A stretch of 63,949 bases of DNA, counting the filler, from a bacterium (GTDB lineage: Bacteria > JAMORN01), in assembly GCA_027063545.1 (NCBI GenBank). It is 8 parts of 8 records of this genome, joined end to end, with 100 filler letters (N's around TTAATTAATTAA, not from the genome) between each part and the next. Parts side by side here need not be neighbours in the genome. Positions count along the whole stretch, not along the records: positions 1 to 8,300 come from JAMORN010000122.1; 7 more parts are not named here. One strand, written 5' to 3'. The notes beneath the pieces were generated by a model. The model was not told the DNA's origin, made no database searches, and saw nothing but the letters and a program-made list of their open reading frames with translations. Below are positions 1 through 63,949 of this stretch, piece after piece. The translations under genes were made by a program, and so were the position numbers. Numbering within the stretch: the stretch's first letter is position 1; each line of letters opens with the position of its first letter.

Positions 1-94
1 AACTACTAAGGATATATTAGGAGAAAAAGAAGTTAATTGAAAAAAAGTTTATTTTGTTCCTAATTTTTTGATAGGAAAAATTTTAAATTTTTAG
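1..94 (+). CDS. 3' end of a CDS truncated at the window edge, possibly an AAA_14/DUF4143 ATPase C-terminus (code 25)
   Basis: Frame from base 2 reads TTKDILGEKEVN(TGA=G)KKVYFVPNFLIGKILNF-TAG. The TKD...G..V.FVP pattern resembles DUF4143 C-termini (by eye). Confidence 0.4.
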
Positions 95-111
95 TTAAAA
101 ATGGATAGTAA

Positions 112-1128
112 ATGTATTTTAATTGACTAACTTTATGAATAGTTGCACCATCTTGGTGACCAGCAAGATTTTATTCTAAAAGATTAGAAAAGTGTATAAA
201 AAATGCTAAAAAATTGAAATTTAAGCTTAAATTTATGAAACACTCTTTAAATAGTAATTGATATATTTCGGATTCTCCTCAAAATAGAGCAGAGGATATA
301 CATCAGGCTTTTGTTGATCCAGAAGTAGATATTGTAATGACTATGATATGAGGAAATCATTCTTTGCAAGTACTTAAATATTTAGATTATGATTTAATTA
401 AAAGAAACTTTAAACCTTTTGTTGGTTTTTCTGACATAACGGTGCTTCATTATGCAATAATTTCTCAAATATGAAAACAAACATATTATGGTCCAGCCTT
501 TATGACACAATTTTGAGATTTAAGAAAAGAATTAGTAAACTATACATTTTGATATTTTGAAAAAGTTGTTGTGAAAAAGCAAAGGAATGTAATAGTACAA
601 TCAAGTAAGTATTATATAGATGATTTTGTAGATTGGGCTGAAGAAAGCAGATATAGAAAGCTTTATGTTAATAAATGACAACGGTGGCTTAAAAGATGAA
701 AAGCAATTTGACAGATAATATGATGATGTATACCTTCATTGAATCGGGTATTAGGAACAAGATATTGGATAAGTCCAAAAGATAAGATATTTTTTATAGA
801 TATACCTGAAGGACATTGTAGAATAGATGAATGATTGGAGATTCCAGATGTAGATGCTTGTTTTGCACAATTAGATAATGTTGGATTATTTGACGAAATA
901 AAGGGATTGGTAATATCGATTCCTTATAGGTATACTGAGAAAATGAAAAAAGATTTTGAAGATTTGATTTTATATTATACGAGGTGAAAAGATTATCCTA
1001 TCTTGATGGATGTTAATATATGACATATAGATCCTATTGTAAGTATTCCATATTTGTCTAATGTTTTATTAGATTCAGAGAAAGATTTATTTGTTTTAAA
1101 TTGTGAAAAAACTTGAAAAGTAGGATAA
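112..1128 (+). CDS. S66 family peptidase, MccF-like (338 aa, TGA=Gly)
   Basis: ATG112 to TAA1128 is open if 17 in-frame TGA are read as Gly. Motifs: GIVAPS, RAEDIHQAFVDPEV, MIGGNHS, FVGFSDIT (catalytic Ser), TYYGP, IIGGCIPSL, NIGHIDP (catalytic His). Several TGAs fall on conserved Gly positions. Confidence 0.92.
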
Positions 1129-1174
1129 AATTATTATAAGTCAATAGATACAATATAAATATTGAAACAAAAAC

Positions 1175-1214
1175 AAAACTCCTGGAAAGATGATAGAAAA
1201 TCCAGGAGTTTTTT
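1175..1214 (+). terminator. Intrinsic-terminator-like hairpin after the S66 gene
   Basis: Perfect 12-bp inverted repeat AAAACTCCTGGA (1175-1186) / TCCAGGAGTTTT (1201-1212), 14-nt loop, ending in a T-run. Confidence 0.65.
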
Positions 1215-1248
1215 ATTGTAAAAAGATTTATAATATAACAAAGAGGGA

Positions 1249-4200
1249 ATGGAAAAGAGGAAGGGTATAGAAAAAGGTAAGAGGCTAATATCTAGTGTAT
1301 TGATAGCGACAACTTTATTTACGAGTTGTTGATGATGAGGTGGATGATGAGGGTGAGGAGTTGAGGGAAGTAGTGTGGGAATAAGTGTGACGAATAGTGA
1401 TTTTCGAGGTAATCAGCAAAATATAGAAGATGAAGACAGTAAGATAGTGTATTGAAAAATAATAGATGATCCATTAGAAGGGTCAGAAGTAAGAATAAAG
1501 ACAGTAGATGGTTATACATTGTATGAGACGAGAACGGATGGAAGATGAGTATTTTGAGTAGATGTAGAGGAATTAAGAAAAAAATTAGATGAATTTTATG
1601 GGAAAGATGTAGATGTAAATAAGGTAAAGTTGGTAATAGAAGCAGAGGGGTGAGTAGAAATATATACTAGGGACAAATTTAAAGGTAGGATGATGACAAT
1701 AAAGTTAGAAGGAGAAGGTTTAGAAGATATTGTAGTAAATCCGTTATCAACAAAATTAGTAGAAGAGGTAAAGATTCAATGATATAGATTAACAGAGCTG
1801 AATAGGCAAATAGTAGAGCAAGTTATTAAGAATTTGCAGACGAAATATGGATATATGTATGATGTAGATGGAGATTGAAAAATAACGATAAAAGATTTTA
1901 ATAGATATGATCCAGATGAATATGATAGTGGATTAGAGGATAGTTTGAGAGATGAAGGATATTTTAAGAAATTAAAGAAGTGAGAGGAAAATATAGACAC
2001 TACAGAAGATAATTTTGAAAAAATAAGGGAAGTAGTAGAAAAGTTTATTAATACTAATGAGGATATAGATGACTCTAAAATAAAAGAGATAAAAAGTAAA
2101 GAAGAATTGATAAAGGAATTGGAGGCTAAATTGAAAAAGATAGAGGAAGAGATAGAAAGATTAAATAAGGAGATACAAGAGTTGAAAGATAAGTTAAACA
2201 ATGATTCTGGTAGTAAAGAGATATTGGAAGCGATAGAACAGTTGGATGCGAAGAGAGAGGAATTATTAGCAGAGATGTGAGAGATAAAATATTTGTTAAA
2301 TAAAGAGACTTTAACAGAAGAAGAGATAAAGGAGGCAATATGATTAATTAATTGAAACAGAGTGAAAAGGATAACAAGGGGTGTGAGTTATGGAGTATAT
2401 AGATTAGTTAAAGGGGAAGAAAATTTAGAAAATAAGAAAGAAGAACTAGCCAAGCAGTTAAATAATTTGGAAAAGATAAAGGAGGTGTTAGAGGGAGAGA
2501 TAGAAAATATAAAGGAAAATATAGAGAAATTAGGAAAAGAAATTCAGGATAAAGAAATTCAGGATAAAGAAATTCAGATTAAAGAGATAGAAAAAGGAGT
2601 TGAGCAGATAAATAGTCAGATAAAAGATTTAGAGGAAGAGTTGAAGAGATACGAAGAAGATAGAGCTAAAGCTAAAGAGTATTTAGATAGACGGAATAGA
2701 TTGTTAGCTCAAATAGAAGATGTAAAAGAGAATATGGATTATTGGTTTGAAGAAGATGGTAAATACTCTGAAGAATATTTTGATAAGAGACGAGAGTTGG
2801 GTATATTGGATAGTATACCAGGATGATATGAATATAAGTTTTTTGAAAAAAGATGGGAATATAAGGGTTATAATATATTGGTGGAATGATATAGACAAAA
2901 TAGAGATACCCAAACTCCATTTATACTTGTATTATATATAAATTGAGAAAGAAGAGATAGTGAAACGTTATATGTAGAGAATATTTCTGAGGTTAGCAAT
3001 AAAGTTAGTTGATATAACGATTATATAAAGGTAATGATAGACTGGGATATAGCATACGAAAAATATAAAGACTATAAAGTTAGATATGATAAATTGATAA
3101 ATCAGAAAGAAGAGCTAAAAGAAGAGATTTTAAGATTTGTAAAAAAATATGAAAAAGAAGATTGAACATATTATTCGATACCGGAGTTAATAAATAGAAC
3201 TAAAGAAGAAATAAGTAATAGAAGAAAGGAAAAGGATGATAAATTAAGTCTGATAAGAAGGATAAAAGAAGATAAAGAGAGGTTAAAGTCAAAAATGGAA
3301 CAGTTAAAGGAGGAATTAGAACAAAAGAGAAGAGAATTATTAGAGATACAAGAAAAGATAAATAAGATAAAAGAGAAATTAACGCAGTATCAAGTGATAG
3401 TGAAGGAAGAAATGACTAATATAGAGGATTATCTTGCATTTTCAGCAAATAGTAATTTAGAAGAAATTACAAATCAGATTAAGGATAAAGAAGAACAAAA
3501 AAAAGAGTATCAGAAACAAGAAGAGAGTATAAAAAATCAAATAGAGAAGAATAGATTAACAAATGAATTAAGACAGGATGATCCGTTATATTATGATGAA
3601 AATAAAAGAGAGTATATTTATGATATAAATCAAATACCATCGAATCCTACGAGGCTTATAGGGTGATTAAGATATTGAAGTGAATGATATATGAGGACAC
3701 CATATACAATATATATAAAATATGGGATAAATGGTGATGGTAGTAATTATCCTGCGAAGGTATGGGTAGAATATGTAGATGGGGAAGGGGTGAAGATATA
3801 TAAGGAGGAGATAGTGAACAATTATGAGTATAAGGAGTATATAAAATGGAAGTTGAAGGAGGAGATAGAGAATAAGTTGAGATCTCAGTTTGTAGAGGAG
3901 GGACAGTTGAATGTAGGTTGAGAAAAGGTAAGGTATTGGATAAGAAAGGATGATAGTTGAAAATGTTGGGGATGGTATGAGTGGAGGGATATTTTATATA
4001 GAATTAAATGATTTTTGGACAAAAAAGGACTGATAAAGCAGATAGAGACAGAAGTTTTAAATATGCAAAAAGAGCTAAAGGAAGAAACAACAGAGATAAA
4101 TATATATGATTATTTTAGATGGTGATGGATGTGATTTAAAGATGAATTAGGAATATATAATTTAGATATACCAATGTGATATTGTAAAGTAGAATGAAAA

Positions 4201-5304
4201 TATGAAAATATAAGAGAAGAGTACATGAAAGGTATGGAGCAAGTAGTAAATGATGATGAGATAAAGAAGGAGATGAAAGATATAATAATAGAAATGTGAA
4301 ATAAAATATGAAAATGATATAAAGATGGTTTAAAGGATAGTATAAAAGATACTTTCGATGTTTTGTGAACGATTGAAGGTTTGGCAGAAATAGCGGAATG
4401 AACTTGGAATTGAATGGTAGAATGTGTAGGTATAAGTATAGATTTGGCAGGTAGTACTGTGTTTAGTGGAATAGAAAAATTATGTTGATGGATAGGAAAT
4501 AGTTGGTGTGAAGAGAAGGCGAGAACATATAGAGAGACATTTGAATGGAATTTGCAAGTGAAAGATGAAGAAATAAAGAGAGTGATAGATGAAGTTAAAT
4601 GGTTTCTAACGGAATTAGATATAGATATAAAGGATGAAGAGATTTGATATGTATGAGGTTATACAACGTGAGTATTAGTATGATGAGCGTTAGTATGAAG
4701 TATAACAAAACAACCTAGTGTAGTTAGAGCTGTTATGATGAGAGTATTATGAAGAAATAAAGTAATAGTGAAGATAATTAAAAGAGCGATTAGAAAGAAA
4801 GATTATGGATGGATAAAGAAGAATAAATTGAGATTAGAGCAATTATTATGAGTGGAAGATAGTGGTAGATTATGGGAGGTAGGTATGGAGATATTTAAGA
4901 AAATGGAGAAGAATGAGATATTAGACTATATAAAGCAGTTAAAAGAGATAAAATCTTGAGAAGACTTGATAAATGTAGCAAGAAGAGTAGAGTATAGATT
5001 AGATCCAAGGATAGAGTGATGAGCGATAAAGGTGAAATGAGATTATGGATGAGCATGGAATATAATAGGGAAATTGGAGAAGAGTGGATGGAGATATTTA
5101 GAGAAAGAATCGGATAATTTTAGATGAGTAATAGTATATGAGAGTCCGAATGGGAGGTGGAAAGTGAATTTAAGGGAAGTGAGTAATAGTGAGGAGAAAT
5201 TTGAAAGAGCAGGGTATAAGGTAGAAGCTACAATAGATGTGATTGAGATTAAATGAAGTGATAAATATAAAACGGAAATAAAATTTATAATGTTAAAGGA
5301 ATAA
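1249..5304 (+). CDS. Large lipoprotein with polymorphic-toxin-like architecture (1351 aa, TGA=Gly)
   Basis: One frame from ATG1249 (GAGGG upstream) to TAA5304 with no TAA/TAG. Track ORFs 2362-2826, 3295-3666 and 3691-3921 are in-frame pieces split only at TGA. N-terminus is KRLISSVLIATTLFTS-C27 followed by 10 Gly; then coiled coils, a Gly-rich hydrophobic segment (4645-4698) and a compact C-terminal domain. Confidence 0.88.
2536..2580 (+). repeat. 15-nt in-frame tandem repeat x3 (KEIQD-KEIQD-KEIQI)
   Basis: AAAGAAATTCAGGAT twice, then AAAGAAATTCAGATT. Confidence 0.85.
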
Positions 5305-5308
5305 GACT

Positions 5309-5875
5309 ATGGAAAGTAGATATAAATTTTTAGAAAATCCATTTGATAAGAATAATAGTTTAGAGGAAGAATATATACATTATAGGTCAGTAATAGAATA
5401 CAAATTAAATAATGGGGAAATACCTTATTTAGATTGGTGGATAATATTTTTTCAGAGGAAACTAAAAAAAATGGGGATAGATTATAGAAGAGATGTAGAT
5501 ATATTGCCTTATGTATTAGAATATATCTGAGAGCTAATAAAGGAGAAGAAGGTGAAGGTGAATAAGATAGGGATAGAGGAGTATGATGAGCCTAGGAAGG
5601 AGAAGGTGAAGGTAGGGATAGATCCGGATACATGAGAAGATATAATAAAGGAAGTGGAAGTAAGATTTAGGCGGATAGATGAATGAGTATTAGATCCGTG
5701 TGAGATAGAGGATGAAAAGGAGTTAGAGAGAAAGGTAGAGGAATGGAAGAGTAAAACATATGAGTTATATAAGTATTTATTGAAAAAATATGGCAATGAT
5801 GCTGCGGAATATCTGTTATATATTTTGGAAATAAGAAGGACTACATGTTATGAATGAGAGATAAGGATAGAGTAG
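5309..5875 (+). CDS. Putative cognate immunity protein (188 aa, TGA=Gly)
   Basis: Starts 4 nt after the toxin stop with AAGGA upstream. Track ORF 5309-5530 continues through 4 TGA to TAG5875. Highly charged with no signal peptide. The ORF is seen directly; the function is inferred from position. Confidence 0.65.
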
Positions 5876-5899
5876 GCCTATGAAAGAGGCTTTTTTTTT
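5875..5899 (+). terminator. Short hairpin plus T9, possible terminator of the toxin-immunity unit
   Basis: GGCCT-ATGAAAG-AGGC-TTTTTTTTT directly at the immunity gene stop. Confidence 0.5.
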
Positions 5900-6253
5900 G
5901 AGTTAAAATTAGGAATCAAATATATAGAATTCAGATGAAATGTAAAACTAAGTATAGCAGAAGCTAGGTTAATGTTAGAAGCAATAAGAGATCAACTTTT
6001 GCAAACATTAAAAGGTATAAATGATATAAAAGATGTGAAAGACTTAATAAGATTAGCAGAAAAATATCAATATCTGGATCCATTGATAGAAAAGAACGTG
6101 ATATTTGTAAAATGAGATGAGGAATGAGCAATAAAGATAATAGAAAAATTTAGCTACTTTTTTATTGTGATGAAGAGGATTATTTTAAATGAATGAAAGT
6201 TTTTCAAAATTAATCGTAAGATTTCAAGAGAAGTGTACCACTTTAAGAAATAA
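5900..6253 (+). pseudogene. Orphan, truncated paralog of the toxin C-terminal tip
   Basis: The open frame (code 25) encodes LLQTLKGINDIKDVKDLIRLAEKYQYLDPLIEKNVIFVKGDEEGAIKIIEKF. This aligns by eye with toxin residues ILDYIKQLKEIKSGEDLINVARRVEYRLDPRIEGGAIKVKGDYGGAWNIIGKL. Similarity ends near 6151. Internal ATG at 5972, TAA at 6251-6253. Confidence 0.7.
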
Positions 6254-6341
6254 GATTAATTCTAGTATTAAAGAACACTTTATAAGCAGTTAAAAAGTTG
6301 TATATTTTTCTAGGCATTAAGTTTATTATATGTTAATATTA

Positions 6342-6421
6342 TGCACCATCAAGATTTTTGTTTTCATTGTAGTTGGTTGTTAGGTGTTAAATATTTTTAT
6401 TTTATTTATCTTGGTGGTGCA
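6342..6421. repeat. 14-bp inverted repeat with 52-nt loop
   Basis: TGCACCATCAAGAT (6342-6355) / ATCTTGGTGGTGCA (6408-6421). The single mismatch is a G-U-compatible pair on the + strand. Confidence 0.7.
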
Positions 6422-6457
6422 CTTCAAATTTTATTTAGATTAGCTTTTTCTAAATAT

Positions 6458-6485
6458 TTGACAATTTTTTTAAAATAATTATAAA
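6458..6485 (+). promoter_or_regulatory. Sigma70-type promoter
   Basis: TTGACA (6458-6463), 16 nt, TATAAA (6480-6485), about 40 nt upstream of ATG6525. Confidence 0.5.
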
Positions 6486-6524
6486 TAAATTAATGAAGAT
6501 TTTAAAAATTTAACTAATTTTGCT

Positions 6525-7319
6525 ATGTCAGAATTACAAAAAAATCAAGAAATTGAAAGACAACCTGAGACAAAAAAAAGTAAAATTTTTGGGATTAAAA
6601 AACAATTAGCAGCACTTTTAGCAGCAATATGAATATGAGTTTCAGGAGCAGTTGATAATGTAGGAAAGGTGATAATACCTTCAGCGTACGGAACTGAGGT
6701 TAAAACTTATAAACAGATAGAAGATAAGTTGAAGAATTTACAGCCTTGACATTTTTTGATAGTAAAATTATCTTCTAATGAATTAAAGGAATTAAAGAAG
6801 GATTTAAAAGATTGATATGAAATTTCTGTTCTAAAAGATGGAAGAGTAAAAATTATTAGAGTGAAAGAAAAAGGAAATGAGAAAGATTTGTTAAGTTGAT
6901 TAGATAATTTATCTATGTCAGATGATGAATTGAAGCAAATATCATGATTAGATAAATTAGAAAAAAAAGTTTCTCATATAGAAAGATTAGCGATAATGAG
7001 TCCGACACGGAGTATAGATTTGGTGGTATGAAAGTTTGAAGAATTATTTAAACAAAAAAAATATGATGAAATAATTAAATTGTTGAAAGATGCTTATAAA
7101 GCAAATAGTGTAGAAAGTTCTTATGTAGATAGAAAAGAGTGAGAATTATATTTTTGAAAGGATAAACAAGGATGAGTTTGGAAAAATTTTATAGAGATGA
7201 CAGAAAAAAGATTAAAGACTGTATCTGATAAAGGTGAAAAAAAGAAGTTGGAGGAAATTTTAAACTTATTAAAAAATATAAGAGAAATAGTAAAATTTAA
7301 AGATTATGATTTAGCATAG
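6525..7319 (+). CDS. Hypothetical membrane-anchored or secreted protein (264 aa, TGA=Gly)
   Basis: ATG6525 to TAG7319 is open with TGA=Gly. N-terminal hydrophobic segment QLAALLAAIGIGVSGAV contains two TGA-encoded Gly. Confidence 0.75.
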
Positions 7320-7333
7320 TTAGATTTTTTCTC

Positions 7334-8300
7334 ATGAATTTTGAAAAAATAGAACAAATACAAAAATGAAATGAATGAACTGAAAAAAAGGAACATTCAT
7401 TGTTTTCTGAGTTGGAAAATAAGAATAATATTTCAAAAGATTTTTTTGAAAATCAGATAAATAACTTCTTAAATAAAGAATGAATTGTGTGAAAACAAAT
7501 TTTTGAAAATTTTTTAAAATTCTTAAAGAAAAATAATTTATATGATGTAAAAGATGTTATAGCCTCTACGTATTTAATTAGTAAAATTATTGATTTAAAG
7601 AGTCCCCAAGAAGCTAAAAAAATTTTTTATTTGTTAATAAATCGTAAATCTAGTAAATTGTTAGTTTTATTAGGAAAATTTTCTCAATATGTAGATAAAG
7701 CTTATATCTACTATAAGCAGTTAAAAAATGTAGAAACAATTAGTAGATCAAAGTTAGAAAAACAATGAATTAATGCAGAAACTGCTAATAATCGATTTTC
7801 GGAAGTTTTTAAAATTTTTAAACAGGATGAGTATTTAAAAAAGTATTTTGAAAATATAGAAAAGTGAAAAATAAAGGTTTTTGAAGAATTGCTTAATATA
7901 ATAATAAATAAAGTAAAATCTTTTGGTAATGATCAGATAAAATTAACTGAATTAGTTAGTTGAGAAAAGTTAAATGAAGTAAAAATTTTTTTAGAAACTT
8001 TATTTAAGGGAAGGATAGACCAAATCTCTTTAGACGAAGTAAAAACAAAATTTATTTTTTTATCTTTAAAGCAAAGAGTAGCTAGTACTACTCCTAAATA
8101 TCAACAATCTATTGAAACTCAAGCCCAACAAATTTCAGAAAAATATGGAATATCTCAAGATGAGGCATTTATATATGTATTTAATAAGTTCTACCAAGAA
8201 AATCAACAATTTGCTAACAAAATATGAGAGATACCTTCTCAATATAAATGATTGATAGAATCTATTACTAAGAAAGTAGAAGAGCAAATAAAAGTTTCTG
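7334..8300 (+). CDS. Hypothetical protein, 3'-truncated at the fragment end (TGA=Gly)
   Basis: The ATG7334 frame has no TAA/TAG up to 8300, only TGA. Lys/Glu/Phe-rich, helical-looking. Confidence 0.75.
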
Positions 8301-8400
8301 NNNNNNNNNNNNNNNNNNNNNNNNNNNNNNNNNNNNNNNNNNNNTTAATTAATTAANNNNNNNNNNNNNNNNNNNNNNNNNNNNNNNNNNNNNNNNNNNN
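8301..8400. other. Artificial contig linker
   Basis: N44-TTAATTAATTAA-N44 (stops in all six frames). Confidence 0.97.
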
Positions 8401-8491
8401 TATTCTCTACCTCTACATACGCCTTTAAAATAGAGTTAATGCCAACAATGGTTGGAGGTAATATAGGAAGAAAATTACTGCTATTTTTCAT
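8401..8491 (-). CDS. Probable bactofilin N-terminus (truncated)
   Basis: MKNSSNFLPILPPTIVGINSILKAYVEVEN. The TIVG motif and the position directly downstream of an M23 peptidase fit the common M23-bactofilin pair. Confidence 0.5.
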
Positions 8492-8496
8492 AATTT

Positions 8497-9396
8497 TTAA
8501 TCTACTATTAATGTATCTGAATAAAAGAAATGTTTTGGATTTACTTGTTTATTATAAATTCTTACTTCGTAGTGTAAATGAGCTCCTGTAGATATACCAG
8601 TATTACCAATTTCTCCTATCTTTTGCCATCTTTTTACAACATCTCCTTCTTTAACAAAAATTCGGTGTAAATGAGCATAAACTGTTTTATACTTATTATT
8701 ATGCCTAATTATTATTATATTACCATAACTTTTAGAATAATAAGCCTTTTCAATTATTCCATCAGCAGTAGCAAAAACAGGAGTGCCAACTTCTCCGGCA
8801 ATATCTAAGCCTTTATGAAATTCATAAGTTCCATATAAAGGATGTATACGCCATCCAAATCCGGATGTAATATGAGTATTTTCTTTAGGACAAGGGAATA
8901 TAGAAGGCTTTGTTTCTATTTCAAAATTTTTTTGTTTTAGATTTTGAAGGATTTCATATTTTTTATGACTTAAATATCTTAAAAAGTTGTAATTTATATC
9001 ATATACCATTAATGTTCTTGAATAATCTTTATCATTTATTGTGATATAAGCACCACCACCAACTCCGAAGTCTTCTTTACTTTTTATTTGAGGTACAGAA
9101 GCAACAATATAATATTCTGGTAACATATTAGAAGCTAGTTTATCAATTTTTTTATTAATTTTTTTTACAAGATATTTATACATATTTAATTCTTTTTTTA
9201 CTATAGATAATTTAATTGAATAGTAGTCTTTCTCTATTTTTGAAAAGATAAAGCTTCCGTATATAAACATTAAATAAATAATTAAAACAACAACAATAAT
9301 TTTTAAACTATTATATAAATATGAAAAGAGTTTAAAATCAAAAAATTTAATAACAAACTTTTTATTGTTTATTATTAATATGTAATTTTTTATCAT
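8497..9396 (-). CDS. M23 family metallopeptidase with N-terminal TM segment
   Basis: [31 protein letters not shown] motifs. Confidence 0.92.
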
Positions 9397-9954
9397 ATTC
9401 TATCCATGTAGCAAATTTAAACATAAAAAAAGCTATTAAAGCTCCTAGTAAATAACCAAAAATTACATCACTAGGCCAGTGTACTCCTATATAAATTTTG
9501 GATAAAGCAACTAAAATGCCAAATAAATAATATATTGTAATAAATAATTTTTAATTTCTTTATTAGATTTTACTTTTTCTTTTATAAATAAAAAAAGAAA
9601 AATAGTTATATATCCCCATGTTATAACATGGTTAGATGGAAAAGAAAAAGATCTCTTTAGGCCTTCTAAACATTTATAACTTTCAAAGTTAAAAAAAATA
9701 CTACAAGGTCGTGGGATTTTATATAAATATTTTAATAAATTTCCAATAAAATCAACAATACCTACCCCAACAACTAATAGTAGAAAAAAGATAAAAAAAC
9801 TTTTTTTATATGTCAAGAAAAAATAAACACTTATCAAACTAAACATAATTATTAAAAAAATTCTATTGGATATAGTTTTAAAAAAGATATTCAAAATATT
9901 TATATCGATTGAATTTATTATATTAAAAAGATATCTTTCCCATTCAAATATCAT
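9362..9954 (-). pseudogene. PAP2 family phosphatase, frameshifted (real or sequencing error)
   Basis: Motifs 1-2 (KYLYKIPRP, SFPSNH) lie in ORF 9511-9954. Motif 3 ([13 protein letters not shown]) lies in another frame ending at TAA 9362. One extra A in the A5 run near 9548-9552 would join them. Confidence 0.75.
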
Positions 9955-9964
9955 ATTCTCAATA

Positions 9965-11266
9965 TTAATCTTTTCTTACATATTTATTTTTATAAAAAGT
10001 ATATAAAACATCTCCTTTAAATTCCATTCCAATAAAAGGAGAATTTTTAGACCTTGAATGAAATTTATTTTTATCTATTTTTATTGACTTTTCTATATCT
10101 ACAATTGTAAAATTAACAGTTTCACCTTCTTTTATTTTTATTTCTTTTAAGCCAAGTATTTTTCTAGGATTTATACTTAATAATTCTACAATTTTAGTTA
10201 AAGGAAGTTTTTCCTTATGATATAGTATATCACAAACAACATTAAAGGCAGTTTCAAGACCAATAACGCCAAATTTAGCAAGTTCAAATTCATTATCTTT
10301 TTGAGATGGAGTGTGAGGAGCATGGTCAGTGGCAATAACATCAATAACTCCATTTTTTATTCCTTCAATTATAGCTTTTCTATCTTCTTCTGTTCTTAAA
10401 GGAGGATTCATTTTTAAATTACCATCTAATTTTTCTAAAAGAGCATCCTCTGTTAGACTTATATAGTGGGGGGTTGTCTCAGATGTTATTTTAACTCCTT
10501 TTTTCTTCATCATTTCAATTACTTCAACAGAATATTTTGTAGAGACATGAGCAATATGTATTTTGTAATTTAAATATTCTGCTATAACAGCATCTCTATA
10601 CACATATATGCTTTCAGAAATAGGAGGAATCCCCTTTATCCCCCATTTGCTTGAAACCTTTCCTTCATTTATATGCCCCCCTTTTAAAAAAGGATCTTCA
10701 CAATGGGAGATTATTAGTCCATCAAACATAGAAGCATACTTTAGAGCATTTATCATGATCTCTGTATTTAAAATGCTATCACCATCATCACTAAAGGCTA
10801 TTGCTCCTGCCTCTTTTAATGTTAGCATTTCTGATAAAAATTCACCTTTTCTTTCTTGAGTTATAGAGGCTATAGGATATATATCTATAGGTGTTTTTTC
10901 TGCTTTTTTTAAGATATCTTTTATAATTGAAGGATTATCTATAGGAGGATTAGTGTTGGGCATAATTGCAACACCAGTAAAGCCTCCATAAAAGGCTGCT
11001 AATGCTCCTGTTTCAATAGTTTCTTTATTTGACTCTTTAAAATCTCTAAAATGAACATGCATATCAAAAAAAGCAGGAAGTAAATACATAGAATCCTGAG
11101 ATTCTATTGTTAAGACATCTTTATCATCTTTCAGAAAATCAGTTTTTGCTATCTTCTGAATAATACCATCTTCTACATAAATATATCCTTTTTTGAAATT
11201 TTTATCATTAGAAGAGTAATATTTAATATTTTTTATATAAAGTTTTTTAAACCTCTTTATGCTCAT
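9965..11266 (-). CDS. pyrC: Dihydroorotase
   Basis: DMHVHFR, MPNTNPP, HIAHVS, KMNPPLR, IATDHAPH; operon context. Confidence 0.95.
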   Translation of the reverse strand: MSIKRFKKLYIKNIKYYSSNDKNFKKGYIYVEDGIIQKIAKTDFLKDDKDVLTIESQDSMYLLPAFFDMHVHFRDFKESNKETIETGALAAFYGGFTGVAIMPNTNPPIDNPSIIKDILKKAEKTPIDIYPIASITQERKGEFLSEMLTLKEAGAIAFSDDGDSILNTEIMINALKYASMFDGLIISHCEDPFLKGGHINEGKVSSKWGIKGIPPISESIYVYRDAVIAEYLNYKIHIAHVSTKYSVEVIEMMKKKGVKITSETTPHYISLTEDALLEKLDGNLKMNPPLRTEEDRKAIIEGIKNGVIDVIATDHAPHTPSQKDNEFELAKFGVIGLETAFNVVCDILYHKEKLPLTKIVELLSINPRKILGLKEIKIKEGETVNFTIVDIEKSIKIDKNKFHSRSKNSPFIGMEFKGDVLYTFYKNKYVRKD

Positions 11267-12192
11267 CCTCTTCCTCCAAGAAGTTTATAGAGTATAGCCA
11301 TTCTCATTGCAACCCCATTTGTTACCTGAGGGAGTATAACACTATCTTTGCTGTCTGCTACTTTTGAGTCTATTTCAACACCTCTATTCATAGGACCAGG
11401 ATGCATTATAAGTGCATTACCTTTTATTCTTTCGTATCTTTCACTAGTTAATCCAAAAAAATCATTATATTCTTTAATAGAAGGAAATAATCCTTTTTTT
11501 TGTCTTTCTAATTGTATTCTTAAATTATTTATAACATCAACACCTTCTATTGCTTTATCCATATCAGTATATACCTCATCAACACCTAGAATATAAGGAT
11601 CTTCAGGCAGAAGTGTTTTAGGTCCGCAGATTCTCACCTTTGCACCTAGTTTTTTTAAAGCATATATATTACTTCGTGCTACCCGAGAGTGTTTAATATC
11701 ACCTGCTATTAAAACAACCTTACCTTTTAAATCGCCTAAGTTTTCTATCATTGTAAATATATCAAGAAGTGCCTGCGTTGGATGCTCATGAGCACCATCA
11801 CCAGCATTTATTATAGCAGAGCTATTAAAAGTAGAGATATATCTTGGTAAATCAACTAAAGAGTGTCTTACTACTATAGCATCTATTTTCATAGCCTCAA
11901 TATTTAAAATTGTATCTTTAATACTTTCTCCTTTATTTAAAGAAGAAGTAGAAGCAGAAAAGTTTATAACATCACAGCCCAATCTTTTTTCAGCAACTTC
12001 AAAAGATACTCTGGTTCTTGTAGAAGGTTCAAAAAATAGATTTACCACAGTTTTTCCCTTTAATGTGGGAACTGACTTAACAGGCTTTTCTAATACTTCT
12101 TTAAAACTTTTTGCTAGTTCTACTAATTCAAGAATATCTTCTTTAGATAATTCTTCTATACCAATGAGATGTTTAGGATAAAGTTTTTCCAT
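11263..12192 (-). CDS. pyrB: Aspartate carbamoyltransferase catalytic subunit
   Basis: FFEPSTRT, HEHPTQALLD, MHPGPMNRGVEI. The TGA stop overlaps the pyrC ATG. Start placed at ATG12192 after a GAAGGAG SD. Confidence 0.96.
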   Translation of the reverse strand: MEKLYPKHLIGIEELSKEDILELVELAKSFKEVLEKPVKSVPTLKGKTVVNLFFEPSTRTRVSFEVAEKRLGCDVINFSASTSSLNKGESIKDTILNIEAMKIDAIVVRHSLVDLPRYISTFNSSAIINAGDGAHEHPTQALLDIFTMIENLGDLKGKVVLIAGDIKHSRVARSNIYALKKLGAKVRICGPKTLLPEDPYILGVDEVYTDMDKAIEGVDVINNLRIQLERQKKGLFPSIKEYNDFFGLTSERYERIKGNALIMHPGPMNRGVEIDSKVADSKDSVILPQVTNGVAMRMAILYKLLGGRG

Positions 12193-12712
12193 AAAAAACT
12201 CCTTCATCCTTATCTATTTCTTTTAAATGAACTTCTATTGATATATTCTTTTCAACTTGTATTTGTCTTCCTTTATATTCAACAAAACAAGGAATTTCCC
12301 TTTCACCAATTCTGTCTATAATAGCAAGAACTTTTATTTTTTTTGGCCTTCCAAACGAAAAGATTGCTTCTATAGCTGCTCTTATTGTTCTTCCAGTATG
12401 TACCACATCATCGACTAATATTATCTCTTTATCTTCTACATCAAAAGGAATTTCTGAACCCTCTACAGAAGGATGAACAAATTTCCGGGAAAAGTCATCT
12501 CTATAAAATGTAATATCTAAAGCACCAAATAATAAATCAACACCTTCTTTATTTTTTATAATATCTTTTATTCTTTTACCTATTATATCCCCTCTTCTTT
12601 TTATACCAATTATTGCCAAATTTGAAAAGTTATCATGTTCTTTTTCTATTATTTCAAAAGCAAGGCGTTCTATAATTTTGTTAAGTTGCTTTTCATTTAT
12701 AACTGTTTTCAT
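12173..12712 (-). CDS. pyrR: Bifunctional pyr operon regulator / UPRTase
   Basis: GIKRRG, LDITFYRDD, LVDDVVHTGRTIRAA, GRP. Confidence 0.93.
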   Translation of the reverse strand: MKTVINEKQLNKIIERLAFEIIEKEHDNFSNLAIIGIKRRGDIIGKRIKDIIKNKEGVDLLFGALDITFYRDDFSRKFVHPSVEGSEIPFDVEDKEIILVDDVVHTGRTIRAAIEAIFSFGRPKKIKVLAIIDRIGEREIPCFVEYKGRQIQVEKNISIEVHLKEIDKDEGVFYGKTLS

Positions 12713-12750
12713 AACACAGAAATCCTTTTTAATAAAATACAAAAATTTCT

Positions 12751-13929
12751 TTATAATAAAATACCAATTTTTACATCTAAATGCTCTTTTAGATCTAAAT
12801 AAATAGGAGGATCAATTCTATCATTATTTTTACTTTTAAATAAAACAATTAAAGGTCTTTCAGGTTTATTTTCATCCACTTCAACAACAGCCCCTTTATA
12901 TCCTAGTAAAGTTTTGTCATTTGCTTCTTTTATATATATTAAACTACCCACAGGATAAACAGGTATTGTTTTTAGAAATTCTTCAACAATTACCTTATTA
13001 AGATGAGATCCAGCAACTTTTATTATAATTTTTAAAGCCTCTTCAGGAGTTTTGGGTTTAGAATATGGCCTTGGTGATATCATTGCTACATAGGTATCTG
13101 CTACAGTCACTATTTCAGCATACCTATGAATTATATTAGGGTCAAAATCTTTTCTATATGGATATTCATTTCTCCCCTTTAGTCCTCTTGGATAACCAGA
13201 ACCATCTTGGCGTTCATGATGTTGATATGCTACATGTGCAGATAAAAGTGAAATATCGGAATTTGATTTTAAAATTTCAAAACCATAAATTGGATGTTCT
13301 TTTATTAATGAAAATTCTTCAAATGTAAGTTTACCCTTTTTGTTTATTATTTCATTTGGTATAACTACCATACCTATATTATGAAGAAGTGCTCCAATTG
13401 CTAACTCCTCAAGTTCATATTTATTAAATTGAAATCTTACTCCTAAATGAACACTTATTACAGTAACATCTATTGCATGTTGATAAAAATAGTTGTTTAA
13501 CCCTCTTATTAAAGATAAATTTATTAAATTTGAAGTATCTGTTAAAACATTTTCTATAATTCCAGAGACAACATTTTTTATTTTGGAAGGAATTATGATA
13601 TTTTTAAAGTCTTTAGATTTTAACATTTGTTTTAGATTTTTTACTGTATCCTTTTGGGTTTCTACCATTTTTTTTAGATTTTCAACACTTTCTCTTAATA
13701 CTTTATTTGTTTGAAGCATTGTTATTTCAGATAGAGTCTCCTGAGGTGTAATCCCCTTTGTGTCATCATCAATAATATAAAGCCCAGGATAGCCTAATTT
13801 TTTAATTTTTTCAATATACATTTGAGTTAAAACTTCACCTCTTGCTAGAAGTAAATCTCCTTTCTCTGAGATAATAGATTTCCCTAAAATCATTCCAGGT
13901 TTTACTTCATCTATGGGATAGTATATCAT
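12751..13929 (-). CDS. HD-GYP domain protein (HD dyad reads HN)
   Basis: VKPGMILGK N-terminus, HHERQDGSGYPRGL, VADTY, LLHNIG. Confidence 0.88.
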   Translation of the reverse strand: MIYYPIDEVKPGMILGKSIISEKGDLLLARGEVLTQMYIEKIKKLGYPGLYIIDDDTKGITPQETLSEITMLQTNKVLRESVENLKKMVETQKDTVKNLKQMLKSKDFKNIIIPSKIKNVVSGIIENVLTDTSNLINLSLIRGLNNYFYQHAIDVTVISVHLGVRFQFNKYELEELAIGALLHNIGMVVIPNEIINKKGKLTFEEFSLIKEHPIYGFEILKSNSDISLLSAHVAYQHHERQDGSGYPRGLKGRNEYPYRKDFDPNIIHRYAEIVTVADTYVAMISPRPYSKPKTPEEALKIIIKVAGSHLNKVIVEEFLKTIPVYPVGSLIYIKEANDKTLLGYKGAVVEVDENKPERPLIVLFKSKNNDRIDPPIYLDLKEHLDVKIGILL

Positions 13930-14918
13930 ATCTTCACCTTTTCTAATATTTTCTCTATAATATACTTTGTGTTTATATTATCCATTTTTGCCTGAAAGTT
14001 TAAAATAATTCTATGATTTAAAACCTCATATAAAATATTATCTATATCACTTTTTTCTACCATAAATTTACCATCAAGTAGTGCTTTAATCTTTGCTCCT
14101 TTTAAAATTGTTTCTGTTCCTCTTGGTCCAACACCCCACTCCACATATTTTTTTACTTCATCTATTTTTGATAGTTCCTTTCTTGTTTCTTGAACTATTT
14201 TTATTATATACTCTATTAATTTTTCTGAAATAACTACATTGTCAACAAAATTTATAATTTCAAATATATCATTTTTATTTAAAATCTTTTCAATAACAAT
14301 CTTTTCTCTTTTAAATGTATTTATTAAAATTTCTTTTTCTTCTTCAAAATTAGGATATGATAACTCAAGAGAAAAAGCGAATCTATCAAGTTGAGCCTCT
14401 GGAAGAGGATATGTACCCTCTTGTTCTAATGGATTTTGTGTTGCAATTACCATAAATGGAAGATCAAGTTTATATAGAAAATTTCCTACATTTATCTGTT
14501 TTTCCTGCATTGCTTCCAATAAAGCAGATTGGGTTTTAGGAGGGGTTCTGTTAATTTCATCTGCAAGAAGAATATTTGTAAAAATAGGCCCTTTTTGAAA
14601 TTTAAATATTTTTTGATTTGTGGTTGGATCTATATCAATAATTTCTGTGCCAATAATATCAGAAGGTATTAAATCTGGAGTAAATTGTATTCTTTTAAAG
14701 TCCAAATCTAAAACATGAGCAAATGTTTCTGCTAAAAGACTTTTTGCAAGTCCAGGAACTCCTATTATTAATATATGACCCTCTGTAAAAAGGGCATAAA
14801 ATAAAAAATCTATTATTCTATCTAACCCAACTATTTTTTTATGTATTTCTTTTTTAGCAGTATTAATTTTCTCTAAAATATTCTCTATCTTTCTATTATT
14901 TTTAATAATAGTTTCCAT
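13926..14918 (-). CDS. MoxR family AAA+ ATPase
   Basis: GVPGLAKS, RIQFTPDL, LADEINRTPPKTQSALLEAM, ATQNP, YPLPEAQLDRF. Confidence 0.95.
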   Translation of the reverse strand: METIIKNNRKIENILEKINTAKKEIHKKIVGLDRIIDFLFYALFTEGHILIIGVPGLAKSLLAETFAHVLDLDFKRIQFTPDLIPSDIIGTEIIDIDPTTNQKIFKFQKGPIFTNILLADEINRTPPKTQSALLEAMQEKQINVGNFLYKLDLPFMVIATQNPLEQEGTYPLPEAQLDRFAFSLELSYPNFEEEKEILINTFKREKIVIEKILNKNDIFEIINFVDNVVISEKLIEYIIKIVQETRKELSKIDEVKKYVEWGVGPRGTETILKGAKIKALLDGKFMVEKSDIDNILYEVLNHRIILNFQAKMDNINTKYIIEKILEKVKI

Positions 14919-14998
14919 AATATTATTTTTCTCTTAAAAAATGACATTTAATAATTTATTTTTTCTGTAGAATTTAGTAATAAAAATAAAAAGTATAT

Positions 14999-16494
14999 AT
15001 GAAAAAAGAAAAGGAATTATCAAAATTTCTTTATAATCTTATAAATAATTCAAAAAAGTTTTTTATTTTAGGCTTTATTTTTGGAGTATTTTATGGAATA
15101 TTTAATACATTAAGTTTATGGATATTTGGTTCTCTTTTTAATATTATATTTTCCTCTCAAGATGAAATAAACTCTTTATCTTCAATTACAAATTATTCTT
15201 CTTTTATAGGAAATTTAAATGAATATTTAAAAGGGATTTTATACCATTACATTTACTCGCCAGATAAATTAATAATGATTAAAAAATTAACAGTTATTAT
15301 TCTACTTTTATTTGTGTTAAAGAATTTTTTTAGATATTTAACAAATTTAAGTTTATCTTATTTCGTATTCAATATGAGGGGAACTTTGAAGAAGTATATT
15401 GCTGAATCTATTTTAAAACGAGATGAGGATTTTTTAGGAGATAAAACTAAGGGTGAGTTATACTCTTTATTTAATAGTGATATAGGAATGTTTCAGGATA
15501 ATATAAAGTTTATATCTATGGATATTGTTGTTCAGCCTATAACTATTATAACTATTTTATATCTTCTTTTTTCTATTTCTGTAAAACTAACCTTATTATC
15601 TTTACTAATTTTTCCATTAGTTTCTTTATTTATATATTTTGTGAGTTTAAGTTTAAGAAGAAAGTCTAAACGCTCTCTTGAAAGAATTGGAAAATCAAAT
15701 GCTTTATTCTCCGAGATATTGGAAGGTTTTATTATTATAAAGAGTTTTTTAGTAGAAAAAATATTTTTAAAAAAGTTTTATAAAGTTATAGATGAAGAGA
15801 TTAAATATATTCTAAAACAAACAAAATTGGAACTTTTATCTTCTCCTGTAAATGAGACTATTTCTATAACAATTGGAATTTTAATATTTATATATGGTAG
15901 TAAATTAGTATTTGTGGAAAAATTTTTATCTGGAGAGGATTTTGTAAGGTTTTTTACTTTAATATTTGGTCTTATTGCTCCTATAAAACTTTTGGGATAT
16001 ATGCACAATAAGTATAATATAGCAATGGGGGCCTTAGAAAGGATTTATAGTTTTATAAAGATAAACCAAGAGGAAAGTAAAAAAAGAAGAGCTATTGAAT
16101 ATAAAGAATTTTCATTTAATAAGAGTATTAAATTTAAAAATGTTTTCTTTAAATATTCTAATGGTGAAAATTGGACATTAGAGGATTTAAATATAGAGAT
16201 ATTTAAAGGAGATAAAATAGCACTTATTGGTAAAAGTGGGAGTGGAAAAACTACATTTATAAAATTATTATTAAAGTTTTTGAAACCAACAAAGGGAGAA
16301 ATTTTTATCGATAATATAAATTTAAATGAGATAAAAACAGAAAGTTTAAGAAAGAATATAAGTTATATGCCTCAAGAGATTTTTATTTTCAATGATACAT
16401 TAGAGAATAATATACTTTTAAACACAAATATTTCTTCTGATACTTATAAAGATTTAATAACTAATCTTTCTTTAGATAAAATAAAAGAAAGGGG
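14999..16494 (+). CDS. MsbA-like ABC exporter (TMD+NBD), 3'-truncated
   Basis: Multi-TM domain followed by Walker A GKSGSGKT; cut by the linker. Confidence 0.88.
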
Positions 16495-16594
16495 NNNNNN
16501 NNNNNNNNNNNNNNNNNNNNNNNNNNNNNNNNNNNNNNTTAATTAATTAANNNNNNNNNNNNNNNNNNNNNNNNNNNNNNNNNNNNNNNNNNNN
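16495..16594. other. Artificial contig linker
   Basis: N44-TTAATTAATTAA-N44. Confidence 0.97.
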
Positions 16595-18550
16595 ACCTTT
16601 CCAAAGAAGACCCATATCTGCCAACAGGCTATATGCTTTCCCACTTTCATTTTGATTACCAACAGGTACAGGTGCTAAATTAGAGTAAGCGAACTTAGCA
16701 GAAAGGCCTATTGCTAAATTATTAAGTAATTTCAACCCCCAATGGAGTCCTGCATTCATATCATAGGCTCTAAATGTACCTAAAATCTGACCTGTTTCAT
16801 CTGTATGAGTAATTGATCCATAGGATAAATAAGTTATAGAAAATCCTAATGTTCCTATTTTTATACCTGGAATTATAATAGATGTATATAAAAGGTATAA
16901 ATCTTTATAATTTAAAAGAGGAAGTACCTTATGATAACTAAATCCTAAAATAGGCTTTGACATTTTATATATATATAAATTATCATCTGCAGATGCTACT
17001 ATATATCCCTTTTGATATACTGCAGAATTTAAAGAGTTATTTATAAACATAACCTCTGTTAGAGAGGTATTATTCTCTTTTTTATACTTTAAAATCTTTG
17101 TTTTTGTATAAAATATTAAAGGATCACTGTTTATTATTCCTACAACATCCTCTCCCTTTACTTTTATCCTTTTTATTTTATTCCTCTTAATATTATAGAT
17201 ATAAATAGCCCCTTTACCGCCAATATAGAGAGTACTATCATCAAACTTAACTATACAATTTATCTCGGGATTATAAAGAAAAGAAGAAAGATCTTTTAAA
17301 AATGAAAGATAAAACTCTTTCTTTTTATCCTCTACTTTTTTTGCTACAATATTATTTATAGAATCTAATACCTTAAAATTAAAACTATCACTATAGAAGA
17401 AAGTGTAATCTGGTCTTAAACTATCAATATCTAAGGATGAATCACACATAACAACCTTCACTTCTAAAAAATTAAGTTTATGTTTTTGAGAATAATCTTT
17501 AATTTGCTCCTCTATTTTCTTAATACTATCCTCTACATTTAAAACATAATCAGAATCTATCTTTGAAGAATTTAAAGAATCTCTAACAAAAATAGAATCA
17601 TTTATTACAATTATTACATTTTTTATTATCCTAATACTATCAATCTTTGCTTTATTTTTATTATACTCTGATATATCAAAAGAAATTAATCCTTTCTTTT
17701 TACTTATAATTATAATTCTATCTTTATCTATAAAACTAAAGCCCTTTATATCATTTATTATCATTTTTAATGGTTTTGAAAAATAATAATCTAAATTAAA
17801 TTTATTTTGATCTAATATATAAAAACCTTGATCTGTTAAAATCCATAACTTACCATCTGGACTTTCAGAAATATATTTTATAGTTCCATTTAACCCCTCT
17901 TTAGAGTTTATTACATTCCATCTCTCATTTTTAAAATACACTAATGAATGTTGTGTTATTAAATAAATATAACCTCTTTTAGACTTATATATATCAATTA
18001 TAGAATCTTTTATTATCATACTATATGGCATATTTAAAACCCAAATATCTTTCTCTGGAATATCCTCTGTTATAGAATTAAATTCCATTATTTTACTTTT
18101 ATACTCCTCTAAATTTTCTTTATCTGTAACCCATCTTTCAATTAATCCTTCTATAGAATCATCTTCTCCTAAATACCAAACCTCATAGTTATAAAATTTT
18201 CCCATTTGCCATCTATACAACCCCTTATTTGTTAAAACATAAAGAAGATTATTATTTTCTTCAGAAGGAAAAATAACCTTTTTTATAACAATAGAAGTAT
18301 CCTTTAAACTATTAAGAACCCAATCATTTGCTAAAGGAGAAAATCCTAAACCTGCTGGATTATAATATAAACTAAATGGATCATCTGCTATGGCGACATT
18401 TGCCTCCCCCATTCCTGTTGCTCTTGCTCCAACAGGGATGTACATATATTGAAGACCACTTTCACTTACAGCAAAAATTTTATTTAATAATAGCGTATTT
18501 AAACTTATTAAAATTAACAACATTAAATTTAACCTATTAACTCTCTTCAT
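16595..18550 (-). CDS. PorV/PorQ (UPF0164)-like outer-membrane protein with large inserted beta-propeller-like region, 3'-truncated
   Basis: Signal peptide; IPVGARATGMGEANVAIADDPFSLYYNPAGL; barrel strands resume about 480 aa later (GTLGFSITYLSYG...AIGLSAKFAYSNL...ADMGLLW). Confidence 0.75.
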
Positions 18551-19049
18551 ATATATCTTCCCATTTAGAATTTACAAATTTTATTCTTTCTTTAGTTTCT
18601 ATTAAAGTTGCATCAAATGTCCCTTTAATTTTACATTTACAACCTAAATGAAAAGGAGGTATTAAAGAAGTATTTTCAACAATATCTCTTCTTCTTAAAT
18701 AATAATTATCAATATTTTTGCAAGTTTCACAAGAACAATTATCCTTCTCATATACAAAAAAAACAACTCCAGATTTATCCCCCTCTTCTATTTCTTTTAT
18801 ATTCTCTTCTAAAATATTAAAATACTCATCAACTAAGCTCTCATCTTTGCCTATTTTTCTTACGAAATCAAGCATTTCATCTTTTGATGGCCTTTCTTTT
18901 TTAAGCTTTTCTCTAGGAGAAACCCTTATAATAGAATAAGTCCCTGAATGATAAATTTTAGGAGTTTCTTCCTCTTTAGGAAGAAATATTATAACTAAAA
19001 AGCCTATAAAAAAAAGTATAATGAAAAAAAATATTAGAGGTGCTAACAT
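18537..19049 (-). CDS. Membrane-anchored hypothetical protein with MuF-like Cys/His motif
   Basis: N-terminal TM; CSCETC...IPPFHLGCKC. Confidence 0.7.
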   Translation of the reverse strand: MLAPLIFFFIILFFIGFLVIIFLPKEEETPKIYHSGTYSIIRVSPREKLKKERPSKDEMLDFVRKIGKDESLVDEYFNILEENIKEIEEGDKSGVVFFVYEKDNCSCETCKNIDNYYLRRRDIVENTSLIPPFHLGCKCKIKGTFDATLIETKERIKFVNSKWEDIYEES

Positions 19050-19089
19050 AGTATTTTTAAAATAATATTTTTTTAAGAAAAAATAAACT

Positions 19090-19677
19090 TTAATCTTCTA
19101 TCATTTTTAATAAAAGTTCATTACTTTCAATAGCAGAAAGTGTAAGAACTTTTGTTGAAATTGGCGGAAATTTTTCTACATCTTTTGTAAAATCACCTAC
19201 TACAATAACATTATCGCCTAATTTTATCTTTTGAACTACATCAAACGAATCTATTCCACCAAGACCACTTACTGAAATAAGAAATTTCTCTTTGTTTTTT
19301 AACACATATTCTATCAAAAGCTTTTTTATTTCCTTAGAATCCACACATTCTGCTATGTATTTATAATCTTTTAAAATACTATCTATATTATCCTCATCTA
19401 ATCTTTTTTTTAAGACTCTTATTTTTATTTCAGAATTGACCTTTCTTAATTTTTCCGATAAAGCATCTACTTTAAACTTTCCAATATCCTCTTTATCATA
19501 AAGTTGCCTGAAAATATTACTCTCCTCAACAATATCAAAATCAATCAATAAAATCTCACCCAACCCTGATTTTGCCATTATATAAGAAAGCCATGAACCC
19601 AATCCACCCACACCAACCACTGCTAATTTTTTATTTTTTAACTTATCTTTTACTAATTTATAATCTAAATTCTCCAT
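19090..19677 (-). CDS. thiF: ThiF/MoeB family adenylyltransferase (ThiS-adenylyltransferase-like)
   Basis: VGVGGLGS, DFDIVEESNIFRQ, IGKFKV, ECVD. Confidence 0.8.
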   Translation of the reverse strand: MENLDYKLVKDKLKNKKLAVVGVGGLGSWLSYIMAKSGLGEILLIDFDIVEESNIFRQLYDKEDIGKFKVDALSEKLRKVNSEIKIRVLKKRLDEDNIDSILKDYKYIAECVDSKEIKKLLIEYVLKNKEKFLISVSGLGGIDSFDVVQKIKLGDNVIVVGDFTKDVEKFPPISTKVLTLSAIESNELLLKMIED

Positions 19678-19678
19678 A

Positions 19679-20632
19679 CTACTTTCTTCTTAAAATTCCC
19701 TGTATTATAATATCTGTTGCCTCATCCTCTGTTAAACCCTTTGCCATAAGTGTTTGAAGTTCCTTTGAATCAACGCTACCTAATGCTGCCTCATGGGTAA
19801 TATGAGAGGTTGGATCTCTAACCTCAATTATAGGAATAGCCCTTGCTCTACCCTGGTCTTTTACAATCTCAGTACAATCAACATGGCCTTTTGCATATTT
19901 ACCAGTTGCTATAAGATCACTATAAATATCAGCCTCTGCCTGATCCTTTACTGCTATTTTAGAATATAAAAACCCCCTTGAATAATTACCTTTTAACAAT
20001 CCTTTTTCTTTTACCTTTATTTTATCGTTCTCTCTTCCATACATATACATCCCTAATTCTACCACTCCATAATCCTCAACTATTGCCTCAGATTCCAAAT
20101 CAACACTTCCTATTAATCCCTTTGTAATCTCAAATTCATTTTTATAATAGGCATTATATCCAACCTTTGCAAGGGTTTTTGCTTTAATTGTAATCTCGGA
20201 AGAAACATTAGGGTGGTAGTGTCTTTCAAAATAACGGTAACTAGAATTTTCTCCTAATTCTATATCAGTATATGAATCATGAAGAATCTCATTTCCATCA
20301 ACAAAATTACATATAGAAATTAAAGAAACATGACTATTATTACCCAGTTTTACATTTGTCCTTACCTCTTGAAGTCCTTTTTGATGAATCATAGCAAAAC
20401 AAACAAATATAGGCATCTCCATTTTTACATTATCCTCAATCTCTAGTAAAACATTTGCTCCGTTGTCTATTTCCTCTACCTCAACCCTTATCCCATATAC
20501 TAAATTTGAACTTATTACTTTATTTTTGTTTATAATAAGATGAGCTATATCTCTATTTAAAAAAGCATCCTTTTCATCTTCCAGGGTAGAAAGTATCTTC
20601 TCGAATATATCATTGGCATATATTTTTGCCAT
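19679..20632 (-). CDS. SufB/SufD-like scaffold of the minimal SMS Fe-S system
   Basis: KGHVDCTEIV, AIPIIEV, HITHEAALGSVD, LMAKGL motifs; short (317 aa) form. Confidence 0.88.
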   Translation of the reverse strand: MAKIYANDIFEKILSTLEDEKDAFLNRDIAHLIINKNKVISSNLVYGIRVEVEEIDNGANVLLEIEDNVKMEMPIFVCFAMIHQKGLQEVRTNVKLGNNSHVSLISICNFVDGNEILHDSYTDIELGENSSYRYFERHYHPNVSSEITIKAKTLAKVGYNAYYKNEFEITKGLIGSVDLESEAIVEDYGVVELGMYMYGRENDKIKVKEKGLLKGNYSRGFLYSKIAVKDQAEADIYSDLIATGKYAKGHVDCTEIVKDQGRARAIPIIEVRDPTSHITHEAALGSVDSKELQTLMAKGLTEDEATDIIIQGILRRK

Positions 20633-20633
20633 G

Positions 20634-21392
20634 TTAATCTCCTTTTTTTAAATTTAATATTTCCTCTTTTGCTAAAATCTTGGAATAATCAACCTCACAA
20701 TAAGGACATTTTGTCCCAAAATATTCAGTTAACCTATTAATATCACCCTCAATATAACTTACTCCACAACAGATAAGAGTTCCTCTATCTGCTCTTTTTA
20801 ATACTTCCAAAGAATGAGTAATTAAAAGCACTGTTGTTCCTTTTTGTTTAAAAATATTCAACATATTAAAAATGTAGTTAATAGCCTCTATATCTATACC
20901 TGAATCAGGCTCATCAAGAATAACAAGTTTAGGATTTAGTAAATAAATTGCTGCCAACTCAATTCTTTTTCTCTCCCCTCCACTTAATGAATTATCTACA
21001 TATCTATCTATATAACTTCTATAATTTAGACCAACAAGTTCTAAAGCCTCTTTAAATTTTTCTTCATCTTCTTTTTTTAATGAAAGCTTTAAATACTCTT
21101 TAACTTTTATCCCTTCATACCTCACAGGTTCCTGCCACAAAAGTGTAATCCCTAAATTAGCCCTCTGAGTGATATCTAAATTATTAATCTCTTTTCCTTC
21201 AAAAATTATTTTTCCATCAATATCCCTATAGGATGGAATCCCCATCAATGTGTATGCAATCGTACTTTTACCAGCTCCATTTTTACCAACAATTGCATAA
21301 ATCTCTCCTCTATTAATACTAAAATTTACCCTCTGTAAAATATATTTTCCTTCTTTTTCTAATCTAACATCCTTAAATTTCAATAACTCCAT
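20634..21392 (-). CDS. SufC-like ABC ATPase (SmsC type)
   Basis: GKNGAGKST, LSGGERKRIE, LDEPDSGID; C-terminal Cys (CCG...CPYC); adjacent to the SufBD-like gene. Confidence 0.88.
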   Translation of the reverse strand: MELLKFKDVRLEKEGKYILQRVNFSINRGEIYAIVGKNGAGKSTIAYTLMGIPSYRDIDGKIIFEGKEINNLDITQRANLGITLLWQEPVRYEGIKVKEYLKLSLKKEDEEKFKEALELVGLNYRSYIDRYVDNSLSGGERKRIELAAIYLLNPKLVILDEPDSGIDIEAINYIFNMLNIFKQKGTTVLLITHSLEVLKRADRGTLICCGVSYIEGDINRLTEYFGTKCPYCEVDYSKILAKEEILNLKKGD

Positions 21393-21422
21393 CCTTCTCT
21401 CCTTTTTATCTTTAATATTACA

Positions 21423-21451
21423 AAAATAGTGATTTTAATGATATTTGTCAA
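21423..21451 (-). promoter_or_regulatory. Possible sigma70 promoter of the sufC/sufB-like operon
   Basis: Minus strand TTGACA, 17 nt, TATTTT upstream of the AGGAG SD. Confidence 0.4.
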
Positions 21452-21490
21452 GAAAAAAAATAGAAAATAAAGTAATAGAAACAAAAAAAA

Positions 21491-22108
21491 TTAAAATAAT
21501 TTTTGTGTTGAAGAATAAAGATGTTGATTTTTTAAATAGACTGCAAATTCTAAGATAGTATCATAAAGAGCCCTATGTCTATGGGAATTTAAAAAAATTT
21601 TTCTTACCTCTTCATTCTGAGGAAGTATTTCATTATGGATTAGATTATATAACTCCTTATTAACATAGGAAGATAAACCTTTAGGGGTACCTTTAAACTT
21701 TGCTGGTGAAATCTCTTTCCAATCCAAACTCTCTACAAAACTAAAAGTTTCTTTCTCTTCTGCAAAAACAAATAATTTTATTAAAAAAGTTTTATCAAAC
21801 TTATAATTCCATGCGTAAATAGAGTTTTTTAACTTACTATTATATTTTAAAATAAATTCCTTTACTTCTCCAGCAACCTCTTTTATATCTTTTCCCTCTT
21901 TTAAAATCTCTTCATAACTTATCTGATGAATACTAAAAGCCTTTCTTAATCCATCAATATATGTATTTTTATAAAACTCTGGTGGCTTAATTAAAGAAGA
22001 ATAATAATCTATTATCTTATTATTCTCAATCTTAATTATACCAACCTCACAAGGAAAGGAATAAAAACTAAAAGCATGTCCTGTAGTCTCAAAATCAATA
22101 ATAAACAT
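21491..22108 (-). CDS. DEDDh 3'-5' exonuclease (DnaQ-like)
   Basis: IDFETTG, AWNYKFD, HRALYD. Confidence 0.85.
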   Translation of the reverse strand: MFIIDFETTGHAFSFYSFPCEVGIIKIENNKIIDYYSSLIKPPEFYKNTYIDGLRKAFSIHQISYEEILKEGKDIKEVAGEVKEFILKYNSKLKNSIYAWNYKFDKTFLIKLFVFAEEKETFSFVESLDWKEISPAKFKGTPKGLSSYVNKELYNLIHNEILPQNEEVRKIFLNSHRHRALYDTILEFAVYLKNQHLYSSTQKLF

Positions 22109-22155
22109 AAATATTTTCCTTATATTGTTTGCCTTTAATTTAATTAATATAAAAT

Positions 22156-22185
22156 AAAAAAGGGAGGTTTGACAACCTCCCTTTT
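22156..22185 (-). terminator. Intrinsic terminator
   Basis: AAAAGGGAGGTT-TGAC-AACCTCCCTTTT perfect stem with A/T flanks, about 55 nt after the stop at 22239. Confidence 0.85.
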
Positions 22186-22238
22186 GAAAAAAATTTATAA
22201 AATATTTTTATAGATTATTACCTCTCTGATTCTTCTTA

Positions 22239-24599
22239 TTAATCTGCCTCCTCATCAAAAGATTGAGAAGCATTTTGAAGATTTGAATACATTGTCCAAA
22301 TTCCTGATGGACAAACTCCTGCACACATTCCACAACCTATACATACCTCTGGATCACTTACATATTCAAATTCACCATTTCCTAAATCCCTTCTTGTTAT
22401 AGCACCTGTTGGACATGTCTCTAAACACATCCTACAATCTCTACACCAACCACAAGATACACAAAGTTGAGATTCTAAATCTTTATCAAATGCTTTATCT
22501 CTATTCTTTGTCTTTCTATATAATTTAAAGTAATCTGTATGAAGTCTATTTTTATCTATTCCCTTTCTTTCGGGCTTTTTATACTCTTTTCCATTTAAAT
22601 ACGCATCTATTGATCTTGCTACCTGATAACCTGTTCCAATAGCATCTGTTATTAATCCCGGTATTATAGTATCACCAACAGCAAATACTTTTGGATCTGA
22701 AGGTATTTGATATTTATCATTTACCTTTATTGTTCTTCTCTCTGTTATATCCTCTTTATCTAAGAAAGATAAATCTGGAGATTCTCCAATAGAAATAAAT
22801 ACTGTATCTGCCTCTAAAAATCTTCCATCCTTCAACTTAACACCATTTTCTGTAATTTCTTCTGCAGAAGCCGGCCATATTATTGTTGCTCCAAGCTCTA
22901 AAAGTCTGTCCATTTCATGTTGATAAGCCTTTGGTTTAGCAATATCAATAAATGTTACATGCTTTGCGCCATGTTTGTAAGCCTCATAACCTACATCCAT
23001 AGCAGCATTACCAGCACCTATTACAACAACCTTTTCTCCTACCTTAACCTTTTCACCTCTATTAACCTTCTTTAAGAAATCAAGTCCTTTTATAATTCTC
23101 TCTCCTCCTGGTATAGGAATCACTCTTGGATCATGGGCACCAACTGCTACAACTACTGCATCAAATTCTTTTTTTAGCTTTAAATACAACTCTCTATCAA
23201 CCTCTGTATTTGTATGAACCTTTATACCTACTTCATAAATCATTCTTATCTCTCTCTCAAGAACCCTTTCTGGAAGCCTATCCTTAGGAATAGCATAGTA
23301 CATTTTACCACCTAATTTCTCTTCCTTCTCATAAATATGAACCTCATAACCCATTCTTCTAAGTTGCCATGCTACAGAAATTCCTCCTGGACCACCCCCA
23401 ATTACTACTACCTTTTTGCCATTATATGGAGGCATCGCTGGAGTTTCTCTTTCAAGAGCTGCCTGACCAAGCCTTTTTATATCAATAGGCTCATCAAAAT
23501 CACCTCTAGTACATTCCATCATACAAAGATTTGGACACACCTCTCCACAAACACTTGCAGGAAATGGAGAATACTCAAGTATTAAATCAACAGCATCCTT
23601 ATACCTTCCCTCTCTAATTAATTTTGTTCTCTTCTGAGTTGGAATAAATGAAGGACAAGCAAAATTACAAGGAGCCATGTATTTACCATTTTCCCACATT
23701 GGGTATCTAAGTCTATTCTTACCCCTATTTACTAATGCAATCTTCTCTCCTGTATCATAAAATACATCAGAGAAAATTCCTCCTTCAACCCACTTGGTCT
23801 CTCTAAACTCTTTAACAGAAATATGTTTTGCCTTCTTTTCTAATTCCTTTTCTTCATGACTCTTTGGAATAATTTTATGCCACTCATTCCAATCTTTAGT
23901 TAATTCATCATATAATTCTGTCTTTTCAATTTTTTCTAAAAATTCCTTTAAGCCATTTTTTAAAAACTCTATATCATTCTCATCTAGTGGAAATACCCTC
24001 ACATCATTCTCAGAAATTCCCTTAGCATTCCCTCTAAAATATACCTTTCCTCCAATCATACCAACACATGCTCTATCTCCCAAAACACTATCTCTATCGC
24101 TATCCCAACCACAAACAACTGCAATACCCCCACCCATAAACTCAAAACTAAAAGAACCAACATTCTTTAATATCCAAAGTTCTGGAGGATCTTTCTTAGG
24201 ATCATGCTTCATTAAAGCACCTGTTCTTGTTCCTGCTCTACCACCTACATAAATTTTTCCACCTGCGGCAGCATGTCCAGTTGTATCACCACCATCACCC
24301 TTTAATATTATTGTCGCTCCTGAATTTAACCATCCTACATCAGCAGGAGCAGATCCCTCTATTTCAATAGTTGTACCTTCCATTCCCATTGATCCAACAC
24401 GTTGACCAGGATTATGTATCTTAAAATATAAAGGCTTACCTTCTTTATTCCACCAAGGACCTCCTATATCATGCTGACCTTCAGCAAAAATTTCAAATTC
24501 TGTTTCATCTTCATCTAAAGCCTTATATATTTGTTCAAGTAAAGCCTGAGTTGAAATTCTTCTCTTAGTTTCAGGATCATAACCATATATTACTCTCAT
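22239..24599 (-). CDS. Glutamate-synthase-related fusion: GXGXG (GltB C-terminal) + GltD-like FAD/NAD(P) oxidoreductase + 2x[4Fe-4S]
   Basis: GQHDIGG/GQRVGSMG/EFMGGG repeats; APCNFACP, CGEVCPNLCMMEC, IGGGPGG, IGAGNAAMD; C-terminal CVSCGWCRDCRMC and CIGCGMCAGVCP. Start placed after the GGGAGG SD. Confidence 0.87.
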   Translation of the reverse strand: MRVIYGYDPETKRRISTQALLEQIYKALDEDETEFEIFAEGQHDIGGPWWNKEGKPLYFKIHNPGQRVGSMGMEGTTIEIEGSAPADVGWLNSGATIILKGDGGDTTGHAAAGGKIYVGGRAGTRTGALMKHDPKKDPPELWILKNVGSFSFEFMGGGIAVVCGWDSDRDSVLGDRACVGMIGGKVYFRGNAKGISENDVRVFPLDENDIEFLKNGLKEFLEKIEKTELYDELTKDWNEWHKIIPKSHEEKELEKKAKHISVKEFRETKWVEGGIFSDVFYDTGEKIALVNRGKNRLRYPMWENGKYMAPCNFACPSFIPTQKRTKLIREGRYKDAVDLILEYSPFPASVCGEVCPNLCMMECTRGDFDEPIDIKRLGQAALERETPAMPPYNGKKVVVIGGGPGGISVAWQLRRMGYEVHIYEKEEKLGGKMYYAIPKDRLPERVLEREIRMIYEVGIKVHTNTEVDRELYLKLKKEFDAVVVAVGAHDPRVIPIPGGERIIKGLDFLKKVNRGEKVKVGEKVVVIGAGNAAMDVGYEAYKHGAKHVTFIDIAKPKAYQHEMDRLLELGATIIWPASAEEITENGVKLKDGRFLEADTVFISIGESPDLSFLDKEDITERRTIKVNDKYQIPSDPKVFAVGDTIIPGLITDAIGTGYQVARSIDAYLNGKEYKKPERKGIDKNRLHTDYFKLYRKTKNRDKAFDKDLESQLCVSCGWCRDCRMCLETCPTGAITRRDLGNGEFEYVSDPEVCIGCGMCAGVCPSGIWTMYSNLQNASQSFDEEAD

Positions 24600-24635
24600 C
24601 TTTTTATTTCCTCCCATTAAATTTTTTAACTAGCA

Positions 24636-24735
24636 NNNNNNNNNNNNNNNNNNNNNNNNNNNNNNNNNNNNNNNNNNNNTTAATTAATTAANNNNNNNNN
24701 NNNNNNNNNNNNNNNNNNNNNNNNNNNNNNNNNNN
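24636..24735. other. Artificial contig linker
   Basis: N44-TTAATTAATTAA-N44. Confidence 0.97.
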
Positions 24736-24831
24736 ACCACAGCTTCATAAAGAGGCATTTGTATTCCCTTATTTTATTGAAAAACAATTATAGATTAAAC
24801 ATAGAAGAAATATAGGAAATAGGGGGATAAA

Positions 24832-25398
24832 ATGAGGGGGAGTTTTTTATTTTTCTTTATATTCTTATTTTTATTAGAAATAGTTTATGCACAAAACTTA
24901 GAGACAAAACAAACATCTCATATTGGATTTTGGGGAAGTATGGGTTCCAGTATAAATAAAGATTTAAGTGGAGGTTTTGGATTTAGACTAGCAATGTTAG
25001 CTTTTAATGTTGGGTTTATAGATGACCAACAGATTCCTTATAGTCAGATTATAGATTATCCAATAGAAAGTAATTATACATATTTAGGGAAATATAAAGT
25101 TCAACCTACTTGGGGATTTGATATTATTTATTATCCTAGAATTTTAGATAAGTCTTTTTATTCAATAGGGATAGAAACAGGGATTTATTTTCAAGAATAT
25201 GCTAAAATAGCTCAATCTAATGTAAGTGAACTTTTATATAATCAGGGTTCTGAGTATAAAACTTTAGTAGGGGTTGGGATAGCCTATGAGATATATATTA
25301 CAATGGTAGAAGATGAATATGCAAAATGGTGTTTTCTTTTAGGTATTGAAGCTCATTCAGTAAGAGGAATAAACATAAAAGTAGGGTTAGGAATATAA
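24832..25398 (+). CDS. Secreted protein, probable small outer-membrane beta-barrel
   Basis: Signal peptide (VYA-Q), alternating amphipathic strands, terminal GINIKVGLGI. Confidence 0.6.
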   Translation: MRGSFLFFFIFLFLLEIVYAQNLETKQTSHIGFWGSMGSSINKDLSGGFGFRLAMLAFNVGFIDDQQIPYSQIIDYPIESNYTYLGKYKVQPTWGFDIIYYPRILDKSFYSIGIETGIYFQEYAKIAQSNVSELLYNQGSEYKTLVGVGIAYEIYITMVEDEYAKWCFLLGIEAHSVRGINIKVGLGI

Positions 25399-27792
25399 AG
25401 AATTTTTGAATATTTTTATATATAAATTAGTTGGGTCACCATCAGTTTCTTCAAAGATAATAAGAGAATTGTTTTTCTTTTTTAAAAGACCTGCAGGTAA
25501 ATAATATCCTCTTAATTTTTCGAAACCTTTATTGTAATATCTTCCAATATTTACTCCATTTAAGAATAAAACTCCAGAATATAATGTTGATTTTTCCATA
25601 TAAACTCTTAATCTAGTTATAATATTTGAAGTATCAATAAAATCTAAATCAAAAAAGAATTTAAATATTCTTAAGTTTCTAAAAGTTTGATTACTAAATT
25701 TATCAATAAGAGATTCTCGCTTTTCTATACAAATTCCCGGAAGATGATAAAATGTTGGAAGAATCTCTAAATTTAATTTATTATCTATTTCAAAATATTT
25801 GCATAAATTAGCCTCTTTAAATGTAACATTTCCCACATCATACCCTTTATATCTTCCCCAAGATTTTAAAAGTATATCTATTTTATTTATTCCTTTTTCT
25901 AGAATTATGGTAAAATTATATGGTATTTTAGAATCTATTCTCCCATCAAAAAGAGGAGGAATCTCTGAATAATTTATAAATTTATTATTTACAAAAATAA
26001 ATATTTGATCTTTTATATCTTTAAAAAAGAATGTTTTTGTCTGTTTAATATTAGATTTTATATAAAATCTATACCATCCATAATCTGTAGTATTATCTGT
26101 AAATTCCTCTAATAAAAGAAGTCTATCCTCCTTTTGAAAAAAATTATCATCAAGCAGTACCTCAATAGCCCCATTTTTTACAATAGGATTTTTAAGTTCT
26201 ATTTTTTCAGGGATATTATTTACTGATATATTTATTTCAAAAGATTGGAGATTTTTTTCTATTTTTAATTTTTCTTTAAACTCATTTTTTATTTGATAAG
26301 TTATAGGATTTCTATTTATATGATGATCTACTTTAGGAGTTAGTAAGTATTTATTTTCCTCCAGAAGAATAGCATCTGTTATATAAAAATTATGTTTTTT
26401 ATCAATATAAAATTTATATGCCATATTTTGAGATAAAATTAAAACAGAAACCTTTTTATTTAGATATGATATTTTTATTAGATTTTTATAATTATCATCA
26501 GTAATATGCTCTTCAAAAACTTTTCCTAAAACCTCAAATTTAACTTTATTTCCTACTTTATTATACAATACAATTGTATCTTGGGTTTTATATAATATAT
26601 TCCCCGCAATATAATTAAAAGTAATCCCGTTTATATTAAGATTAAAAACAACCATTATAGGATTCTCTGGAGAAAATTCCATACCTATGTTATAGCCAAA
26701 TATTTTATCAATTTCTCCTTCTTGTTCTAAAGAAAATAGAAATTTTACCCCCTCTTTATTTGAAAAAAGAAATTTATATCCTTTTTCTAAGTTACTATCA
26801 TAATCTCCTTTTTCATTTAAAAATGCTTTACTATCAGCTATATATTCCATAAAAGAAGATATAAAATAGTTTATAAGTTTTGTTTCATAGAATAGTATAG
26901 TAGGAATACCCATTTCATTTAAAGGTGCTTCCCCAAGTTCATAACAAGTAGGAAAGCCATACGCAGATGTATATCCAAAGTTGGTTCCACCTGTAAATAA
27001 ATAATATGTAAAGCCATCTACTCCTCGTGCAAGTCCTTCATATATTTTGCTTCTAAAATTAATTGCTGCTTGAGCTTCACCAGGTTCCTCTCCCCATCTA
27101 TAAAGCCATCCCATCCATAATTCTGTATTATGATAAAGTTTTTTTCCATCCCCATATGTTAAAGCACCTTGATGATACATACCTGATTCTATTAGTATTA
27201 TATCATCAAGCCTTTCTTGTAGATAGTCCCTTAATATATCTAAATATTTTCTAGACTCTTCCCATAATACCTCATTTTCATATTGAATAGCTACAATAGG
27301 TCCGCCTTTTGAAATAGTGTAATCTTTTATGATATCAATTACTTTATCATAATATCTTAAAACAAGTTTTAAATACTCTTCATCATATACTCTTAATTTT
27401 ACATTTTTTTTACATAAATATTTAGGATAACCACCAGCATCTCTTTCAGAATTAGAATAAGGTCCTATTCTTAATATTAAATAAAATCCATGCTCTTTTA
27501 CCTTTTTTATAAATAATTCTAGATTTCTCCATAGTGTTTTAAAATCAAAAACCCCATCATCTATTTCATGTTCATGCCAAAATAAATATGTTTGAATTGT
27601 ATTTAGACCGTTTATCTTTGCAAGTTTTAATCTAAAATCCCATTCATCAGGATGTATTCTGTAGAAATGAAATGCACCTGCAATGATAAAAACTCTTTTT
27701 CCATCTATTTTATATGATATATTATCAAAATCCACAAATTTATTATTTTTAGGTGGAAAAATTTTACTTATAAAATGTCCGCCTGCGTCCAT
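25387..27792 (-). CDS. Glycoside hydrolase family 35 beta-galactosidase
   Basis: GAFHFYRIHP, GLNTIQTY, LRIGPY, GGPIVAIQYENE, ELWMGW, GGTNFG, NGVNIGRY. Confidence 0.9.
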   Translation of the reverse strand: MDAGGHFISKIFPPKNNKFVDFDNISYKIDGKRVFIIAGAFHFYRIHPDEWDFRLKLAKINGLNTIQTYLFWHEHEIDDGVFDFKTLWRNLELFIKKVKEHGFYLILRIGPYSNSERDAGGYPKYLCKKNVKLRVYDEEYLKLVLRYYDKVIDIIKDYTISKGGPIVAIQYENEVLWEESRKYLDILRDYLQERLDDIILIESGMYHQGALTYGDGKKLYHNTELWMGWLYRWGEEPGEAQAAINFRSKIYEGLARGVDGFTYYLFTGGTNFGYTSAYGFPTCYELGEAPLNEMGIPTILFYETKLINYFISSFMEYIADSKAFLNEKGDYDSNLEKGYKFLFSNKEGVKFLFSLEQEGEIDKIFGYNIGMEFSPENPIMVVFNLNINGITFNYIAGNILYKTQDTIVLYNKVGNKVKFEVLGKVFEEHITDDNYKNLIKISYLNKKVSVLILSQNMAYKFYIDKKHNFYITDAILLEENKYLLTPKVDHHINRNPITYQIKNEFKEKLKIEKNLQSFEINISVNNIPEKIELKNPIVKNGAIEVLLDDNFFQKEDRLLLLEEFTDNTTDYGWYRFYIKSNIKQTKTFFFKDIKDQIFIFVNNKFINYSEIPPLFDGRIDSKIPYNFTIILEKGINKIDILLKSWGRYKGYDVGNVTFKEANLCKYFEIDNKLNLEILPTFYHLPGICIEKRESLIDKFSNQTFRNLRIFKFFFDLDFIDTSNIITRLRVYMEKSTLYSGVLFLNGVNIGRYYNKGFEKLRGYYLPAGLLKKKNNSLIIFEETDGDPTNLYIKIFKNSLYS

Positions 27793-27807
27793 AACTCTAT
27801 AATATTT

Positions 27808-28758
27808 TTATAGCCATCGTTTTTTTATAAAATATATTGTCACAATAGAAGTACCTACGAGAGAGATTATAAGTATTATCCAGAAAGCAAATGGATGATT
27901 TTGTAATGGTAAATTAACATTCATTCCATATAAAGATGCAACAAGTGTAGGAAACATTAAAATTATTGTTACAGAGGTTAAAAATTTCATTACAGAGTTT
28001 AATCTATTTGAAATTATTGATGAAAAATAGTCACTTAAGCTTTTTATATTATAAACAAACACACTAGCCATTTCTATTGCCTGTTTATTTTCTATAATTA
28101 TATCATCAAGTATATCCTCATCTTCTTCATACATTCTTATAATCTTTGCTTTTTGAATTTTTTCAAGAAGGAGTTCATTCCCTCTTAAAGAGGTTAAAAA
28201 TATATGAAGACTTCTTTCTAATCTCATAAGCTTAATTAAAGTATCATCTTTCATATCTCTATAAAATTCTTGCTCTACCTCATATATCCTTTTATCAATT
28301 TCTTTAATATAGTTAAGATAATATTTTAAAGAAATAGAAATGATCTGTAAGATAAATCTACTTCTTTTTGATGTATAAAAGTCTTTTACATTACCATTTA
28401 TAAATTCATAAAGAATTTCTGTAGGTTTTTGACAAACGGTTATAATATAATCTTTTTTTAGGATAATTCCCAAAGGAATAGTATAAAAGGTAGATTCATT
28501 TTCCTTTTCTTCATAAACAGGTATTCTATAAATAATCAAAATACCCTCATCTTCAATCTCAACACGAGGTCTTTCATTTATATCTAAGGAGTCTATAATA
28601 AAATATTCTGGAATATTTAACTCTTGAGCAAGCTTAGGTATATCATTAGGCTTAGGAGCAATAATATTAAGCCATGAACCTGTTTGAATTTCAGATGTAG
28701 TTACTTCACAACGTCTTAAAGAGTTATCTTCATGGGTTTTTTTATAAACATCAAGCAT
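27808..28758 (-). CDS. corA: CorA family Mg2+ transporter
   Basis: YGMN signature and two C-terminal TM helices. Confidence 0.93.
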   Translation of the reverse strand: MLDVYKKTHEDNSLRRCEVTTSEIQTGSWLNIIAPKPNDIPKLAQELNIPEYFIIDSLDINERPRVEIEDEGILIIYRIPVYEEKENESTFYTIPLGIILKKDYIITVCQKPTEILYEFINGNVKDFYTSKRSRFILQIISISLKYYLNYIKEIDKRIYEVEQEFYRDMKDDTLIKLMRLERSLHIFLTSLRGNELLLEKIQKAKIIRMYEEDEDILDDIIIENKQAIEMASVFVYNIKSLSDYFSSIISNRLNSVMKFLTSVTIILMFPTLVASLYGMNVNLPLQNHPFAFWIILIISLVGTSIVTIYFIKKRWL

Positions 28759-28764
28759 AGTTTT

Positions 28765-29091
28765 TTACTTCTTTTCAAGTTTTCTAGCTACAGCATTTTT
28801 TGTAATAGTTATTAAAACATTAGGGGCTATTTCAATTTGAAGAGAATCATCTCTTACATCTTTTATTGTACCAAATATTCCACCAATAGTGACAATTCTG
28901 TCACCTTTTTTTAGAGAATTTCTCATTTCTTCAATTTTCTTTTGCTCTTTTTTTTGAGGAAGAATTATAAAGAAATACATAATAACAAAAACCAATATAA
29001 AAGGAAGTAATAGACCTAATATACTAGGTTGTTGAGGTTGGGCTTGATTTGTTTGAGCATATAAATCTGTTATAAAACTAAAAAAATACAT
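28765..29091 (-). CDS. yajC: Preprotein translocase subunit YajC
   Basis: MYFFIILPQKK, LKKGDRIVTIGGIFG. Confidence 0.95.
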   Translation of the reverse strand: MYFFSFITDLYAQTNQAQPQQPSILGLLLPFILVFVIMYFFIILPQKKEQKKIEEMRNSLKKGDRIVTIGGIFGTIKDVRDDSLQIEIAPNVLITITKNAVARKLEKK

Positions 29092-29121
29092 CTAAATCTC
29101 CTTTTTTATTTATTTATTTAT

Positions 29122-29718
29122 TTATTTTAAATATCTACTTCCTGGTTTTATCGCAGGACCGTATTTTTTTAAATCTTTACACATAGGACATTCTTCAGGT
29201 TTATAAGTTTTAGCATTAACTTTTATTAGATAAAAGTATTTTGTATCAAAATTAGGATCCTCATTTGCTCTATTTACCAAAGATACAACACCTAATATAT
29301 TAACTTTATATTCATTTTTTATTAAGTCAATTACCTCTTTTACACTACCACCTGTTGTAATAACATCTTCAGCGATTAAGACATTTTCTCCTTCTTTTAA
29401 ATTGAATCCTCTCCTTAAAGTCATTTTTCCGTTTTCTCTTTCTGTAAAAATATTTCTTTTTTTAAGTTGTCTAGATATTTCATAGCCGATTATTACTCCT
29501 CCCATAGCAGGAGATACTATAGTATCTATCTTATTTTTTATATCCTCAGGAATTTTTTTAATTAATTCTTCTACTAAAATTTTACCATATTCTGGATATT
29601 GGAACACTTTTGCCATTTGAAAATATCTATTAGAATGCAATCCTGATGAGAGTTGGAAGTGGCCTTCAAGTAAAGCACCTGCTTTTTTTAATATGTCTAA
29701 AATTTCTTCATCTCTCAT
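29122..29718 (-). CDS. pyrE: Orotate phosphoribosyltransferase
   Basis: GHFQLSSGLHS, AEDVITTGGS, KPGSR. Start placed at ATG29718 after GGAGA. Confidence 0.95.
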   Translation of the reverse strand: MRDEEILDILKKAGALLEGHFQLSSGLHSNRYFQMAKVFQYPEYGKILVEELIKKIPEDIKNKIDTIVSPAMGGVIIGYEISRQLKKRNIFTERENGKMTLRRGFNLKEGENVLIAEDVITTGGSVKEVIDLIKNEYKVNILGVVSLVNRANEDPNFDTKYFYLIKVNAKTYKPEECPMCKDLKKYGPAIKPGSRYLK

Positions 29719-29809
29719 ATATTTTTTCTCCATTTTTAAATTAAACAATTTGATTTTAAAATAAAAAAAAAATATCTTATTTAAAAGTTTAAATTTTATA
29801 AAAAATATT

Positions 29810-30019
29810 ATGATAGATTGGATAGGTTTTTCTTTAAACATTCTTGTTATAATTGTATTAATATTTATAGCTCTATTATATACTATGATAGCAATAAGAA
29901 TGCAGATATTAATAAGAAGAATAGATAAAATTATAGAGTTATTCCCAGAGGTTATAGATTTAAAAGAAGAATATCTTGATCTAAAAGAAACTTATCGTCA
30001 ATTAAAAGAAGAAGAGTAG
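29810..30019 (+). CDS. Small single-TM hypothetical protein
   Basis: 69-aa ORF divergent from pyrE, with a hydrophobic N-half and a charged tail. Confidence 0.55.
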   Translation: MIDWIGFSLNILVIIVLIFIALLYTMIAIRMQILIRRIDKIIELFPEVIDLKEEYLDLKETYRQLKEEE

Positions 30020-30993
30020 TAAATAGTATCTTTTTTATTTATTAAAATAACTCTTGTGGAATCAGGTAATTTTTTTAGAAGTTCAGGAGAATATTTTATG
30101 CTTAAAACAGTTGCCCATATATCAGCCATTATTGGATTTGGTGTTATAACAGTAGAGGAATTAAACTCTTCTTGAGGGTACCCAGATCTAGGGTTTATTA
30201 TATGAGAAAATTTTTTACCATTTATTAAATAAAATCTTTCATAGTCTCCACTTGTTGCAATTGCAGTGTTTTTTAGATACAATATTTTAAATATTTTTTG
30301 TTTGTTAAATGGATCTTTTATTCCTATTTTAAAAGGCTTATCATTTTTTGATGTCAGATATATATCACCACCAGCATTTATTATATAATATTTTATACCA
30401 AGAGAATCTAACTTTTTCTTTGATATATAAAGAGCATAACCTTTGGCTATAGCCCCAAAATCTAGGCCCATAAACTTTTTCTTTAAAAATATTTCTTTAG
30501 TAGAATCTATTAAGATTATATTATTCATATTGCATAACGCTTTATATCTTTTAATAGTACATTTACAAGGCATTTTTCCGACTTTTGCATATCTTTTCCA
30601 AATTTTAATTATAGGATCAAGAGCTATATTAAAAAGGTCAGAGATGCTATCATGAAAAGTTTTTGATATTTTAACAATTTCGTAAGTATATGGAGATACT
30701 TTTACAAATTTTTTACCAGCATATAATTTAAGTTTTGCTAAATCACTTTTAGATGAATACGGATTAAAGAGACTATCAAGAATATCAAAAGTGTTATATA
30801 CTACTTTTATACCTTTAAAGGCTTTATTTTGATCTTGGTCATATATTTTGACTTCAATAATTGTATTCATAGATACAAAAGAAAGCTGAGCTGTAGGCAG
30901 ATTTTTAAAAAAAGTATAGTGAAATATTAATACGAATAAAATTAAAAGGATAACAATTCCTGAGACTAAAATAATATTTTTTTTATTTTCCAT
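29998..30993 (-). CDS. apbE: FAD:protein FMN transferase (ApbE)
   Basis: DFGAIAKGYA, NAGGDI, ATSGDYER, SHIINPRSG, ADIWAT. Confidence 0.93.
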   Translation of the reverse strand: MENKKNIILVSGIVILLILFVLIFHYTFFKNLPTAQLSFVSMNTIIEVKIYDQDQNKAFKGIKVVYNTFDILDSLFNPYSSKSDLAKLKLYAGKKFVKVSPYTYEIVKISKTFHDSISDLFNIALDPIIKIWKRYAKVGKMPCKCTIKRYKALCNMNNIILIDSTKEIFLKKKFMGLDFGAIAKGYALYISKKKLDSLGIKYYIINAGGDIYLTSKNDKPFKIGIKDPFNKQKIFKILYLKNTAIATSGDYERFYLINGKKFSHIINPRSGYPQEEFNSSTVITPNPIMADIWATVLSIKYSPELLKKLPDSTRVILINKKDTIYYSSSFN

Positions 30994-30996
30994 TTT

Positions 30997-32767
30997 TTAC
31001 TCCCATTCTATAGTTCCAGGAGGTTTATTTGTTATATCATAGAATATTCCACTAACATATTCTTTAATATTATCAATAATCTCTTCTAGAATATCCCATT
31101 GCATTTTATAAAATTCTGCTGTCATTGCTTCTTTTGATAGAACAGGCCTCAAAATAGCTATTTCTTTTTCAGTATCATTTATAAAAAGAGGAACAAGTAC
31201 TACAGGCATTTGCCATATGTCATAATAAATACCTCTTTTTTCTAAAATGTTATGTGCGATATAGTCTATTTCTCTTAATAGTTCCAGCCTCTCCTTGGTA
31301 ATATAAGAAGGTTTAACTCTTAAAGATCTTATTTCATTAGGATATAATGTTAATATTACTCTATTTATATACTGATACTTATTAGTGAGATTACTAGAAA
31401 CTTCTTCTAATTTATTCCAATCTTTTGTATCAGTTATTAATGCAAAGGGATGAGCATATGTTCTATAATCACCTTGGACTCCTACAGATTTAATAGGTAG
31501 TACTTTACCATAAAAGTTTTTAGGAAGAGTATCTATAATTTCTTTTTCTTTAGAAGGATCAACCTTGAATTCTTCTTTTAAACATAAAACCCTAACTCCA
31601 AGCCCTGGTCCAGGGAAAGGATGACGCCAAACTAAATGTTTAGGAAGCCCTAAAAGTTCTCCTAATTTTCTAACTTCATCTTTATATAATTCTTTTAAAG
31701 GTTCTATTATTTTACCTTGTTCTATTAATTCTAGAATTTTATCAACTCTATTATGGTGAGTTTTTATAATAGCCGCATTCTTAGTCCCACCACTTTCTAT
31801 GGTATCAGGATAAATAGTCCCTTGAGCCAGGATAAAATCATCAGGATTAATATTGAACTCTTCAGATATTTCATCGTTCACATCCAAAAAGAGTCTTCCT
31901 ATTATTTTTCTCTTTTCTTCAGGATCATAAATTTCTTTTAATGATTCCAAAAATTTTTTCTCATAATTTTTTATTATTAAATTAGAAAAATTATGTTCTT
32001 TTAAATATTCTTCTATTTCAGCAGTTTCATTTTTTCTCATTAATCCTGTGTCCACATGAACACCAATCACATTATCATCTCCAAGAACATTTTTTAAAAG
32101 AGCAAAAGCAACAGTACTATCAACGCCTCCAGAAACTAAAAGAAAAACTTTTTTATTCCCTACCTTTTGTTTTATTTCCTCTTGTATTTCTTTATAAAAT
32201 TTTTCAATACTCCATGTTCTTTTTGCTTTTGTTAGTTTAACAAAATTATCTAAAATTTTTATACCATTAATAGTGTGGGTTACTTCAGGATGAAATTGAA
32301 GTCCATATATATTTCTTTTTATATCTCCTATAATTGCTGTTTTACAATCAGAGGAAGACCCAATTAATTCAAAACCCTCAGGAAGTTTATCAACCTCATC
32401 TCCATGGCTCATCCAAACAACTTCTTTTTCGTTTAATCCTTCTGTTAGAGGAGTTTTTTTGTATATTTCTACGATAGCTTTGCCATATTCATGCACATTA
32501 CCTCTTTTTACAGCTCCTCCGAGTTCGTAAGATAAAAGTTGATGTCCATAACATATTCCCAATATAGGAATATTAATAGTTCCATTTTTTATATCTTTAA
32601 ATAATTTTTCATTAAATTTTGGTCTATTTTTATCATAAACAGAAGCTGGACCTCCAGATAATATAATCCCCTTTATATAAGGTTCTAAAGAAAATTTTTC
32701 TTCAGGATTTTTAATTTCAGTATAAACACCTAATCTTCTTATTCTATTTGAGATTAAATGGGTATAT
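30997..32767 (-). CDS. guaA: GMP synthase (glutamine-hydrolysing), 5'-truncated
   Basis: Frame open to the fragment end (GIILSGGPASVY upstream of the track ORF); GICYGHQ, QFHPEV, SGGVDS, HPFPGPGL, KPPGTIEWE. Confidence 0.96.
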
Positions 32768-32867
32768 NNNNNNNNNNNNNNNNNNNNNNNNNNNNNNNNN
32801 NNNNNNNNNNNTTAATTAATTAANNNNNNNNNNNNNNNNNNNNNNNNNNNNNNNNNNNNNNNNNNNN
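32768..32867. other. Artificial contig linker
   Basis: N44-TTAATTAATTAA-N44. Confidence 0.97.
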
Positions 32868-33742
32868 GTCAATAGGTGTCTTACTAAAATTGCATCTCCT
32901 ATTGCATATATACTATCAATATTTGTTCTAAATTTATGGTCTACAATTATACCATCTTTATATCCTATTTCTACCCCTATTTTTTTAGCCAAATCAGAGT
33001 TTGCACTAACACCCATTGCTATAATTAAAATATCAATATCATATACATTATCTTTATCATCAACCACTGATTTAATTCTATTATTTTCAATCTTTATATC
33101 TTTAATTTCTGTAGATAAATGAATATTAATTCCATTTGATTCTAAAAGTTTTTGAAGATCACTTCTAACAGATTCTGTTAAAAATGGAAATATTTTATCT
33201 TGCTTTTCAAAGACGTCAACTTCTATTCCTAACTCTTTAAAATTCTCTGCTATCTCCATTCCTATAAAACCAGCCCCTATAATACCAGCCTTTTTAGGCT
33301 TAAATTCATCTAAATAAGCTTTTATCTTATATGCATCTACTACATGTGTTAATTTAAAAACACCATCATACTTTAAAAACTCAGCAAATGGTCCTAAAAT
33401 TGGCTTAGCTCCTGTAGCTAATACTAAAATATCATAGGTTAATTCTGTAGTAATATTCTCTTTTTTTATTTTTACAATTTTTGATTTTACATCAATATCT
33501 GTTGCTTCTGTATTTGTTAAGATATTTATTCCTCTTTTTTTGAAATCTTCAACACTACCATGAATTAACGCTGATTCTGGTAATCTTCCAGATAAATAGT
33601 AAGGCGTAGGACACCCTGCCCACGCCACATATGGAGATCTTTCTATCACATAATGTTCTATTTCTTTTCCCATTAATTTATTAACTTGACTTGAAAATGT
33701 CATTCCTGCAGCACCACCACCTATAACAACTATCCTTTTCAT
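32868..33742 (-). CDS. CoA-disulfide reductase / NADH oxidase family flavoprotein, 3'-truncated
   Basis: IGGGAAG, WAGCPTPY (redox Cys), LATGA, IGAGFIGME, IYAIGD. Confidence 0.85.
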
Positions 33743-33764
33743 ATTATCTCCTTTTAATAAAATT

Positions 33765-36341
33765 TTAATTCCAAATTATAAGTCCTGGAATATACTTTTC
33801 TGTTATATAACTATCATCTGGTAATACTCTTATTTTAAATCCTATTCTTCCAGAATGCTTTAATATTATTGTTTTTGAAAATTTAAGATAATTTCCATTG
33901 TCTTCAACTAAATCCAACTTCTCTATTTCTGGATCTATTATATTATCATAATTATCTAATATTCCATAATAAGCATCTACTCTTATATACTTCTTTATAT
34001 CACTTTCACTCCTCAATTCTATTTCTACATCTATAGATAATTCATCACCTACTTTTAGTTCTTCATCATTATTCTTTTTATATACATTAACATTCTTTAT
34101 TATTATAGAACCCCAATTTTCTATTAAAATTCTTTTAATATTACTTAACTCTTTGGCTTTTTGAGCACTATTCTTTATTAAACTACTAAACTTCTTTTCT
34201 GATGATAAATAAAATCTCTCAACATACTCAGATACCATTCTATTAGTATTAAACTGAGGCGAAATTGTTCTCATAGCATTCTTCATCATTATAATCCACT
34301 TTAGTGGCAAACCATCTTCACCCCTATTATAGAATGTTGGAACAACTTCCTTTTCCAATATTTCATATAAAAGTCTTGACTCTATTTCATCTTGAAGTTC
34401 TGGGTCATCATACTCTTCACCAGAACCTATTGCCCAACCATTTTCTGTATTATAACCCTCACACCACCATCCATCTAAGATAGAAAGATTTAAGCCTCCA
34501 TTTGGAGCAACCTTCATACCACTTGTACCAGATGCCTCAAGTGGTCTTCTTGGATTATTAAGCCATACATCAACACCTTGCACCATATATCTTGCTACAT
34601 CTAAATCATAATCCTCTATAAATACTATTCTGTTTCTCAATTCTGGATTTTCCTTTATTACCTGAATTATTCTCTTTATAAACTCCTTACCCTCATTATC
34701 CCTTGGATGCGCCTTTCCTGCAAAAATAAGCTGTACAGGTCTCTCTTTATTTAATAAAATCTTTTTAAGTCTTTCTACATCTCTAAATATCAATATTGCT
34801 CTTTTATATGTAGCAAATCTTCTTGCAAATCCTATTGTTAAGGCCTCACTTGATAAAACTCCATCAGCCTGTTCTATTTCACTCTTAGGAGCTCCTCTTC
34901 TTTCAAGTTGTTTCTTTAGTCTTCTTCTTACAAATGCTACAAGTCTTTCTCTTAATCTTTCATGTGTTCTCCAAAGCTCTGAATTAGGAATTAAATTAAC
35001 CCTTTCCCATAAACTTAAATCATAAGGTTCACTTCTCCATCTTGTCCCTAAATATCTATCATATAAAATTGTCATTTCATCAGAAAGCCAAGTTGGTATA
35101 TGTATACCATTTGTTATATGCTCTATTGGAACCTCATCAACAGGAAGGCCTTTCCATATATTTTTCCACATGTTTCTTGATACTTTACCATGAAGTCTTG
35201 AAACTCCATTTGAATGAGATGATAATTTTAATGCTAAAACTGTCATACAGAAAAATTCTTGAGGATCATCTGGATTTTCTCTTCCTAAAGCAAGCATATC
35301 ATTTATTGAAATACCAAGTTCCTTAACATAATTTTCAAAATATTCATATATCATCTCTGGTGGAAATCTATCATTCCCAGCAGGTACAGGAGTATGTGTT
35401 GTGAAAACACTACTTGCAATGGTTAATTCCTTTGCCTCATTAAATGAAAGATTAAATTTTTGCATATAATATCTAATATTTTCTAATGTTAAAAAGGCAC
35501 TATGCCCTTCATTCATATGGTAAACTCTTGGCTCAAGACCTAAGGCTCTTATAGCCCTTGCTCCTCCAATTCCTAAAAGAATCTCCTGCATAATTCTCAT
35601 ATGGAGATCACCACCATAAAGCTGGGAAGTAATCTGTCTTGCCCAGTCTGGATTCTCTTTTATATTAGTATCAAGTAAATATAAAGGAACTCTACCCACT
35701 TGTATTTTCCAAATTTGAGCATAAACTTTTGTTCCTTTTATGTCTATATCAATCTTTATAGGTTCTCCATTTTTATCTTTAACTAGCATTACCGGCATTG
35801 TATGAAAATCATTTTGGGGATAAACCTCTTGTTGCCAACCTTCTTCATTTAAATATTGTTGGAAATATCCATGATAATATAAAAGCCCAACACCTGCCAA
35901 AGGAATACCTAAATCAGAAGCACTCTTTAAATGATCCCCTGCTAAAATTCCTAACCCTCCAGAATATATAGGCAATGATTCATGAATACCAAACTCCATA
36001 CTAAAATAAACAAATCTTACCCTATTCTTTTCATGACCATGAGCCCCCTCAAACCACCCTTCACTACCCATATAGTCATTTAATTCCTTATAAACTCTAT
36101 CCATGTGGTCTAAAAAACTCTCACTGTGAAGAAGCTCATTTAATCTTTCTTGAGACACAATACTTAAAAGTTTTACAGGATTATGATTTACTTCCTCCCA
36201 TAGTACTCTATCAATTCTTCTAAATAATTCTATAGCTTCAGGATTCCAACTCCACCATAAATTATATGCTATCTTCATTAAAGGTTCTAATCTTTCTGGT
36301 AAAACTGGCTTTACGGTAAAAATTTTCATTCCATTACTCAT
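33765..36341 (-). CDS. glgP: Alpha-glucan phosphorylase
   Basis: YFSMEFG, YSGGLG, HMNEGH, FARRFATYKR, EASGTSGMK. Confidence 0.96.
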   Translation of the reverse strand: MSNGMKIFTVKPVLPERLEPLMKIAYNLWWSWNPEAIELFRRIDRVLWEEVNHNPVKLLSIVSQERLNELLHSESFLDHMDRVYKELNDYMGSEGWFEGAHGHEKNRVRFVYFSMEFGIHESLPIYSGGLGILAGDHLKSASDLGIPLAGVGLLYYHGYFQQYLNEEGWQQEVYPQNDFHTMPVMLVKDKNGEPIKIDIDIKGTKVYAQIWKIQVGRVPLYLLDTNIKENPDWARQITSQLYGGDLHMRIMQEILLGIGGARAIRALGLEPRVYHMNEGHSAFLTLENIRYYMQKFNLSFNEAKELTIASSVFTTHTPVPAGNDRFPPEMIYEYFENYVKELGISINDMLALGRENPDDPQEFFCMTVLALKLSSHSNGVSRLHGKVSRNMWKNIWKGLPVDEVPIEHITNGIHIPTWLSDEMTILYDRYLGTRWRSEPYDLSLWERVNLIPNSELWRTHERLRERLVAFVRRRLKKQLERRGAPKSEIEQADGVLSSEALTIGFARRFATYKRAILIFRDVERLKKILLNKERPVQLIFAGKAHPRDNEGKEFIKRIIQVIKENPELRNRIVFIEDYDLDVARYMVQGVDVWLNNPRRPLEASGTSGMKVAPNGGLNLSILDGWWCEGYNTENGWAIGSGEEYDDPELQDEIESRLLYEILEKEVVPTFYNRGEDGLPLKWIIMMKNAMRTISPQFNTNRMVSEYVERFYLSSEKKFSSLIKNSAQKAKELSNIKRILIENWGSIIIKNVNVYKKNNDEELKVGDELSIDVEIELRSESDIKKYIRVDAYYGILDNYDNIIDPEIEKLDLVEDNGNYLKFSKTIILKHSGRIGFKIRVLPDDSYITEKYIPGLIIWN

Positions 36342-36355
36342 ATGATCTCCTTTTT

Positions 36356-37708
36356 TTATTCATAGTTAAACTCTGTTTCTTCTAGAAATTTTGTTGTATA
36401 TATACCTGATTTAAATATTTCATTATCAACCATTTTTAAATGAAAAGGTATTGTAGTTTTTATTCCATCTATAACAAACTCTTCTAAAGCTCTCTTTCCT
36501 CTAATTAAAGCTTCCTTTCTATCTTTACCATGAACAATAAGTTTTGCAATCATTGAATCATAGAAAGGTGGTATCATATAACCACCATATACATGTGTGT
36601 CCACTCTTATTCCTGGGCCTCCTGGAGGATGAAAAATTTCTACTCTTCCCGGAGAAGGTCTAAAATCATTAGCAGGATCCTCTGCATTTATTCTAAACTC
36701 TATTGCATGTCCATTTATCTTTATATCTTCTTGAGTAAAAGATAGCCTTTCTCCACTTGCAACTAAAATCATTTCTTTAATCAAATCAACACCTGTCACC
36801 ATCTCTGTAACAGGATGCTCAACCTGAATTCTTGTATTTACCTCCATGAAATATACTTCACCTGTTTCCATATCCATTAAAAACTCCATTGTCCCTGCGC
36901 TATCATAACCTATTGCTTTTGCACCCTTTACTGCATAAGAAGCTATCTTCTCTCTTTGTTCACTAGTTAAAATAGGAGATGGAGACTCTTCTATTAATTT
37001 TTGGTGTCTTCTTTGAATTGTACAATCCCTTTCATATAAATGAATAACGTTACCATGTTTATCGCCCATAAGCTGTATTTCAATATGACGTGGTTTTTCT
37101 ATATATTTCTCTATATAAACATCCGGATTTCCAAATGCTTTTTCAGCTTCTGTTCTTGCCATAACAAAAAGTTTTTCTAATTCTTTATCATCTCTAGCAA
37201 CTCTCATTCCTTTCCCGCCACCACCAGCTGTAGCCTTAATTATAACAGGATAGCCAAATTCATTTGCAATTCTTTTTGCCTCTTCTATATCCCTTATAAT
37301 TCCTTCGGAACCTGGTGTAACTGGCACTCCAGCTTCTTTCATTAATTTCTTTGCTGTTGCTTTATCTCCTAATTTTTCTATAATATCAGGATTCGGTCCT
37401 ACCCAAATAAATCCTGCATCAATAACCATTCTTGCAAATGTAGCATTCTCTGATAAAAATCCATATCCCGGATGAATTGCATCTGCTCCTGTAATCTCAG
37501 CAGCAGCAATTATTGCATTCATATTTAAATAAGAACCTGAGGACTGAGCTGGACCTATACAAATATCCTCGTCAGCAAAATGAACATGTAAAGAATCTTT
37601 ATCCCTTTCGGAATATACTGCAACTGTTTTTATTCCTAATTCCTTTGCAGCCCTTATAATTCTTAAAGCAATCTCGCCTCTATTAGCAATTAATAATTTT
37701 TTTATCAA
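36356..37708 (-). CDS. accC: Biotin carboxylase
   Basis: [45 protein letters not shown]. Confidence 0.96.
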
Positions 37709-37729
37709 ATCTCCCTCCTAATTTTCTAT

Positions 37730-38821
37730 TTACCATTTTCTACTAGAAGTATCTTCTATACCCTCTAATTTTAATTTAAAATCTTCTGGATTATTCACAT
37801 TATCTAAAGCTGTTTCTATAGAAATCTTTCCTGATTTTACTAATTCTAATATATGTTGATCAAAAGATTGTGTTTGATATTGCATTCTACCTTCTTCAAT
37901 TACTTGTTCTATTAAAGGAGTTTTTTCTGGATCTAATATATACTCTTTTATTGTCGCTGTACTTCTTAATATTTCAACAGCAGGAATAATACCTTGTTTA
38001 TCTGCCCTAGGGAGTAATCTCTGAGATATTACTGCTACTAAAGTACCGGATAATAAAAGTCTAATTTGGTCATGTTGATGAGGAGGGAAAAAAGATATTA
38101 TTCTAGATATTGTTTCTACAGCATTCAATGTATGTAATGTACTCATAACTAAATGTCCTGTATCAGCAGCCTGTAATGCTAATAGCATTGTCTCTCTATC
38201 TCTAATCTCACCTATAAGTATAACATCAGGGTCTTGTCTCAACGCCTGTTTTAAAGCAGTATAATAACTTTCGGTGTCTGTACCTACCTCTCTTTGAGAT
38301 ATAAGACTCTTTTTATCTTTATGTAAATATTCTATTGGATCCTCTATGGTTATAATATTTTTTGAAGCATTTTGATTAACATAATCAATCATAGCAGCCA
38401 AAGTTGTAGATTTACCAGATCCGGTTGTACCAGTAACTAAGATAAGACCTCTTGGAGCCATTGCTATCTCTTTTATAACAGGAGGAAGATTTAAACTTTC
38501 AAAATCTGGAACCGTTGTCATTATTCTTCTTATAGCAACAGCCATCGTCCCCCTTTGAAAATAACAATTTATACGGAATCTTCCTATCTTAGAAATGCCT
38601 ATACCTAAATCTATTTCTTTATTTTTTATAAATTCTTTATATTTATCTTCTCCCAATAAATAAGCTACTATTTCATCCATTTGTGACACTGTTATTGGAT
38701 CTCCTTTTATAGGAACTAATTTAGAATGTAATCTAAAAAAAGGAGGTCTACCCACTCTTAAATGTAAATCAGTTGCTGAAATTTCTATCATTTTTTGCAG
38801 AAGCTTTTTAATATATTCCAT
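37730..38821 (-). CDS. pilT: PilT/PilU family type IV pilus retraction ATPase
   Basis: GTTGSGKST, TIEDPIE, QREVG, ALRQDPDVILIGEIRD, TGHLVMSTLH. Confidence 0.88.
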   Translation of the reverse strand: MEYIKKLLQKMIEISATDLHLRVGRPPFFRLHSKLVPIKGDPITVSQMDEIVAYLLGEDKYKEFIKNKEIDLGIGISKIGRFRINCYFQRGTMAVAIRRIMTTVPDFESLNLPPVIKEIAMAPRGLILVTGTTGSGKSTTLAAMIDYVNQNASKNIITIEDPIEYLHKDKKSLISQREVGTDTESYYTALKQALRQDPDVILIGEIRDRETMLLALQAADTGHLVMSTLHTLNAVETISRIISFFPPHQHDQIRLLLSGTLVAVISQRLLPRADKQGIIPAVEILRSTATIKEYILDPEKTPLIEQVIEEGRMQYQTQSFDQHILELVKSGKISIETALDNVNNPEDFKLKLEGIEDTSSRKW

Positions 38822-38843
38822 AAACTAAGCCTCTTATTATATT

Positions 38844-39332
38844 TTACATAGGTTCTACTAAAAATAAAGGTTGACCATATTCAACTGGTTGGCCATTTTC
38901 AACTAATACTTTAACAATTTTTCCTTTAACTTCTGCTTTAATCTCATTAAATAATTTCATTGCCTCTATAATACATACTACAGTATCAGGATTTACAATA
39001 TCTCCTTCTTTCACATAAGGTTCAGCATCAGGAGATGGTGCTCTATAAAATGTCCCAACCATAGGTGCTTTAATTTCTATATAATTATCTAAAGATACAT
39101 CTTGAGAAGGAGTTTTCTGGTGAGGTTGTGATACTTGTTGGGATGATTGTGATGTTATATCATGTATCTGTTGAGGAATAATTGGTTGAGAAATTCCTTG
39201 GGTTAATTGTAAATTTTCAATCTTTGGTTGTTTTACTAAATGCAGTTCAAATTCACCTTCTTTTATTTTTAATTCATTTAAATTGCTTTTTTCTAATATT
39301 TTTACTAACTCTCTTATTGCCTTAACATCCAT
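38844..39332 (-). CDS. accB: Biotin carboxyl carrier protein
   Basis: [21 protein letters not shown]. Confidence 0.96.
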
Positions 39333-39378
39333 GGGAACCTCTCTTTTTTTATTTTAATTATTTAAAACTAAAATAAAA

Positions 39379-39942
39379 TTATTTATTTACTCTTTCAACA
39401 TATTTACCTGTCCTAGTATCTATTCTTATTGTTTCTCCTTCTTCAATAAATAAAGGCACTTGTACCACTAATCCTGTCTCTAAAGTGGCTGGTTTTGTAG
39501 CAGAAGTTGCTGTATCACCTTTAACCCCAGGCTCTGTTTCTACTACCTTTAAATCTACAAAAAATGGTAATTCAATTGCTATAACATTTCCTTCATAGAT
39601 TAAAGCATCAACTTCAATGTTTTCCTTCATAAATTTTATCATATCTCCTAAATCATCTATAGCCATTTGGTATTGATCATAAGTCTCCACATCCATTAAT
39701 GTAATAAAACTTCCATCATTATACAAATATTGCATTTTTCTTTTTTCAACATCAACATCATCAATTGTATCTGATGCTTTCCAAGTATTTTCAATAACAG
39801 CACCTGTTTTTATATTTTTCAACTTACATCTCGCAAAAGCTGAACCTTTTCCTGGTTTTACATGTTCAACTTGAGTAATTACATATAAATCTCCTTTAAA
39901 TCTTACCACCATTCCTGTTTTCAAATCATTAAGCTGTGCCAT
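39379..39942 (-). CDS. efp: Elongation factor P
   Basis: HVKPGKG, KGDTA, KPATLETG, VPLFI, DTRTG. Confidence 0.97.
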   Translation of the reverse strand: MAQLNDLKTGMVVRFKGDLYVITQVEHVKPGKGSAFARCKLKNIKTGAVIENTWKASDTIDDVDVEKRKMQYLYNDGSFITLMDVETYDQYQMAIDDLGDMIKFMKENIEVDALIYEGNVIAIELPFFVDLKVVETEPGVKGDTATSATKPATLETGLVVQVPLFIEEGETIRIDTRTGKYVERVNK

Positions 39943-39980
39943 CCTCTATTCTCCTTTATTTGTAGGTTTATATTTTAATA

Positions 39981-40376
39981 TTATAATATTATTAATTCTT
40001 CTTGAAACTTATTTAACTTAAATAATTTTTTGTCTTCTAAAATATACATATTTTCTATTCTAATACCACCAAAATTTTCTTTATATAAACCCGGTTCTAT
40101 TGTGAAAACTGTATTATCAACTATCTTTTCACTAACCTTTTCACTAATATAGGGCCTTTCATGTATATCTATTCCAACTCCATGTCCTAATGAGTGTAAA
40201 AAATAATCTTTCTTACCAAATTTATCAAAATAGTTTATTACTTCTATATGTAAATTCCTAAAATCATCATATTTTTCTATACTATTTTCAGCTACTTTCA
40301 ATGCTCCCAATACAATATTATACCACTCTTTCTGAGATTCATTTGCCATATTATATACGAATGTTCTTGTCATATC
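39981..40376 (-). CDS. M24 Xaa-Pro peptidase, 5'-truncated
   Basis: DMTRT, HSLGHGVGIDIHE, TIEPG, GIRIE. Confidence 0.9.
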   Translation of the reverse strand, partial: DMTRTFVYNMANESQKEWYNIVLGALKVAENSIEKYDDFRNLHIEVINYFDKFGKKDYFLHSLGHGVGIDIHERPYISEKVSEKIVDNTVFTIEPGLYKENFGGIRIENMYILEDKKLFKLNKFQEELIIL

Positions 40377-40476
40377 NNNNNNNNNNNNNNNNNNNNNNNN
40401 NNNNNNNNNNNNNNNNNNNNTTAATTAATTAANNNNNNNNNNNNNNNNNNNNNNNNNNNNNNNNNNNNNNNNNNNN
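40377..40476. other. Artificial contig linker
   Basis: N44-TTAATTAATTAA-N44. Confidence 0.97.
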
Positions 40477-42082
40477 GGTAGGGGTGTTTTCTCCGCTTGA
40501 TGTAGGAGGTTTTTTAAATCCAAATAGTTTAGGAATTTCTACTCCATATTTAGATGCTTGGAATAGATATTATTTAGGTTGGTGTGATACTAATTTTATA
40601 GTAACAAATGATAGTTTATATGTTTTGGATACTAATAAGGTTGGGGTTATAGATATAAATAATAAAGAGTTTTATTTAATTTCTTATAGAAAAAGACCTA
40701 AAAGCATAAAAATATATTATAGGGAGAATTCTTTAGATCCAATAGAAAAAGAGATAACAATTAAAGGTAGTGTGGATAATTTATTAGAGAATTTTACAAA
40801 TGGTAATTTTAAGGGGATAATTACTAAAGTAGAAGGCTATGATTGGATTCTACCTTCATCTGGAGGATTGGTTTGGTATGTAAATAGGGATATAATAAAC
40901 AAATACTTTACAGAGGATAGAATTAATACAGAAGAGTTTTCTGGTATAAATGGGGTTGAACTAATAGAACAAGATAGAAATCAGTCTATTGGATATGATG
41001 AGTATTATAATTTTTACGGAGAGAAGGTTTTTGATTATGGAACAGAAGATGATATGTTTTCTTTAGGGGATTCTATCTCTTTAATTTCATTTTTATATGA
41101 TAAATTTATAGATACAAAAATATTTTTTTATAAACTGTTTGATGATTCTATTCTAGTATATAGAAGTTCATATTTTAAATCTTATATAGATTTTTCAGAT
41201 ACTTTATTTAATTATAGTTATAATAAAAATTTAAATGATTCTGTAATAAATTTTTATATAAATGGCGAGGAATATTATCTTAGACTATTTGATAAGAAAA
41301 TTTATAATAGTTTTATAGATGATACTTTATATTTAAATAGTTTTATAAAAAAGGTTTTATTAATAAAGGATAAAAAATTGCCCCTTTTTAATATTTTGGT
41401 TCTTTTAGTAAATGGGAATTTAAATCTTTACTCTATAAATAACAATGATGTATTGGTAGATAATGTGTTAGATGATAAAGAAGTAAAAGATATATTTATA
41501 GGTAAAAAAGAAAATTCAGATTATGTTATAATATTGGGTGAAGACTATCTTGACCTTAGAAGTTCAAATTTTTCTAAACTTTACATAACAGAAGGATATT
41601 TTTCTTTGACAAAAACATTTTCTCCTTTTCCATTATATCTTGATAGTATAGCTATTATTGATAGTTTTTATGTGGGGAAAAATTACTTTATTTTCAAAGA
41701 GGATAGTTTATATTTAAAGGTAGATTTATCTTTATTCTTAGATTCAATTTTTCTTTATAAAATCTATAGTATTGAAGACAATAATCAAAGTATTTCTATT
41801 GATAAATTTTTTGTTTTACCAAATCCTATAAAAAGATCAAAGGTTAATAGAATAAAATTTTTCTATTCTTTAACCCAAAAACCTACAAAAGTAAATATAG
41901 TGATATATAATTTAGAACCTAAAAAAGTTTTAACCCTTTCTGATATTCCAGCAAATATTGGATATAATACCTATATTCTTCCAATAAATTCTTTAAAAAA
42001 CGATTTATATATTGCAAAAATAGTTGTATATTATAATAATTATAAAATTGAAAAAAATACAAAATTTGTTATAATAAAATAA
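40477..42082 (+). CDS. Secreted M6-like metalloprotease C-terminal part with T9SS-CTD-like tail, 5'-truncated
   Basis: DVGG...LDAWNRYYLGW, EFYLISYR, GGLVWYV and GVELIEQD resemble M6 peptidases. The tail VLPNP...LYIAKI...TKFVIIK resembles a T9SS C-terminal domain. Confidence 0.6.
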
Positions 42083-42083
42083 C

Positions 42084-45068
42084 ATGAAAAAAGTTAAAGT
42101 ATTTTCAATATTTTTTTTTATTATTTTATATAGATTAGTTTTTTCTTATCCTTCTAATATGCTTGATTTCAATAATAATCCTAGATATTTAGTAACAGAA
42201 TCAAAATATTTTAGATTTTACTATCCTTATTCATTTAGGAAAGTAATGCCACTTATTATGGCATATGGAGATATTGTTTTTGATAGTTTAACTAATTTTT
42301 TTGGTTATAAACCAAAGGAAAAGACTGATGTAATTATTAATGATGCTGATTTTTCAAATGGTTGGGCAGCAGCAGGTATTAATACAATAGCACTTTGGCC
42401 TACTGGAATGGAGTATCTTTTAAGGGGGACCCATGAGTGGTTAAGAGATGTTTTTGCTCATGAATTTACTCATATAATTACTATTCAGCCGTTATATAAA
42501 TCAACTCCTTCTATTTCAGATATAAGAATAGGATATTTTTCTTCTCAAGATGAGAAAAATTACAAATCGTTGATGATAGCAATTCCTTTTAATATTGCAC
42601 CTATTTGGTTTTTGGAAGGCTTAGCCCAGTATGGTTCTTATACAATGCAGGGAGATAGATTTGATTCTCATCGTAAAATGATGTTAAGAGTTGATGCGTT
42701 TAATAATAATCTTTTAACCTTAAATGAGATAAAAGTCTTTTCAAAAAATGGTAGGGATGCAGAAAGGGTTTATAATCATGGATTTTCTCTGGTAAAGTAT
42801 ATAATAGAAAACTATGGAAGAGATAAGGTAGTTGAGGTTATAAAAAATACATCAAAACTATCAAATATTACTTTTGATATGAGTTTTAAGAGGACAATGG
42901 GGATTTCATTAAAAGATGTATATAAAAATTGGAAAGATTCTTTAAAGAGGGATGCAGATAGTATTTATAACGTTTTAAAGGATTCATTAACAGAAGTTAA
43001 GGTTTTAACTAATATTGGTTATTATAATGTTTATCCTTTTTTTAATCAAGGAGATTTATTTTATCTTTCCACATACAAAACTGATTTTGGTCCTTTGTTT
43101 TTATTTAAAAATGGGAAACTTTTAAAAGAAGGGGTTAATTTTTCATTTTCTTTATCTCCTGATAGATCTTTTTATGTAATGGCAACTTTTGGTAAGCGGG
43201 GTGCTTTTTATAAAGACCTTTATATTTATTATTTAAAAGATAAGAATAAATTAAAGGTTAGAAAAAAGAAACTTCTATGGAAAAGATCAAGAATTATCTA
43301 TACAGCAATCTCTCCAGATTCTCGTTTTATCGCTTATGTAAGGAATAAACCAGGATATAGTGTAATTGGTATTATAGATACTTCCGGAAAAAAGATTATA
43401 GAGTTTGATAAGATTGAGGACAAAAGAGCGATTTTTTATACACCTAGATGGGATGATAGTTCCCAAAAGGTATTTTTTTCATATTTTACTGATGAAAGTA
43501 GAAATATTGGAGTTTTTGATTTAGAGAAAAAAACTATAACCCCTATTATAAATGAAAAATATTACGATGAACGAGATCCTTTTTATTATAAAGGCAAATT
43601 ATATTTCTCTGCGGACTATAATAACGATATTTTTAATATATATATGTACGATTTAAAAACAAAAAAATTGTATAAAATTACTAATTTATTTTCAGGTGGT
43701 TTTATGCCAACTGTTAATGGTGATAGTTTAATCTTTGTTGAGTATAGAAGAAATGGTTATCAAGTAGTTTTAGATACAAGTTTAGTTCAAAAAGAATTTT
43801 TTGTTATAAAAAGAGAAGGCTATACTGGGCTTCATATAAAAGTAAAAAAATACTCTATAAAGTATAATACAAAAAAATACTATCCATATCCAACAAAACA
43901 TATATTCTCTCCAACAGTTTATTCTGATTATTTAGGAGAAGAGAGGACACTAAAAACAGGTTTGAGTGGATTTTTCTTTGATCCACTTATGAGGGTAAAT
44001 TTAGGACTTTATGGTGCTGTAAATCTTTTAAATATTACTGATTATGGAAGGGATATTGATTTTGGTTATATGGCTCAGTTTAAACTTCTTCCATTTACAA
44101 TTTATAATGAAGGATCTTATTCTAAGGTAAAGGATACTGTTATGTATAAAGAGGAGATAAATGATAGTATAATTGTAGATAATATAAACTATATTACATT
44201 TCAAGATGGTATTTCATTAAGATACCAGATAAATAGAATATCCAAATTTCATCTTTTTTATAAATATATTTCTGCAAGTACAAGTTTTTATAATAATCCT
44301 GTAGTAGATTTTAACTACACCTTTTATAAGGGATATAGTATAGGTCTTATGTATACAATAATGTCAGAGGAGTTTAGAAAAGAGTTTTTAATAGATCCAA
44401 GAGGACTTTTTGTTAAATTTAGAGCGACCTATAATAACGATAAATTAATGAAAAGAGGAAACTTTTATGAGGTATTTTACTATACCCCAGCAGGTGTATT
44501 AAAGCCAAGGGATACAACTTATGTTTATCCATCTATGTATATCTCAACATCATATTATACTAAATTTTTTAAGTTTGATAATATAACATTAGGTATTGAT
44601 TTAAATTATCTAACATTTTTCAATACAGAGATTGATAGTTTCTTTTATATTCCAAACTCCGGGCTTATGGGGATAACAAGTTATCCTTTAAAAAAGGATA
44701 GAAATACATGGTACTATTCAGGAACTAATAACCTATATTTTAGATCCTTTTTTAGATTCCCAATAATATCTCATATAGATAAGAGTATAGGTTTTATGTA
44801 TATAGATAGATTCTATTCAACAATATTTTATGAATACGCATTAAGTACAGACCATTTATTTAAACTTTCAGATTTTTCTAATTCTTTAAAAGGTGTTGGG
44901 TTCTCTTTTAGGTTAGAGAATATTTTAGGAAGTTCTTATCCTTTTTTAATAGAGTTTATAACCTCAACTCCTTTAGAAAACTATAAACCAAATTTTTATA
45001 ATACTATTTTTTATATAAAAGCAGGATTAAGTCTTGATTATATAAAAAATATAGATGCTATCTTTTAA
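42084..45068 (+). CDS. Gluzincin (HEXXH) + TolB-like propeller + C-terminal beta-barrel outer-membrane protein
   Basis: Signal peptide; FAHEFTH and WFLEGLAQY; SPD/PRW PD40-like repeats; amphipathic strands ending in Phe. Confidence 0.72.
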   Translation: MKKVKVFSIFFFIILYRLVFSYPSNMLDFNNNPRYLVTESKYFRFYYPYSFRKVMPLIMAYGDIVFDSLTNFFGYKPKEKTDVIINDADFSNGWAAAGINTIALWPTGMEYLLRGTHEWLRDVFAHEFTHIITIQPLYKSTPSISDIRIGYFSSQDEKNYKSLMIAIPFNIAPIWFLEGLAQYGSYTMQGDRFDSHRKMMLRVDAFNNNLLTLNEIKVFSKNGRDAERVYNHGFSLVKYIIENYGRDKVVEVIKNTSKLSNITFDMSFKRTMGISLKDVYKNWKDSLKRDADSIYNVLKDSLTEVKVLTNIGYYNVYPFFNQGDLFYLSTYKTDFGPLFLFKNGKLLKEGVNFSFSLSPDRSFYVMATFGKRGAFYKDLYIYYLKDKNKLKVRKKKLLWKRSRIIYTAISPDSRFIAYVRNKPGYSVIGIIDTSGKKIIEFDKIEDKRAIFYTPRWDDSSQKVFFSYFTDESRNIGVFDLEKKTITPIINEKYYDERDPFYYKGKLYFSADYNNDIFNIYMYDLKTKKLYKITNLFSGGFMPTVNGDSLIFVEYRRNGYQVVLDTSLVQKEFFVIKREGYTGLHIKVKKYSIKYNTKKYYPYPTKHIFSPTVYSDYLGEERTLKTGLSGFFFDPLMRVNLGLYGAVNLLNITDYGRDIDFGYMAQFKLLPFTIYNEGSYSKVKDTVMYKEEINDSIIVDNINYITFQDGISLRYQINRISKFHLFYKYISASTSFYNNPVVDFNYTFYKGYSIGLMYTIMSEEFRKEFLIDPRGLFVKFRATYNNDKLMKRGNFYEVFYYTPAGVLKPRDTTYVYPSMYISTSYYTKFFKFDNITLGIDLNYLTFFNTEIDSFFYIPNSGLMGITSYPLKKDRNTWYYSGTNNLYFRSFFRFPIISHIDKSIGFMYIDRFYSTIFYEYALSTDHLFKLSDFSNSLKGVGFSFRLENILGSSYPFLIEFITSTPLENYKPNFYNTIFYIKAGLSLDYIKNIDAIF

Positions 45069-45721
45069 CTAACAATTCTGTTAAATTTTATTGAAACAGC
45101 GCTAATATTAAATAATTTTAAAATATTCTTAAAAGCAACTTCATAGGAAATATATTTTTGTCTATATTGTTTATAAATATCTTTTAATTTTATAAATAAA
45201 TCGTATACTTCAGGTATTTTTTTAAGTTCATCTACATATTTTGCTGTTTCTTTAGGAATTATGTAATAGGCTTGTAATACTAAGAGAAGTAATATAACTA
45301 CACTTAATGAAATAGTTCCATGTTTTAGTTTATAAATTTTTGATATTTTTACAGAGTTTATATACTCATCTATTTCTTTTAATAACTTTTGTTCATATTG
45401 GATAGGAACTATATCAAATTCATATTTAAGAAGTTTAACAACTTTCTCCATTAAAAGTAATCTTTCAATGTAGTCTTTAACTAAATTAACCTCTGGATCC
45501 AAAGATAAAGGTATAGGAATCTTTTCTATATCAATAATAGTGGCATATATATACTTTAAAATTATATCTTCAGTATAGTTTCTTAACTTTTTAATATCAT
45601 TATTGTTAGTTGTTGTTAAGTTTTTTATAATCTTCTCTGTTATTTTTACTGCATTGTTATTAATTATACTTAAATTATTTTTATAATTCTGTTCAATAGT
45701 AGTTCGAATTTGTTTATACAT
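45065..45721 (-). CDS. Hypothetical protein with one hydrophobic segment
   Basis: 218-aa ORF with no recognisable motif. Confidence 0.6.
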   Translation of the reverse strand: MYKQIRTTIEQNYKNNLSIINNNAVKITEKIIKNLTTTNNNDIKKLRNYTEDIILKYIYATIIDIEKIPIPLSLDPEVNLVKDYIERLLLMEKVVKLLKYEFDIVPIQYEQKLLKEIDEYINSVKISKIYKLKHGTISLSVVILLLLVLQAYYIIPKETAKYVDELKKIPEVYDLFIKLKDIYKQYRQKYISYEVAFKNILKLFNISAVSIKFNRIVS

Positions 45722-45809
45722 ATTTCTTTGAACCCTTCTTTAACTAATTTTTTTCTCTATTATTATAATATAATAAAAAAATTAGAAAAGTAAAGCGCTT
45801 AAATTAGAT

Positions 45810-46544
45810 TTACACAATAAAATTTAAAGCTTCTTTTAAATAAGTAAATATCTTAACTTTATATTCCCCCTCTTTTAAATCTAAATTTTTTAATTCAACT
45901 TTTCCAAATCTTATTCTTTGTAAATCAACAACTCTATATCCTACGCTTTGAAGCATTCTTCTTATTTGTCGTTTTTTCCCTTCAGTAATTGTGATTAAAA
46001 GTTCTCTATTTGATAGTTTTTTCACCTCTGCTTTTTTTGTTTTGATATTTTCAGGCTTTAAAATAATTCCATTCTGAAGTTTTTTAATATCCTCATTTCT
46101 TATCGGTTTATTTATAATAACCTTATATGTTTTTGGTATTTTATAAATAGGTCTTGAAAGTTGTTCTATTAGTTCTCCTTTATTGGTAAATATTAAAAGC
46201 CCTCTTGATTCATAATCAAGCCTTCCTATGTATTTTAAACTATGGTATTTTTTATCAAGTAGTTCATATACAGTTCTTCTTTTTTGTGGATCTTTTTTTG
46301 TGGTGATATAAAATCTAGGTTTATTTAAAATAAGAAGAATAGTTTGATTTTTGTATTCTAATTTTTCTCCATTAAAAAAAACTTTGTCATTTTCTATATC
46401 AACCCTGTAATAAGGCTCTTTTATTAATTTAGAATTTATTTCAACACTTTTTTGTTGAATTAATCTATCTGCTTCTCTTCTTGATATACCTAATGTATCT
46501 GCCAGAAATTTATTTAGTCTTAATTTTTTTTCTTTACTTTCCAT
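45810..46544 (-). CDS. rRNA pseudouridine synthase (RsuA/RluB family)
   Basis: S4 domain LRLNKFLA...SRREAD; LNKP, IGRLD, EGKKRQIRRM. Confidence 0.93.
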   Translation of the reverse strand: MESKEKKLRLNKFLADTLGISRREADRLIQQKSVEINSKLIKEPYYRVDIENDKVFFNGEKLEYKNQTILLILNKPRFYITTKKDPQKRRTVYELLDKKYHSLKYIGRLDYESRGLLIFTNKGELIEQLSRPIYKIPKTYKVIINKPIRNEDIKKLQNGIILKPENIKTKKAEVKKLSNRELLITITEGKKRQIRRMLQSVGYRVVDLQRIRFGKVELKNLDLKEGEYKVKIFTYLKEALNFIV

Positions 46545-46574
46545 AGAATTATAAAATAATTTATTTTTATCTAT

Positions 46575-48050
46575 ATGGATAAAAGAAAATTTTGGGCTTT
46601 ATTCTTTTTAATTGAGTTTTTTAGGTTTTTAATACTATTTAGATTTGATTTAATGCCTCAGGAAGCTTATTATTTTTTCTATTCCCGTCATTTATCTTTA
46701 AGTTATTTTGATCATCCTCCTATGATTGCTTATTTTTTATATATCTTTTCATTAATCTTTGGTGATGGGGTTGTTGCAGTTAGACTAACCTCTTTTATAA
46801 CCACATTAGTTTCTGGAGTATTATTTTTTTATCTTTCTAAATTAATTTTGGGTGAAAAAAGAGCCTATTCTGCTACTATCCTTTTTATATCAACAATAAT
46901 GTTTTCTATTTTAAGTTATATTTCAACACCAGATGTGGTTTTAGTTTTATTTTGGATAATTAGTTTAATATTTATCTATAAGGCATTAAAAAAAGAAAAA
47001 TTAAAGGATTTTATTTTATCTGGGATATTTATGGGGTTTTCTTTTAGTAGTAAATATACTGCTGTTTTTTTACCTTTTGGATTGTTTTTGTTTTTGGTTT
47101 TAAACAGAAAAAAAAGGCATCTTTTATTCTCTATAAAACCTTATTTAAGTTTAATTTTTATGTTTCTTTTTTCTTTAGAGGTTTTTATTTGGAATTATAA
47201 AAACAACTGGGCTTCCTTTTTATTTCAATCCAAGGAAAGAGTAAATCATTTTTCAATTAAAGATTTTTTTAATATATTTGGTTTAATAGGAACTCAAAGT
47301 TTTCTTCTTAATATAATTATTTACTTTATCCTTCTTTTTTTTACTTTAAAATTTTTAAAAAAATATCTTAAAAGTTATAGAAGGGTTTTATTTCTTTTTA
47401 AAAAAAGGTGGAGTTTTAATTTTCTATTTTTACTCTCATTTTTCCTTCCAATATTTATAGCATTTCATTTAATAGGTATATTATACTGGGTTAAAATAAA
47501 CTGGATTATACCCGGATATATAACAGGAATAATATTAATTAGTTTTATTATTAAATCTCGGGAAAGGTTATACAGTTATTTGTTATCTTTATTATTCCAT
47601 TTTATTCTAGTTATAGAGATCCTTCTTTATCCTATACCAATAAAAAGTGTTGATACATGGTTTGGTTGGAAATCTCTTTCTGATAGTTTGAATATTATTT
47701 TAAAGGACTATAATCAGGATAGTATATTTCTCTTCTCTGATGATGGATATAAAACAACAGCAGAACTCTTGTTTTATTTAAAAAGAAAGGTTTATGGACC
47801 TAATATTCTCCATAAATTTGCTCTTCATTATGACTATATTGGTGATGATTTATCAAAACTCAATGGCAAAGATGCGATTTATGTAAAATGTGATAAACTA
47901 GATTTTTCTCAAATTCCTAAATCACCACCTAAAATTTTATATAAATACTTCAAAGATGTAAAAGTTTTAAAGGTTATTTTAATAAAGGATAAATTTGGAA
48001 AGGTCAAAAGAAAGTTTATTGTTTATTACTGCAAAGATTATCATTATTAA
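46575..48050 (+). CDS. GT39/ArnT-like polytopic glycosyltransferase
   Basis: EAYY, SYFDHPPMIA, TPD, SKYT; many TM helices. Confidence 0.88.
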   Translation: MDKRKFWALFFLIEFFRFLILFRFDLMPQEAYYFFYSRHLSLSYFDHPPMIAYFLYIFSLIFGDGVVAVRLTSFITTLVSGVLFFYLSKLILGEKRAYSATILFISTIMFSILSYISTPDVVLVLFWIISLIFIYKALKKEKLKDFILSGIFMGFSFSSKYTAVFLPFGLFLFLVLNRKKRHLLFSIKPYLSLIFMFLFSLEVFIWNYKNNWASFLFQSKERVNHFSIKDFFNIFGLIGTQSFLLNIIIYFILLFFTLKFLKKYLKSYRRVLFLFKKRWSFNFLFLLSFFLPIFIAFHLIGILYWVKINWIIPGYITGIILISFIIKSRERLYSYLLSLLFHFILVIEILLYPIPIKSVDTWFGWKSLSDSLNIILKDYNQDSIFLFSDDGYKTTAELLFYLKRKVYGPNILHKFALHYDYIGDDLSKLNGKDAIYVKCDKLDFSQIPKSPPKILYKYFKDVKVLKVILIKDKFGKVKRKFIVYYCKDYHY

Positions 48051-48480
48051 GATTTTCTTCCTTTAAATCCAACAATATATCTAGAAGGCTCTATATCATA
48101 AAAATTGTTTTCCTTAAACCAATTATAAACCTCATCAACAAAGTGTCTATGGGCATATTTGGGAGAGTACATATCAAAGGTGCTTAATGCTCTTTCTAAA
48201 AATGATTTATCCATACCAATAGGAAGCCTATTCCTTAATCCATCACCTATTATAGGTATTCTATAAATATAATAAAGAAAACCTGCTGCTATTATTGATA
48301 GATAAAAAAGAAGTTTTGGAGGTATTTTTGAGGTTATTTTCTCTCTTATAAAATCAAGATTCTTTGTTTTTCTGCTCCAGTAATTTCCATAAACCCAGAT
48401 AGAGACAATTCCATCTTTCTTTACCAAAGGAATTATTTTTTTGAAAGCCTCATAGGTGTTTGGGGTGTGGTGTAAAACTC
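48047..48480 (-). CDS. Class I SAM-dependent methyltransferase C-terminus, 5'-truncated
   Basis: VLHHTPNTYEAF upstream of the track ORF, then KKDGIVSIWVY and FDMYSPKY. Confidence 0.8.
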
Positions 48481-48580
48481 NNNNNNNNNNNNNNNNNNNN
48501 NNNNNNNNNNNNNNNNNNNNNNNNTTAATTAATTAANNNNNNNNNNNNNNNNNNNNNNNNNNNNNNNNNNNNNNNNNNNN
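48481..48580. other. Artificial contig linker
   Basis: N44-TTAATTAATTAA-N44. Confidence 0.97.
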
Positions 48581-49109
48581 TACCAATAAACTCAAGCGCC
48601 CAAACATTTTGTTCTACCTGACAAACTTCAACACATCTTCCACATAACACACACTTTTGAGGTTCAAGTTTTAAAGAAGGAGTAGATGTATCAGGAGGTA
48701 AATCTCTGAGTTTCTTATCAAACCTTACTTCTCTTATACCAAATTCAGCAGCAAGCCTTTGTAATTCACAATTACCATTTCTTTGACATGTTAAACAATC
48801 ATCAGGATGATTTGATAATATTAACTCTAATACTGTTCTCCTTATCTCATAAAGTTCAGCATCATGAGTTATTATTTTCATTCCATCTTCAACCTTTGTA
48901 GCACAAGCCCTAACAGGCCTTCTCATTCCTTCTACCTTTACAATACAAAGCCCACAGGATGCACTTGGAGGTAAATCAGGATGATTACATAAAGCAGGAA
49001 TCTTTATCTGAGCAAATTTTGCTGCTTCAAGAATTGTAAAATTAGCATCAACCTCTAATTCTTTTCCATTAATTGTAATCTTTACTTTATTTTCTGTGAC
49101 TTGAGCCAT
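48581..49109 (-). CDS. [FeFe]-hydrogenase catalytic subunit N-terminus (HydA/HndD-like), 3'-truncated
   Basis: IPALC...CGLC...AC [2Fe-2S]; HxxxCxxCxxxxxC; CVLCGRC. The H-cluster domain is not in the fragment. Confidence 0.8.
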
Positions 49110-49132
49110 ATCTATATACTCCTTTTTTATTT

Positions 49133-50905
49133 TTATTCTTTTATTACAGCACCAAATTTACATACATTATAACATTCACCGCACTTAATACATATACTTT
49201 GGTCAATAACATGAGGCTTCTTTCTTTCACCGCTTATAGCATTAACAGGACATCTTATAGCACACAATGTACAGCCAATACACTTTGTTGGATCAATTGC
49301 ATATTTAACAAGTTCTCTACATTTTCCAGCACGACATCTCTTATCTTTAATATGTTCTTCATATTCATCTCTAAAGTATTTTAGTGTAGATAATACAGGA
49401 TTAGGAGCAGTTTGTCCAAGCCCACATAAAGAAGCCTTTTGCATTGCTTTTCCAATAGAAATCAATTTGTCAATATCTTCCATCTCTCCATGACCTATTG
49501 AAATTTTATTTAAAATAGAAAGCATTTGGGTTCCACCAATTCTACATGGAGAACACTTACCACAAGACTCATCAACAGCAAACTGGAGATAAAATTTTGC
49601 AACATCTATCATACAATCCTCATTATCCATAACAATCATACCACCAGATCCCATAATAGAACCTAGATTCTGAAGAGTTTCATACGCAATAGGTGTATCC
49701 AAATATTCTTCTGGAATAACCCCTCCAGATGGACCACCTGTTTGGACTGCTTTAAACTTTCTATTTCCTGTTAAACCACCACCTACATCAAAAATAATCT
49801 CTCTTAATGTAAGCCCCATTGGTACTTCAACAAGTCCAGAGTTTTTAATCTTTCCTGTTAAAGCAAATACCTTTGTACCCTTAGAATTTTCATATCCTAT
49901 TTGAGAATACCAATCACCACCTTTATAAAGTATTACAGGTACATTTGCAAATGTTTCCACATTATTAATAAGTGTTGGTTTATCCCATAATCCTTTTATA
50001 GAAGGATAAGGTGGTCTTGGCCTTGGCATACCTCTTTTACCTTCAATAGAAGCAATAAGTGCTGTTTCCTCACCACAAACAAACGCTCCAGCCCCAAGCC
50101 TTAATTCTATATCAAAAGAAAAGTCTGTTCCTAAAATATTTTCACCCAATAATCCATATTCTCTAGCCTGTTTTATTGCTTTTTCAAGTCTTTCTATTGC
50201 TAAAGGATATTCTGCTCTAACATAAATAAATCCCTGCTTTGCACCAATTGTATAACCAGCTATTATCATTCCTTCAAGAACAGAGTGAGGATCGCCTTCT
50301 AATATACTTCTATCCATGTAAGCACCTGGATCTCCTTCGTCAGCATTACATATAACATACTTTATATCACTTTCTACATTCTTTGTACAATTCCATTTCA
50401 TCCATGTTGGAAATCCTCCACCACCTCTTCCTCTTAATCCACTTTTTTTGAGTTCTTCAATAACTTGATCAGGAGTATATTCTTTTAGAATTTTAGCTAA
50501 AGCCTTATATCCATTTCTTTTTATATATTCATTGATATCTTCAGGATTTATAACCCCACTATTTCTTAAAACAACTCTAAATTGTTTATGATAAAATTCT
50601 ACTTTAGTATTTTTTATTAAAGGATGAGTTTCTTTTTTATAAATTTTATCTTTTAATTTAGTTATTTTACCATTTTTTATAACTTCTTCAATAAATGTAT
50701 CTATCTCATCTTCTGTTATATTTGTAATTATAATATTATCTGGCCAAACTTTAATTATATTCTTATATGTATAAAGTCCAAAAGTATAGAATTTTCTCAA
50801 ATGAACCTTTTGTCTTAGATTTTCATCAACCAACTTTTTATTGATTAGATCGTAAAGATTCCCGGCTTTTTGACAACCTATAAATATGATTTTTCTATTA
50901 TCCAT
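49133..50905 (-). CDS. NuoF-like NADH/FMN-binding subunit (HydB/HndC)
   Basis: GLRGRGGGGFP, CNADEGDPG, GAGAFVCGEETAL, ESCGKCSPCR; C-terminal 2x[4Fe-4S]. Confidence 0.93.
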   Translation of the reverse strand: MDNRKIIFIGCQKAGNLYDLINKKLVDENLRQKVHLRKFYTFGLYTYKNIIKVWPDNIIITNITEDEIDTFIEEVIKNGKITKLKDKIYKKETHPLIKNTKVEFYHKQFRVVLRNSGVINPEDINEYIKRNGYKALAKILKEYTPDQVIEELKKSGLRGRGGGGFPTWMKWNCTKNVESDIKYVICNADEGDPGAYMDRSILEGDPHSVLEGMIIAGYTIGAKQGFIYVRAEYPLAIERLEKAIKQAREYGLLGENILGTDFSFDIELRLGAGAFVCGEETALIASIEGKRGMPRPRPPYPSIKGLWDKPTLINNVETFANVPVILYKGGDWYSQIGYENSKGTKVFALTGKIKNSGLVEVPMGLTLREIIFDVGGGLTGNRKFKAVQTGGPSGGVIPEEYLDTPIAYETLQNLGSIMGSGGMIVMDNEDCMIDVAKFYLQFAVDESCGKCSPCRIGGTQMLSILNKISIGHGEMEDIDKLISIGKAMQKASLCGLGQTAPNPVLSTLKYFRDEYEEHIKDKRCRAGKCRELVKYAIDPTKCIGCTLCAIRCPVNAISGERKKPHVIDQSICIKCGECYNVCKFGAVIKE

Positions 50906-50918
50906 ACTTCTTCTCCTT

Positions 50919-51314
50919 TTATTTTACTTCTTCTTCTTCATATATATCCTGATATGGTTTATCTAGAATATTTTCATGAAGTACCTTTTTCCCTTCTACA
51001 TGTTCTTCTAAAATTCTTATAGCAAATTTTTCATCCACATATCCATATAAAACATTTGGAAGATCCTTCATAACAACTTCAACATTAGGCTCAGAGAAGC
51101 ATAAACCTAAGCATCCAACCTTTTTTACAACCACATTTTTTAAGCCTCTTTTCTCTACTTCTTTTTGAAAGACTTCATAAACTTTATCTGCTCCTGCAGC
51201 AATTCCACATGTTCCCATACCAATTCTTAATTCTATTATATCATCAGAATCCTTTTTTGTTAGTTCATCAGCAAATTTGAAAAGCTCATCGGGATTTTTA
51301 AACTTCTTTGCCAT
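50919..51314 (-). CDS. Thioredoxin-like [2Fe-2S] subunit (HydD/HndB)
   Basis: GMGTCGIAAGA, GCLGLCFSEP. Confidence 0.88.
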   Translation of the reverse strand: MAKKFKNPDELFKFADELTKKDSDDIIELRIGMGTCGIAAGADKVYEVFQKEVEKRGLKNVVVKKVGCLGLCFSEPNVEVVMKDLPNVLYGYVDEKFAIRILEEHVEGKKVLHENILDKPYQDIYEEEEVK

Positions 51315-51853
51315 TATTCTTCTCCTTCTTGTTTGTATTTACCTAATATTTCAGGTAATTTTTCTTTAGTAAGATTTCCATATACATCATTATTAATCAT
51401 AATAACAGGGGCAAGACCACAGCATCCAACACATCTTACTGTTTGTAAAGAAAATAAACCATCTTCAGTTGTTCCACCAACACCTATTCCTAAAAGATTT
51501 TCTAACTCCATTAATAGATCATTTCCCCCCTTTAAATAACAAGCTGTACCCATACAGACTGAGATTTTGTATCTACCCGGTTTATTTAATTTAAAAAGAT
51601 GATAAAAAGTAATTACACCATATATCTTTGCAAGAGGTTCATTTAATAATTTTGATATTTTCATTGCGACTTTTCTGGGAATATACCCATAAATTTCTTG
51701 AACTTTGTGAAGAATCATTATTAAATTTCCAGGTTTATTTTTCCATTCAGCAATGAAATCTTCAAGTTCCTTTGGTAAAGGTATTTCTTGAGCTTTATAA
51801 AACGTAATTTCTTTATCTGCAACATTATCTAAGTGGGGTTTTTCGTGAGTCAT
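51314..51853 (-). CDS. NuoE-like [2Fe-2S] subunit (HydC/HndA)
   Basis: TFY, CMGTAC, CVGCCGLAP. Confidence 0.92.
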   Translation of the reverse strand: MTHEKPHLDNVADKEITFYKAQEIPLPKELEDFIAEWKNKPGNLIMILHKVQEIYGYIPRKVAMKISKLLNEPLAKIYGVITFYHLFKLNKPGRYKISVCMGTACYLKGGNDLLMELENLLGIGVGGTTEDGLFSLQTVRCVGCCGLAPVIMINNDVYGNLTKEKLPEILGKYKQEGEE

Positions 51854-51875
51854 CTTTTTACTCCTTTGTTTTTGT

Positions 51876-51893
51876 TTGTTATCTTTTTCACTA
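51876..51893. promoter_or_regulatory. Rex-like operator, site 2
   Basis: TTGTTATCTTTTTCACTA versus the Rex consensus TTGTGAA-N4-TTCACAA. Confidence 0.5.
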
Positions 51894-51916
51894 CTTCTAC
51901 TACATAATATAATAAA

Positions 51917-51934
51917 TTGTTAAAAAATTCACAA
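51917..51934. promoter_or_regulatory. Rex-like operator, site 1
   Basis: TTGTTAA-AAAA-TTCACAA, one mismatch to the Rex consensus, upstream of the hydrogenase operon. Confidence 0.7.
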
Positions 51935-52154
51935 ACATTTTTTCAAAAAAAAAGAAAGACCTGTGATTAATTATATTAAAAACTTAAAATACTCTTAAAA
52001 TCGATTCAAGTATTTAGATTAATCTAAACAGATATTTTTTATTTTTTTTATACTTGAATAAAGTTTAAAAAAATCTATTTTTGTTAAAATAATTTCTAAA
52101 AAATTTATTTTATACTTTTAAATTATATAATTATTGAAAAAAAGGAGATATAAT

Positions 52155-53105
52155 ATGCAAAAGGAAATAAAATACAATTTCAATTTTAATATCTTAATAA
52201 TAATAGTAATTGGACTGGTTATTCTTTTATTTTTTAGTGGATCATTTAAAATAATTGAAAGTGGGAATGTTGGGATAAAAATAACGTTAGGGAAATATTC
52301 ACCAAATGAATTATATCCGGGACTTCATATTAAAATACCCTTTATTCAACAAATAAAAGTAGTGGATGTAAAGTATCATACCATTAACTATAAAGGAACC
52401 TCAGCGACTTATAAAAATGTGACAAATAAATTCAATCAAAAAAAGGGGGTAATAGAACAGCCCATGATTCAGGTACTGGATCAAAGAGGTTTGCCTATAT
52501 ATGTAGAATTGACAATAAGATATAGGTTATATCCTGATAAAGCCTCTGAAACCTTACAGGAGTGGGGAATAAATTGGGAAGATAAGGCAATAAATCCTGT
52601 GGTAAGAGCGGCTGTGAGGGATGTTATTGGTAGATATCCAGCTGAAAAGATTCCAACTTTAAGACAGGAGATAGCTGTAGGGATTGAATCTTTAATCAGA
52701 AAAAAGATAGATGAAATTGAAGGAAAGCCAATAGAGGTAAAGGATGTTCTTTTAAGAAATATTCTTCTTCCTCCTAGTATTGCGAAAAAAATAGAAGAGG
52801 TTCAACAGGCGAAACAGGAAGCTCAGAGGATGAAGTATGAGGAAGAAAAGGCAAAAAAGGAACAGGAGATTCGTTTAATTAAGGCTGAAACAGAAAAACA
52901 GGAAAAGATAAAAGTGGCAGAAGGAATAAAAGAGGCTAATTTACTTATATCAAGTAGTATTACTCCTATGCTTATAAAATGGAAGCAACTAGATGTTCAA
53001 GCTAAAATGGCTGAAGCTATAAAAAACAATCCTAATGTTACTATATTTATGGGAACAGGAAATATGGGCTTTAATTTATGGACAAATCTTCCAAAAAAGA
53101 AATAA
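52155..53105 (+). CDS. SPFH/prohibitin family membrane protein
   Basis: N-terminal TM, PGLHIKIPFIQ, VRDVIGRY, LRNILLP, coiled coil. ATG52155 follows an AGGAG SD. Confidence 0.92.
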   Translation: MQKEIKYNFNFNILIIIVIGLVILLFFSGSFKIIESGNVGIKITLGKYSPNELYPGLHIKIPFIQQIKVVDVKYHTINYKGTSATYKNVTNKFNQKKGVIEQPMIQVLDQRGLPIYVELTIRYRLYPDKASETLQEWGINWEDKAINPVVRAAVRDVIGRYPAEKIPTLRQEIAVGIESLIRKKIDEIEGKPIEVKDVLLRNILLPPSIAKKIEEVQQAKQEAQRMKYEEEKAKKEQEIRLIKAETEKQEKIKVAEGIKEANLLISSSITPMLIKWKQLDVQAKMAEAIKNNPNVTIFMGTGNMGFNLWTNLPKKK

Positions 53106-53182
53106 AAATATAGTGTTTTGAAAATCATTTTTTTCTTTTTATTTTTTATCTAATAAAACATTTAAAAAAGGATTTATTATCT

Positions 53183-53497
53183 ATGAAAATAAGAATAGCA
53201 AGAATTAATATTTTTGATTCTATATTAACAGGAATCTTTCTTTTTATTATATTATATATAATTCTATTTACAGCACTTTTTTTTGTAATAAAGTATTCAG
53301 ATTTAGATAGCATAGATACTATATCTCTTTTTGTAAGTATAAGATATAGCTATTTAAAATTTTTGTTGGCAGGATCGCTTTTTTCAGGAATAATAGGAGG
53401 AATTTTATCTGCTCTTTTAACACTAATTTATAATACTATTTCTCCAATAATTAATGGGATAGTTATAGAAATAGAGGACATAGAAAAGGAACTGTAA
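53183..53497 (+). CDS. Small 2-TM hypothetical protein (DUF3566-like)
   Basis: Two hydrophobic helices and a LIYN...GIVIEI tail. Confidence 0.55.
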   Translation: MKIRIARINIFDSILTGIFLFIILYIILFTALFFVIKYSDLDSIDTISLFVSIRYSYLKFLLAGSLFSGIIGGILSALLTLIYNTISPIINGIVIEIEDIEKEL

Positions 53498-55309
53498 ATG
53501 GATTATCAAAAAAAGATAAGAAATTTTTCAATAATTGCTCATATTGATCATGGGAAATCTACCTTGGCAGATAGAATGATAGAAATTACAAAAACTATAT
53601 CAGAAAGGGAATTGGTTGATCAAGTGCTCGACTCTATGGATTTAGAAAGGGAAAGAGGGATAACAATAAAATCTCATCCAATTAGAATGGAATATAAGTC
53701 AAAGGATGGAGAAATCTATATTTTTAATTTAATAGATACTCCAGGACATGTTGATTTTTCTTATGAAGTTTCAAGATCATTGGCTGCTTGTGAGGGGGCA
53801 ATATTGGTTGTAGATGCTTCACAGGGAATTGAAGCACAAACATTTTCCACTCTTTATCAAGCTTTGGAAAATGATTTAGCTATTATACCAGTTTTGAATA
53901 AGATAGATTTACCATCAGCAAGAGTTGAAGAATTATCAGAAGAGTTATCTGATCTTTTAGGAGTTTTTCCTGAAGAGGTGATAAAGGTATCTGCTAAAAT
54001 GGGTATAGGAATTGAAGATTTAATGGAGGCTATAGTAAGAGAAATACCTGCCCCTGAGGGAGATGAAAATGCTCCTGTTAGAGCTTTAATCTTTGATAGT
54101 TTTTATGATAAATATAGAGGTGTGGTAGTTTATGTTAGAATGAAAGAGGGAACTTTAAAGATTGGTGATAAGATAAAATTTTTTGCTACAGGTAAGGAAT
54201 TTGAAATAGAAGAGCTTGGATATATAAAATTGGGTAGATATCCACAAAAACAATTAAAAGCAGGAGAGATTGGCTATATAATAGCTAATATTAAAGAGAT
54301 TAGAGATGCAAGGGTTGGGGATACTATAACAACTGTTGAAAACCCAGCTAAAGAACCTTTACCTGGTTATAAAGAAGTAAAACCAATGGTATATTGTGGA
54401 ATATTTCCTGCAGAAGGTTCAAATTACGAAGATTTAAAGGAAGCTTTAGAAAGGTTATCTTTAAATGATAGTAGTATTGTATATGAACCAGAAGTTTCTG
54501 ATGCTTTAGGACATGGATTTAGAGCAGGATTTTTAGGACTTCTTCACATGGAGATTGTTCAAGAGAGGCTCTATAGAGAGTTTGGAGTAAATATTATAAC
54601 AACCGTTCCTTCAGTAAAATATAAAGTAATAATGAAAGATGGGGAGGAAAGATTTATTAGCAATCCTTCTGAACTTCCTCAACCGGGTACATTTGAGAAA
54701 ATAGAAGAGCCATTTGTAAGGGGTATAATTATAACACCAAATAATTATATGAGCCCTATAATCAAGCTTGCTCAAGATAGAAGAGGTGAATATATAAGTA
54801 CTTCAACAATAGATGTTAATACTGTTGAACTGACATTTGAATTTCCACTAGGGGAAATAATTTTAGATTTTTTTGATAAACTAAAATCTGTTTCTAGTGG
54901 ATATGCTTCTATGGATTATGAATTTATTGGTTATAGAGAGGGAGATTTAGTTAAGTTAGATATACTTATTAATGGCCAAAAGGTAGATGCTTTTTCTGTT
55001 ATTATTCATAGAAAAAGGGCTTACTATATGGCAAGGGCTATAGTTGATAAATTAAAAGAAGTAATTCCAAGACAGCTATTTGAGGTTGTAATTCAAGCAG
55101 CAATAGGAAATAAGATAATAGCTCGTTCGTCAATAAAACCTATGAGGAAGGATGTATTGGCAAAATGTTACGGTGGAGATGTAACAAGAAAGAAGAAGCT
55201 TTTAGAAAAGCAAAAAGAAGGGAAAAAAAGAATGAAGATGATAGGTAAGGTTGAGGTTCCTCAAGAGGCTTTTTTAGCTGTATTAAAAATTGATCAGGTT
55301 GGAGGATAG
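53498..55309 (+). CDS. lepA: Elongation factor 4
   Basis: [42 protein letters not shown]. Confidence 0.98.
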
Positions 55310-55315
55310 AAAAAT

Positions 55316-56269
55316 ATGAAATTTAAAAATAAGACTATAGAGAGTATATACAACAATCTTGAGGCTGTGGTGGTTGCTTTTATACTGGCAATGATAATAA
55401 GACAGTTTATTATAGCTGCTTATAAAATCCCAACAGGATCTATGGAAAATACTCTTTTAGTAGGAGATTTTTTACTAGGTACTAAATTTATATGGGGAGC
55501 TAAAGTTCCTTTTGTTAATTATAAATTACCTGCTTTTAGTCATGTAAAAAGAGGTGATATAGTTATTTTTAAATCTCCATTTCCGCCATATTTGGAATTT
55601 GTTAAAAGAGCTGTGGCAGTTTCAGGAGATACAGTTTATTATCATGAAAAAAAACTATATATAAATGGAAAATTTGTTCCTTTACCACCAGAAGGAAAGA
55701 ATGTAGATCCTTTTTATAGACCAATAAGAGATGAGTTTGGACCTTTTGTTGTTCCAAAAATAGGAGATGTAATAAAATATGATAGTTTAAATCCAAGATC
55801 TTTTGAGTTTTTTAAAAATCTTTACTGGCAGCACTATCCAGACCATAATTTATATGTAAAAAGAACATTTGTTATAGATGGGAAAGAAACAGATTCCTAT
55901 ATTTATAAATCTGTTAATTTACCACCTTTAGAGATTAATAGTATAAATTTTGATACTCTTCAATGGTATTTTATTGAGGATATATTAAAATATTTAAGAG
56001 AAGATAAAGGTGATAGTTCTATATATATAAAACAAGTCTTATATGATAATGGAGTAAAGGTAGATAGTCTTGTTGTAAAGTATAGATGTTATTTTATGAT
56101 GGGTGATAATAGAGATTTATCTCAAGATTCTAGGTTTTGGGGAGTTTTGGCAGATAATATGGTTCTAGCTAAACCTTTAATAATTTATTTTTCTTTTGAT
56201 GGAGAAAGTGTGAATAAAAGTTTTTTTGAAAGAATAAGATGGGGAAGAATAGGTAGATTTATAAACTAA
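55316..56269 (+). CDS. lepB: Signal peptidase I
   Basis: IPTGSME, FVKR, MMGDNRDLSQDSRFWG; follows lepA. Confidence 0.95.
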   Translation: MKFKNKTIESIYNNLEAVVVAFILAMIIRQFIIAAYKIPTGSMENTLLVGDFLLGTKFIWGAKVPFVNYKLPAFSHVKRGDIVIFKSPFPPYLEFVKRAVAVSGDTVYYHEKKLYINGKFVPLPPEGKNVDPFYRPIRDEFGPFVVPKIGDVIKYDSLNPRSFEFFKNLYWQHYPDHNLYVKRTFVIDGKETDSYIYKSVNLPPLEINSINFDTLQWYFIEDILKYLREDKGDSSIYIKQVLYDNGVKVDSLVVKYRCYFMMGDNRDLSQDSRFWGVLADNMVLAKPLIIYFSFDGESVNKSFFERIRWGRIGRFIN

Positions 56270-56287
56270 AATATTAGGAGATACTTT

Positions 56288-56533
56288 ATGTATAATGTAC
56301 CTGATGAAAAAGGTCATTTTGGAGAATTTGGCGGACGATATGTGTCAGAAACTTTAATGAAAAATTTAGAAAACTTGGAAAAAGAATATAAAAAGGTTAT
56401 AGAGGATGAGTCATTTATAGAAGAGTTAAAGTATTATTATAGAGAGTATATTGGAAGGCCCAATCCTTTATACTATGCAGAGAGACTTTCAAAATATCTT
56501 GGATTTAAAGTTTATTTAAAGAGAGAGGATTTA
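56288..56533 (+). CDS. trpB: Tryptophan synthase beta chain, 3'-truncated
   Basis: [30 protein letters not shown]. Confidence 0.93.
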
Positions 56534-56633
56534 NNNNNNNNNNNNNNNNNNNNNNNNNNNNNNNNNNNNNNNNNNNNTTAATTAATTAANNNNNNNNNNN
56601 NNNNNNNNNNNNNNNNNNNNNNNNNNNNNNNNN
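56534..56633. other. Artificial contig linker
   Basis: N44-TTAATTAATTAA-N44. Confidence 0.97.
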
Positions 56634-57389
56634 TGCTCCTGCAACAATTCCTTCATCAATTGCCTTTACTAAATCTTCTTCATTAACTATCCCACCTCTT
56701 GCACAATTAATTATATATACACCTTTTTTACATTTTTTTAAAACATCATAATTAATTAAATTTCTTGTTTGATCATTTAAAGGGGTATGTACAGTTATAT
56801 AATCTGCTTTAGGCCATATTTCATCTAATGATAAAAGTTCTATCTCTAAACTTTGAGCTAACTCTTGAGAGATATATGGATCATAACCTATTATCTTCAT
56901 TCCAAAAGCTTTAGCTCTTTGTGCTACCACTTTCCCTACATTTCCAAGACCAATAACTGCTAAAGTTTTTCCATACAATTCCCTACCTGCATATTTCTTT
57001 CTATCCCATCTACCTTCTATTAAAGACATATGAGCTTGTGGAATATTTCTAGAAACAGCCATAATCATTGCCATTGTATGTTCAGCTGTAGAAATTGTAT
57101 TACCTCCTGGAGTATTCATTACAATAATACCCTTTAAAGTAGCAGCTTGTATATCTATGTTATCAACACCTGCGCCTGCCCTTCCTATAACCTTTAATTT
57201 TTCAGCTCTTTCAATTACTTCTTTAGTTACTTTTGTTCTACTTCTTACAACCAAACCATCATAATTTTTTATTACTTCTAAAAGCTCTTCAGGTGTTATC
57301 TCTGGATTATAATCTACTTCTATTCCTGCTTTTTCAAATATCTCTATCGCAGTCTTATCTACTTTATCTGAAATTAATACCTTAATCAT
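56634..57389 (-). CDS. serA: D-3-phosphoglycerate dehydrogenase, 3'-truncated
   Basis: VRSRTKV, GRAGAGVDNID, NTISTAEHT, GLGNVG, INCARGG. Confidence 0.93.
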
Positions 57390-57413
57390 TTTTAGCCTCC
57401 TATTTTAATAAAA

Positions 57414-58553
57414 TTAATTATCTACAGTTAAAACTTCTAAAGCTGCCTTTGTTGCTTCACCTAATTTATTACCAAAACCAAGGTTATACATAACAGCTTC
57501 TAAAGCTGCAACTACAGAGATGATATCTACATCATCAATATATCCCAAATGAGAAATTCTTATAATTTTTCCTTTAAGATGCTCTTGCCCACCTGTTATT
57601 CTTATACCAAAATCATCCATCATCTTATTTATAACATTAGAAGCACCTATTTCTTCTGGTATATTTATAGCCGTTACTACATTAGATGGACTCTTAGAGA
57701 ATAATTCTAATCCTATAGCCTTAACTGCAGCTCTTGTTGCATCTCCATGTTTCTGATGCTTTTTCCATATATTTTCCATACCAATTTCCATAATTATATC
57801 TAAAGCCTTGTTTAATCCTACTATTAAAGAAACTCCTGTTGTATATGGAGTCTGCCCTTTTGCTAAAGTTTTTTTAGCTTTAACCCAATCAAAATAATAA
57901 ACTGGAAGATCCTTTTTTTCTATTTTCGCCCAAGCTTTATTACTTATAGCAGCAAATGCTAGTCCTGGTGGTAACATTAATCCTTTTTGAGATCCTGTTA
58001 CTACCACATCTATTCCCCAATCATCAAAATATAACTCATGGCTTCCTATACTTGTAATTCCATCTACTACTAATAAAGTATCTGTATCCTTTGTTAACTC
58101 TGCAACTGCCTTTACATCATTAACTGTTCCTGTAGATGTTTCACTATGAGTCATGAATACAACATCATAATGAGTCTTCTTTAAATAATCTGCCACTAAA
58201 TTTACATCAACAGGATGTCCCCATTCTACGTGAATAACATCATGATCTATATTCCAAGCTTTACAAATCTCTGCCCATCTTTGTCCAAATTTTCCACCTT
58301 CAATAACAAGTACTTTATCGCCTGAATGAACAGTATTAACAACAGCACCTTCCATTGCACCTGTTCCACTAGAAAGAAATGTGAGAACTGGATTTTTTGT
58401 AAAAAAGAGTTTTTTGAGCTTTTCGTTTACTGCTTCAAAGATTTCAACGAACTCTGGAGCTCTGTGATGTTTTACAGGCTCAGCCATTTCGAGTAATACT
58501 TCTTCTGGAACCATTGTAGGTCCAGGTGTAAATAATCTCTTCTTTTTTAACAT
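57414..58553 (-). CDS. Class V PLP aminotransferase (AGT/serine-pyruvate type, likely acting as SerC)
   Basis: LFTPGPT, SSGTGAME, HSETSTG, TGSQKGLMLPPG, RISHLG; upstream of serA. Confidence 0.9.
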   Translation of the reverse strand: MLKKKRLFTPGPTMVPEEVLLEMAEPVKHHRAPEFVEIFEAVNEKLKKLFFTKNPVLTFLSSGTGAMEGAVVNTVHSGDKVLVIEGGKFGQRWAEICKAWNIDHDVIHVEWGHPVDVNLVADYLKKTHYDVVFMTHSETSTGTVNDVKAVAELTKDTDTLLVVDGITSIGSHELYFDDWGIDVVVTGSQKGLMLPPGLAFAAISNKAWAKIEKKDLPVYYFDWVKAKKTLAKGQTPYTTGVSLIVGLNKALDIIMEIGMENIWKKHQKHGDATRAAVKAIGLELFSKSPSNVVTAINIPEEIGASNVINKMMDDFGIRITGGQEHLKGKIIRISHLGYIDDVDIISVVAALEAVMYNLGFGNKLGEATKAALEVLTVDN

Positions 58554-58701
58554 ATCTTTTACCTCCTGTTAAAGACCTATATTGTTTTTTTTTGTTTTAT
58601 GTTATACAGTATATATATAAAATAAGTTTTATTTGTCCAAAAATCAAATTTTTAAAATGAAATATTTCACAAATACTTATTCCTACTGATAACTAAAGAA
58701 A

Positions 58702-59301
58702 TTAAAGAGAAAAAATTTTTTTCAATAGAAAATGTAATTTTTGTTTTCCTCCAAACATGGTGGGAGTTTTAGACGAATATAAAATAATTTTATCCTCTGA
58801 AATACCTAATAAATCCTCTAAATCTTTTATAATTTTTGGGACTTCAGATTTTTTCAATTTATCAGCTTTTGTTAGTATTATATAGGTATCTAACATATAT
58901 TGTTGTAAATAATCTAAAAGAGCTCTATCACTTGTGTTTAAGTAATTATTTGCATCCATTAACCACCATAAAGCTATAATATTCTCAGAATTACTTAAAT
59001 AAAAATCTACCAATTTTACCCAATTATCTTTTACTTTTTTAGGTACTTTAGCAAACCCATAACCTGGTAAATCTACTATATAATTATTTTTATTATATTT
59101 ATAAAAATTTATACTTTGAGTCTTTCCGGGTGTTTTAGAAACCTTTGCAAGCTTGGTATTAAACAAAGAATTTATTAAAGAACTTTTTCCAACATTAGAC
59201 CTTCCCAATAATGGTAATTCAAAGCCTTTTCCCTTTCTTGCTAGAAATTCTTCTAAACATTTAATATTATAACATGTACTTTCTAATATAATATTAGACA
59301 T
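58702..59301 (-). CDS. yihA: Ribosome biogenesis GTPase YihA/YsxC
   Basis: GRSNVGKSS, SKTPGKT, DLPGYGFA, TKAD. Confidence 0.95.
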   Translation of the reverse strand: MSNIILESTCYNIKCLEEFLARKGKGFELPLLGRSNVGKSSLINSLFNTKLAKVSKTPGKTQSINFYKYNKNNYIVDLPGYGFAKVPKKVKDNWVKLVDFYLSNSENIIALWWLMDANNYLNTSDRALLDYLQQYMLDTYIILTKADKLKKSEVPKIIKDLEDLLGISEDKIILYSSKTPTMFGGKQKLHFLLKKIFSL

Positions 59302-59311
59302 AATTATTTTA

Positions 59312-60952
59312 CTATTGTTGAGTTATAATTCCCTCTGGAGAGTTAAGGAATACTGTTGTCTGCGTTATTACATCTTTATTATGTAATTTTCTATCGTAAA
59401 ATACAATTATTACGTTAGGATACATTTTACTTTTAATTGTTATTGTCCCGGTTTCTTTTAATAATTTATCTCTTTTATCTTTCAATTCCTTTAGCTCTTT
59501 TGTTAATTTTTCTATTTTTTCTTTTACTAAATTGTATTCTTTAATTCTATTTTCTACATTAGCCTTTATCTCATTAGAAATTGTCTTTCTTATTTGTAGT
59601 CTCTTCTTTAAATTCAATAAACTTTTAGCAATATTATCCAATAATTTGTCTAATTCTTCTTTTTGTTTTTCCTTTTTTTCTATTTTTTGTTTTAATTCCA
59701 CAACCTCTTCATCGTATATCTTTAAATATGTCTCTGTATAACTTTCAGAGCCAGCCTCTTCTACTATAATATCCCTTTTACTTTCAATCTCACCACCTAC
59801 TATTGTCTTTACAATAGCCTTATTTTTTACCTTAATTACAGAATCATAACTATACTTTAAAATTTCTACGTCCTTTGCTTCTATTTCAACTTGACCTTGT
59901 ATCATACTAACAGTAACCTTCCCCTCTAATGCTTTTATCTTCGCTTTTCCAAAAGCTCCTCCCTTAATTTCTATATTCCCCTTTAATGCAATTATATCAG
60001 CCCCATCTACATCACCCTCTATAGAAATATTACCCTCTTCACTTTCAACAGTAAATCCTGGTAAAACATTCTGTTTTATATAAACATCTCCTTTATAGTG
60101 TATATTTCCTATTTCATAGTTCAATGAAGAATTAACAAGAAAAACATCGCCTACATTTATTCCTAATTCTGATATATATACAAAACCATCTATTTTTGCA
60201 CATAATTTTAAGCCATCCTCTGTTATATAAGTATTTTTTCCTGCAGGAAGAGGTACATCTTTCCCTGGAACAGCAGGAACAGGATTGCCATATATATCCT
60301 CACCCGGAGTTCCTTCTGTAGGTGGAATTTTTTCTACTAATACTTGATCTTTCTTTACTGTTATTACTGTATCTAATTCTCTATAATCTATCTTCCCATC
60401 CTCTCTTTCTTTAGGCTTTCCTATCTTAGATAAATCAATCTTATAAACTAATTGTGCATCCCTTCCATTTATAGGAGGTATACCTTCTGCTACAACAATT
60501 GGCTTCATATATTTTTTCTTAGCTATTACCTCCTGAATTACCTCCCTTTTTATATATTTTCTTTTTATCCCTTTTTTAAATAATTTAAACATTATATCAT
60601 ATTCGGTTATCTCATCATCTAATTCATCAAAAGGTAATAATGTTAAAGTTGCTTTCATCTTTGATTCTATATTTATAATAATATAATTATCCTTGGCAAC
60701 ATTATATTTTCTTAAAATAGGCCCTATTTCCTCAGGTTTACCCGTAGCCCTTTCAACAACCCCTGCAATTTTATCTATATCGAAATTGGAAATATTTCTA
60801 TCTACTAAAAATTGAACAAACTCATCTATATTAAATTTTTTATGAATTTCTGGAGTTATTGTCAAATATTGTTTATTCCCCTTTATTTGTAATTTTAATT
60901 TAGAATAATCCATTTGATTCTGCTGCTTTTGTTTTTTCTCTTTTTCAACCAT
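59312..60952 (-). CDS. FapA/DUF342 family protein
   Basis: VAEGIPPINGRD, DGKIDYREL, IPPTEGTPG, GNIHYKGDV, coiled coil, MYPNV. Confidence 0.87.
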   Translation of the reverse strand: MVEKEKKQKQQNQMDYSKLKLQIKGNKQYLTITPEIHKKFNIDEFVQFLVDRNISNFDIDKIAGVVERATGKPEEIGPILRKYNVAKDNYIIINIESKMKATLTLLPFDELDDEITEYDIMFKLFKKGIKRKYIKREVIQEVIAKKKYMKPIVVAEGIPPINGRDAQLVYKIDLSKIGKPKEREDGKIDYRELDTVITVKKDQVLVEKIPPTEGTPGEDIYGNPVPAVPGKDVPLPAGKNTYITEDGLKLCAKIDGFVYISELGINVGDVFLVNSSLNYEIGNIHYKGDVYIKQNVLPGFTVESEEGNISIEGDVDGADIIALKGNIEIKGGAFGKAKIKALEGKVTVSMIQGQVEIEAKDVEILKYSYDSVIKVKNKAIVKTIVGGEIESKRDIIVEEAGSESYTETYLKIYDEEVVELKQKIEKKEKQKEELDKLLDNIAKSLLNLKKRLQIRKTISNEIKANVENRIKEYNLVKEKIEKLTKELKELKDKRDKLLKETGTITIKSKMYPNVIIVFYDRKLHNKDVITQTTVFLNSPEGIITQQ

Positions 60953-60997
60953 AGAAACCCACTTGTTTTTAGATTTATTCTCTTTAATTTAAAAAAA

Positions 60998-61759
60998 TTA
61001 AAAATTTATAAGCAAAAGTCTATCACTTTCTATCCATCCACTTATTTTTTTATTATAGTTTATAAATAAAAATTTTCCATTTCTTTTTAAAATTCTTACT
61101 TTGTATCCTTTATATATATTGGAGACATACTTCCCATTAAATGGTTCTGAGTATAAAGATGTATCTTCTTTTACTATAGCATATTTGAAATTTTTATAAA
61201 AGTAGAGATATATTATAGTATATATTAAAAAAGAGAATAGATAAATAATGGTAATCGTATACACTATTTTATAAATAGACTTTTTTTTCGATTTAAAAAA
61301 TCTTAAAATTAGAGTAACTAATATAAAAATAAATAGTAAAATTATAATTGAATTATATACTTTTATGTTAAAAATTTTAATATAGAAATAGAAATAATCA
61401 TTCAAATCCCGCTGATCTCCAATCTTTGATTTCACGAAAGCTATATTTGTTATTATATCATTATCATAAGGATTTATCAAAAATGCTTTTTCTAAAAAAT
61501 AAATACTAGAAACATAATCATTTTCCTTATAATATGTATTTGCCATATTATAATACAATTTATAACTATATTTCCCTGAAGCTGATAAAATGGAATCAAC
61601 TTTAGAGTAATATACTAATGCACTATCATATTTGGCATTGTCATAATATTTATTTGCCTGTTTAAATAATAAATTAATTTCTTCTTCGGTGAAAGATAAA
61701 CTATAAAAGTTAACCAAAAATACTATTATAATACCTAATATTTTTATAACTCTTTCCAT
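60998..61759 (-). CDS. BatE-like TPR/SH3 membrane protein
   Basis: FKQANKYY, YYNMANTYYK TPR, two TM helices, SH3-like GWI tail; follows BatD. Confidence 0.8.
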   Translation of the reverse strand: MERVIKILGIIIVFLVNFYSLSFTEEEINLLFKQANKYYDNAKYDSALVYYSKVDSILSASGKYSYKLYYNMANTYYKENDYVSSIYFLEKAFLINPYDNDIITNIAFVKSKIGDQRDLNDYFYFYIKIFNIKVYNSIIILLFIFILVTLILRFFKSKKKSIYKIVYTITIIYLFSFLIYTIIYLYFYKNFKYAIVKEDTSLYSEPFNGKYVSNIYKGYKVRILKRNGKFLFINYNKKISGWIESDRLLLINF

Positions 61760-63468
61760 TTCTTACTAGAAACAATTTTATTAAACATTTTCTCTATATC
61801 TTTATAAGATTTAAAAATATCATCAATATTCTCACCTATATATTTAGCTTTATTCAACTCTTCTATAAAAGATAAAATATAACTTAGCTCTACAAAATTT
61901 ACCTTCTCTGCCTTTTCTCTTAAAATATCTATTGGAATATTTCTCTTTCCTATTTTTTTATATACTATTTCATATAATATTTTTTCTATATCTGATAGAT
62001 TTTTATCTATTAATGCCTTTTTTAATCTTAATGTATAAGAACCTAATAGCTTATTTTTATAATACAGTACTATCATATAAAAAATATCATAAAAATTCAG
62101 CATTAACAAAAGAAGCAGGAAAAATATAATTTTTCTATTACTTAAATATAAGTACTCTATATCAATATCACCTTTTTTTATATATTGTAAGTAATTATCT
62201 TTATTGTTCAAAAAAACCTTTCTTTTTTTAGAATAAGTGATAGTGGTTAATGCTTTATTACTATCATTATCTGAGGCAGACTTAACTACTATATTAAAAC
62301 TTTTTGTTTTTAAAGTGTCTATCTTTTCTTTTTGTGTATTATAATATAAAAATGATAAAGAAGGAATTTTTATTTTTCCTATATATTTAGGAATAAGAAG
62401 ATACTTAAAAGTCACAATAGACTTTAATCTCCCATTTTCTTCTATAGTACTATAATCTACCTCTGGCGGAAAAACTTGAAAATTATCATCCTGCAACTCT
62501 TGTTTTTTTAATAGTCTAATATTACCATAACCAGAAATCTTTATTGTTAAAGTTAAACCTTCACCCAAATTTACTTCATGTTTATCTATATTTGATGATA
62601 TAGTATAAACTCCAACAGGTAATTCTTCCTTTAAACTTTTTACATATACTTTTATTTTATTTGACCTTGCTACCCTATTAATATCACCTATCCATAAATT
62701 ATTCACTAACTGGGCATATCTTATAAATAAAGGGCCTATATAGACTGTTGTATCTTTTATGGGGTATAAGATATACTTTAAAGTATAAATTGTATACATA
62801 TATCCATTAATATCTACTTTCTTTTTTGTTTTTTCAATATCTTTGTTATCTTTAAACAAAGGCTTAACTAAAAATACTTTTTTTAAATTATACTCTAAAG
62901 AATCTAAATTTCCTAAATCTATTCTGGTTATTGTAATATCATTTCTAGGACCAAATTTAATTGTTAATTCTGCATACTCGCCAACATATAATTTCTTTTT
63001 ATCTAAAGAGATGTGAAAATAAAACGTTGGGGTTTTTGTTATATTTTGATTATTCCCCTTTACAATTACATCTATATCCTTAAATTTATATCTTTTACCT
63101 TTATATATAAAACTAGGTCCTTTTAAATGTACTACACCTGTATCTAGGAAAATTATTGAAATATAATAAGTTAAGCTAATGTTACGCTGAGTTTGTTTTT
63201 TCCCATTTATAACTACTATACTATAACTTTTAGATATACTAGGTTCTATGCTCAATACTCTATAGTAGTTAGTTGAAGGTAAATTAAACTCTTCTATCTT
63301 TTCTGGATCAAAATCTCCCTTTATTTCTGCCTGTAAAATAAAAGGCTCACTTTTTTTTATTATTCGTTTATTATAATATAATTCATATGAAAAAAAATCA
63401 GCTTTTATTAATGTATAATTAAAAAATAATAAAAAAATTAATAAATTGACAAATAACCTTTTTACCAT
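61744..63468 (-). CDS. BatD family protein
   Basis: Signal peptide; VINGK, LYVGE, PVG, ISGYGNI, FKYLLIP, FLYYN motifs; C-terminal TM. Confidence 0.82.
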   Translation of the reverse strand: MVKRLFVNLLIFLLFFNYTLIKADFFSYELYYNKRIIKKSEPFILQAEIKGDFDPEKIEEFNLPSTNYYRVLSIEPSISKSYSIVVINGKKQTQRNISLTYYISIIFLDTGVVHLKGPSFIYKGKRYKFKDIDVIVKGNNQNITKTPTFYFHISLDKKKLYVGEYAELTIKFGPRNDITITRIDLGNLDSLEYNLKKVFLVKPLFKDNKDIEKTKKKVDINGYMYTIYTLKYILYPIKDTTVYIGPLFIRYAQLVNNLWIGDINRVARSNKIKVYVKSLKEELPVGVYTISSNIDKHEVNLGEGLTLTIKISGYGNIRLLKKQELQDDNFQVFPPEVDYSTIEENGRLKSIVTFKYLLIPKYIGKIKIPSLSFLYYNTQKEKIDTLKTKSFNIVVKSASDNDSNKALTTITYSKKRKVFLNNKDNYLQYIKKGDIDIEYLYLSNRKIIFFLLLLLMLNFYDIFYMIVLYYKNKLLGSYTLRLKKALIDKNLSDIEKILYEIVYKKIGKRNIPIDILREKAEKVNFVELSYILSFIEELNKAKYIGENIDDIFKSYKDIEKMFNKIVSSKKWKEL

Positions 63469-63949
63469 GGTTTATCCGTTTTTTTGTTCATTTCTCTTAA
63501 GTTATATTTAAAAACTTTTTTATTTGCTTCTTTTACATTTTTTAATATTTGATTATAATATAATTGTTGTTTTTTCTCATTTTTTTCATTTTGCTGTTGA
63601 TTTTTTTGAGGTTGATTATCTTTTTTGTTTTTTTTATTATTCTTATTATTTTTATTATCCGATTTATTTTTATCTTTTTTATTTTTATTACTGTTCTTAT
63701 TTTTCTTCTTATCATTACTATTTTTATTCTTTAACTTTTCCAATTGTTTAATTATACGCGTGGTTAATACTAATTCATTAAATGCTTTAGCCCTTAATAA
63801 TGAATCCTCGGTATTTTTATATAATCTATAAAAATCTTTCTGAGTTTTTTTTAAATTCTTTATATCCTTTTTTATTAAAGCCGAATCTCTTAATGTTTTA
63901 GTCATATTAAAAAAATAATAATCTTTTATATTCTTATCTTTGGCTTTTT
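63462..63949 (-). CDS. BatC/BatB-like C-terminus (low-complexity K/N/Q tail ending KPW), 5'-truncated
   Basis: Frame open to the window edge; K/N-rich linker, QIL..V.E helix and terminal DKPW; directly upstream of BatD. Confidence 0.65.
   Translation of the reverse strand, partial: KAKDKNIKDYYFFNMTKTLRDSALIKKDIKNLKKTQKDFYRLYKNTEDSLLRAKAFNELVLTTRIIKQLEKLKNKNSNDKKKNKNSNKNKKDKNKSDNKNNKNNKKNKKDNQPQKNQQQNEKNEKKQQLYYNQILKNVKEANKKVFKYNLREMNKKTDKPW

Follow-up and report, generated by a model that had tools for sequence, protein, structure and literature searches.

The window under analysis (the whole stretch of 63,949 nt, filler included) is made up of eight fragments joined by N44-TTAATTAATTAA-N44 linkers, and its first fragment carries the 3' end of a truncated gene, an S66 serine peptidase gene and five further reading frames, together with two terminator-like hairpins (Table 1). 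Because positions 8301-8400 are an artificial linker, fragment 1 (A 43.4, T 29.0, G 21.4 and C 6.2%; GC 27.6% vs. 24.6-30.9% in the other fragments) has to be treated as a separate piece of DNA, and the protein of its ORF2 is recorded on a contig with a longest length of 8300 nt. Measured as frames of at least 100 aa, its coverage rises from 38% under the standard code (table 11) to 96% once TGA is taken as sense, and fragments 2-8 (94-99% covered under table 11) gain nothing by the same change. Under table 11 the fragment offers nothing but brief, interrupted frames (154 aa at most on the + strand); with TGA as sense, its six ORFs (2561 codons) hold 96 in-frame TGA and not a single in-frame TAA or TAG, TGA outnumbering all GGN codons summed, and TAA or TAG closes each of the five complete ORFs. 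The initial annotation had proposed that dense coding appears only with TGA as sense, had named five of these frames (starting at 112, 1249, 5309, 6525 and 7334) and had the complete ones end in TAA/TAG: all five were recovered, four of them complete and so closed, the fifth open at the contig end, and the gain in density proved confined to fragment 1. Beyond that list lie the 93-aa frame at 5972-6253 and the 5'-truncated frame ending at 92-94; an ORF listing extends the frame starting at 7334 to position 8356, its part past 8300 being N-linker read as X. Given the off-frame density of TAA+TAG within 1249-5304 (0.108 per codon), a frame of 1351 codons devoid of both would arise with P ~1e-67, and chance is therefore excluded.

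Table 1. Features of fragment 1 and the joiner that follows it (positions along the window)
Feature	Positions	Strand	Remarks
Fragment 1, complete 8300-nt contig	1..8300	+	every gene on + strand; TGA read as glycine
5'-truncated gene, 3' end	2..94	+	one in-frame TGA; TAG stop at 92-94; table 25 translation in frame 2
S66 LD-carboxypeptidase / MccF-like serine peptidase	112..1128	+	338 aa; 17 in-frame TGA; TAA stop
Terminator-like 8-bp GC-rich hairpin, then TTTTTT	1179..1208	+	after the S66 gene; read directly from the sequence
ORF2	1249..5304	+	1351 aa; 53 in-frame TGA; TAA stop
ORF3	5309..5875	+	188 aa; 4 in-frame TGA; TAG stop; starts 4 nt past the ORF2 stop; no family match
Terminator-like hairpin and T run	5874..5892	+	end of ORF3; sole site of the consensus scan of 1-8300
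ORF4	5972..6253	+	93 aa; 3 in-frame TGA; TAA stop; short, paralogous to a portion of the ORF2 C-terminal module
ORF5	6525..7319	+	264 aa; 10 in-frame TGA; TAG stop; N-terminal hydrophobic segment; no family match above cut-off
ORF6	7334..8300	+	at least 322 aa; 9 in-frame TGA; open at contig end; no family match
Artificial joiner, N44 + TTAATTAATTAA + N44	8301..8400	.	non-biological; six identical joiners further on

The contig codes for an S66 LD-carboxypeptidase that is intact, for a lipoprotein-like surface protein of 1351 aa with coiled coils, and for four proteins without a family. The peptidase matches Pfam Peptidase_S66 (1.2e-33; 116.3 bits, cut-off 25) and Peptidase_S66C (7.7e-18; 65.7 bits, cut-off 23.7), aligns over its full length to MccF-like structures (PDB chains, E 3.8e-35) and resembles the MccF/LdcA enzymes also in its conserved Ser107 (94/94 alignment rows), His305 (92/94) and Asp230 (a column of 50 D and 42 E), which we take to be the S66 catalytic triad and which the alignment places intact in the protein; it differs from the LdcA equivalog NF008424, against which it scores 55 bits, far below the cut-off of 378, and its substrate may be murein tetrapeptide or a compound resembling a microcin. 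The hairpin downstream of its gene (RNA fold -11.6 kcal/mol) escaped the terminator consensus scan because its loop spans 14 nt, and that scan returned one site in 1-8300 against a shuffle mean of 0.7. In ORF2, a lipoprotein-like signal (LFTSC) precedes a 10-Gly linker (1330-1359), after which come long coiled coils, a hydrophobic segment of the glycine-zipper type and a conserved C-terminal module of ~130 aa, the predicted structure of which (pLDDT 87) found its best fold match in a chain of an E. coli CDI complex (E 0.046, TM 0.43 by target length), to be taken as a lead only. Its family matches are to coiled-coil families alone and below cut-off; SMC, Rad50, tape-measure and ATG17 were rejected as identities, such matches (residues 190-800) falling far below the cut-offs and reflecting coiled-coil composition. 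ORFs 3-6 gave nothing above cut-off against Pfam, PHROGs and NCBIfam.

The meaning of TGA can be read from the columns that it occupies in the S66 alignment. Among 93 homologues (the set without the window's own protein, P0001), which are machine-predicted proteins and in some cases mistranslated themselves, the 17 TGA columns contain G in 958, W in 59 and a gap in 114 of 1581 cells, with G the commonest residue in 14 of the 17 columns; columns 147, 292 and 335 are variable and show no dominance of Gly. Removal of six relatives with W at conserved-Gly columns leaves 87 standard-looking homologues, in which G accounts for 931 of the 1369 non-gap cells and W for five, and for which the summed log-odds amount to +40.6 bits for Gly, -30.6 for Ser (the next best) and -63.0 for Trp. 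Furthermore, the glycine motifs on which the initial annotation had relied are present at residues 80 (TMI-TGA-GNHS), 204-205 (QII-TGA-TGA-CIP) and 304 (NI-TGA-HIDP), and in solved MccF-like structures of standard-code bacteria a glycine faces the TGA in each of the motifs GG-x-x-S, IIGG and GH; the TGA-coded Gly304, immediately before His305, stands in a column with G in 87 of 94 rows. Neither outcome that would have spoken against the glycine assignment was found, TGA columns aligning to Trp being absent and both S66 domains matching across the TGAs.

ORF2 tells the same codon from a second gene. Its 10-Gly run, right after the lipobox-like LFTSC, is composed as claimed of six TGA and four GGN (three TGA, two GGN, two TGA, then GGN, TGA and GGN), and its relative P0096 (48% identical across 67% of the length), as stored with 4.5% W and 2.1% G, shows W 23 times and G 8 times at the 53 TGA columns of ORF2, and W 15 times and G 5 times at its 59 GGN columns, 23 positions being TGA/GGN swaps. 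In the C-terminal module (17 homologues), G and W occur side by side in the columns at which the query carries TGA or GGN (e.g. 8 W / 6 G, 9 G / 7 W), and two conserved TGG columns hold W in 15/16 and 13/16 rows and no G at all. Among orthologues and paralogues alike, TGA and GGN are freely exchanged. TGG itself is in normal use, as had been noted (29 in 2561 codons), with W in 175 of 372 cells of the S66 TGG columns. In terms of composition, fragment 1 is normal under table 25 only: Gly and Trp then make up 7.1% and 1.1% of residues (6.2% and 0.8% in fragments 2-8), and under table 4 3.3% and 4.9%.

Taken together, these observations confirm that fragment 1 is recoded, and they support the proposed reading of that recoding as table 25. 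In the organism of fragment 1, UGA is translated as glycine (NCBI table 25) with UAA and UAG kept as stops; by analogy with table 25 lineages, decoding would fall to a tRNA-Gly(UCA), and the source would lack release factor 2. Passages of PMC13695967 describe table 25 from Absconditabacteria and Gracilibacteria, together with RF2 loss and tRNA-Gly(UCA). This code is already known and rare. An additional reassignment of CGA/CGG to Trp is predicted for Absconditabacteria, with CGG expected to be very rare. Fragment 1 has three CGA and five CGG in 2561 codons, and at the five positions open to a check the opposing residues are E/R/K, H, S, R and Y, with no W, which lends this reassignment no support in fragment 1 but comes from too few codons to tell SR1 from BD1-5. 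It resembles the table 25 systems of SR1/BD1-5 (GTDB class JAEDAM01) in its frequent UGA at glycine columns, its UAA/UAG stops, its UGG for Trp and its low GC (27.6%), as well as in having proteins that table 11 breaks up and table 4 mistranslates; it differs in that its 8.3 kb bear neither marker gene (ribosomal or other) nor tRNA-Gly(UCA), ARAGORN having found no tRNA gene in the whole window.

The company in which the contig was delivered is of another kind. Fragments 2-8 carry genes for pyrimidine synthesis, biotin carboxylase, glycogen phosphorylase, a NuoF-like subunit and LepA, and of their 38 complete ORFs with a length of 150 aa or more, three end in TGA, two of these stops overlapping the start of the next gene as ATGA. 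Their LepA is at most 72% identical to any protein in the searched collection, its best named relatives (63-64% identity) belonging to Bacteroidota, Nitrospinota, KSB1 and similar phyla. They represent a metabolically complete, non-CPR, standard-code bacterium of low GC that is not the organism of fragment 1. In line with this, fragment 1 is a tetranucleotide outlier, correlating with the other fragments at 0.60-0.74 vs. 0.75-0.91 among fragments 2-8, and it has no exact words of 20 nt or longer in common with the rest of the window.

A mixed assembly is the simplest account of how fragment 1 came to lie beside fragments 2-8, and its likeliest reading is that of a mis-binned contig from the Absconditabacterales/BD1-5 lineage. 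The format of the linkers suggests that all eight fragments derive from a single assembly. In a tree of S66 proteins with all W masked, the query falls into a clade of five rows, all recoded-looking (SH-aLRT 99), which is nested in a 49-row clade that includes one protein named as Candidatus Saccharimonadales. From the code itself and from these nearest gene relatives we infer an attribution to Gracilibacteria/Absconditabacterales: the source would belong to the class of Patescibacteria comprising Absconditabacterales (SR1) and BD1-5 (Gracilibacteria), or else be a mobile element from a cell of this class. The explanation as a whole, in which a stand-alone UGA=Gly contig, probably from this table 25 class of Patescibacteria (or from its mobile element), was binned with a standard-code bacterium, is one that we hold with high confidence. 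Excerpts of a Codetta screen (PMC8629427) offer a likeness, in that Absconditabacteria contigs contaminate other assemblies (e.g. of Chloroflexi) and a UGA-recoding contig thus lies alongside standard-code bacterial ones; the difference is in the companion, Chloroflexi there and here a low-GC bacterium with the distant LepA mentioned above. A scan of genome contigs, which rests on exact 8-residue query patterns and so provides no evidence for an absence of relatives, returned one locus, an S66 gene of 42% identity; it lies on a MAG contig that uses the standard code and bears the title 'uncultured archaeon', and is uninformative on the source of fragment 1.

Within the table 25 reading, the contig may have a non-chromosomal origin as a piece of a phage, a prophage or a plasmid whose host uses table 25, which we consider unlikely. 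Portions of PMC10746230 describe code 25 phages and prophages of Absconditabacteria and Gracilibacteria, which fragment 1 resembles in its dense in-frame TGA and in being almost unannotated under table 11; the contig is moreover short, has all its genes on one strand and leaves four of its six ORFs without a family, its S66 protein matches phrog_6292 (function unannotated; 1.4e-19), and ORF2 has weak tape-measure matches (4.8e-5 to 4e-3). The latter, however, sit in the coiled-coil region that also matches SMC and Rad50 below cut-off, and terminase, portal, capsid, tail, integrase and replication genes were absent in the Pfam, PHROGs and NCBIfam searches, which sets fragment 1 apart from the phages treated in those portions of PMC10746230. 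A blastn search in distant mode with positions 1-8000 found no DNA match in 50,697 GenBank phage records or 72,556 PLSDB plasmids, tblastn of ORF2 against phages was equally without a match, and the C-terminal model matched nothing in PDB or BFVD at E <= 0.001, viral structures included.

That fragment 1, rather than being a chance contaminant, has a biological tie to the bacterium of fragments 2-8, either as a UGA=Gly replicon (phage, plasmid or island) or as the genome of an episymbiont attached to it, seems very improbable; if true, its strongest form would have two genetic codes at work in a single cell or on it, and an uncultured table 25 lineage would gain a named host from the pairing. 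We find it harder still to believe that all eight fragments come from the same cell, as a recoded island, phage or plasmid in a standard-code host. The fragments were delivered together and are similar in GC, and stop-recoded phages are reported from standard-code hosts in part of a preprint (bioRxiv 10.1101/2021.08.26.457843); against this, the artificial linkers are the only join, the tetranucleotide signature and the lack of shared words separate fragment 1 from its companions, a tandem-repeat scan of the window found no CRISPR-like array, fragment 1 bears no phage hallmark, and its S66 gene groups with recoded sequences and CPR-like proteins. Moreover, no cell that has RF2 and lacks a suppressor could produce an ordinary housekeeping-type peptidase from a gene with 17 UGA codons.

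Outside the table 25 reading, we accord scarcely any probability to a table 4 contig with UGA as tryptophan. Table 4 is used by Mycoplasmatales, some insect or otherwise reduced endosymbionts and two Minisyncoccia lineages of Patescibacteria, with which fragment 1 shares sense UGA, low GC and an equal gain in coding density; density is indeed identical under tables 4 and 25 and does not discriminate between them. The use of UGA as Trp is reported within Patescibacteriota in sections of PMC13695967, and a public protein collection stores W at all 17 TGA positions of the S66 protein and all 53 of ORF2. The residue itself decides for Gly rather than Trp: besides the near absence of W from the S66 TGA columns and the skewed Trp and Gly contents given above, TGG columns keep W without G where TGA columns mix the two, and the linker of the lipoprotein-like ORF2 would read CWWWGGWWGWG, which is implausible. 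Decayed standard-code pseudogenes, selenocysteine or occasional UGA readthrough, for which the broken frames of table 11 might be taken, are as good as impossible, given the 96 TGA against no TAA or TAG (with the P value of ORF2 alone), the intact catalytic residues of the peptidase, an Rfam search of 1-8300 (E <= 0.1) without SECIS or any other RNA element, and TGA positions that are conserved among paralogues and orthologues (e.g. a DNA repeat, 5025-5075 / 6100-6150, of 75% identity that keeps two in-frame TGA in both copies).

The relevance of fragment 1 lies chiefly in annotation and quality control. It looks almost gene-free under table 11, the default, and the usual fallback to table 4 turns all 96 UGA glycines into tryptophan, as publicly stored; with the standard code in seven of the eight fragments, a choice of code made per genome would miss it. 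The code should hence be tested contig by contig, and fragment 1 flagged as foreign to the remaining assembly. To a poorly sampled, uncultured and probably episymbiotic group it would add an S66 peptidase, a large lipoprotein-like surface protein and the family of the C-terminal module, within which residues 6-60 of ORF4 are 43% identical to residues 1221-1276 of ORF2 (E 5e-9).

Under the standard code (table 11), the plus-strand frames of fragment 1 reach at most 154 aa, in agreement with the claim of the initial annotation that the standard ORF track hides its genes. Once TGA is taken as sense, six ORFs become apparent, all on the plus strand (see table), among them the five that had been proposed; the complete ones stop at TAA or TAG as predicted (5/5), and in-frame TGA is also found within a truncated ORF at the start of the fragment. 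Coverage by stop-to-stop frames (minimum 100 aa) rises in fragment 1 from 38% (table 11) to 96% (TGA as sense); in fragments 2-8 it amounts to 94-99% under table 11 and is unchanged when TGA is sense. TAA or TAG occurs at 0.108 per codon in the two off-frames of ORF2, and the chance of a 1351-codon frame such as that of ORF2 lacking both is P ~1e-67. The run of 10 glycines at 1330-1359 (6 TGA, 4 GGN) and the S66 motifs bearing TGA at Gly positions were recovered as described, and the coding observation is confirmed.

Features of fragment 1 and composition of the window
Feature	Coordinates	Strand	In-frame TGA
S66 ORF	112-1128	+	17
Hairpin with T run (S66 gene context)	1179-1208		
ORF2	1249-5304	+	53
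ORF3	5309-5875	+	4
ORF4	5972-6253	+	3
ORF5	6525-7319	+	10
ORF6	7334 to contig end	+	9
Fragment 1	1-8300		
Fragment 2	8401-16494		
Fragment 3	16595-24635		
Fragment 4	24736-32767		
Fragment 5	32868-40376		
Fragment 6	40477-48480		
Fragment 7	48581-56533		
Fragment 8	56634-63949		
Artificial joiners (N44 + TTAATTAATTAA + N44)	8301-8400, 16495-16594, 24636-24735, 32768-32867, 40377-40476, 48481-48580, 56534-56633		

The further interpretation, that TGA stands for Gly and not Trp, is supported by four agreeing lines of evidence (S66 columns, the ORF2 relative P0096, the C-terminal module of ORF2, and composition). TGA was masked as X in the search for S66 homologues, to keep the query from biasing the outcome; in 93 homologues (own protein left out) the 17 TGA columns hold G 958, W 59 and gap 114 of 1581 cells, G being the commonest residue in 14 of them. 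The W stems from a few relatives that carry it also at otherwise invariant Gly columns, and whose overall W content (4.6-8.3%) marks them as recoded genomes stored under table 4. With the own protein and six W-rich relatives removed, the remaining 87 homologues show G in 931 and W in 5 of 1369 cells (summed log-odds: Gly +40.6 bits; Ser, the next best, -30.6; Trp -63.0). Furthermore, G faces the motif TGA in solved MccF-like structures from standard-code bacteria, and the TGA-coded Gly304 immediately precedes the conserved His305.

The sole ORF2 relative found (P0096; 48% identical, its stored sequence having 4.5% W and 2.1% G) presents W 23 and G 8 opposite the 53 ORF2 TGA columns, and W 15 and G 5 opposite 59 GGN columns, counts which imply that TGA and GGN were swapped 23 times. 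In the C-terminal module (17 homologues, exhaustive HMMER search), columns with TGA or GGN in the query mix G and W (e.g. 8 W / 6 G, 9 G / 7 W), at the two conserved TGG columns W occupies 15/16 and 13/16 rows and G none, and the VKGD column has G in all three homologues with normal W content. The paralogues ORF2 and ORF4 retain two TGA at equivalent Gly positions. Translated with table 25, fragment 1 contains 7.1% Gly and 1.1% Trp (table 4: 3.3% and 4.9%), the standard-code fragments 2-8 having 6.2% and 0.8%. Taken together, these observations show that UGA is read as Gly at 96 positions, with UAA and UAG terminating. This code is already known, and fragment 1 adds another case; going by the account of described table 25 lineages in PMC13695967, UGA would be decoded by tRNA-Gly(UCA) and RF2 would be absent.

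The public copies of the S66 and ORF2 proteins (P0001 and P0095) carry W at 17/17 and 53/53 TGA positions and are thus mistranslated in a table 4 reading, which fits the widespread coding-density heuristic that, as presented in PMC13695967, contrasts tables 11 and 4 only. The six S66 relatives P0002-P0005, P0038 and P0044, as well as P0096 and most C-terminal-module homologues, appear to be mistranslated likewise.

Regarding gene content, the S66 peptidase has both domains, with Ser107, His305 and Asp230 conserved. ORF2 comprises a lipobox-like LFTSC followed by the 10-Gly linker, an N-terminal domain with a DxDxDG-like loop, two long coiled coils, globular inserts, a glycine-zipper hydrophobic segment and the conserved C-terminal alpha/beta module (~130 aa; model pLDDT 87). 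A 15-nt tandem repeat (2521-2596, 4.5 copies) encodes KEIQD repeats in the first coiled coil. ORF3 starts 4 nt past ORF2 and ends at the sole terminator-like site found by a scan of fragment 1. ORF4 is a short paralogue of ORF2 residues 1221-1276 (4909-5076; 43% identity, E 5e-9), a region that is part of the C-terminal module; P0096 shares with ORF2 the N-terminal two thirds and not the C-terminal part, and most module homologues are short proteins. As a lead only, this layout recalls surface proteins with a conserved N-terminal and a variable C-terminal part and spare C-terminal cassettes; the short homologues may equally be gene-calling artefacts of recoded genomes. A fold search with the module gave no significant match (best, an E. 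coli CDI complex chain, E 0.046).

The window (63,949 bases) is no single molecule: seven identical joiners separate eight fragments (7.3-8.3 kb), and ORF calls spanning these (e.g. 7334-8356, 16547-18550) are partly artefacts. Fragment 1 is a whole contig, since the public ORF2 protein is recorded on one of exactly 8300 nt, and therefore has no physical link to the others; fragment 7 is an excerpt, its LepA being recorded on a 27,082-nt contig. Fragments 2-8 represent an ordinary, metabolically complete bacterium of low GC (25-31%). The gene scan here (27 of the 44 table 11 ORFs with 150 aa or more) identified dihydroorotase, aspartate carbamoyltransferase, GMP synthase, biotin carboxylase, glycogen phosphorylase, a NuoF-like subunit, SufBD, LepA, signal peptidase, FapA and BatD. 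No stored protein is more than 72% identical to LepA (53498-55309), whose best hits with a name (63-64%) are divided among Bacteroidota, Nitrospinota, KSB1, Calditrichota and others; the lineage is undescribed and non-CPR. Of the 38 complete ORFs with 150 aa or more, 32 end in TAA, 3 in TAG and 3 in TGA. Two of the three TGA stops form ATGA overlaps with the next gene's start (11263-11266 and 13926-13929, minus strand), and all three have another stop within the next 2-5 codons, for which AT-richness may account.

Tetranucleotide correlations of fragment 1 with the others (0.60-0.74) do not overlap those among fragments 2-8 (0.75-0.91), and no words of at least 20 nt are common to both. Its coding strand is extremely purine-biased (G 21.4% vs C 6.2%, GC skew 0.55), C occupies just 2.1% of third codon positions, and GGC and TGC are absent among 2561 codons. 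In an S66 tree built with every W masked, fragment 1 and four other recoded-looking sequences form one group (SH-aLRT 99), nested in a well-supported 49-row clade with a protein named Candidatus Saccharimonadales; two more recoded-looking rows are unresolved at the clade's base, so that the recoded set may have a single origin. According to PMC13695967 and PMC8629427, table 25 is known only from Absconditabacteria and Gracilibacteria (GTDB class JAEDAM01, orders Absconditabacterales and BD1-5), and this class is therefore the most likely source, on the basis of the code and one gene tree rather than of marker genes. The additional CGA/CGG=Trp change predicted for Absconditabacteria (per PMC8629427) finds no support in fragment 1: E/R/K, H, S, R and Y stand opposite the 5 checkable codons, a sample too small to tell the two orders apart.

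Origin from a mobile element of a host with table 25 is unlikely: code-25 phages and prophages exist (as reported in PMC10746230), but fragment 1 carries no hallmark phage gene, matches nothing among GenBank phages or PLSDB plasmids at DNA or protein level, and its C-terminal module model has no viral fold match. Far less probable still is a biological tie to the standard-code bacterium, as a replicon inside it or its episymbiont, which would be the interesting case if true. The main value of fragment 1 lies in annotation and assembly quality control, and it adds a few sequences to an under-sampled group.

A scan of genome contigs with exact 8-residue patterns of the query gave one relative of the S66 gene (locus L001, 1877-2917, 42% identity), on a MAG contig that uses the standard code and bears the title 'uncultured archaeon'. 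The substrates of S66 peptidases are bacterial murein peptides, so this title or bin may be wrong.

Follow-up and report, generated by a model that had tools for sequence, protein, structure and literature searches.

Among the closest described systems, CdiA-CT consists of two parts, an entry part and an effector part. Polymorphic effectors anchored through a lipobox are also in print, and the available portions of the source texts describe APD1 and APD2 of Amoebophilus (PMC3482391) as well as the SitA toxins, in which a disordered linker follows the lipobox and whose escort domains fall into six families (PMC8546572). A first-pass annotation had called the locus reported here an undescribed lipoprotein-anchored polymorphic toxin system, which, given these published examples, was an overstatement. 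The one CPR polymorphic toxin candidate that we can cite, from a Saccharibacterium, is of the RHS/YD type (PMC6031116). For Gracilibacteria and Absconditabacteria, the accessible parts of two studies name pili, large surface proteins, and secretion systems, and no toxin-immunity cassette locus (PMC8080830, PMC11452946). Our literature search found no report of a polymorphic toxin locus in Gracilibacteria, and supplements may list more. The literature that pairs Gracilibacteria with a polymorphic toxin concerns, by its titles and the first lines of its abstracts, Ornithobacterium. Little has been established about the ways in which recoded CPR bacteria attack their hosts, attach to them, or compete around them.

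We analyzed a stretch of 63,949 nucleotides, referred to as the window, which is made up of eight contigs of about 8 kb placed end to end with artificial spacers (N44, 12 bases, N44) between them. The locus is located in piece 1 (positions 1-8300), a contig from a table 25, Gracilibacteria-type bacterium. Recoding is confined to this piece and the other seven use the standard code, so that the recoded CPR bacterium of the first-pass annotation holds for positions 1-8300 and not for the rest of the window. Sense TGA codons are present in all six ORFs of piece 1. In the neighboring S66 peptidase P0004, 9 of the 15 TGA sites within the range aligned to PDB 5usd/4e5s face Gly and none faces Trp. 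The tip homologs P0012 and P0020, which show no excess of TGA-derived W, have G at the TGA positions of the window, and the run of ten Gly in P0001 mixes TGA with GGN codons. These sequence comparisons support translation of TGA as Gly (table 25) in piece 1. No tRNA gene was found on this contig, and the neighbors of the locus are the S66 peptidase and unknown ORFs.

For comparison, we used three related metagenome loci (L002, L003, and L004), giving four loci including the window. The features of the window locus are:

1249-5304, plus strand: P0001, a 1351-aa ORF (table 25), candidate surface lipoprotein with a stalk and a C-terminal cassette
1249-1329, plus strand: signal peptide with the lipobox L-F-T-S-C27 (sequence)
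1330-1359, plus strand: linker of ten Gly, six TGA and four GGN codons, directly 3′ of Cys27 (sequence)
1966-3618, plus strand: coiled-coil stalk, about aa 240-790 (coiled-coil-only profile matches, composition scan)
4516-4812, plus strand: pre-tip part with helices and a Gly-zipper-like hydrophobic stretch at 4645-4698 (homology to the starts of the L003 and L004 orphans)
4813-5301, plus strand: tip module, aa 1189-1351 (homologs, alignment, AF2)
5309-5875, plus strand: P0002, a 188-aa acidic cytoplasmic partner, candidate immunity protein (position conserved in all four loci)
5874-5902, plus strand: terminator-like hairpin with T run, immediately 3′ of the P0002 stop codon and before the orphan (motif scan)
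5903-6142, plus strand: orphan cassette fragment (matches L002 with a score of 167; shuffled sequences reach at most 58)

Under table 25, P0001 reads through 53 in-frame TGA codons; table 11 breaks it into fragments of which the longest has 154 aa. Its N-terminus is composed, in this order, of basic residues, a hydrophobic stretch, the lipobox and the ten Gly, and in the composition scan aa 13-31 form the only strongly hydrophobic window of the N-terminal part. The lipobox presumably agrees with the PROSITE lipoprotein rule, and we infer that P0001 would be lipid-modified at Cys27. At the sequence level, this region corresponds to the N-terminal secretion/anchoring signal of the polymorphic-toxin template (Zhang et al. 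2012). The composition of the stalk is consistent with a coiled coil, and its matches to SMC, Rad50, JetC, and tape-measure proteins (about aa 237-516 and 605-796) represent coiled coil only. Non-coil inserts interrupt the stalk at about aa 365-392 and 500-600, an additional globular part covers aa 790-960, and Gly-rich hydrophobic stretches are located at aa 1017-1055 and 1133-1150. An Ig-like domain had also been claimed for P0001, for which we obtained no Pfam match at E ≤ 1 and no PDB sequence match.

The cassette at the C-terminal end comprises the pre-tip part (aa ~1090-1188) and the tip. The AF2 model of the tip (aa 1189-1351) has a pLDDT of 87.7 and a pTM of 0.82 and shows four helices followed by an alpha/beta core. 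Of the 19 library proteins found at E ≤ 1e-3, 16 match on the tip. In the alignment, R1309, S1314, and Y1323 are invariant and S1299, K1345, F1346, and I1347 nearly so; the R/S/Y set and the near-invariant K are kept across 18 sequences with identities down to 32-35%. The region spanning aa 1165-1351 has a pI of 9.5. The partner P0002, with a pI of 5.0, starts 4 nt after the P0001 stop. Its C-terminal ~115 aa are conserved and include two invariant Cys, its N-terminal ~70 aa are variable, and a sequence scan detected neither an export signal nor a hydrophobic window. The AF2 model of P0002 has a pLDDT of 85.1. The terminator-like site that follows is the only one in positions 1-8300; because shuffled sequences contain 0.7 such sites on average, weight lies on its position and not on its count.

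The comparison of the four loci is based on a small data set, in which three loci are short contigs from possibly related samples and the homologs are incomplete at their N-termini. Within it, the tip is followed by the same partner family in all four loci, which thus all contain a gene at the immunity position of the template. The distance from tip stop to partner start is 4 nt in the window, 3 in L002, 5 in L003, and 6 in L004. L002 and L004 contain ORFs homologous to the stalk and tip of P0001, with 32% identity over aa 684-1350 and 32% over aa 823-1350 of P0001, respectively. Identities of the tip and of the partner C-domain run parallel in all six pairs (58/52, 51/54, 62/51, 68/70, 84/86, and 71/72), and the identity of the N-terminal 65 aa of the partner does not follow the tip. 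This co-variation can be plain shared descent.

Downstream of the partner gene, cassette remnants were detected in all four loci, three of them truncated and one open at the contig end; orphan or standalone cassettes, as in the polymorphic-toxin template, are therefore present throughout. The window orphan lies within a frame that is open from 5876 and includes ORF 5972-6253 (P0003). It consists of a pre-tip piece and the initial ~45 aa of a tip, with a 66-aa deletion, has neither the conserved half of the tip nor a partner gene of its own, and resembles P0001 less closely than it does the L002 protein. P0003 aa 6-60 match P0001 aa 1221-1276 with 43% identity (E 5e-9). The L002 remnant (about L002:3622-3648), identified by reading, retains nine residues, of which eight are as in the C-terminal signature of the tip. 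In L003, the remnant comprises the initial ~33 codons of an L004-type orphan and is then cut. The L004 orphan itself is incomplete, with at least 262 aa; aa 18-143 match P0001 aa 1096-1199 (27% identity, E 5e-6) and aa 2-135 match the pre-tip part of L002 (aa 650-786, E 1e-11), so that orphans with a homologous pre-tip part occur in L003 and L004, i.e., in two of the four loci. Amino acids 136-262 of the L004 orphan form a different C-terminus with no match in the three big proteins. This second C-terminus is known from the L004 orphan and the 33-codon stub of L003, and no partner gene for it is visible there. The tip is also found in another protein context: P0020, an 871-aa protein from a Gracilibacteria MAG (source label Candidatus Gracilibacteria), carries it on an unrelated 720-aa N-terminus. 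Only the tip is shared with P0001 (32% over 128 aa, E 3e-12), and a Gly/Ala-rich hydrophobic stretch precedes it in P0020 too.

Much of the layout proposed in the first-pass annotation is thereby borne out. Translation with table 25 recovers the ORF with lipobox and poly-Gly and the Gly-rich regions at 4297-4413 and 4645-4698, profile matches and composition agree with a coiled-coil stalk with globular inserts, the compact C-terminal tip is confidently modeled by AF2, the charged 188-aa ORF is found 4 nt downstream at 5309-5875, and the P0003 match confirms a truncated divergent copy of the tip. The same annotation had predicted homologs with variable ends and had held that one C-terminus and one downstream gene shared by all homologs would speak against it. 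Half of that adverse pattern is present. In the window, L002, and L004, where the C-terminus of the stalk protein is known, the tip and partner families are the same in all three, and no polymorphism was seen among them at the expressed site, whereas the L004 orphan carries the other C-terminus.

Searches for known families returned no toxin or immunity family in Pfam, NCBIfam, PADLOC, PHROGs, or PDB sequence profiles. On P0001 and its L002 and L004 homologs, no CDI, Rhs/YD, LXG, MafB, or PT-TG Pfam domain was detected at E ≤ 1, in line with the earlier observation that the CDI, Rhs, LXG, and MafB trafficking domains are absent. Structure prediction and Foldseek, which had been proposed as a check on the tip, yielded a confident model and no recognized toxin fold. 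Against solved folds, the tip gave no match above background (best Foldseek E 0.049), with a best VIA row of Z 4.0 (rmsd 3.0, 71 aligned). In the comparison with solved BECR-type and other RNase toxin folds, the best scores, against CDI and PT7 complexes (Z 3.1-3.4), are within background, including those for the CDI complexes 5t86_A (Z 3.4, rmsd 4.3, 82 aligned) and 6cp9_B (Z 3.1).

Taken together, the data support a polymorphic-toxin-like cassette locus organized as a two-gene operon. For the proposed toxin-immunity-orphan system, gene order, remnants and reuse of the tip stand in favor, whereas neither a family nor a fold of known toxins or immunity proteins was recognized; judged from sequence, we regard the chances that the tip is a toxin and P0002 its immunity protein as evenly balanced. 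In such a system, P0001 would be lipid-anchored in a single membrane and the stalk would hold the cassette away from the cell. Upon contact, the hydrophobic Gly-rich part might aid the tip across the membrane of the target, inside which the tip would work, possibly as a His-less nuclease, to judge only from its basic charge and from the Arg, Ser, and Tyr that are invariant and the Lys that is nearly so. In the producing cell and its kin, P0002 would bind the tip and neutralize it. Cassettes could be exchanged through recombination in the conserved pre-tip part, and displaced remnants would stay downstream.

Cassettes of this kind might instead belong to a variable attachment fiber, an alternative that we consider rather doubtful. 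P0001 would then be the host-binding adhesin of an epibiont and the tip its binding head, with the fragments acting as silent switching cassettes for gene conversion and P0002 as a cytoplasmic folding or export helper. Such cassette switching would have parallels in the surface-lipoprotein variation of Mollicutes (mycoplasma) and in alternative phage tail-fiber tips. An attachment fiber would fit the position of the tip as the most distal part of a predicted lipid-anchored coiled-coil stalk, the downstream remnants without starts or promoters of their own, and a tip in which no enzyme or toxin fold is recognized. In the accessible part of one study, Absconditabacteria relatives are described with a fibrous surface and with large surface proteins that presumably bind the host (PMC8080830). 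However, a partner that is acidic, cytoplasmic, and coupled in translation, and whose sequence varies together with that of an exported basic domain, resembles an immunity gene, and Sec-exported adhesins need no such partner. The invariant polar R, S, and Y and the near-invariant K are also more readily explained by a catalytic site than by a binding face that diversifies. Furthermore, a Foldseek search of the predicted viral structures in BFVD gave no tail-fiber match for the tip, and the PHROGs matches are coiled-coil noise only.

The fact that tip and neighbor are identical in family at all loci would also agree with an ordinary envelope tether, which we consider improbable. Here, P0001 would be an envelope-spanning structural lipoprotein whose C-terminal domain docks to a wall or S-layer component, P0002 an unrelated conserved neighbor and the fragments decayed local duplications. 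Apart from the missing toxin signature, this explanation draws on the best, middling, matches of P0002, which are C. difficile S-layer chains with Z 6.0 (rmsd 3.2, 90 aligned) and 5.5. These values, however, lie below the background of Z 7-8 stated for the tool, and P0002 matched no solved fold above it. Since P0002 carries neither an export signal nor a hydrophobic window, it cannot be the envelope partner. In addition, the reuse of the tip on the unrelated P0020 and the orphans that are homologous in the pre-tip part and, in L004, end in another C-terminus would be left unexplained. An assembly or binning chimera of locus or recoding, as the concatenated contigs with their spacers and the seven standard-code pieces might suggest, is hardly credible, since the locus lies entirely within piece 1, which is identical to one public 8300-bp contig (L001) and has sense TGA in every ORF, an independent assembly (run X1) covers 1312-6266 with 0 differences, and three further contigs have a like architecture; a 487-nt contig from another study (run X3) crosses the tip-partner junction with 1 difference.

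If the tip and P0002 are indeed toxin and immunity protein, the locus would contribute three novelties, namely a delivery body, an effector fold, and an immunity family. A wider generalization, which we put forward tentatively and think unlikely as a whole, is that code-25 CPR bacteria (Gracilibacteria and relatives) own a contact weapon in the form of a lipid-anchored coiled-coil lance with an exchangeable end cassette, composed of a Gly-zipper entry element and an effector of a fold outside the PDB, together with a new immunity protein, and that cassette swapping tunes which neighbors or hosts are targeted. Such a weapon would be a candidate means by which these epibionts kill or feed, and it would need no known secretion machine other than Sec. 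If the toxin reading is wrong, the locus would still document, in clean form, how cassettes turn over at the end of a surface fiber in an uncultured lineage. The gene pair is short and directly testable.

Compared by description only, and as far as the accessible texts go, SitA of myxobacteria is like P0001 in having a lipobox followed by a linker (disordered in SitA, Gly in P0001; PMC8546572) and a family-specific N-terminal body, a C-terminal module, and an adjoining (candidate) immunity gene (PMC8546572, PMC5562445). The likeness in having one toxin family applies only to some SitA families (PMC8546572, PMC5562445). SitA differs in its ~375-aa escort domain, as opposed to the ~900-aa coiled-coil stalk of P0001, in its toxins, which are of known nuclease families while the P0001 tip matches none, and in its outer membrane and TraAB-mediated exchange, whereas relatives of the window organism are described as single-membraned (PMC8080830). 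PT-TG (PF14449) resembles the element of P0001 as a small-residue region just 5′ of the C-terminal module, but the source text consulted describes a conserved 15-residue Gly/Asp/Arg loop that is predicted to be disordered (PMC13483458), in contrast to the hydrophobic Gly-zipper-like stretch of P0001. The Sec-exported polymorphic toxins of Zhang and Aravind, in the portion of their description available, share with P0001 a leader, a stalk or repeats, a pre-toxin region and a C-terminal module, and with the locus a small adjacent gene and standalone cassettes downstream (PMC3482391). Their listed trafficking, pre-toxin, toxin, and immunity domains were undetected in the locus, and P0001 has a coiled coil where they have RHS, filamentous-haemagglutinin, or other repeats. 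The TPS domain, FHA repeats, VENN motif, and CdiB of CDI are absent here (Pfam at E ≤ 1, neighboring genes), but the locus is like CdiA-CT/CdiI in its two-part cassette of (proposed) entry and effector parts with a tightly linked (candidate) immunity gene, and in orphan CT fragments that retain a piece of the conserved upstream region.

Two genes make up the core of the locus on piece 1 of the window (1-8300):

1249-5304, + strand: large stalk ORF of 1351 aa (P0001), ending in a pre-tip region and a C-terminal tip (aa 1189-1351)
5309-5875, + strand: 188-aa partner ORF (P0002), starting 4 nt past the P0001 stop

The features that the first-pass annotation had listed for P0001 are all present, except for the Ig-like domain, which database searches did not confirm. 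The leader is basic and hydrophobic and ends in L-F-T-S-C27, with ten Gly residues next. After the Gly run comes an acidic region of about 200 aa with an Asp-rich loop that resembles an EF-hand or dockerin, as called from weak sub-threshold Pfam rows. The stalk contains two long coiled-coil runs, which match solely SMC, Rad50, JetC and tape-measure proteins, and non-coil inserts; the inserts at aa 495-625 and 780-960 were rejected as repeats (score 37 vs a shuffle mean of 41). Three tandem 15-nt units of five codons each (repeat family D3, 2536-2588) lie within the coiled coil, are also visible as a repeat in the protein, and possibly mark a length-variable spot of the stalk. A helical Gly-rich region and then a hydrophobic, Gly-zipper-like stretch (aa 1133-1150) precede the basic C-terminal part (pI 9.5). 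Membership in PT-TG was dismissed, as there is no Pfam match and the motif differs.

The window's 63,949 bases comprise eight pieces of about 7.3-8.3 kb each, split by seven artificial spacers, each with 44 N on either side of a 12-base string that puts a stop in every frame:

8301-8400, 16495-16594, 24636-24735, 32768-32867, 40377-40476, 48481-48580, 56534-56633: spacers

The pieces are separate contigs, and gene order across any spacer is without meaning. Piece 1 is identical to one public 8300-bp metagenome contig (L001). The six ORFs on it hold 96 in-frame TGA codons, and none of the 51 long ORFs on pieces 2-8 (8401-63949) has a sense TGA. Three ORFs outside piece 1 have a lone in-frame TGA (aa 315/316, 331/335 and 332/333, respectively), which falls 1-4 codons before the table-25 end and is therefore a real stop:

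11257-12207: ORF with TGA as real stop
13911-14918: ORF with TGA as real stop
29992-30993: ORF with TGA as real stop

Pieces 2-8 use the standard code, so that the earlier description of the DNA as recoded holds for piece 1 and fails for the rest. Since recoding is confined to piece 1, the contig with the locus is a short one from a TGA-recoded organism, and the other pieces are uninformative about the locus. Their products include an M23 peptidase, a dihydroorotase-like protein, a glutamate-synthase-like oxidoreductase, GH35, glycogen phosphorylase and a Nuo51-type subunit; a PorV-like row was sub-threshold (E 3.5e-4, 20.6 bits vs a cut-off of 27). Standard code and ordinary metabolism together indicate that a further organism, of low GC, or several are present.

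For piece 1, comparison of codons and homologs supports TGA being read as Gly and not Trp: the Gly10 run of P0001 intermixes TGA and GGN codons, the adjacent S66/MccF-like peptidase has 15 aligned TGA sites, of which 9 stand opposite Gly in PDB homologs and none opposite Trp (own count), and P0012 and P0020, both homologous to the tip, show Gly in TGA columns. Many tip homologs show W opposite a TGA-Gly of the window and are therefore table-4 readings of table-25 DNA. Rfam gave no match on 1-8300 and the tRNA scan no tRNA gene.

P0002 is an acidic protein (pI 5.0) that lacks any hydrophobic window; directly behind its stop come a terminator-like hairpin and a T run. Its model (pLDDT 85.1) combines helices with a single very long beta-hairpin. 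A word-index search with P0002 returned three rows, one of them the window's own protein. The best structural likeness, to a C. difficile S-layer chain, reached Z 6.0 against a stated background of 7-8, and all S-layer rows (Z 5.5-6.0) were kept out of the evidence. A scan of metagenomes revealed three further contigs besides L001 that carry related loci:

L002: 5'-cut ORF of >1007 aa with stalk, inserts, Gly-rich pre-tip and tip; 183-aa P0002 homolog 3 nt later
L003: end of a tip; 185-aa P0002 homolog 5 nt later, followed by an M16 peptidase
L004: 5'-cut ORF of >565 aa with tip; 200-aa P0002 homolog 6 nt later

The tip-partner pair is thus present in all four loci. In the six pairwise comparisons of loci, the tips (51-84% identity) and the partner C-domains (51-86%) are nearly equally alike, and identity over the N-terminal 65 residues of the partner is independent of tip identity. 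This parallel fits co-evolving contact surfaces, and shared descent explains it equally well. In the partner family (alignment A5), the C-terminal ~115 aa are conserved with two invariant Cys, and the N-terminal ~70 aa occur in three unrelated versions; L002 and L004 have tips of 84% identity, yet their partner N-termini differ. The variable C-termini predicted for stalk homologs did not appear among three of them: the expressed position, the C-terminus of the big ORF, holds the tip in each.

An exhaustive HMMER search with P0001 aa 780-1351 against 1.84 billion representatives identified 19 proteins at E<=1e-3, 16 of which aligned to the tip alone. P0020 (871 aa, labelled Candidatus Gracilibacteria by its source) has only the tip in common with P0001 (E 3e-12) and, like P0001, a Gly/Ala-rich hydrophobic stretch ahead of it. 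The contig listed as origin of the P0006 tip is 19,339 bp long, as is that listed for the P0010 tip; the two may be one. P0007 and P0009 (~255 aa each) consist of a Gly-rich hydrophobic part, with W for TGA-Gly, and the tip directly after; they represent either short forms that stand alone or truncated gene calls. Species-representative genomes scanned with P0001 and the tip alignment A3 yielded no relative, and word-index protein searches with the tip no match.

In an 18-sequence alignment of the tip, R1309, S1314 and Y1323 (P0001 numbering) are invariant and S1299, K1345, F1346 and I1347 nearly so. Structure prediction and Foldseek, which the first-pass annotation had proposed, gave a confident tip model (pLDDT 87.7) and no match above background. 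The model runs from four helices through strand, helix, three strands and helix to a long hairpin, and its strand register suggests that the conserved polar side chains lie on one face of the sheet. Best values were E 0.049 for Foldseek against the PDB, Z 4.0 (rmsd 3.0, 71 aligned) in an all-against-representatives fold comparison, Z 3.6 in a second Foldseek-based PDB comparison and E 0.019 against a viral library. Rows to CDI and PT7 toxin-immunity complexes, at Z 3.1-3.4 and intermingled with levivirus coats and other proteins without relation, were not counted. For the tip, P0002 and the L004 orphan (a cassette fragment 3' of the partner gene), neither curated families (Pfam, NCBIfam, PADLOC, PHROGs) nor PDB sequence profiles gave a match. 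DUF7028 (PF22970) on 3 of the 18 tip sequences was below the cut-off (best E 9.4e-4) and was set aside as noise; we found no mention of it in the literature.

Cassette debris lies behind the tip-partner pair in all four loci. In the window, a frame open from 5876 encodes a copy of a pre-tip piece and the first ~45 tip residues. This orphan is more like the L002 protein (score 167, shuffle maximum 58) than P0001 (101, shuffle maximum 48), has a 66-residue deletion, and loses its likeness ahead of the tip's conserved half; another frame gave no significant continuation (score 43 vs a shuffle maximum of 52). In L002, 136 nt remain behind the partner gene, and they include the code for a 9-residue string that matches the C-terminal signature of the tip at 8 of 9 positions. 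The other two orphans are:

L004, 2339-3124: orphan 30 nt past the partner, at least 262 aa, open at the contig end, so that its own end and any partner gene belonging to it fall outside the contig
L003, 876-1016: stub with the first 33 codons of an L004-type orphan, then decay

The L004 orphan lacks a leader. It shares homology with the pre-tip regions of L002 (orphan aa 2-135, E 1e-11) and P0001 (orphan aa 18-143, E 5e-6), with a G-Y-x-T-G hydrophobic element inside this homology. The remaining residues, at least 127, match none of the three big proteins, and a word-index protein search with the orphan gave no match; an EndoU-like C-terminus was a guess that Pfam did not support.

A second assembly of sequencing run X1, which may be the source run, covers 1312-6266 with no difference, and a 487-nt contig from run X3, of another study, spans the tip-partner junction with one. 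Runs X2 and X4 contain short near-identical pieces of the locus. No alternative joint in the runs was well supported, the short sides being 20-30 letters at 80% likeness; one joint with a short side of 51 letters lies outside the locus, and all joints were set aside. In the AT-rich intergenic stretch 6095-6648, summed contig depth in X1 rises from about 10 to 1500-1740, probably because AT-rich DNA cross-matches when the threshold is 80%. This stretch has no repeat partner within the window; the fold energy of 6255-6524 is not special (z -0.65), Rfam gave no match there, and a 14-bp long-range stem pairs about 6343-6356 with 6407-6420. The neighbouring genes are:

112-1128: S66 peptidase upstream of P0001, 17 TGA-Gly codons
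6525-7319: recoded ORF, 264 aa, one N-terminal hydrophobic segment
7334-8300: recoded ORF, >322 aa, cut by the contig end

The best solved relatives of the peptidase belong to the MccF/MccC-type microcin C self-immunity or LD-carboxypeptidase family (E 4e-41). The two downstream ORFs have no family in Pfam, PADLOC or PHROGs and are not kept beside the locus in L003, where the M16 peptidase stands instead.

Judged by its sequence, the locus has the anatomy that polymorphic toxin loci show. P0001 would be lipid-anchored, its Gly-rich part would mediate membrane entry, the tip would act intracellularly, possibly as a nuclease, and P0002 would neutralise it. We hold this toxin-immunity reading with only middling confidence, because no toxin or immunity domain was recognised, no swapped module was seen among the three stalk homologs, and toxicity and binding are what we infer. 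The debris could instead represent the silent cassettes of a variable adhesin with P0002 as its helper protein, which we consider rather unlikely. That P0001 is an ordinary envelope tether and P0002 an unrelated neighbour is improbable.

If the toxin-immunity reading is true, the locus would follow the logic of known polymorphic toxins with a new delivery body, a lipoprotein coiled coil, and both the module family and the partner family would be new. In the literature covered, a locus of this kind was described neither for Gracilibacteria nor for Absconditabacteria, and supplementary lists may hold more; the lineage is described with a single membrane (excerpts of PMC8080830), and the comparison case from CPR is an RHS/YD-type candidate in a Saccharibacterium (excerpts of PMC6031116). 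Compared with the polymorphic toxin template, as excerpted from PMC3482391, the locus appears alike in the export leader and presentation stalk of P0001, in a pre-module region also serving as a handle for recombination, in a C-terminal module that shifts from one protein body to another, and in a tightly coupled cytoplasmic partner with displaced cassette pieces downstream. Lipid-anchored polymorphic toxins are already known from the same excerpts (APD1/APD2), and in SitA toxins, according to excerpts of PMC8546572, the lipobox is followed by a disordered stretch, and three of six families have a single toxin family.
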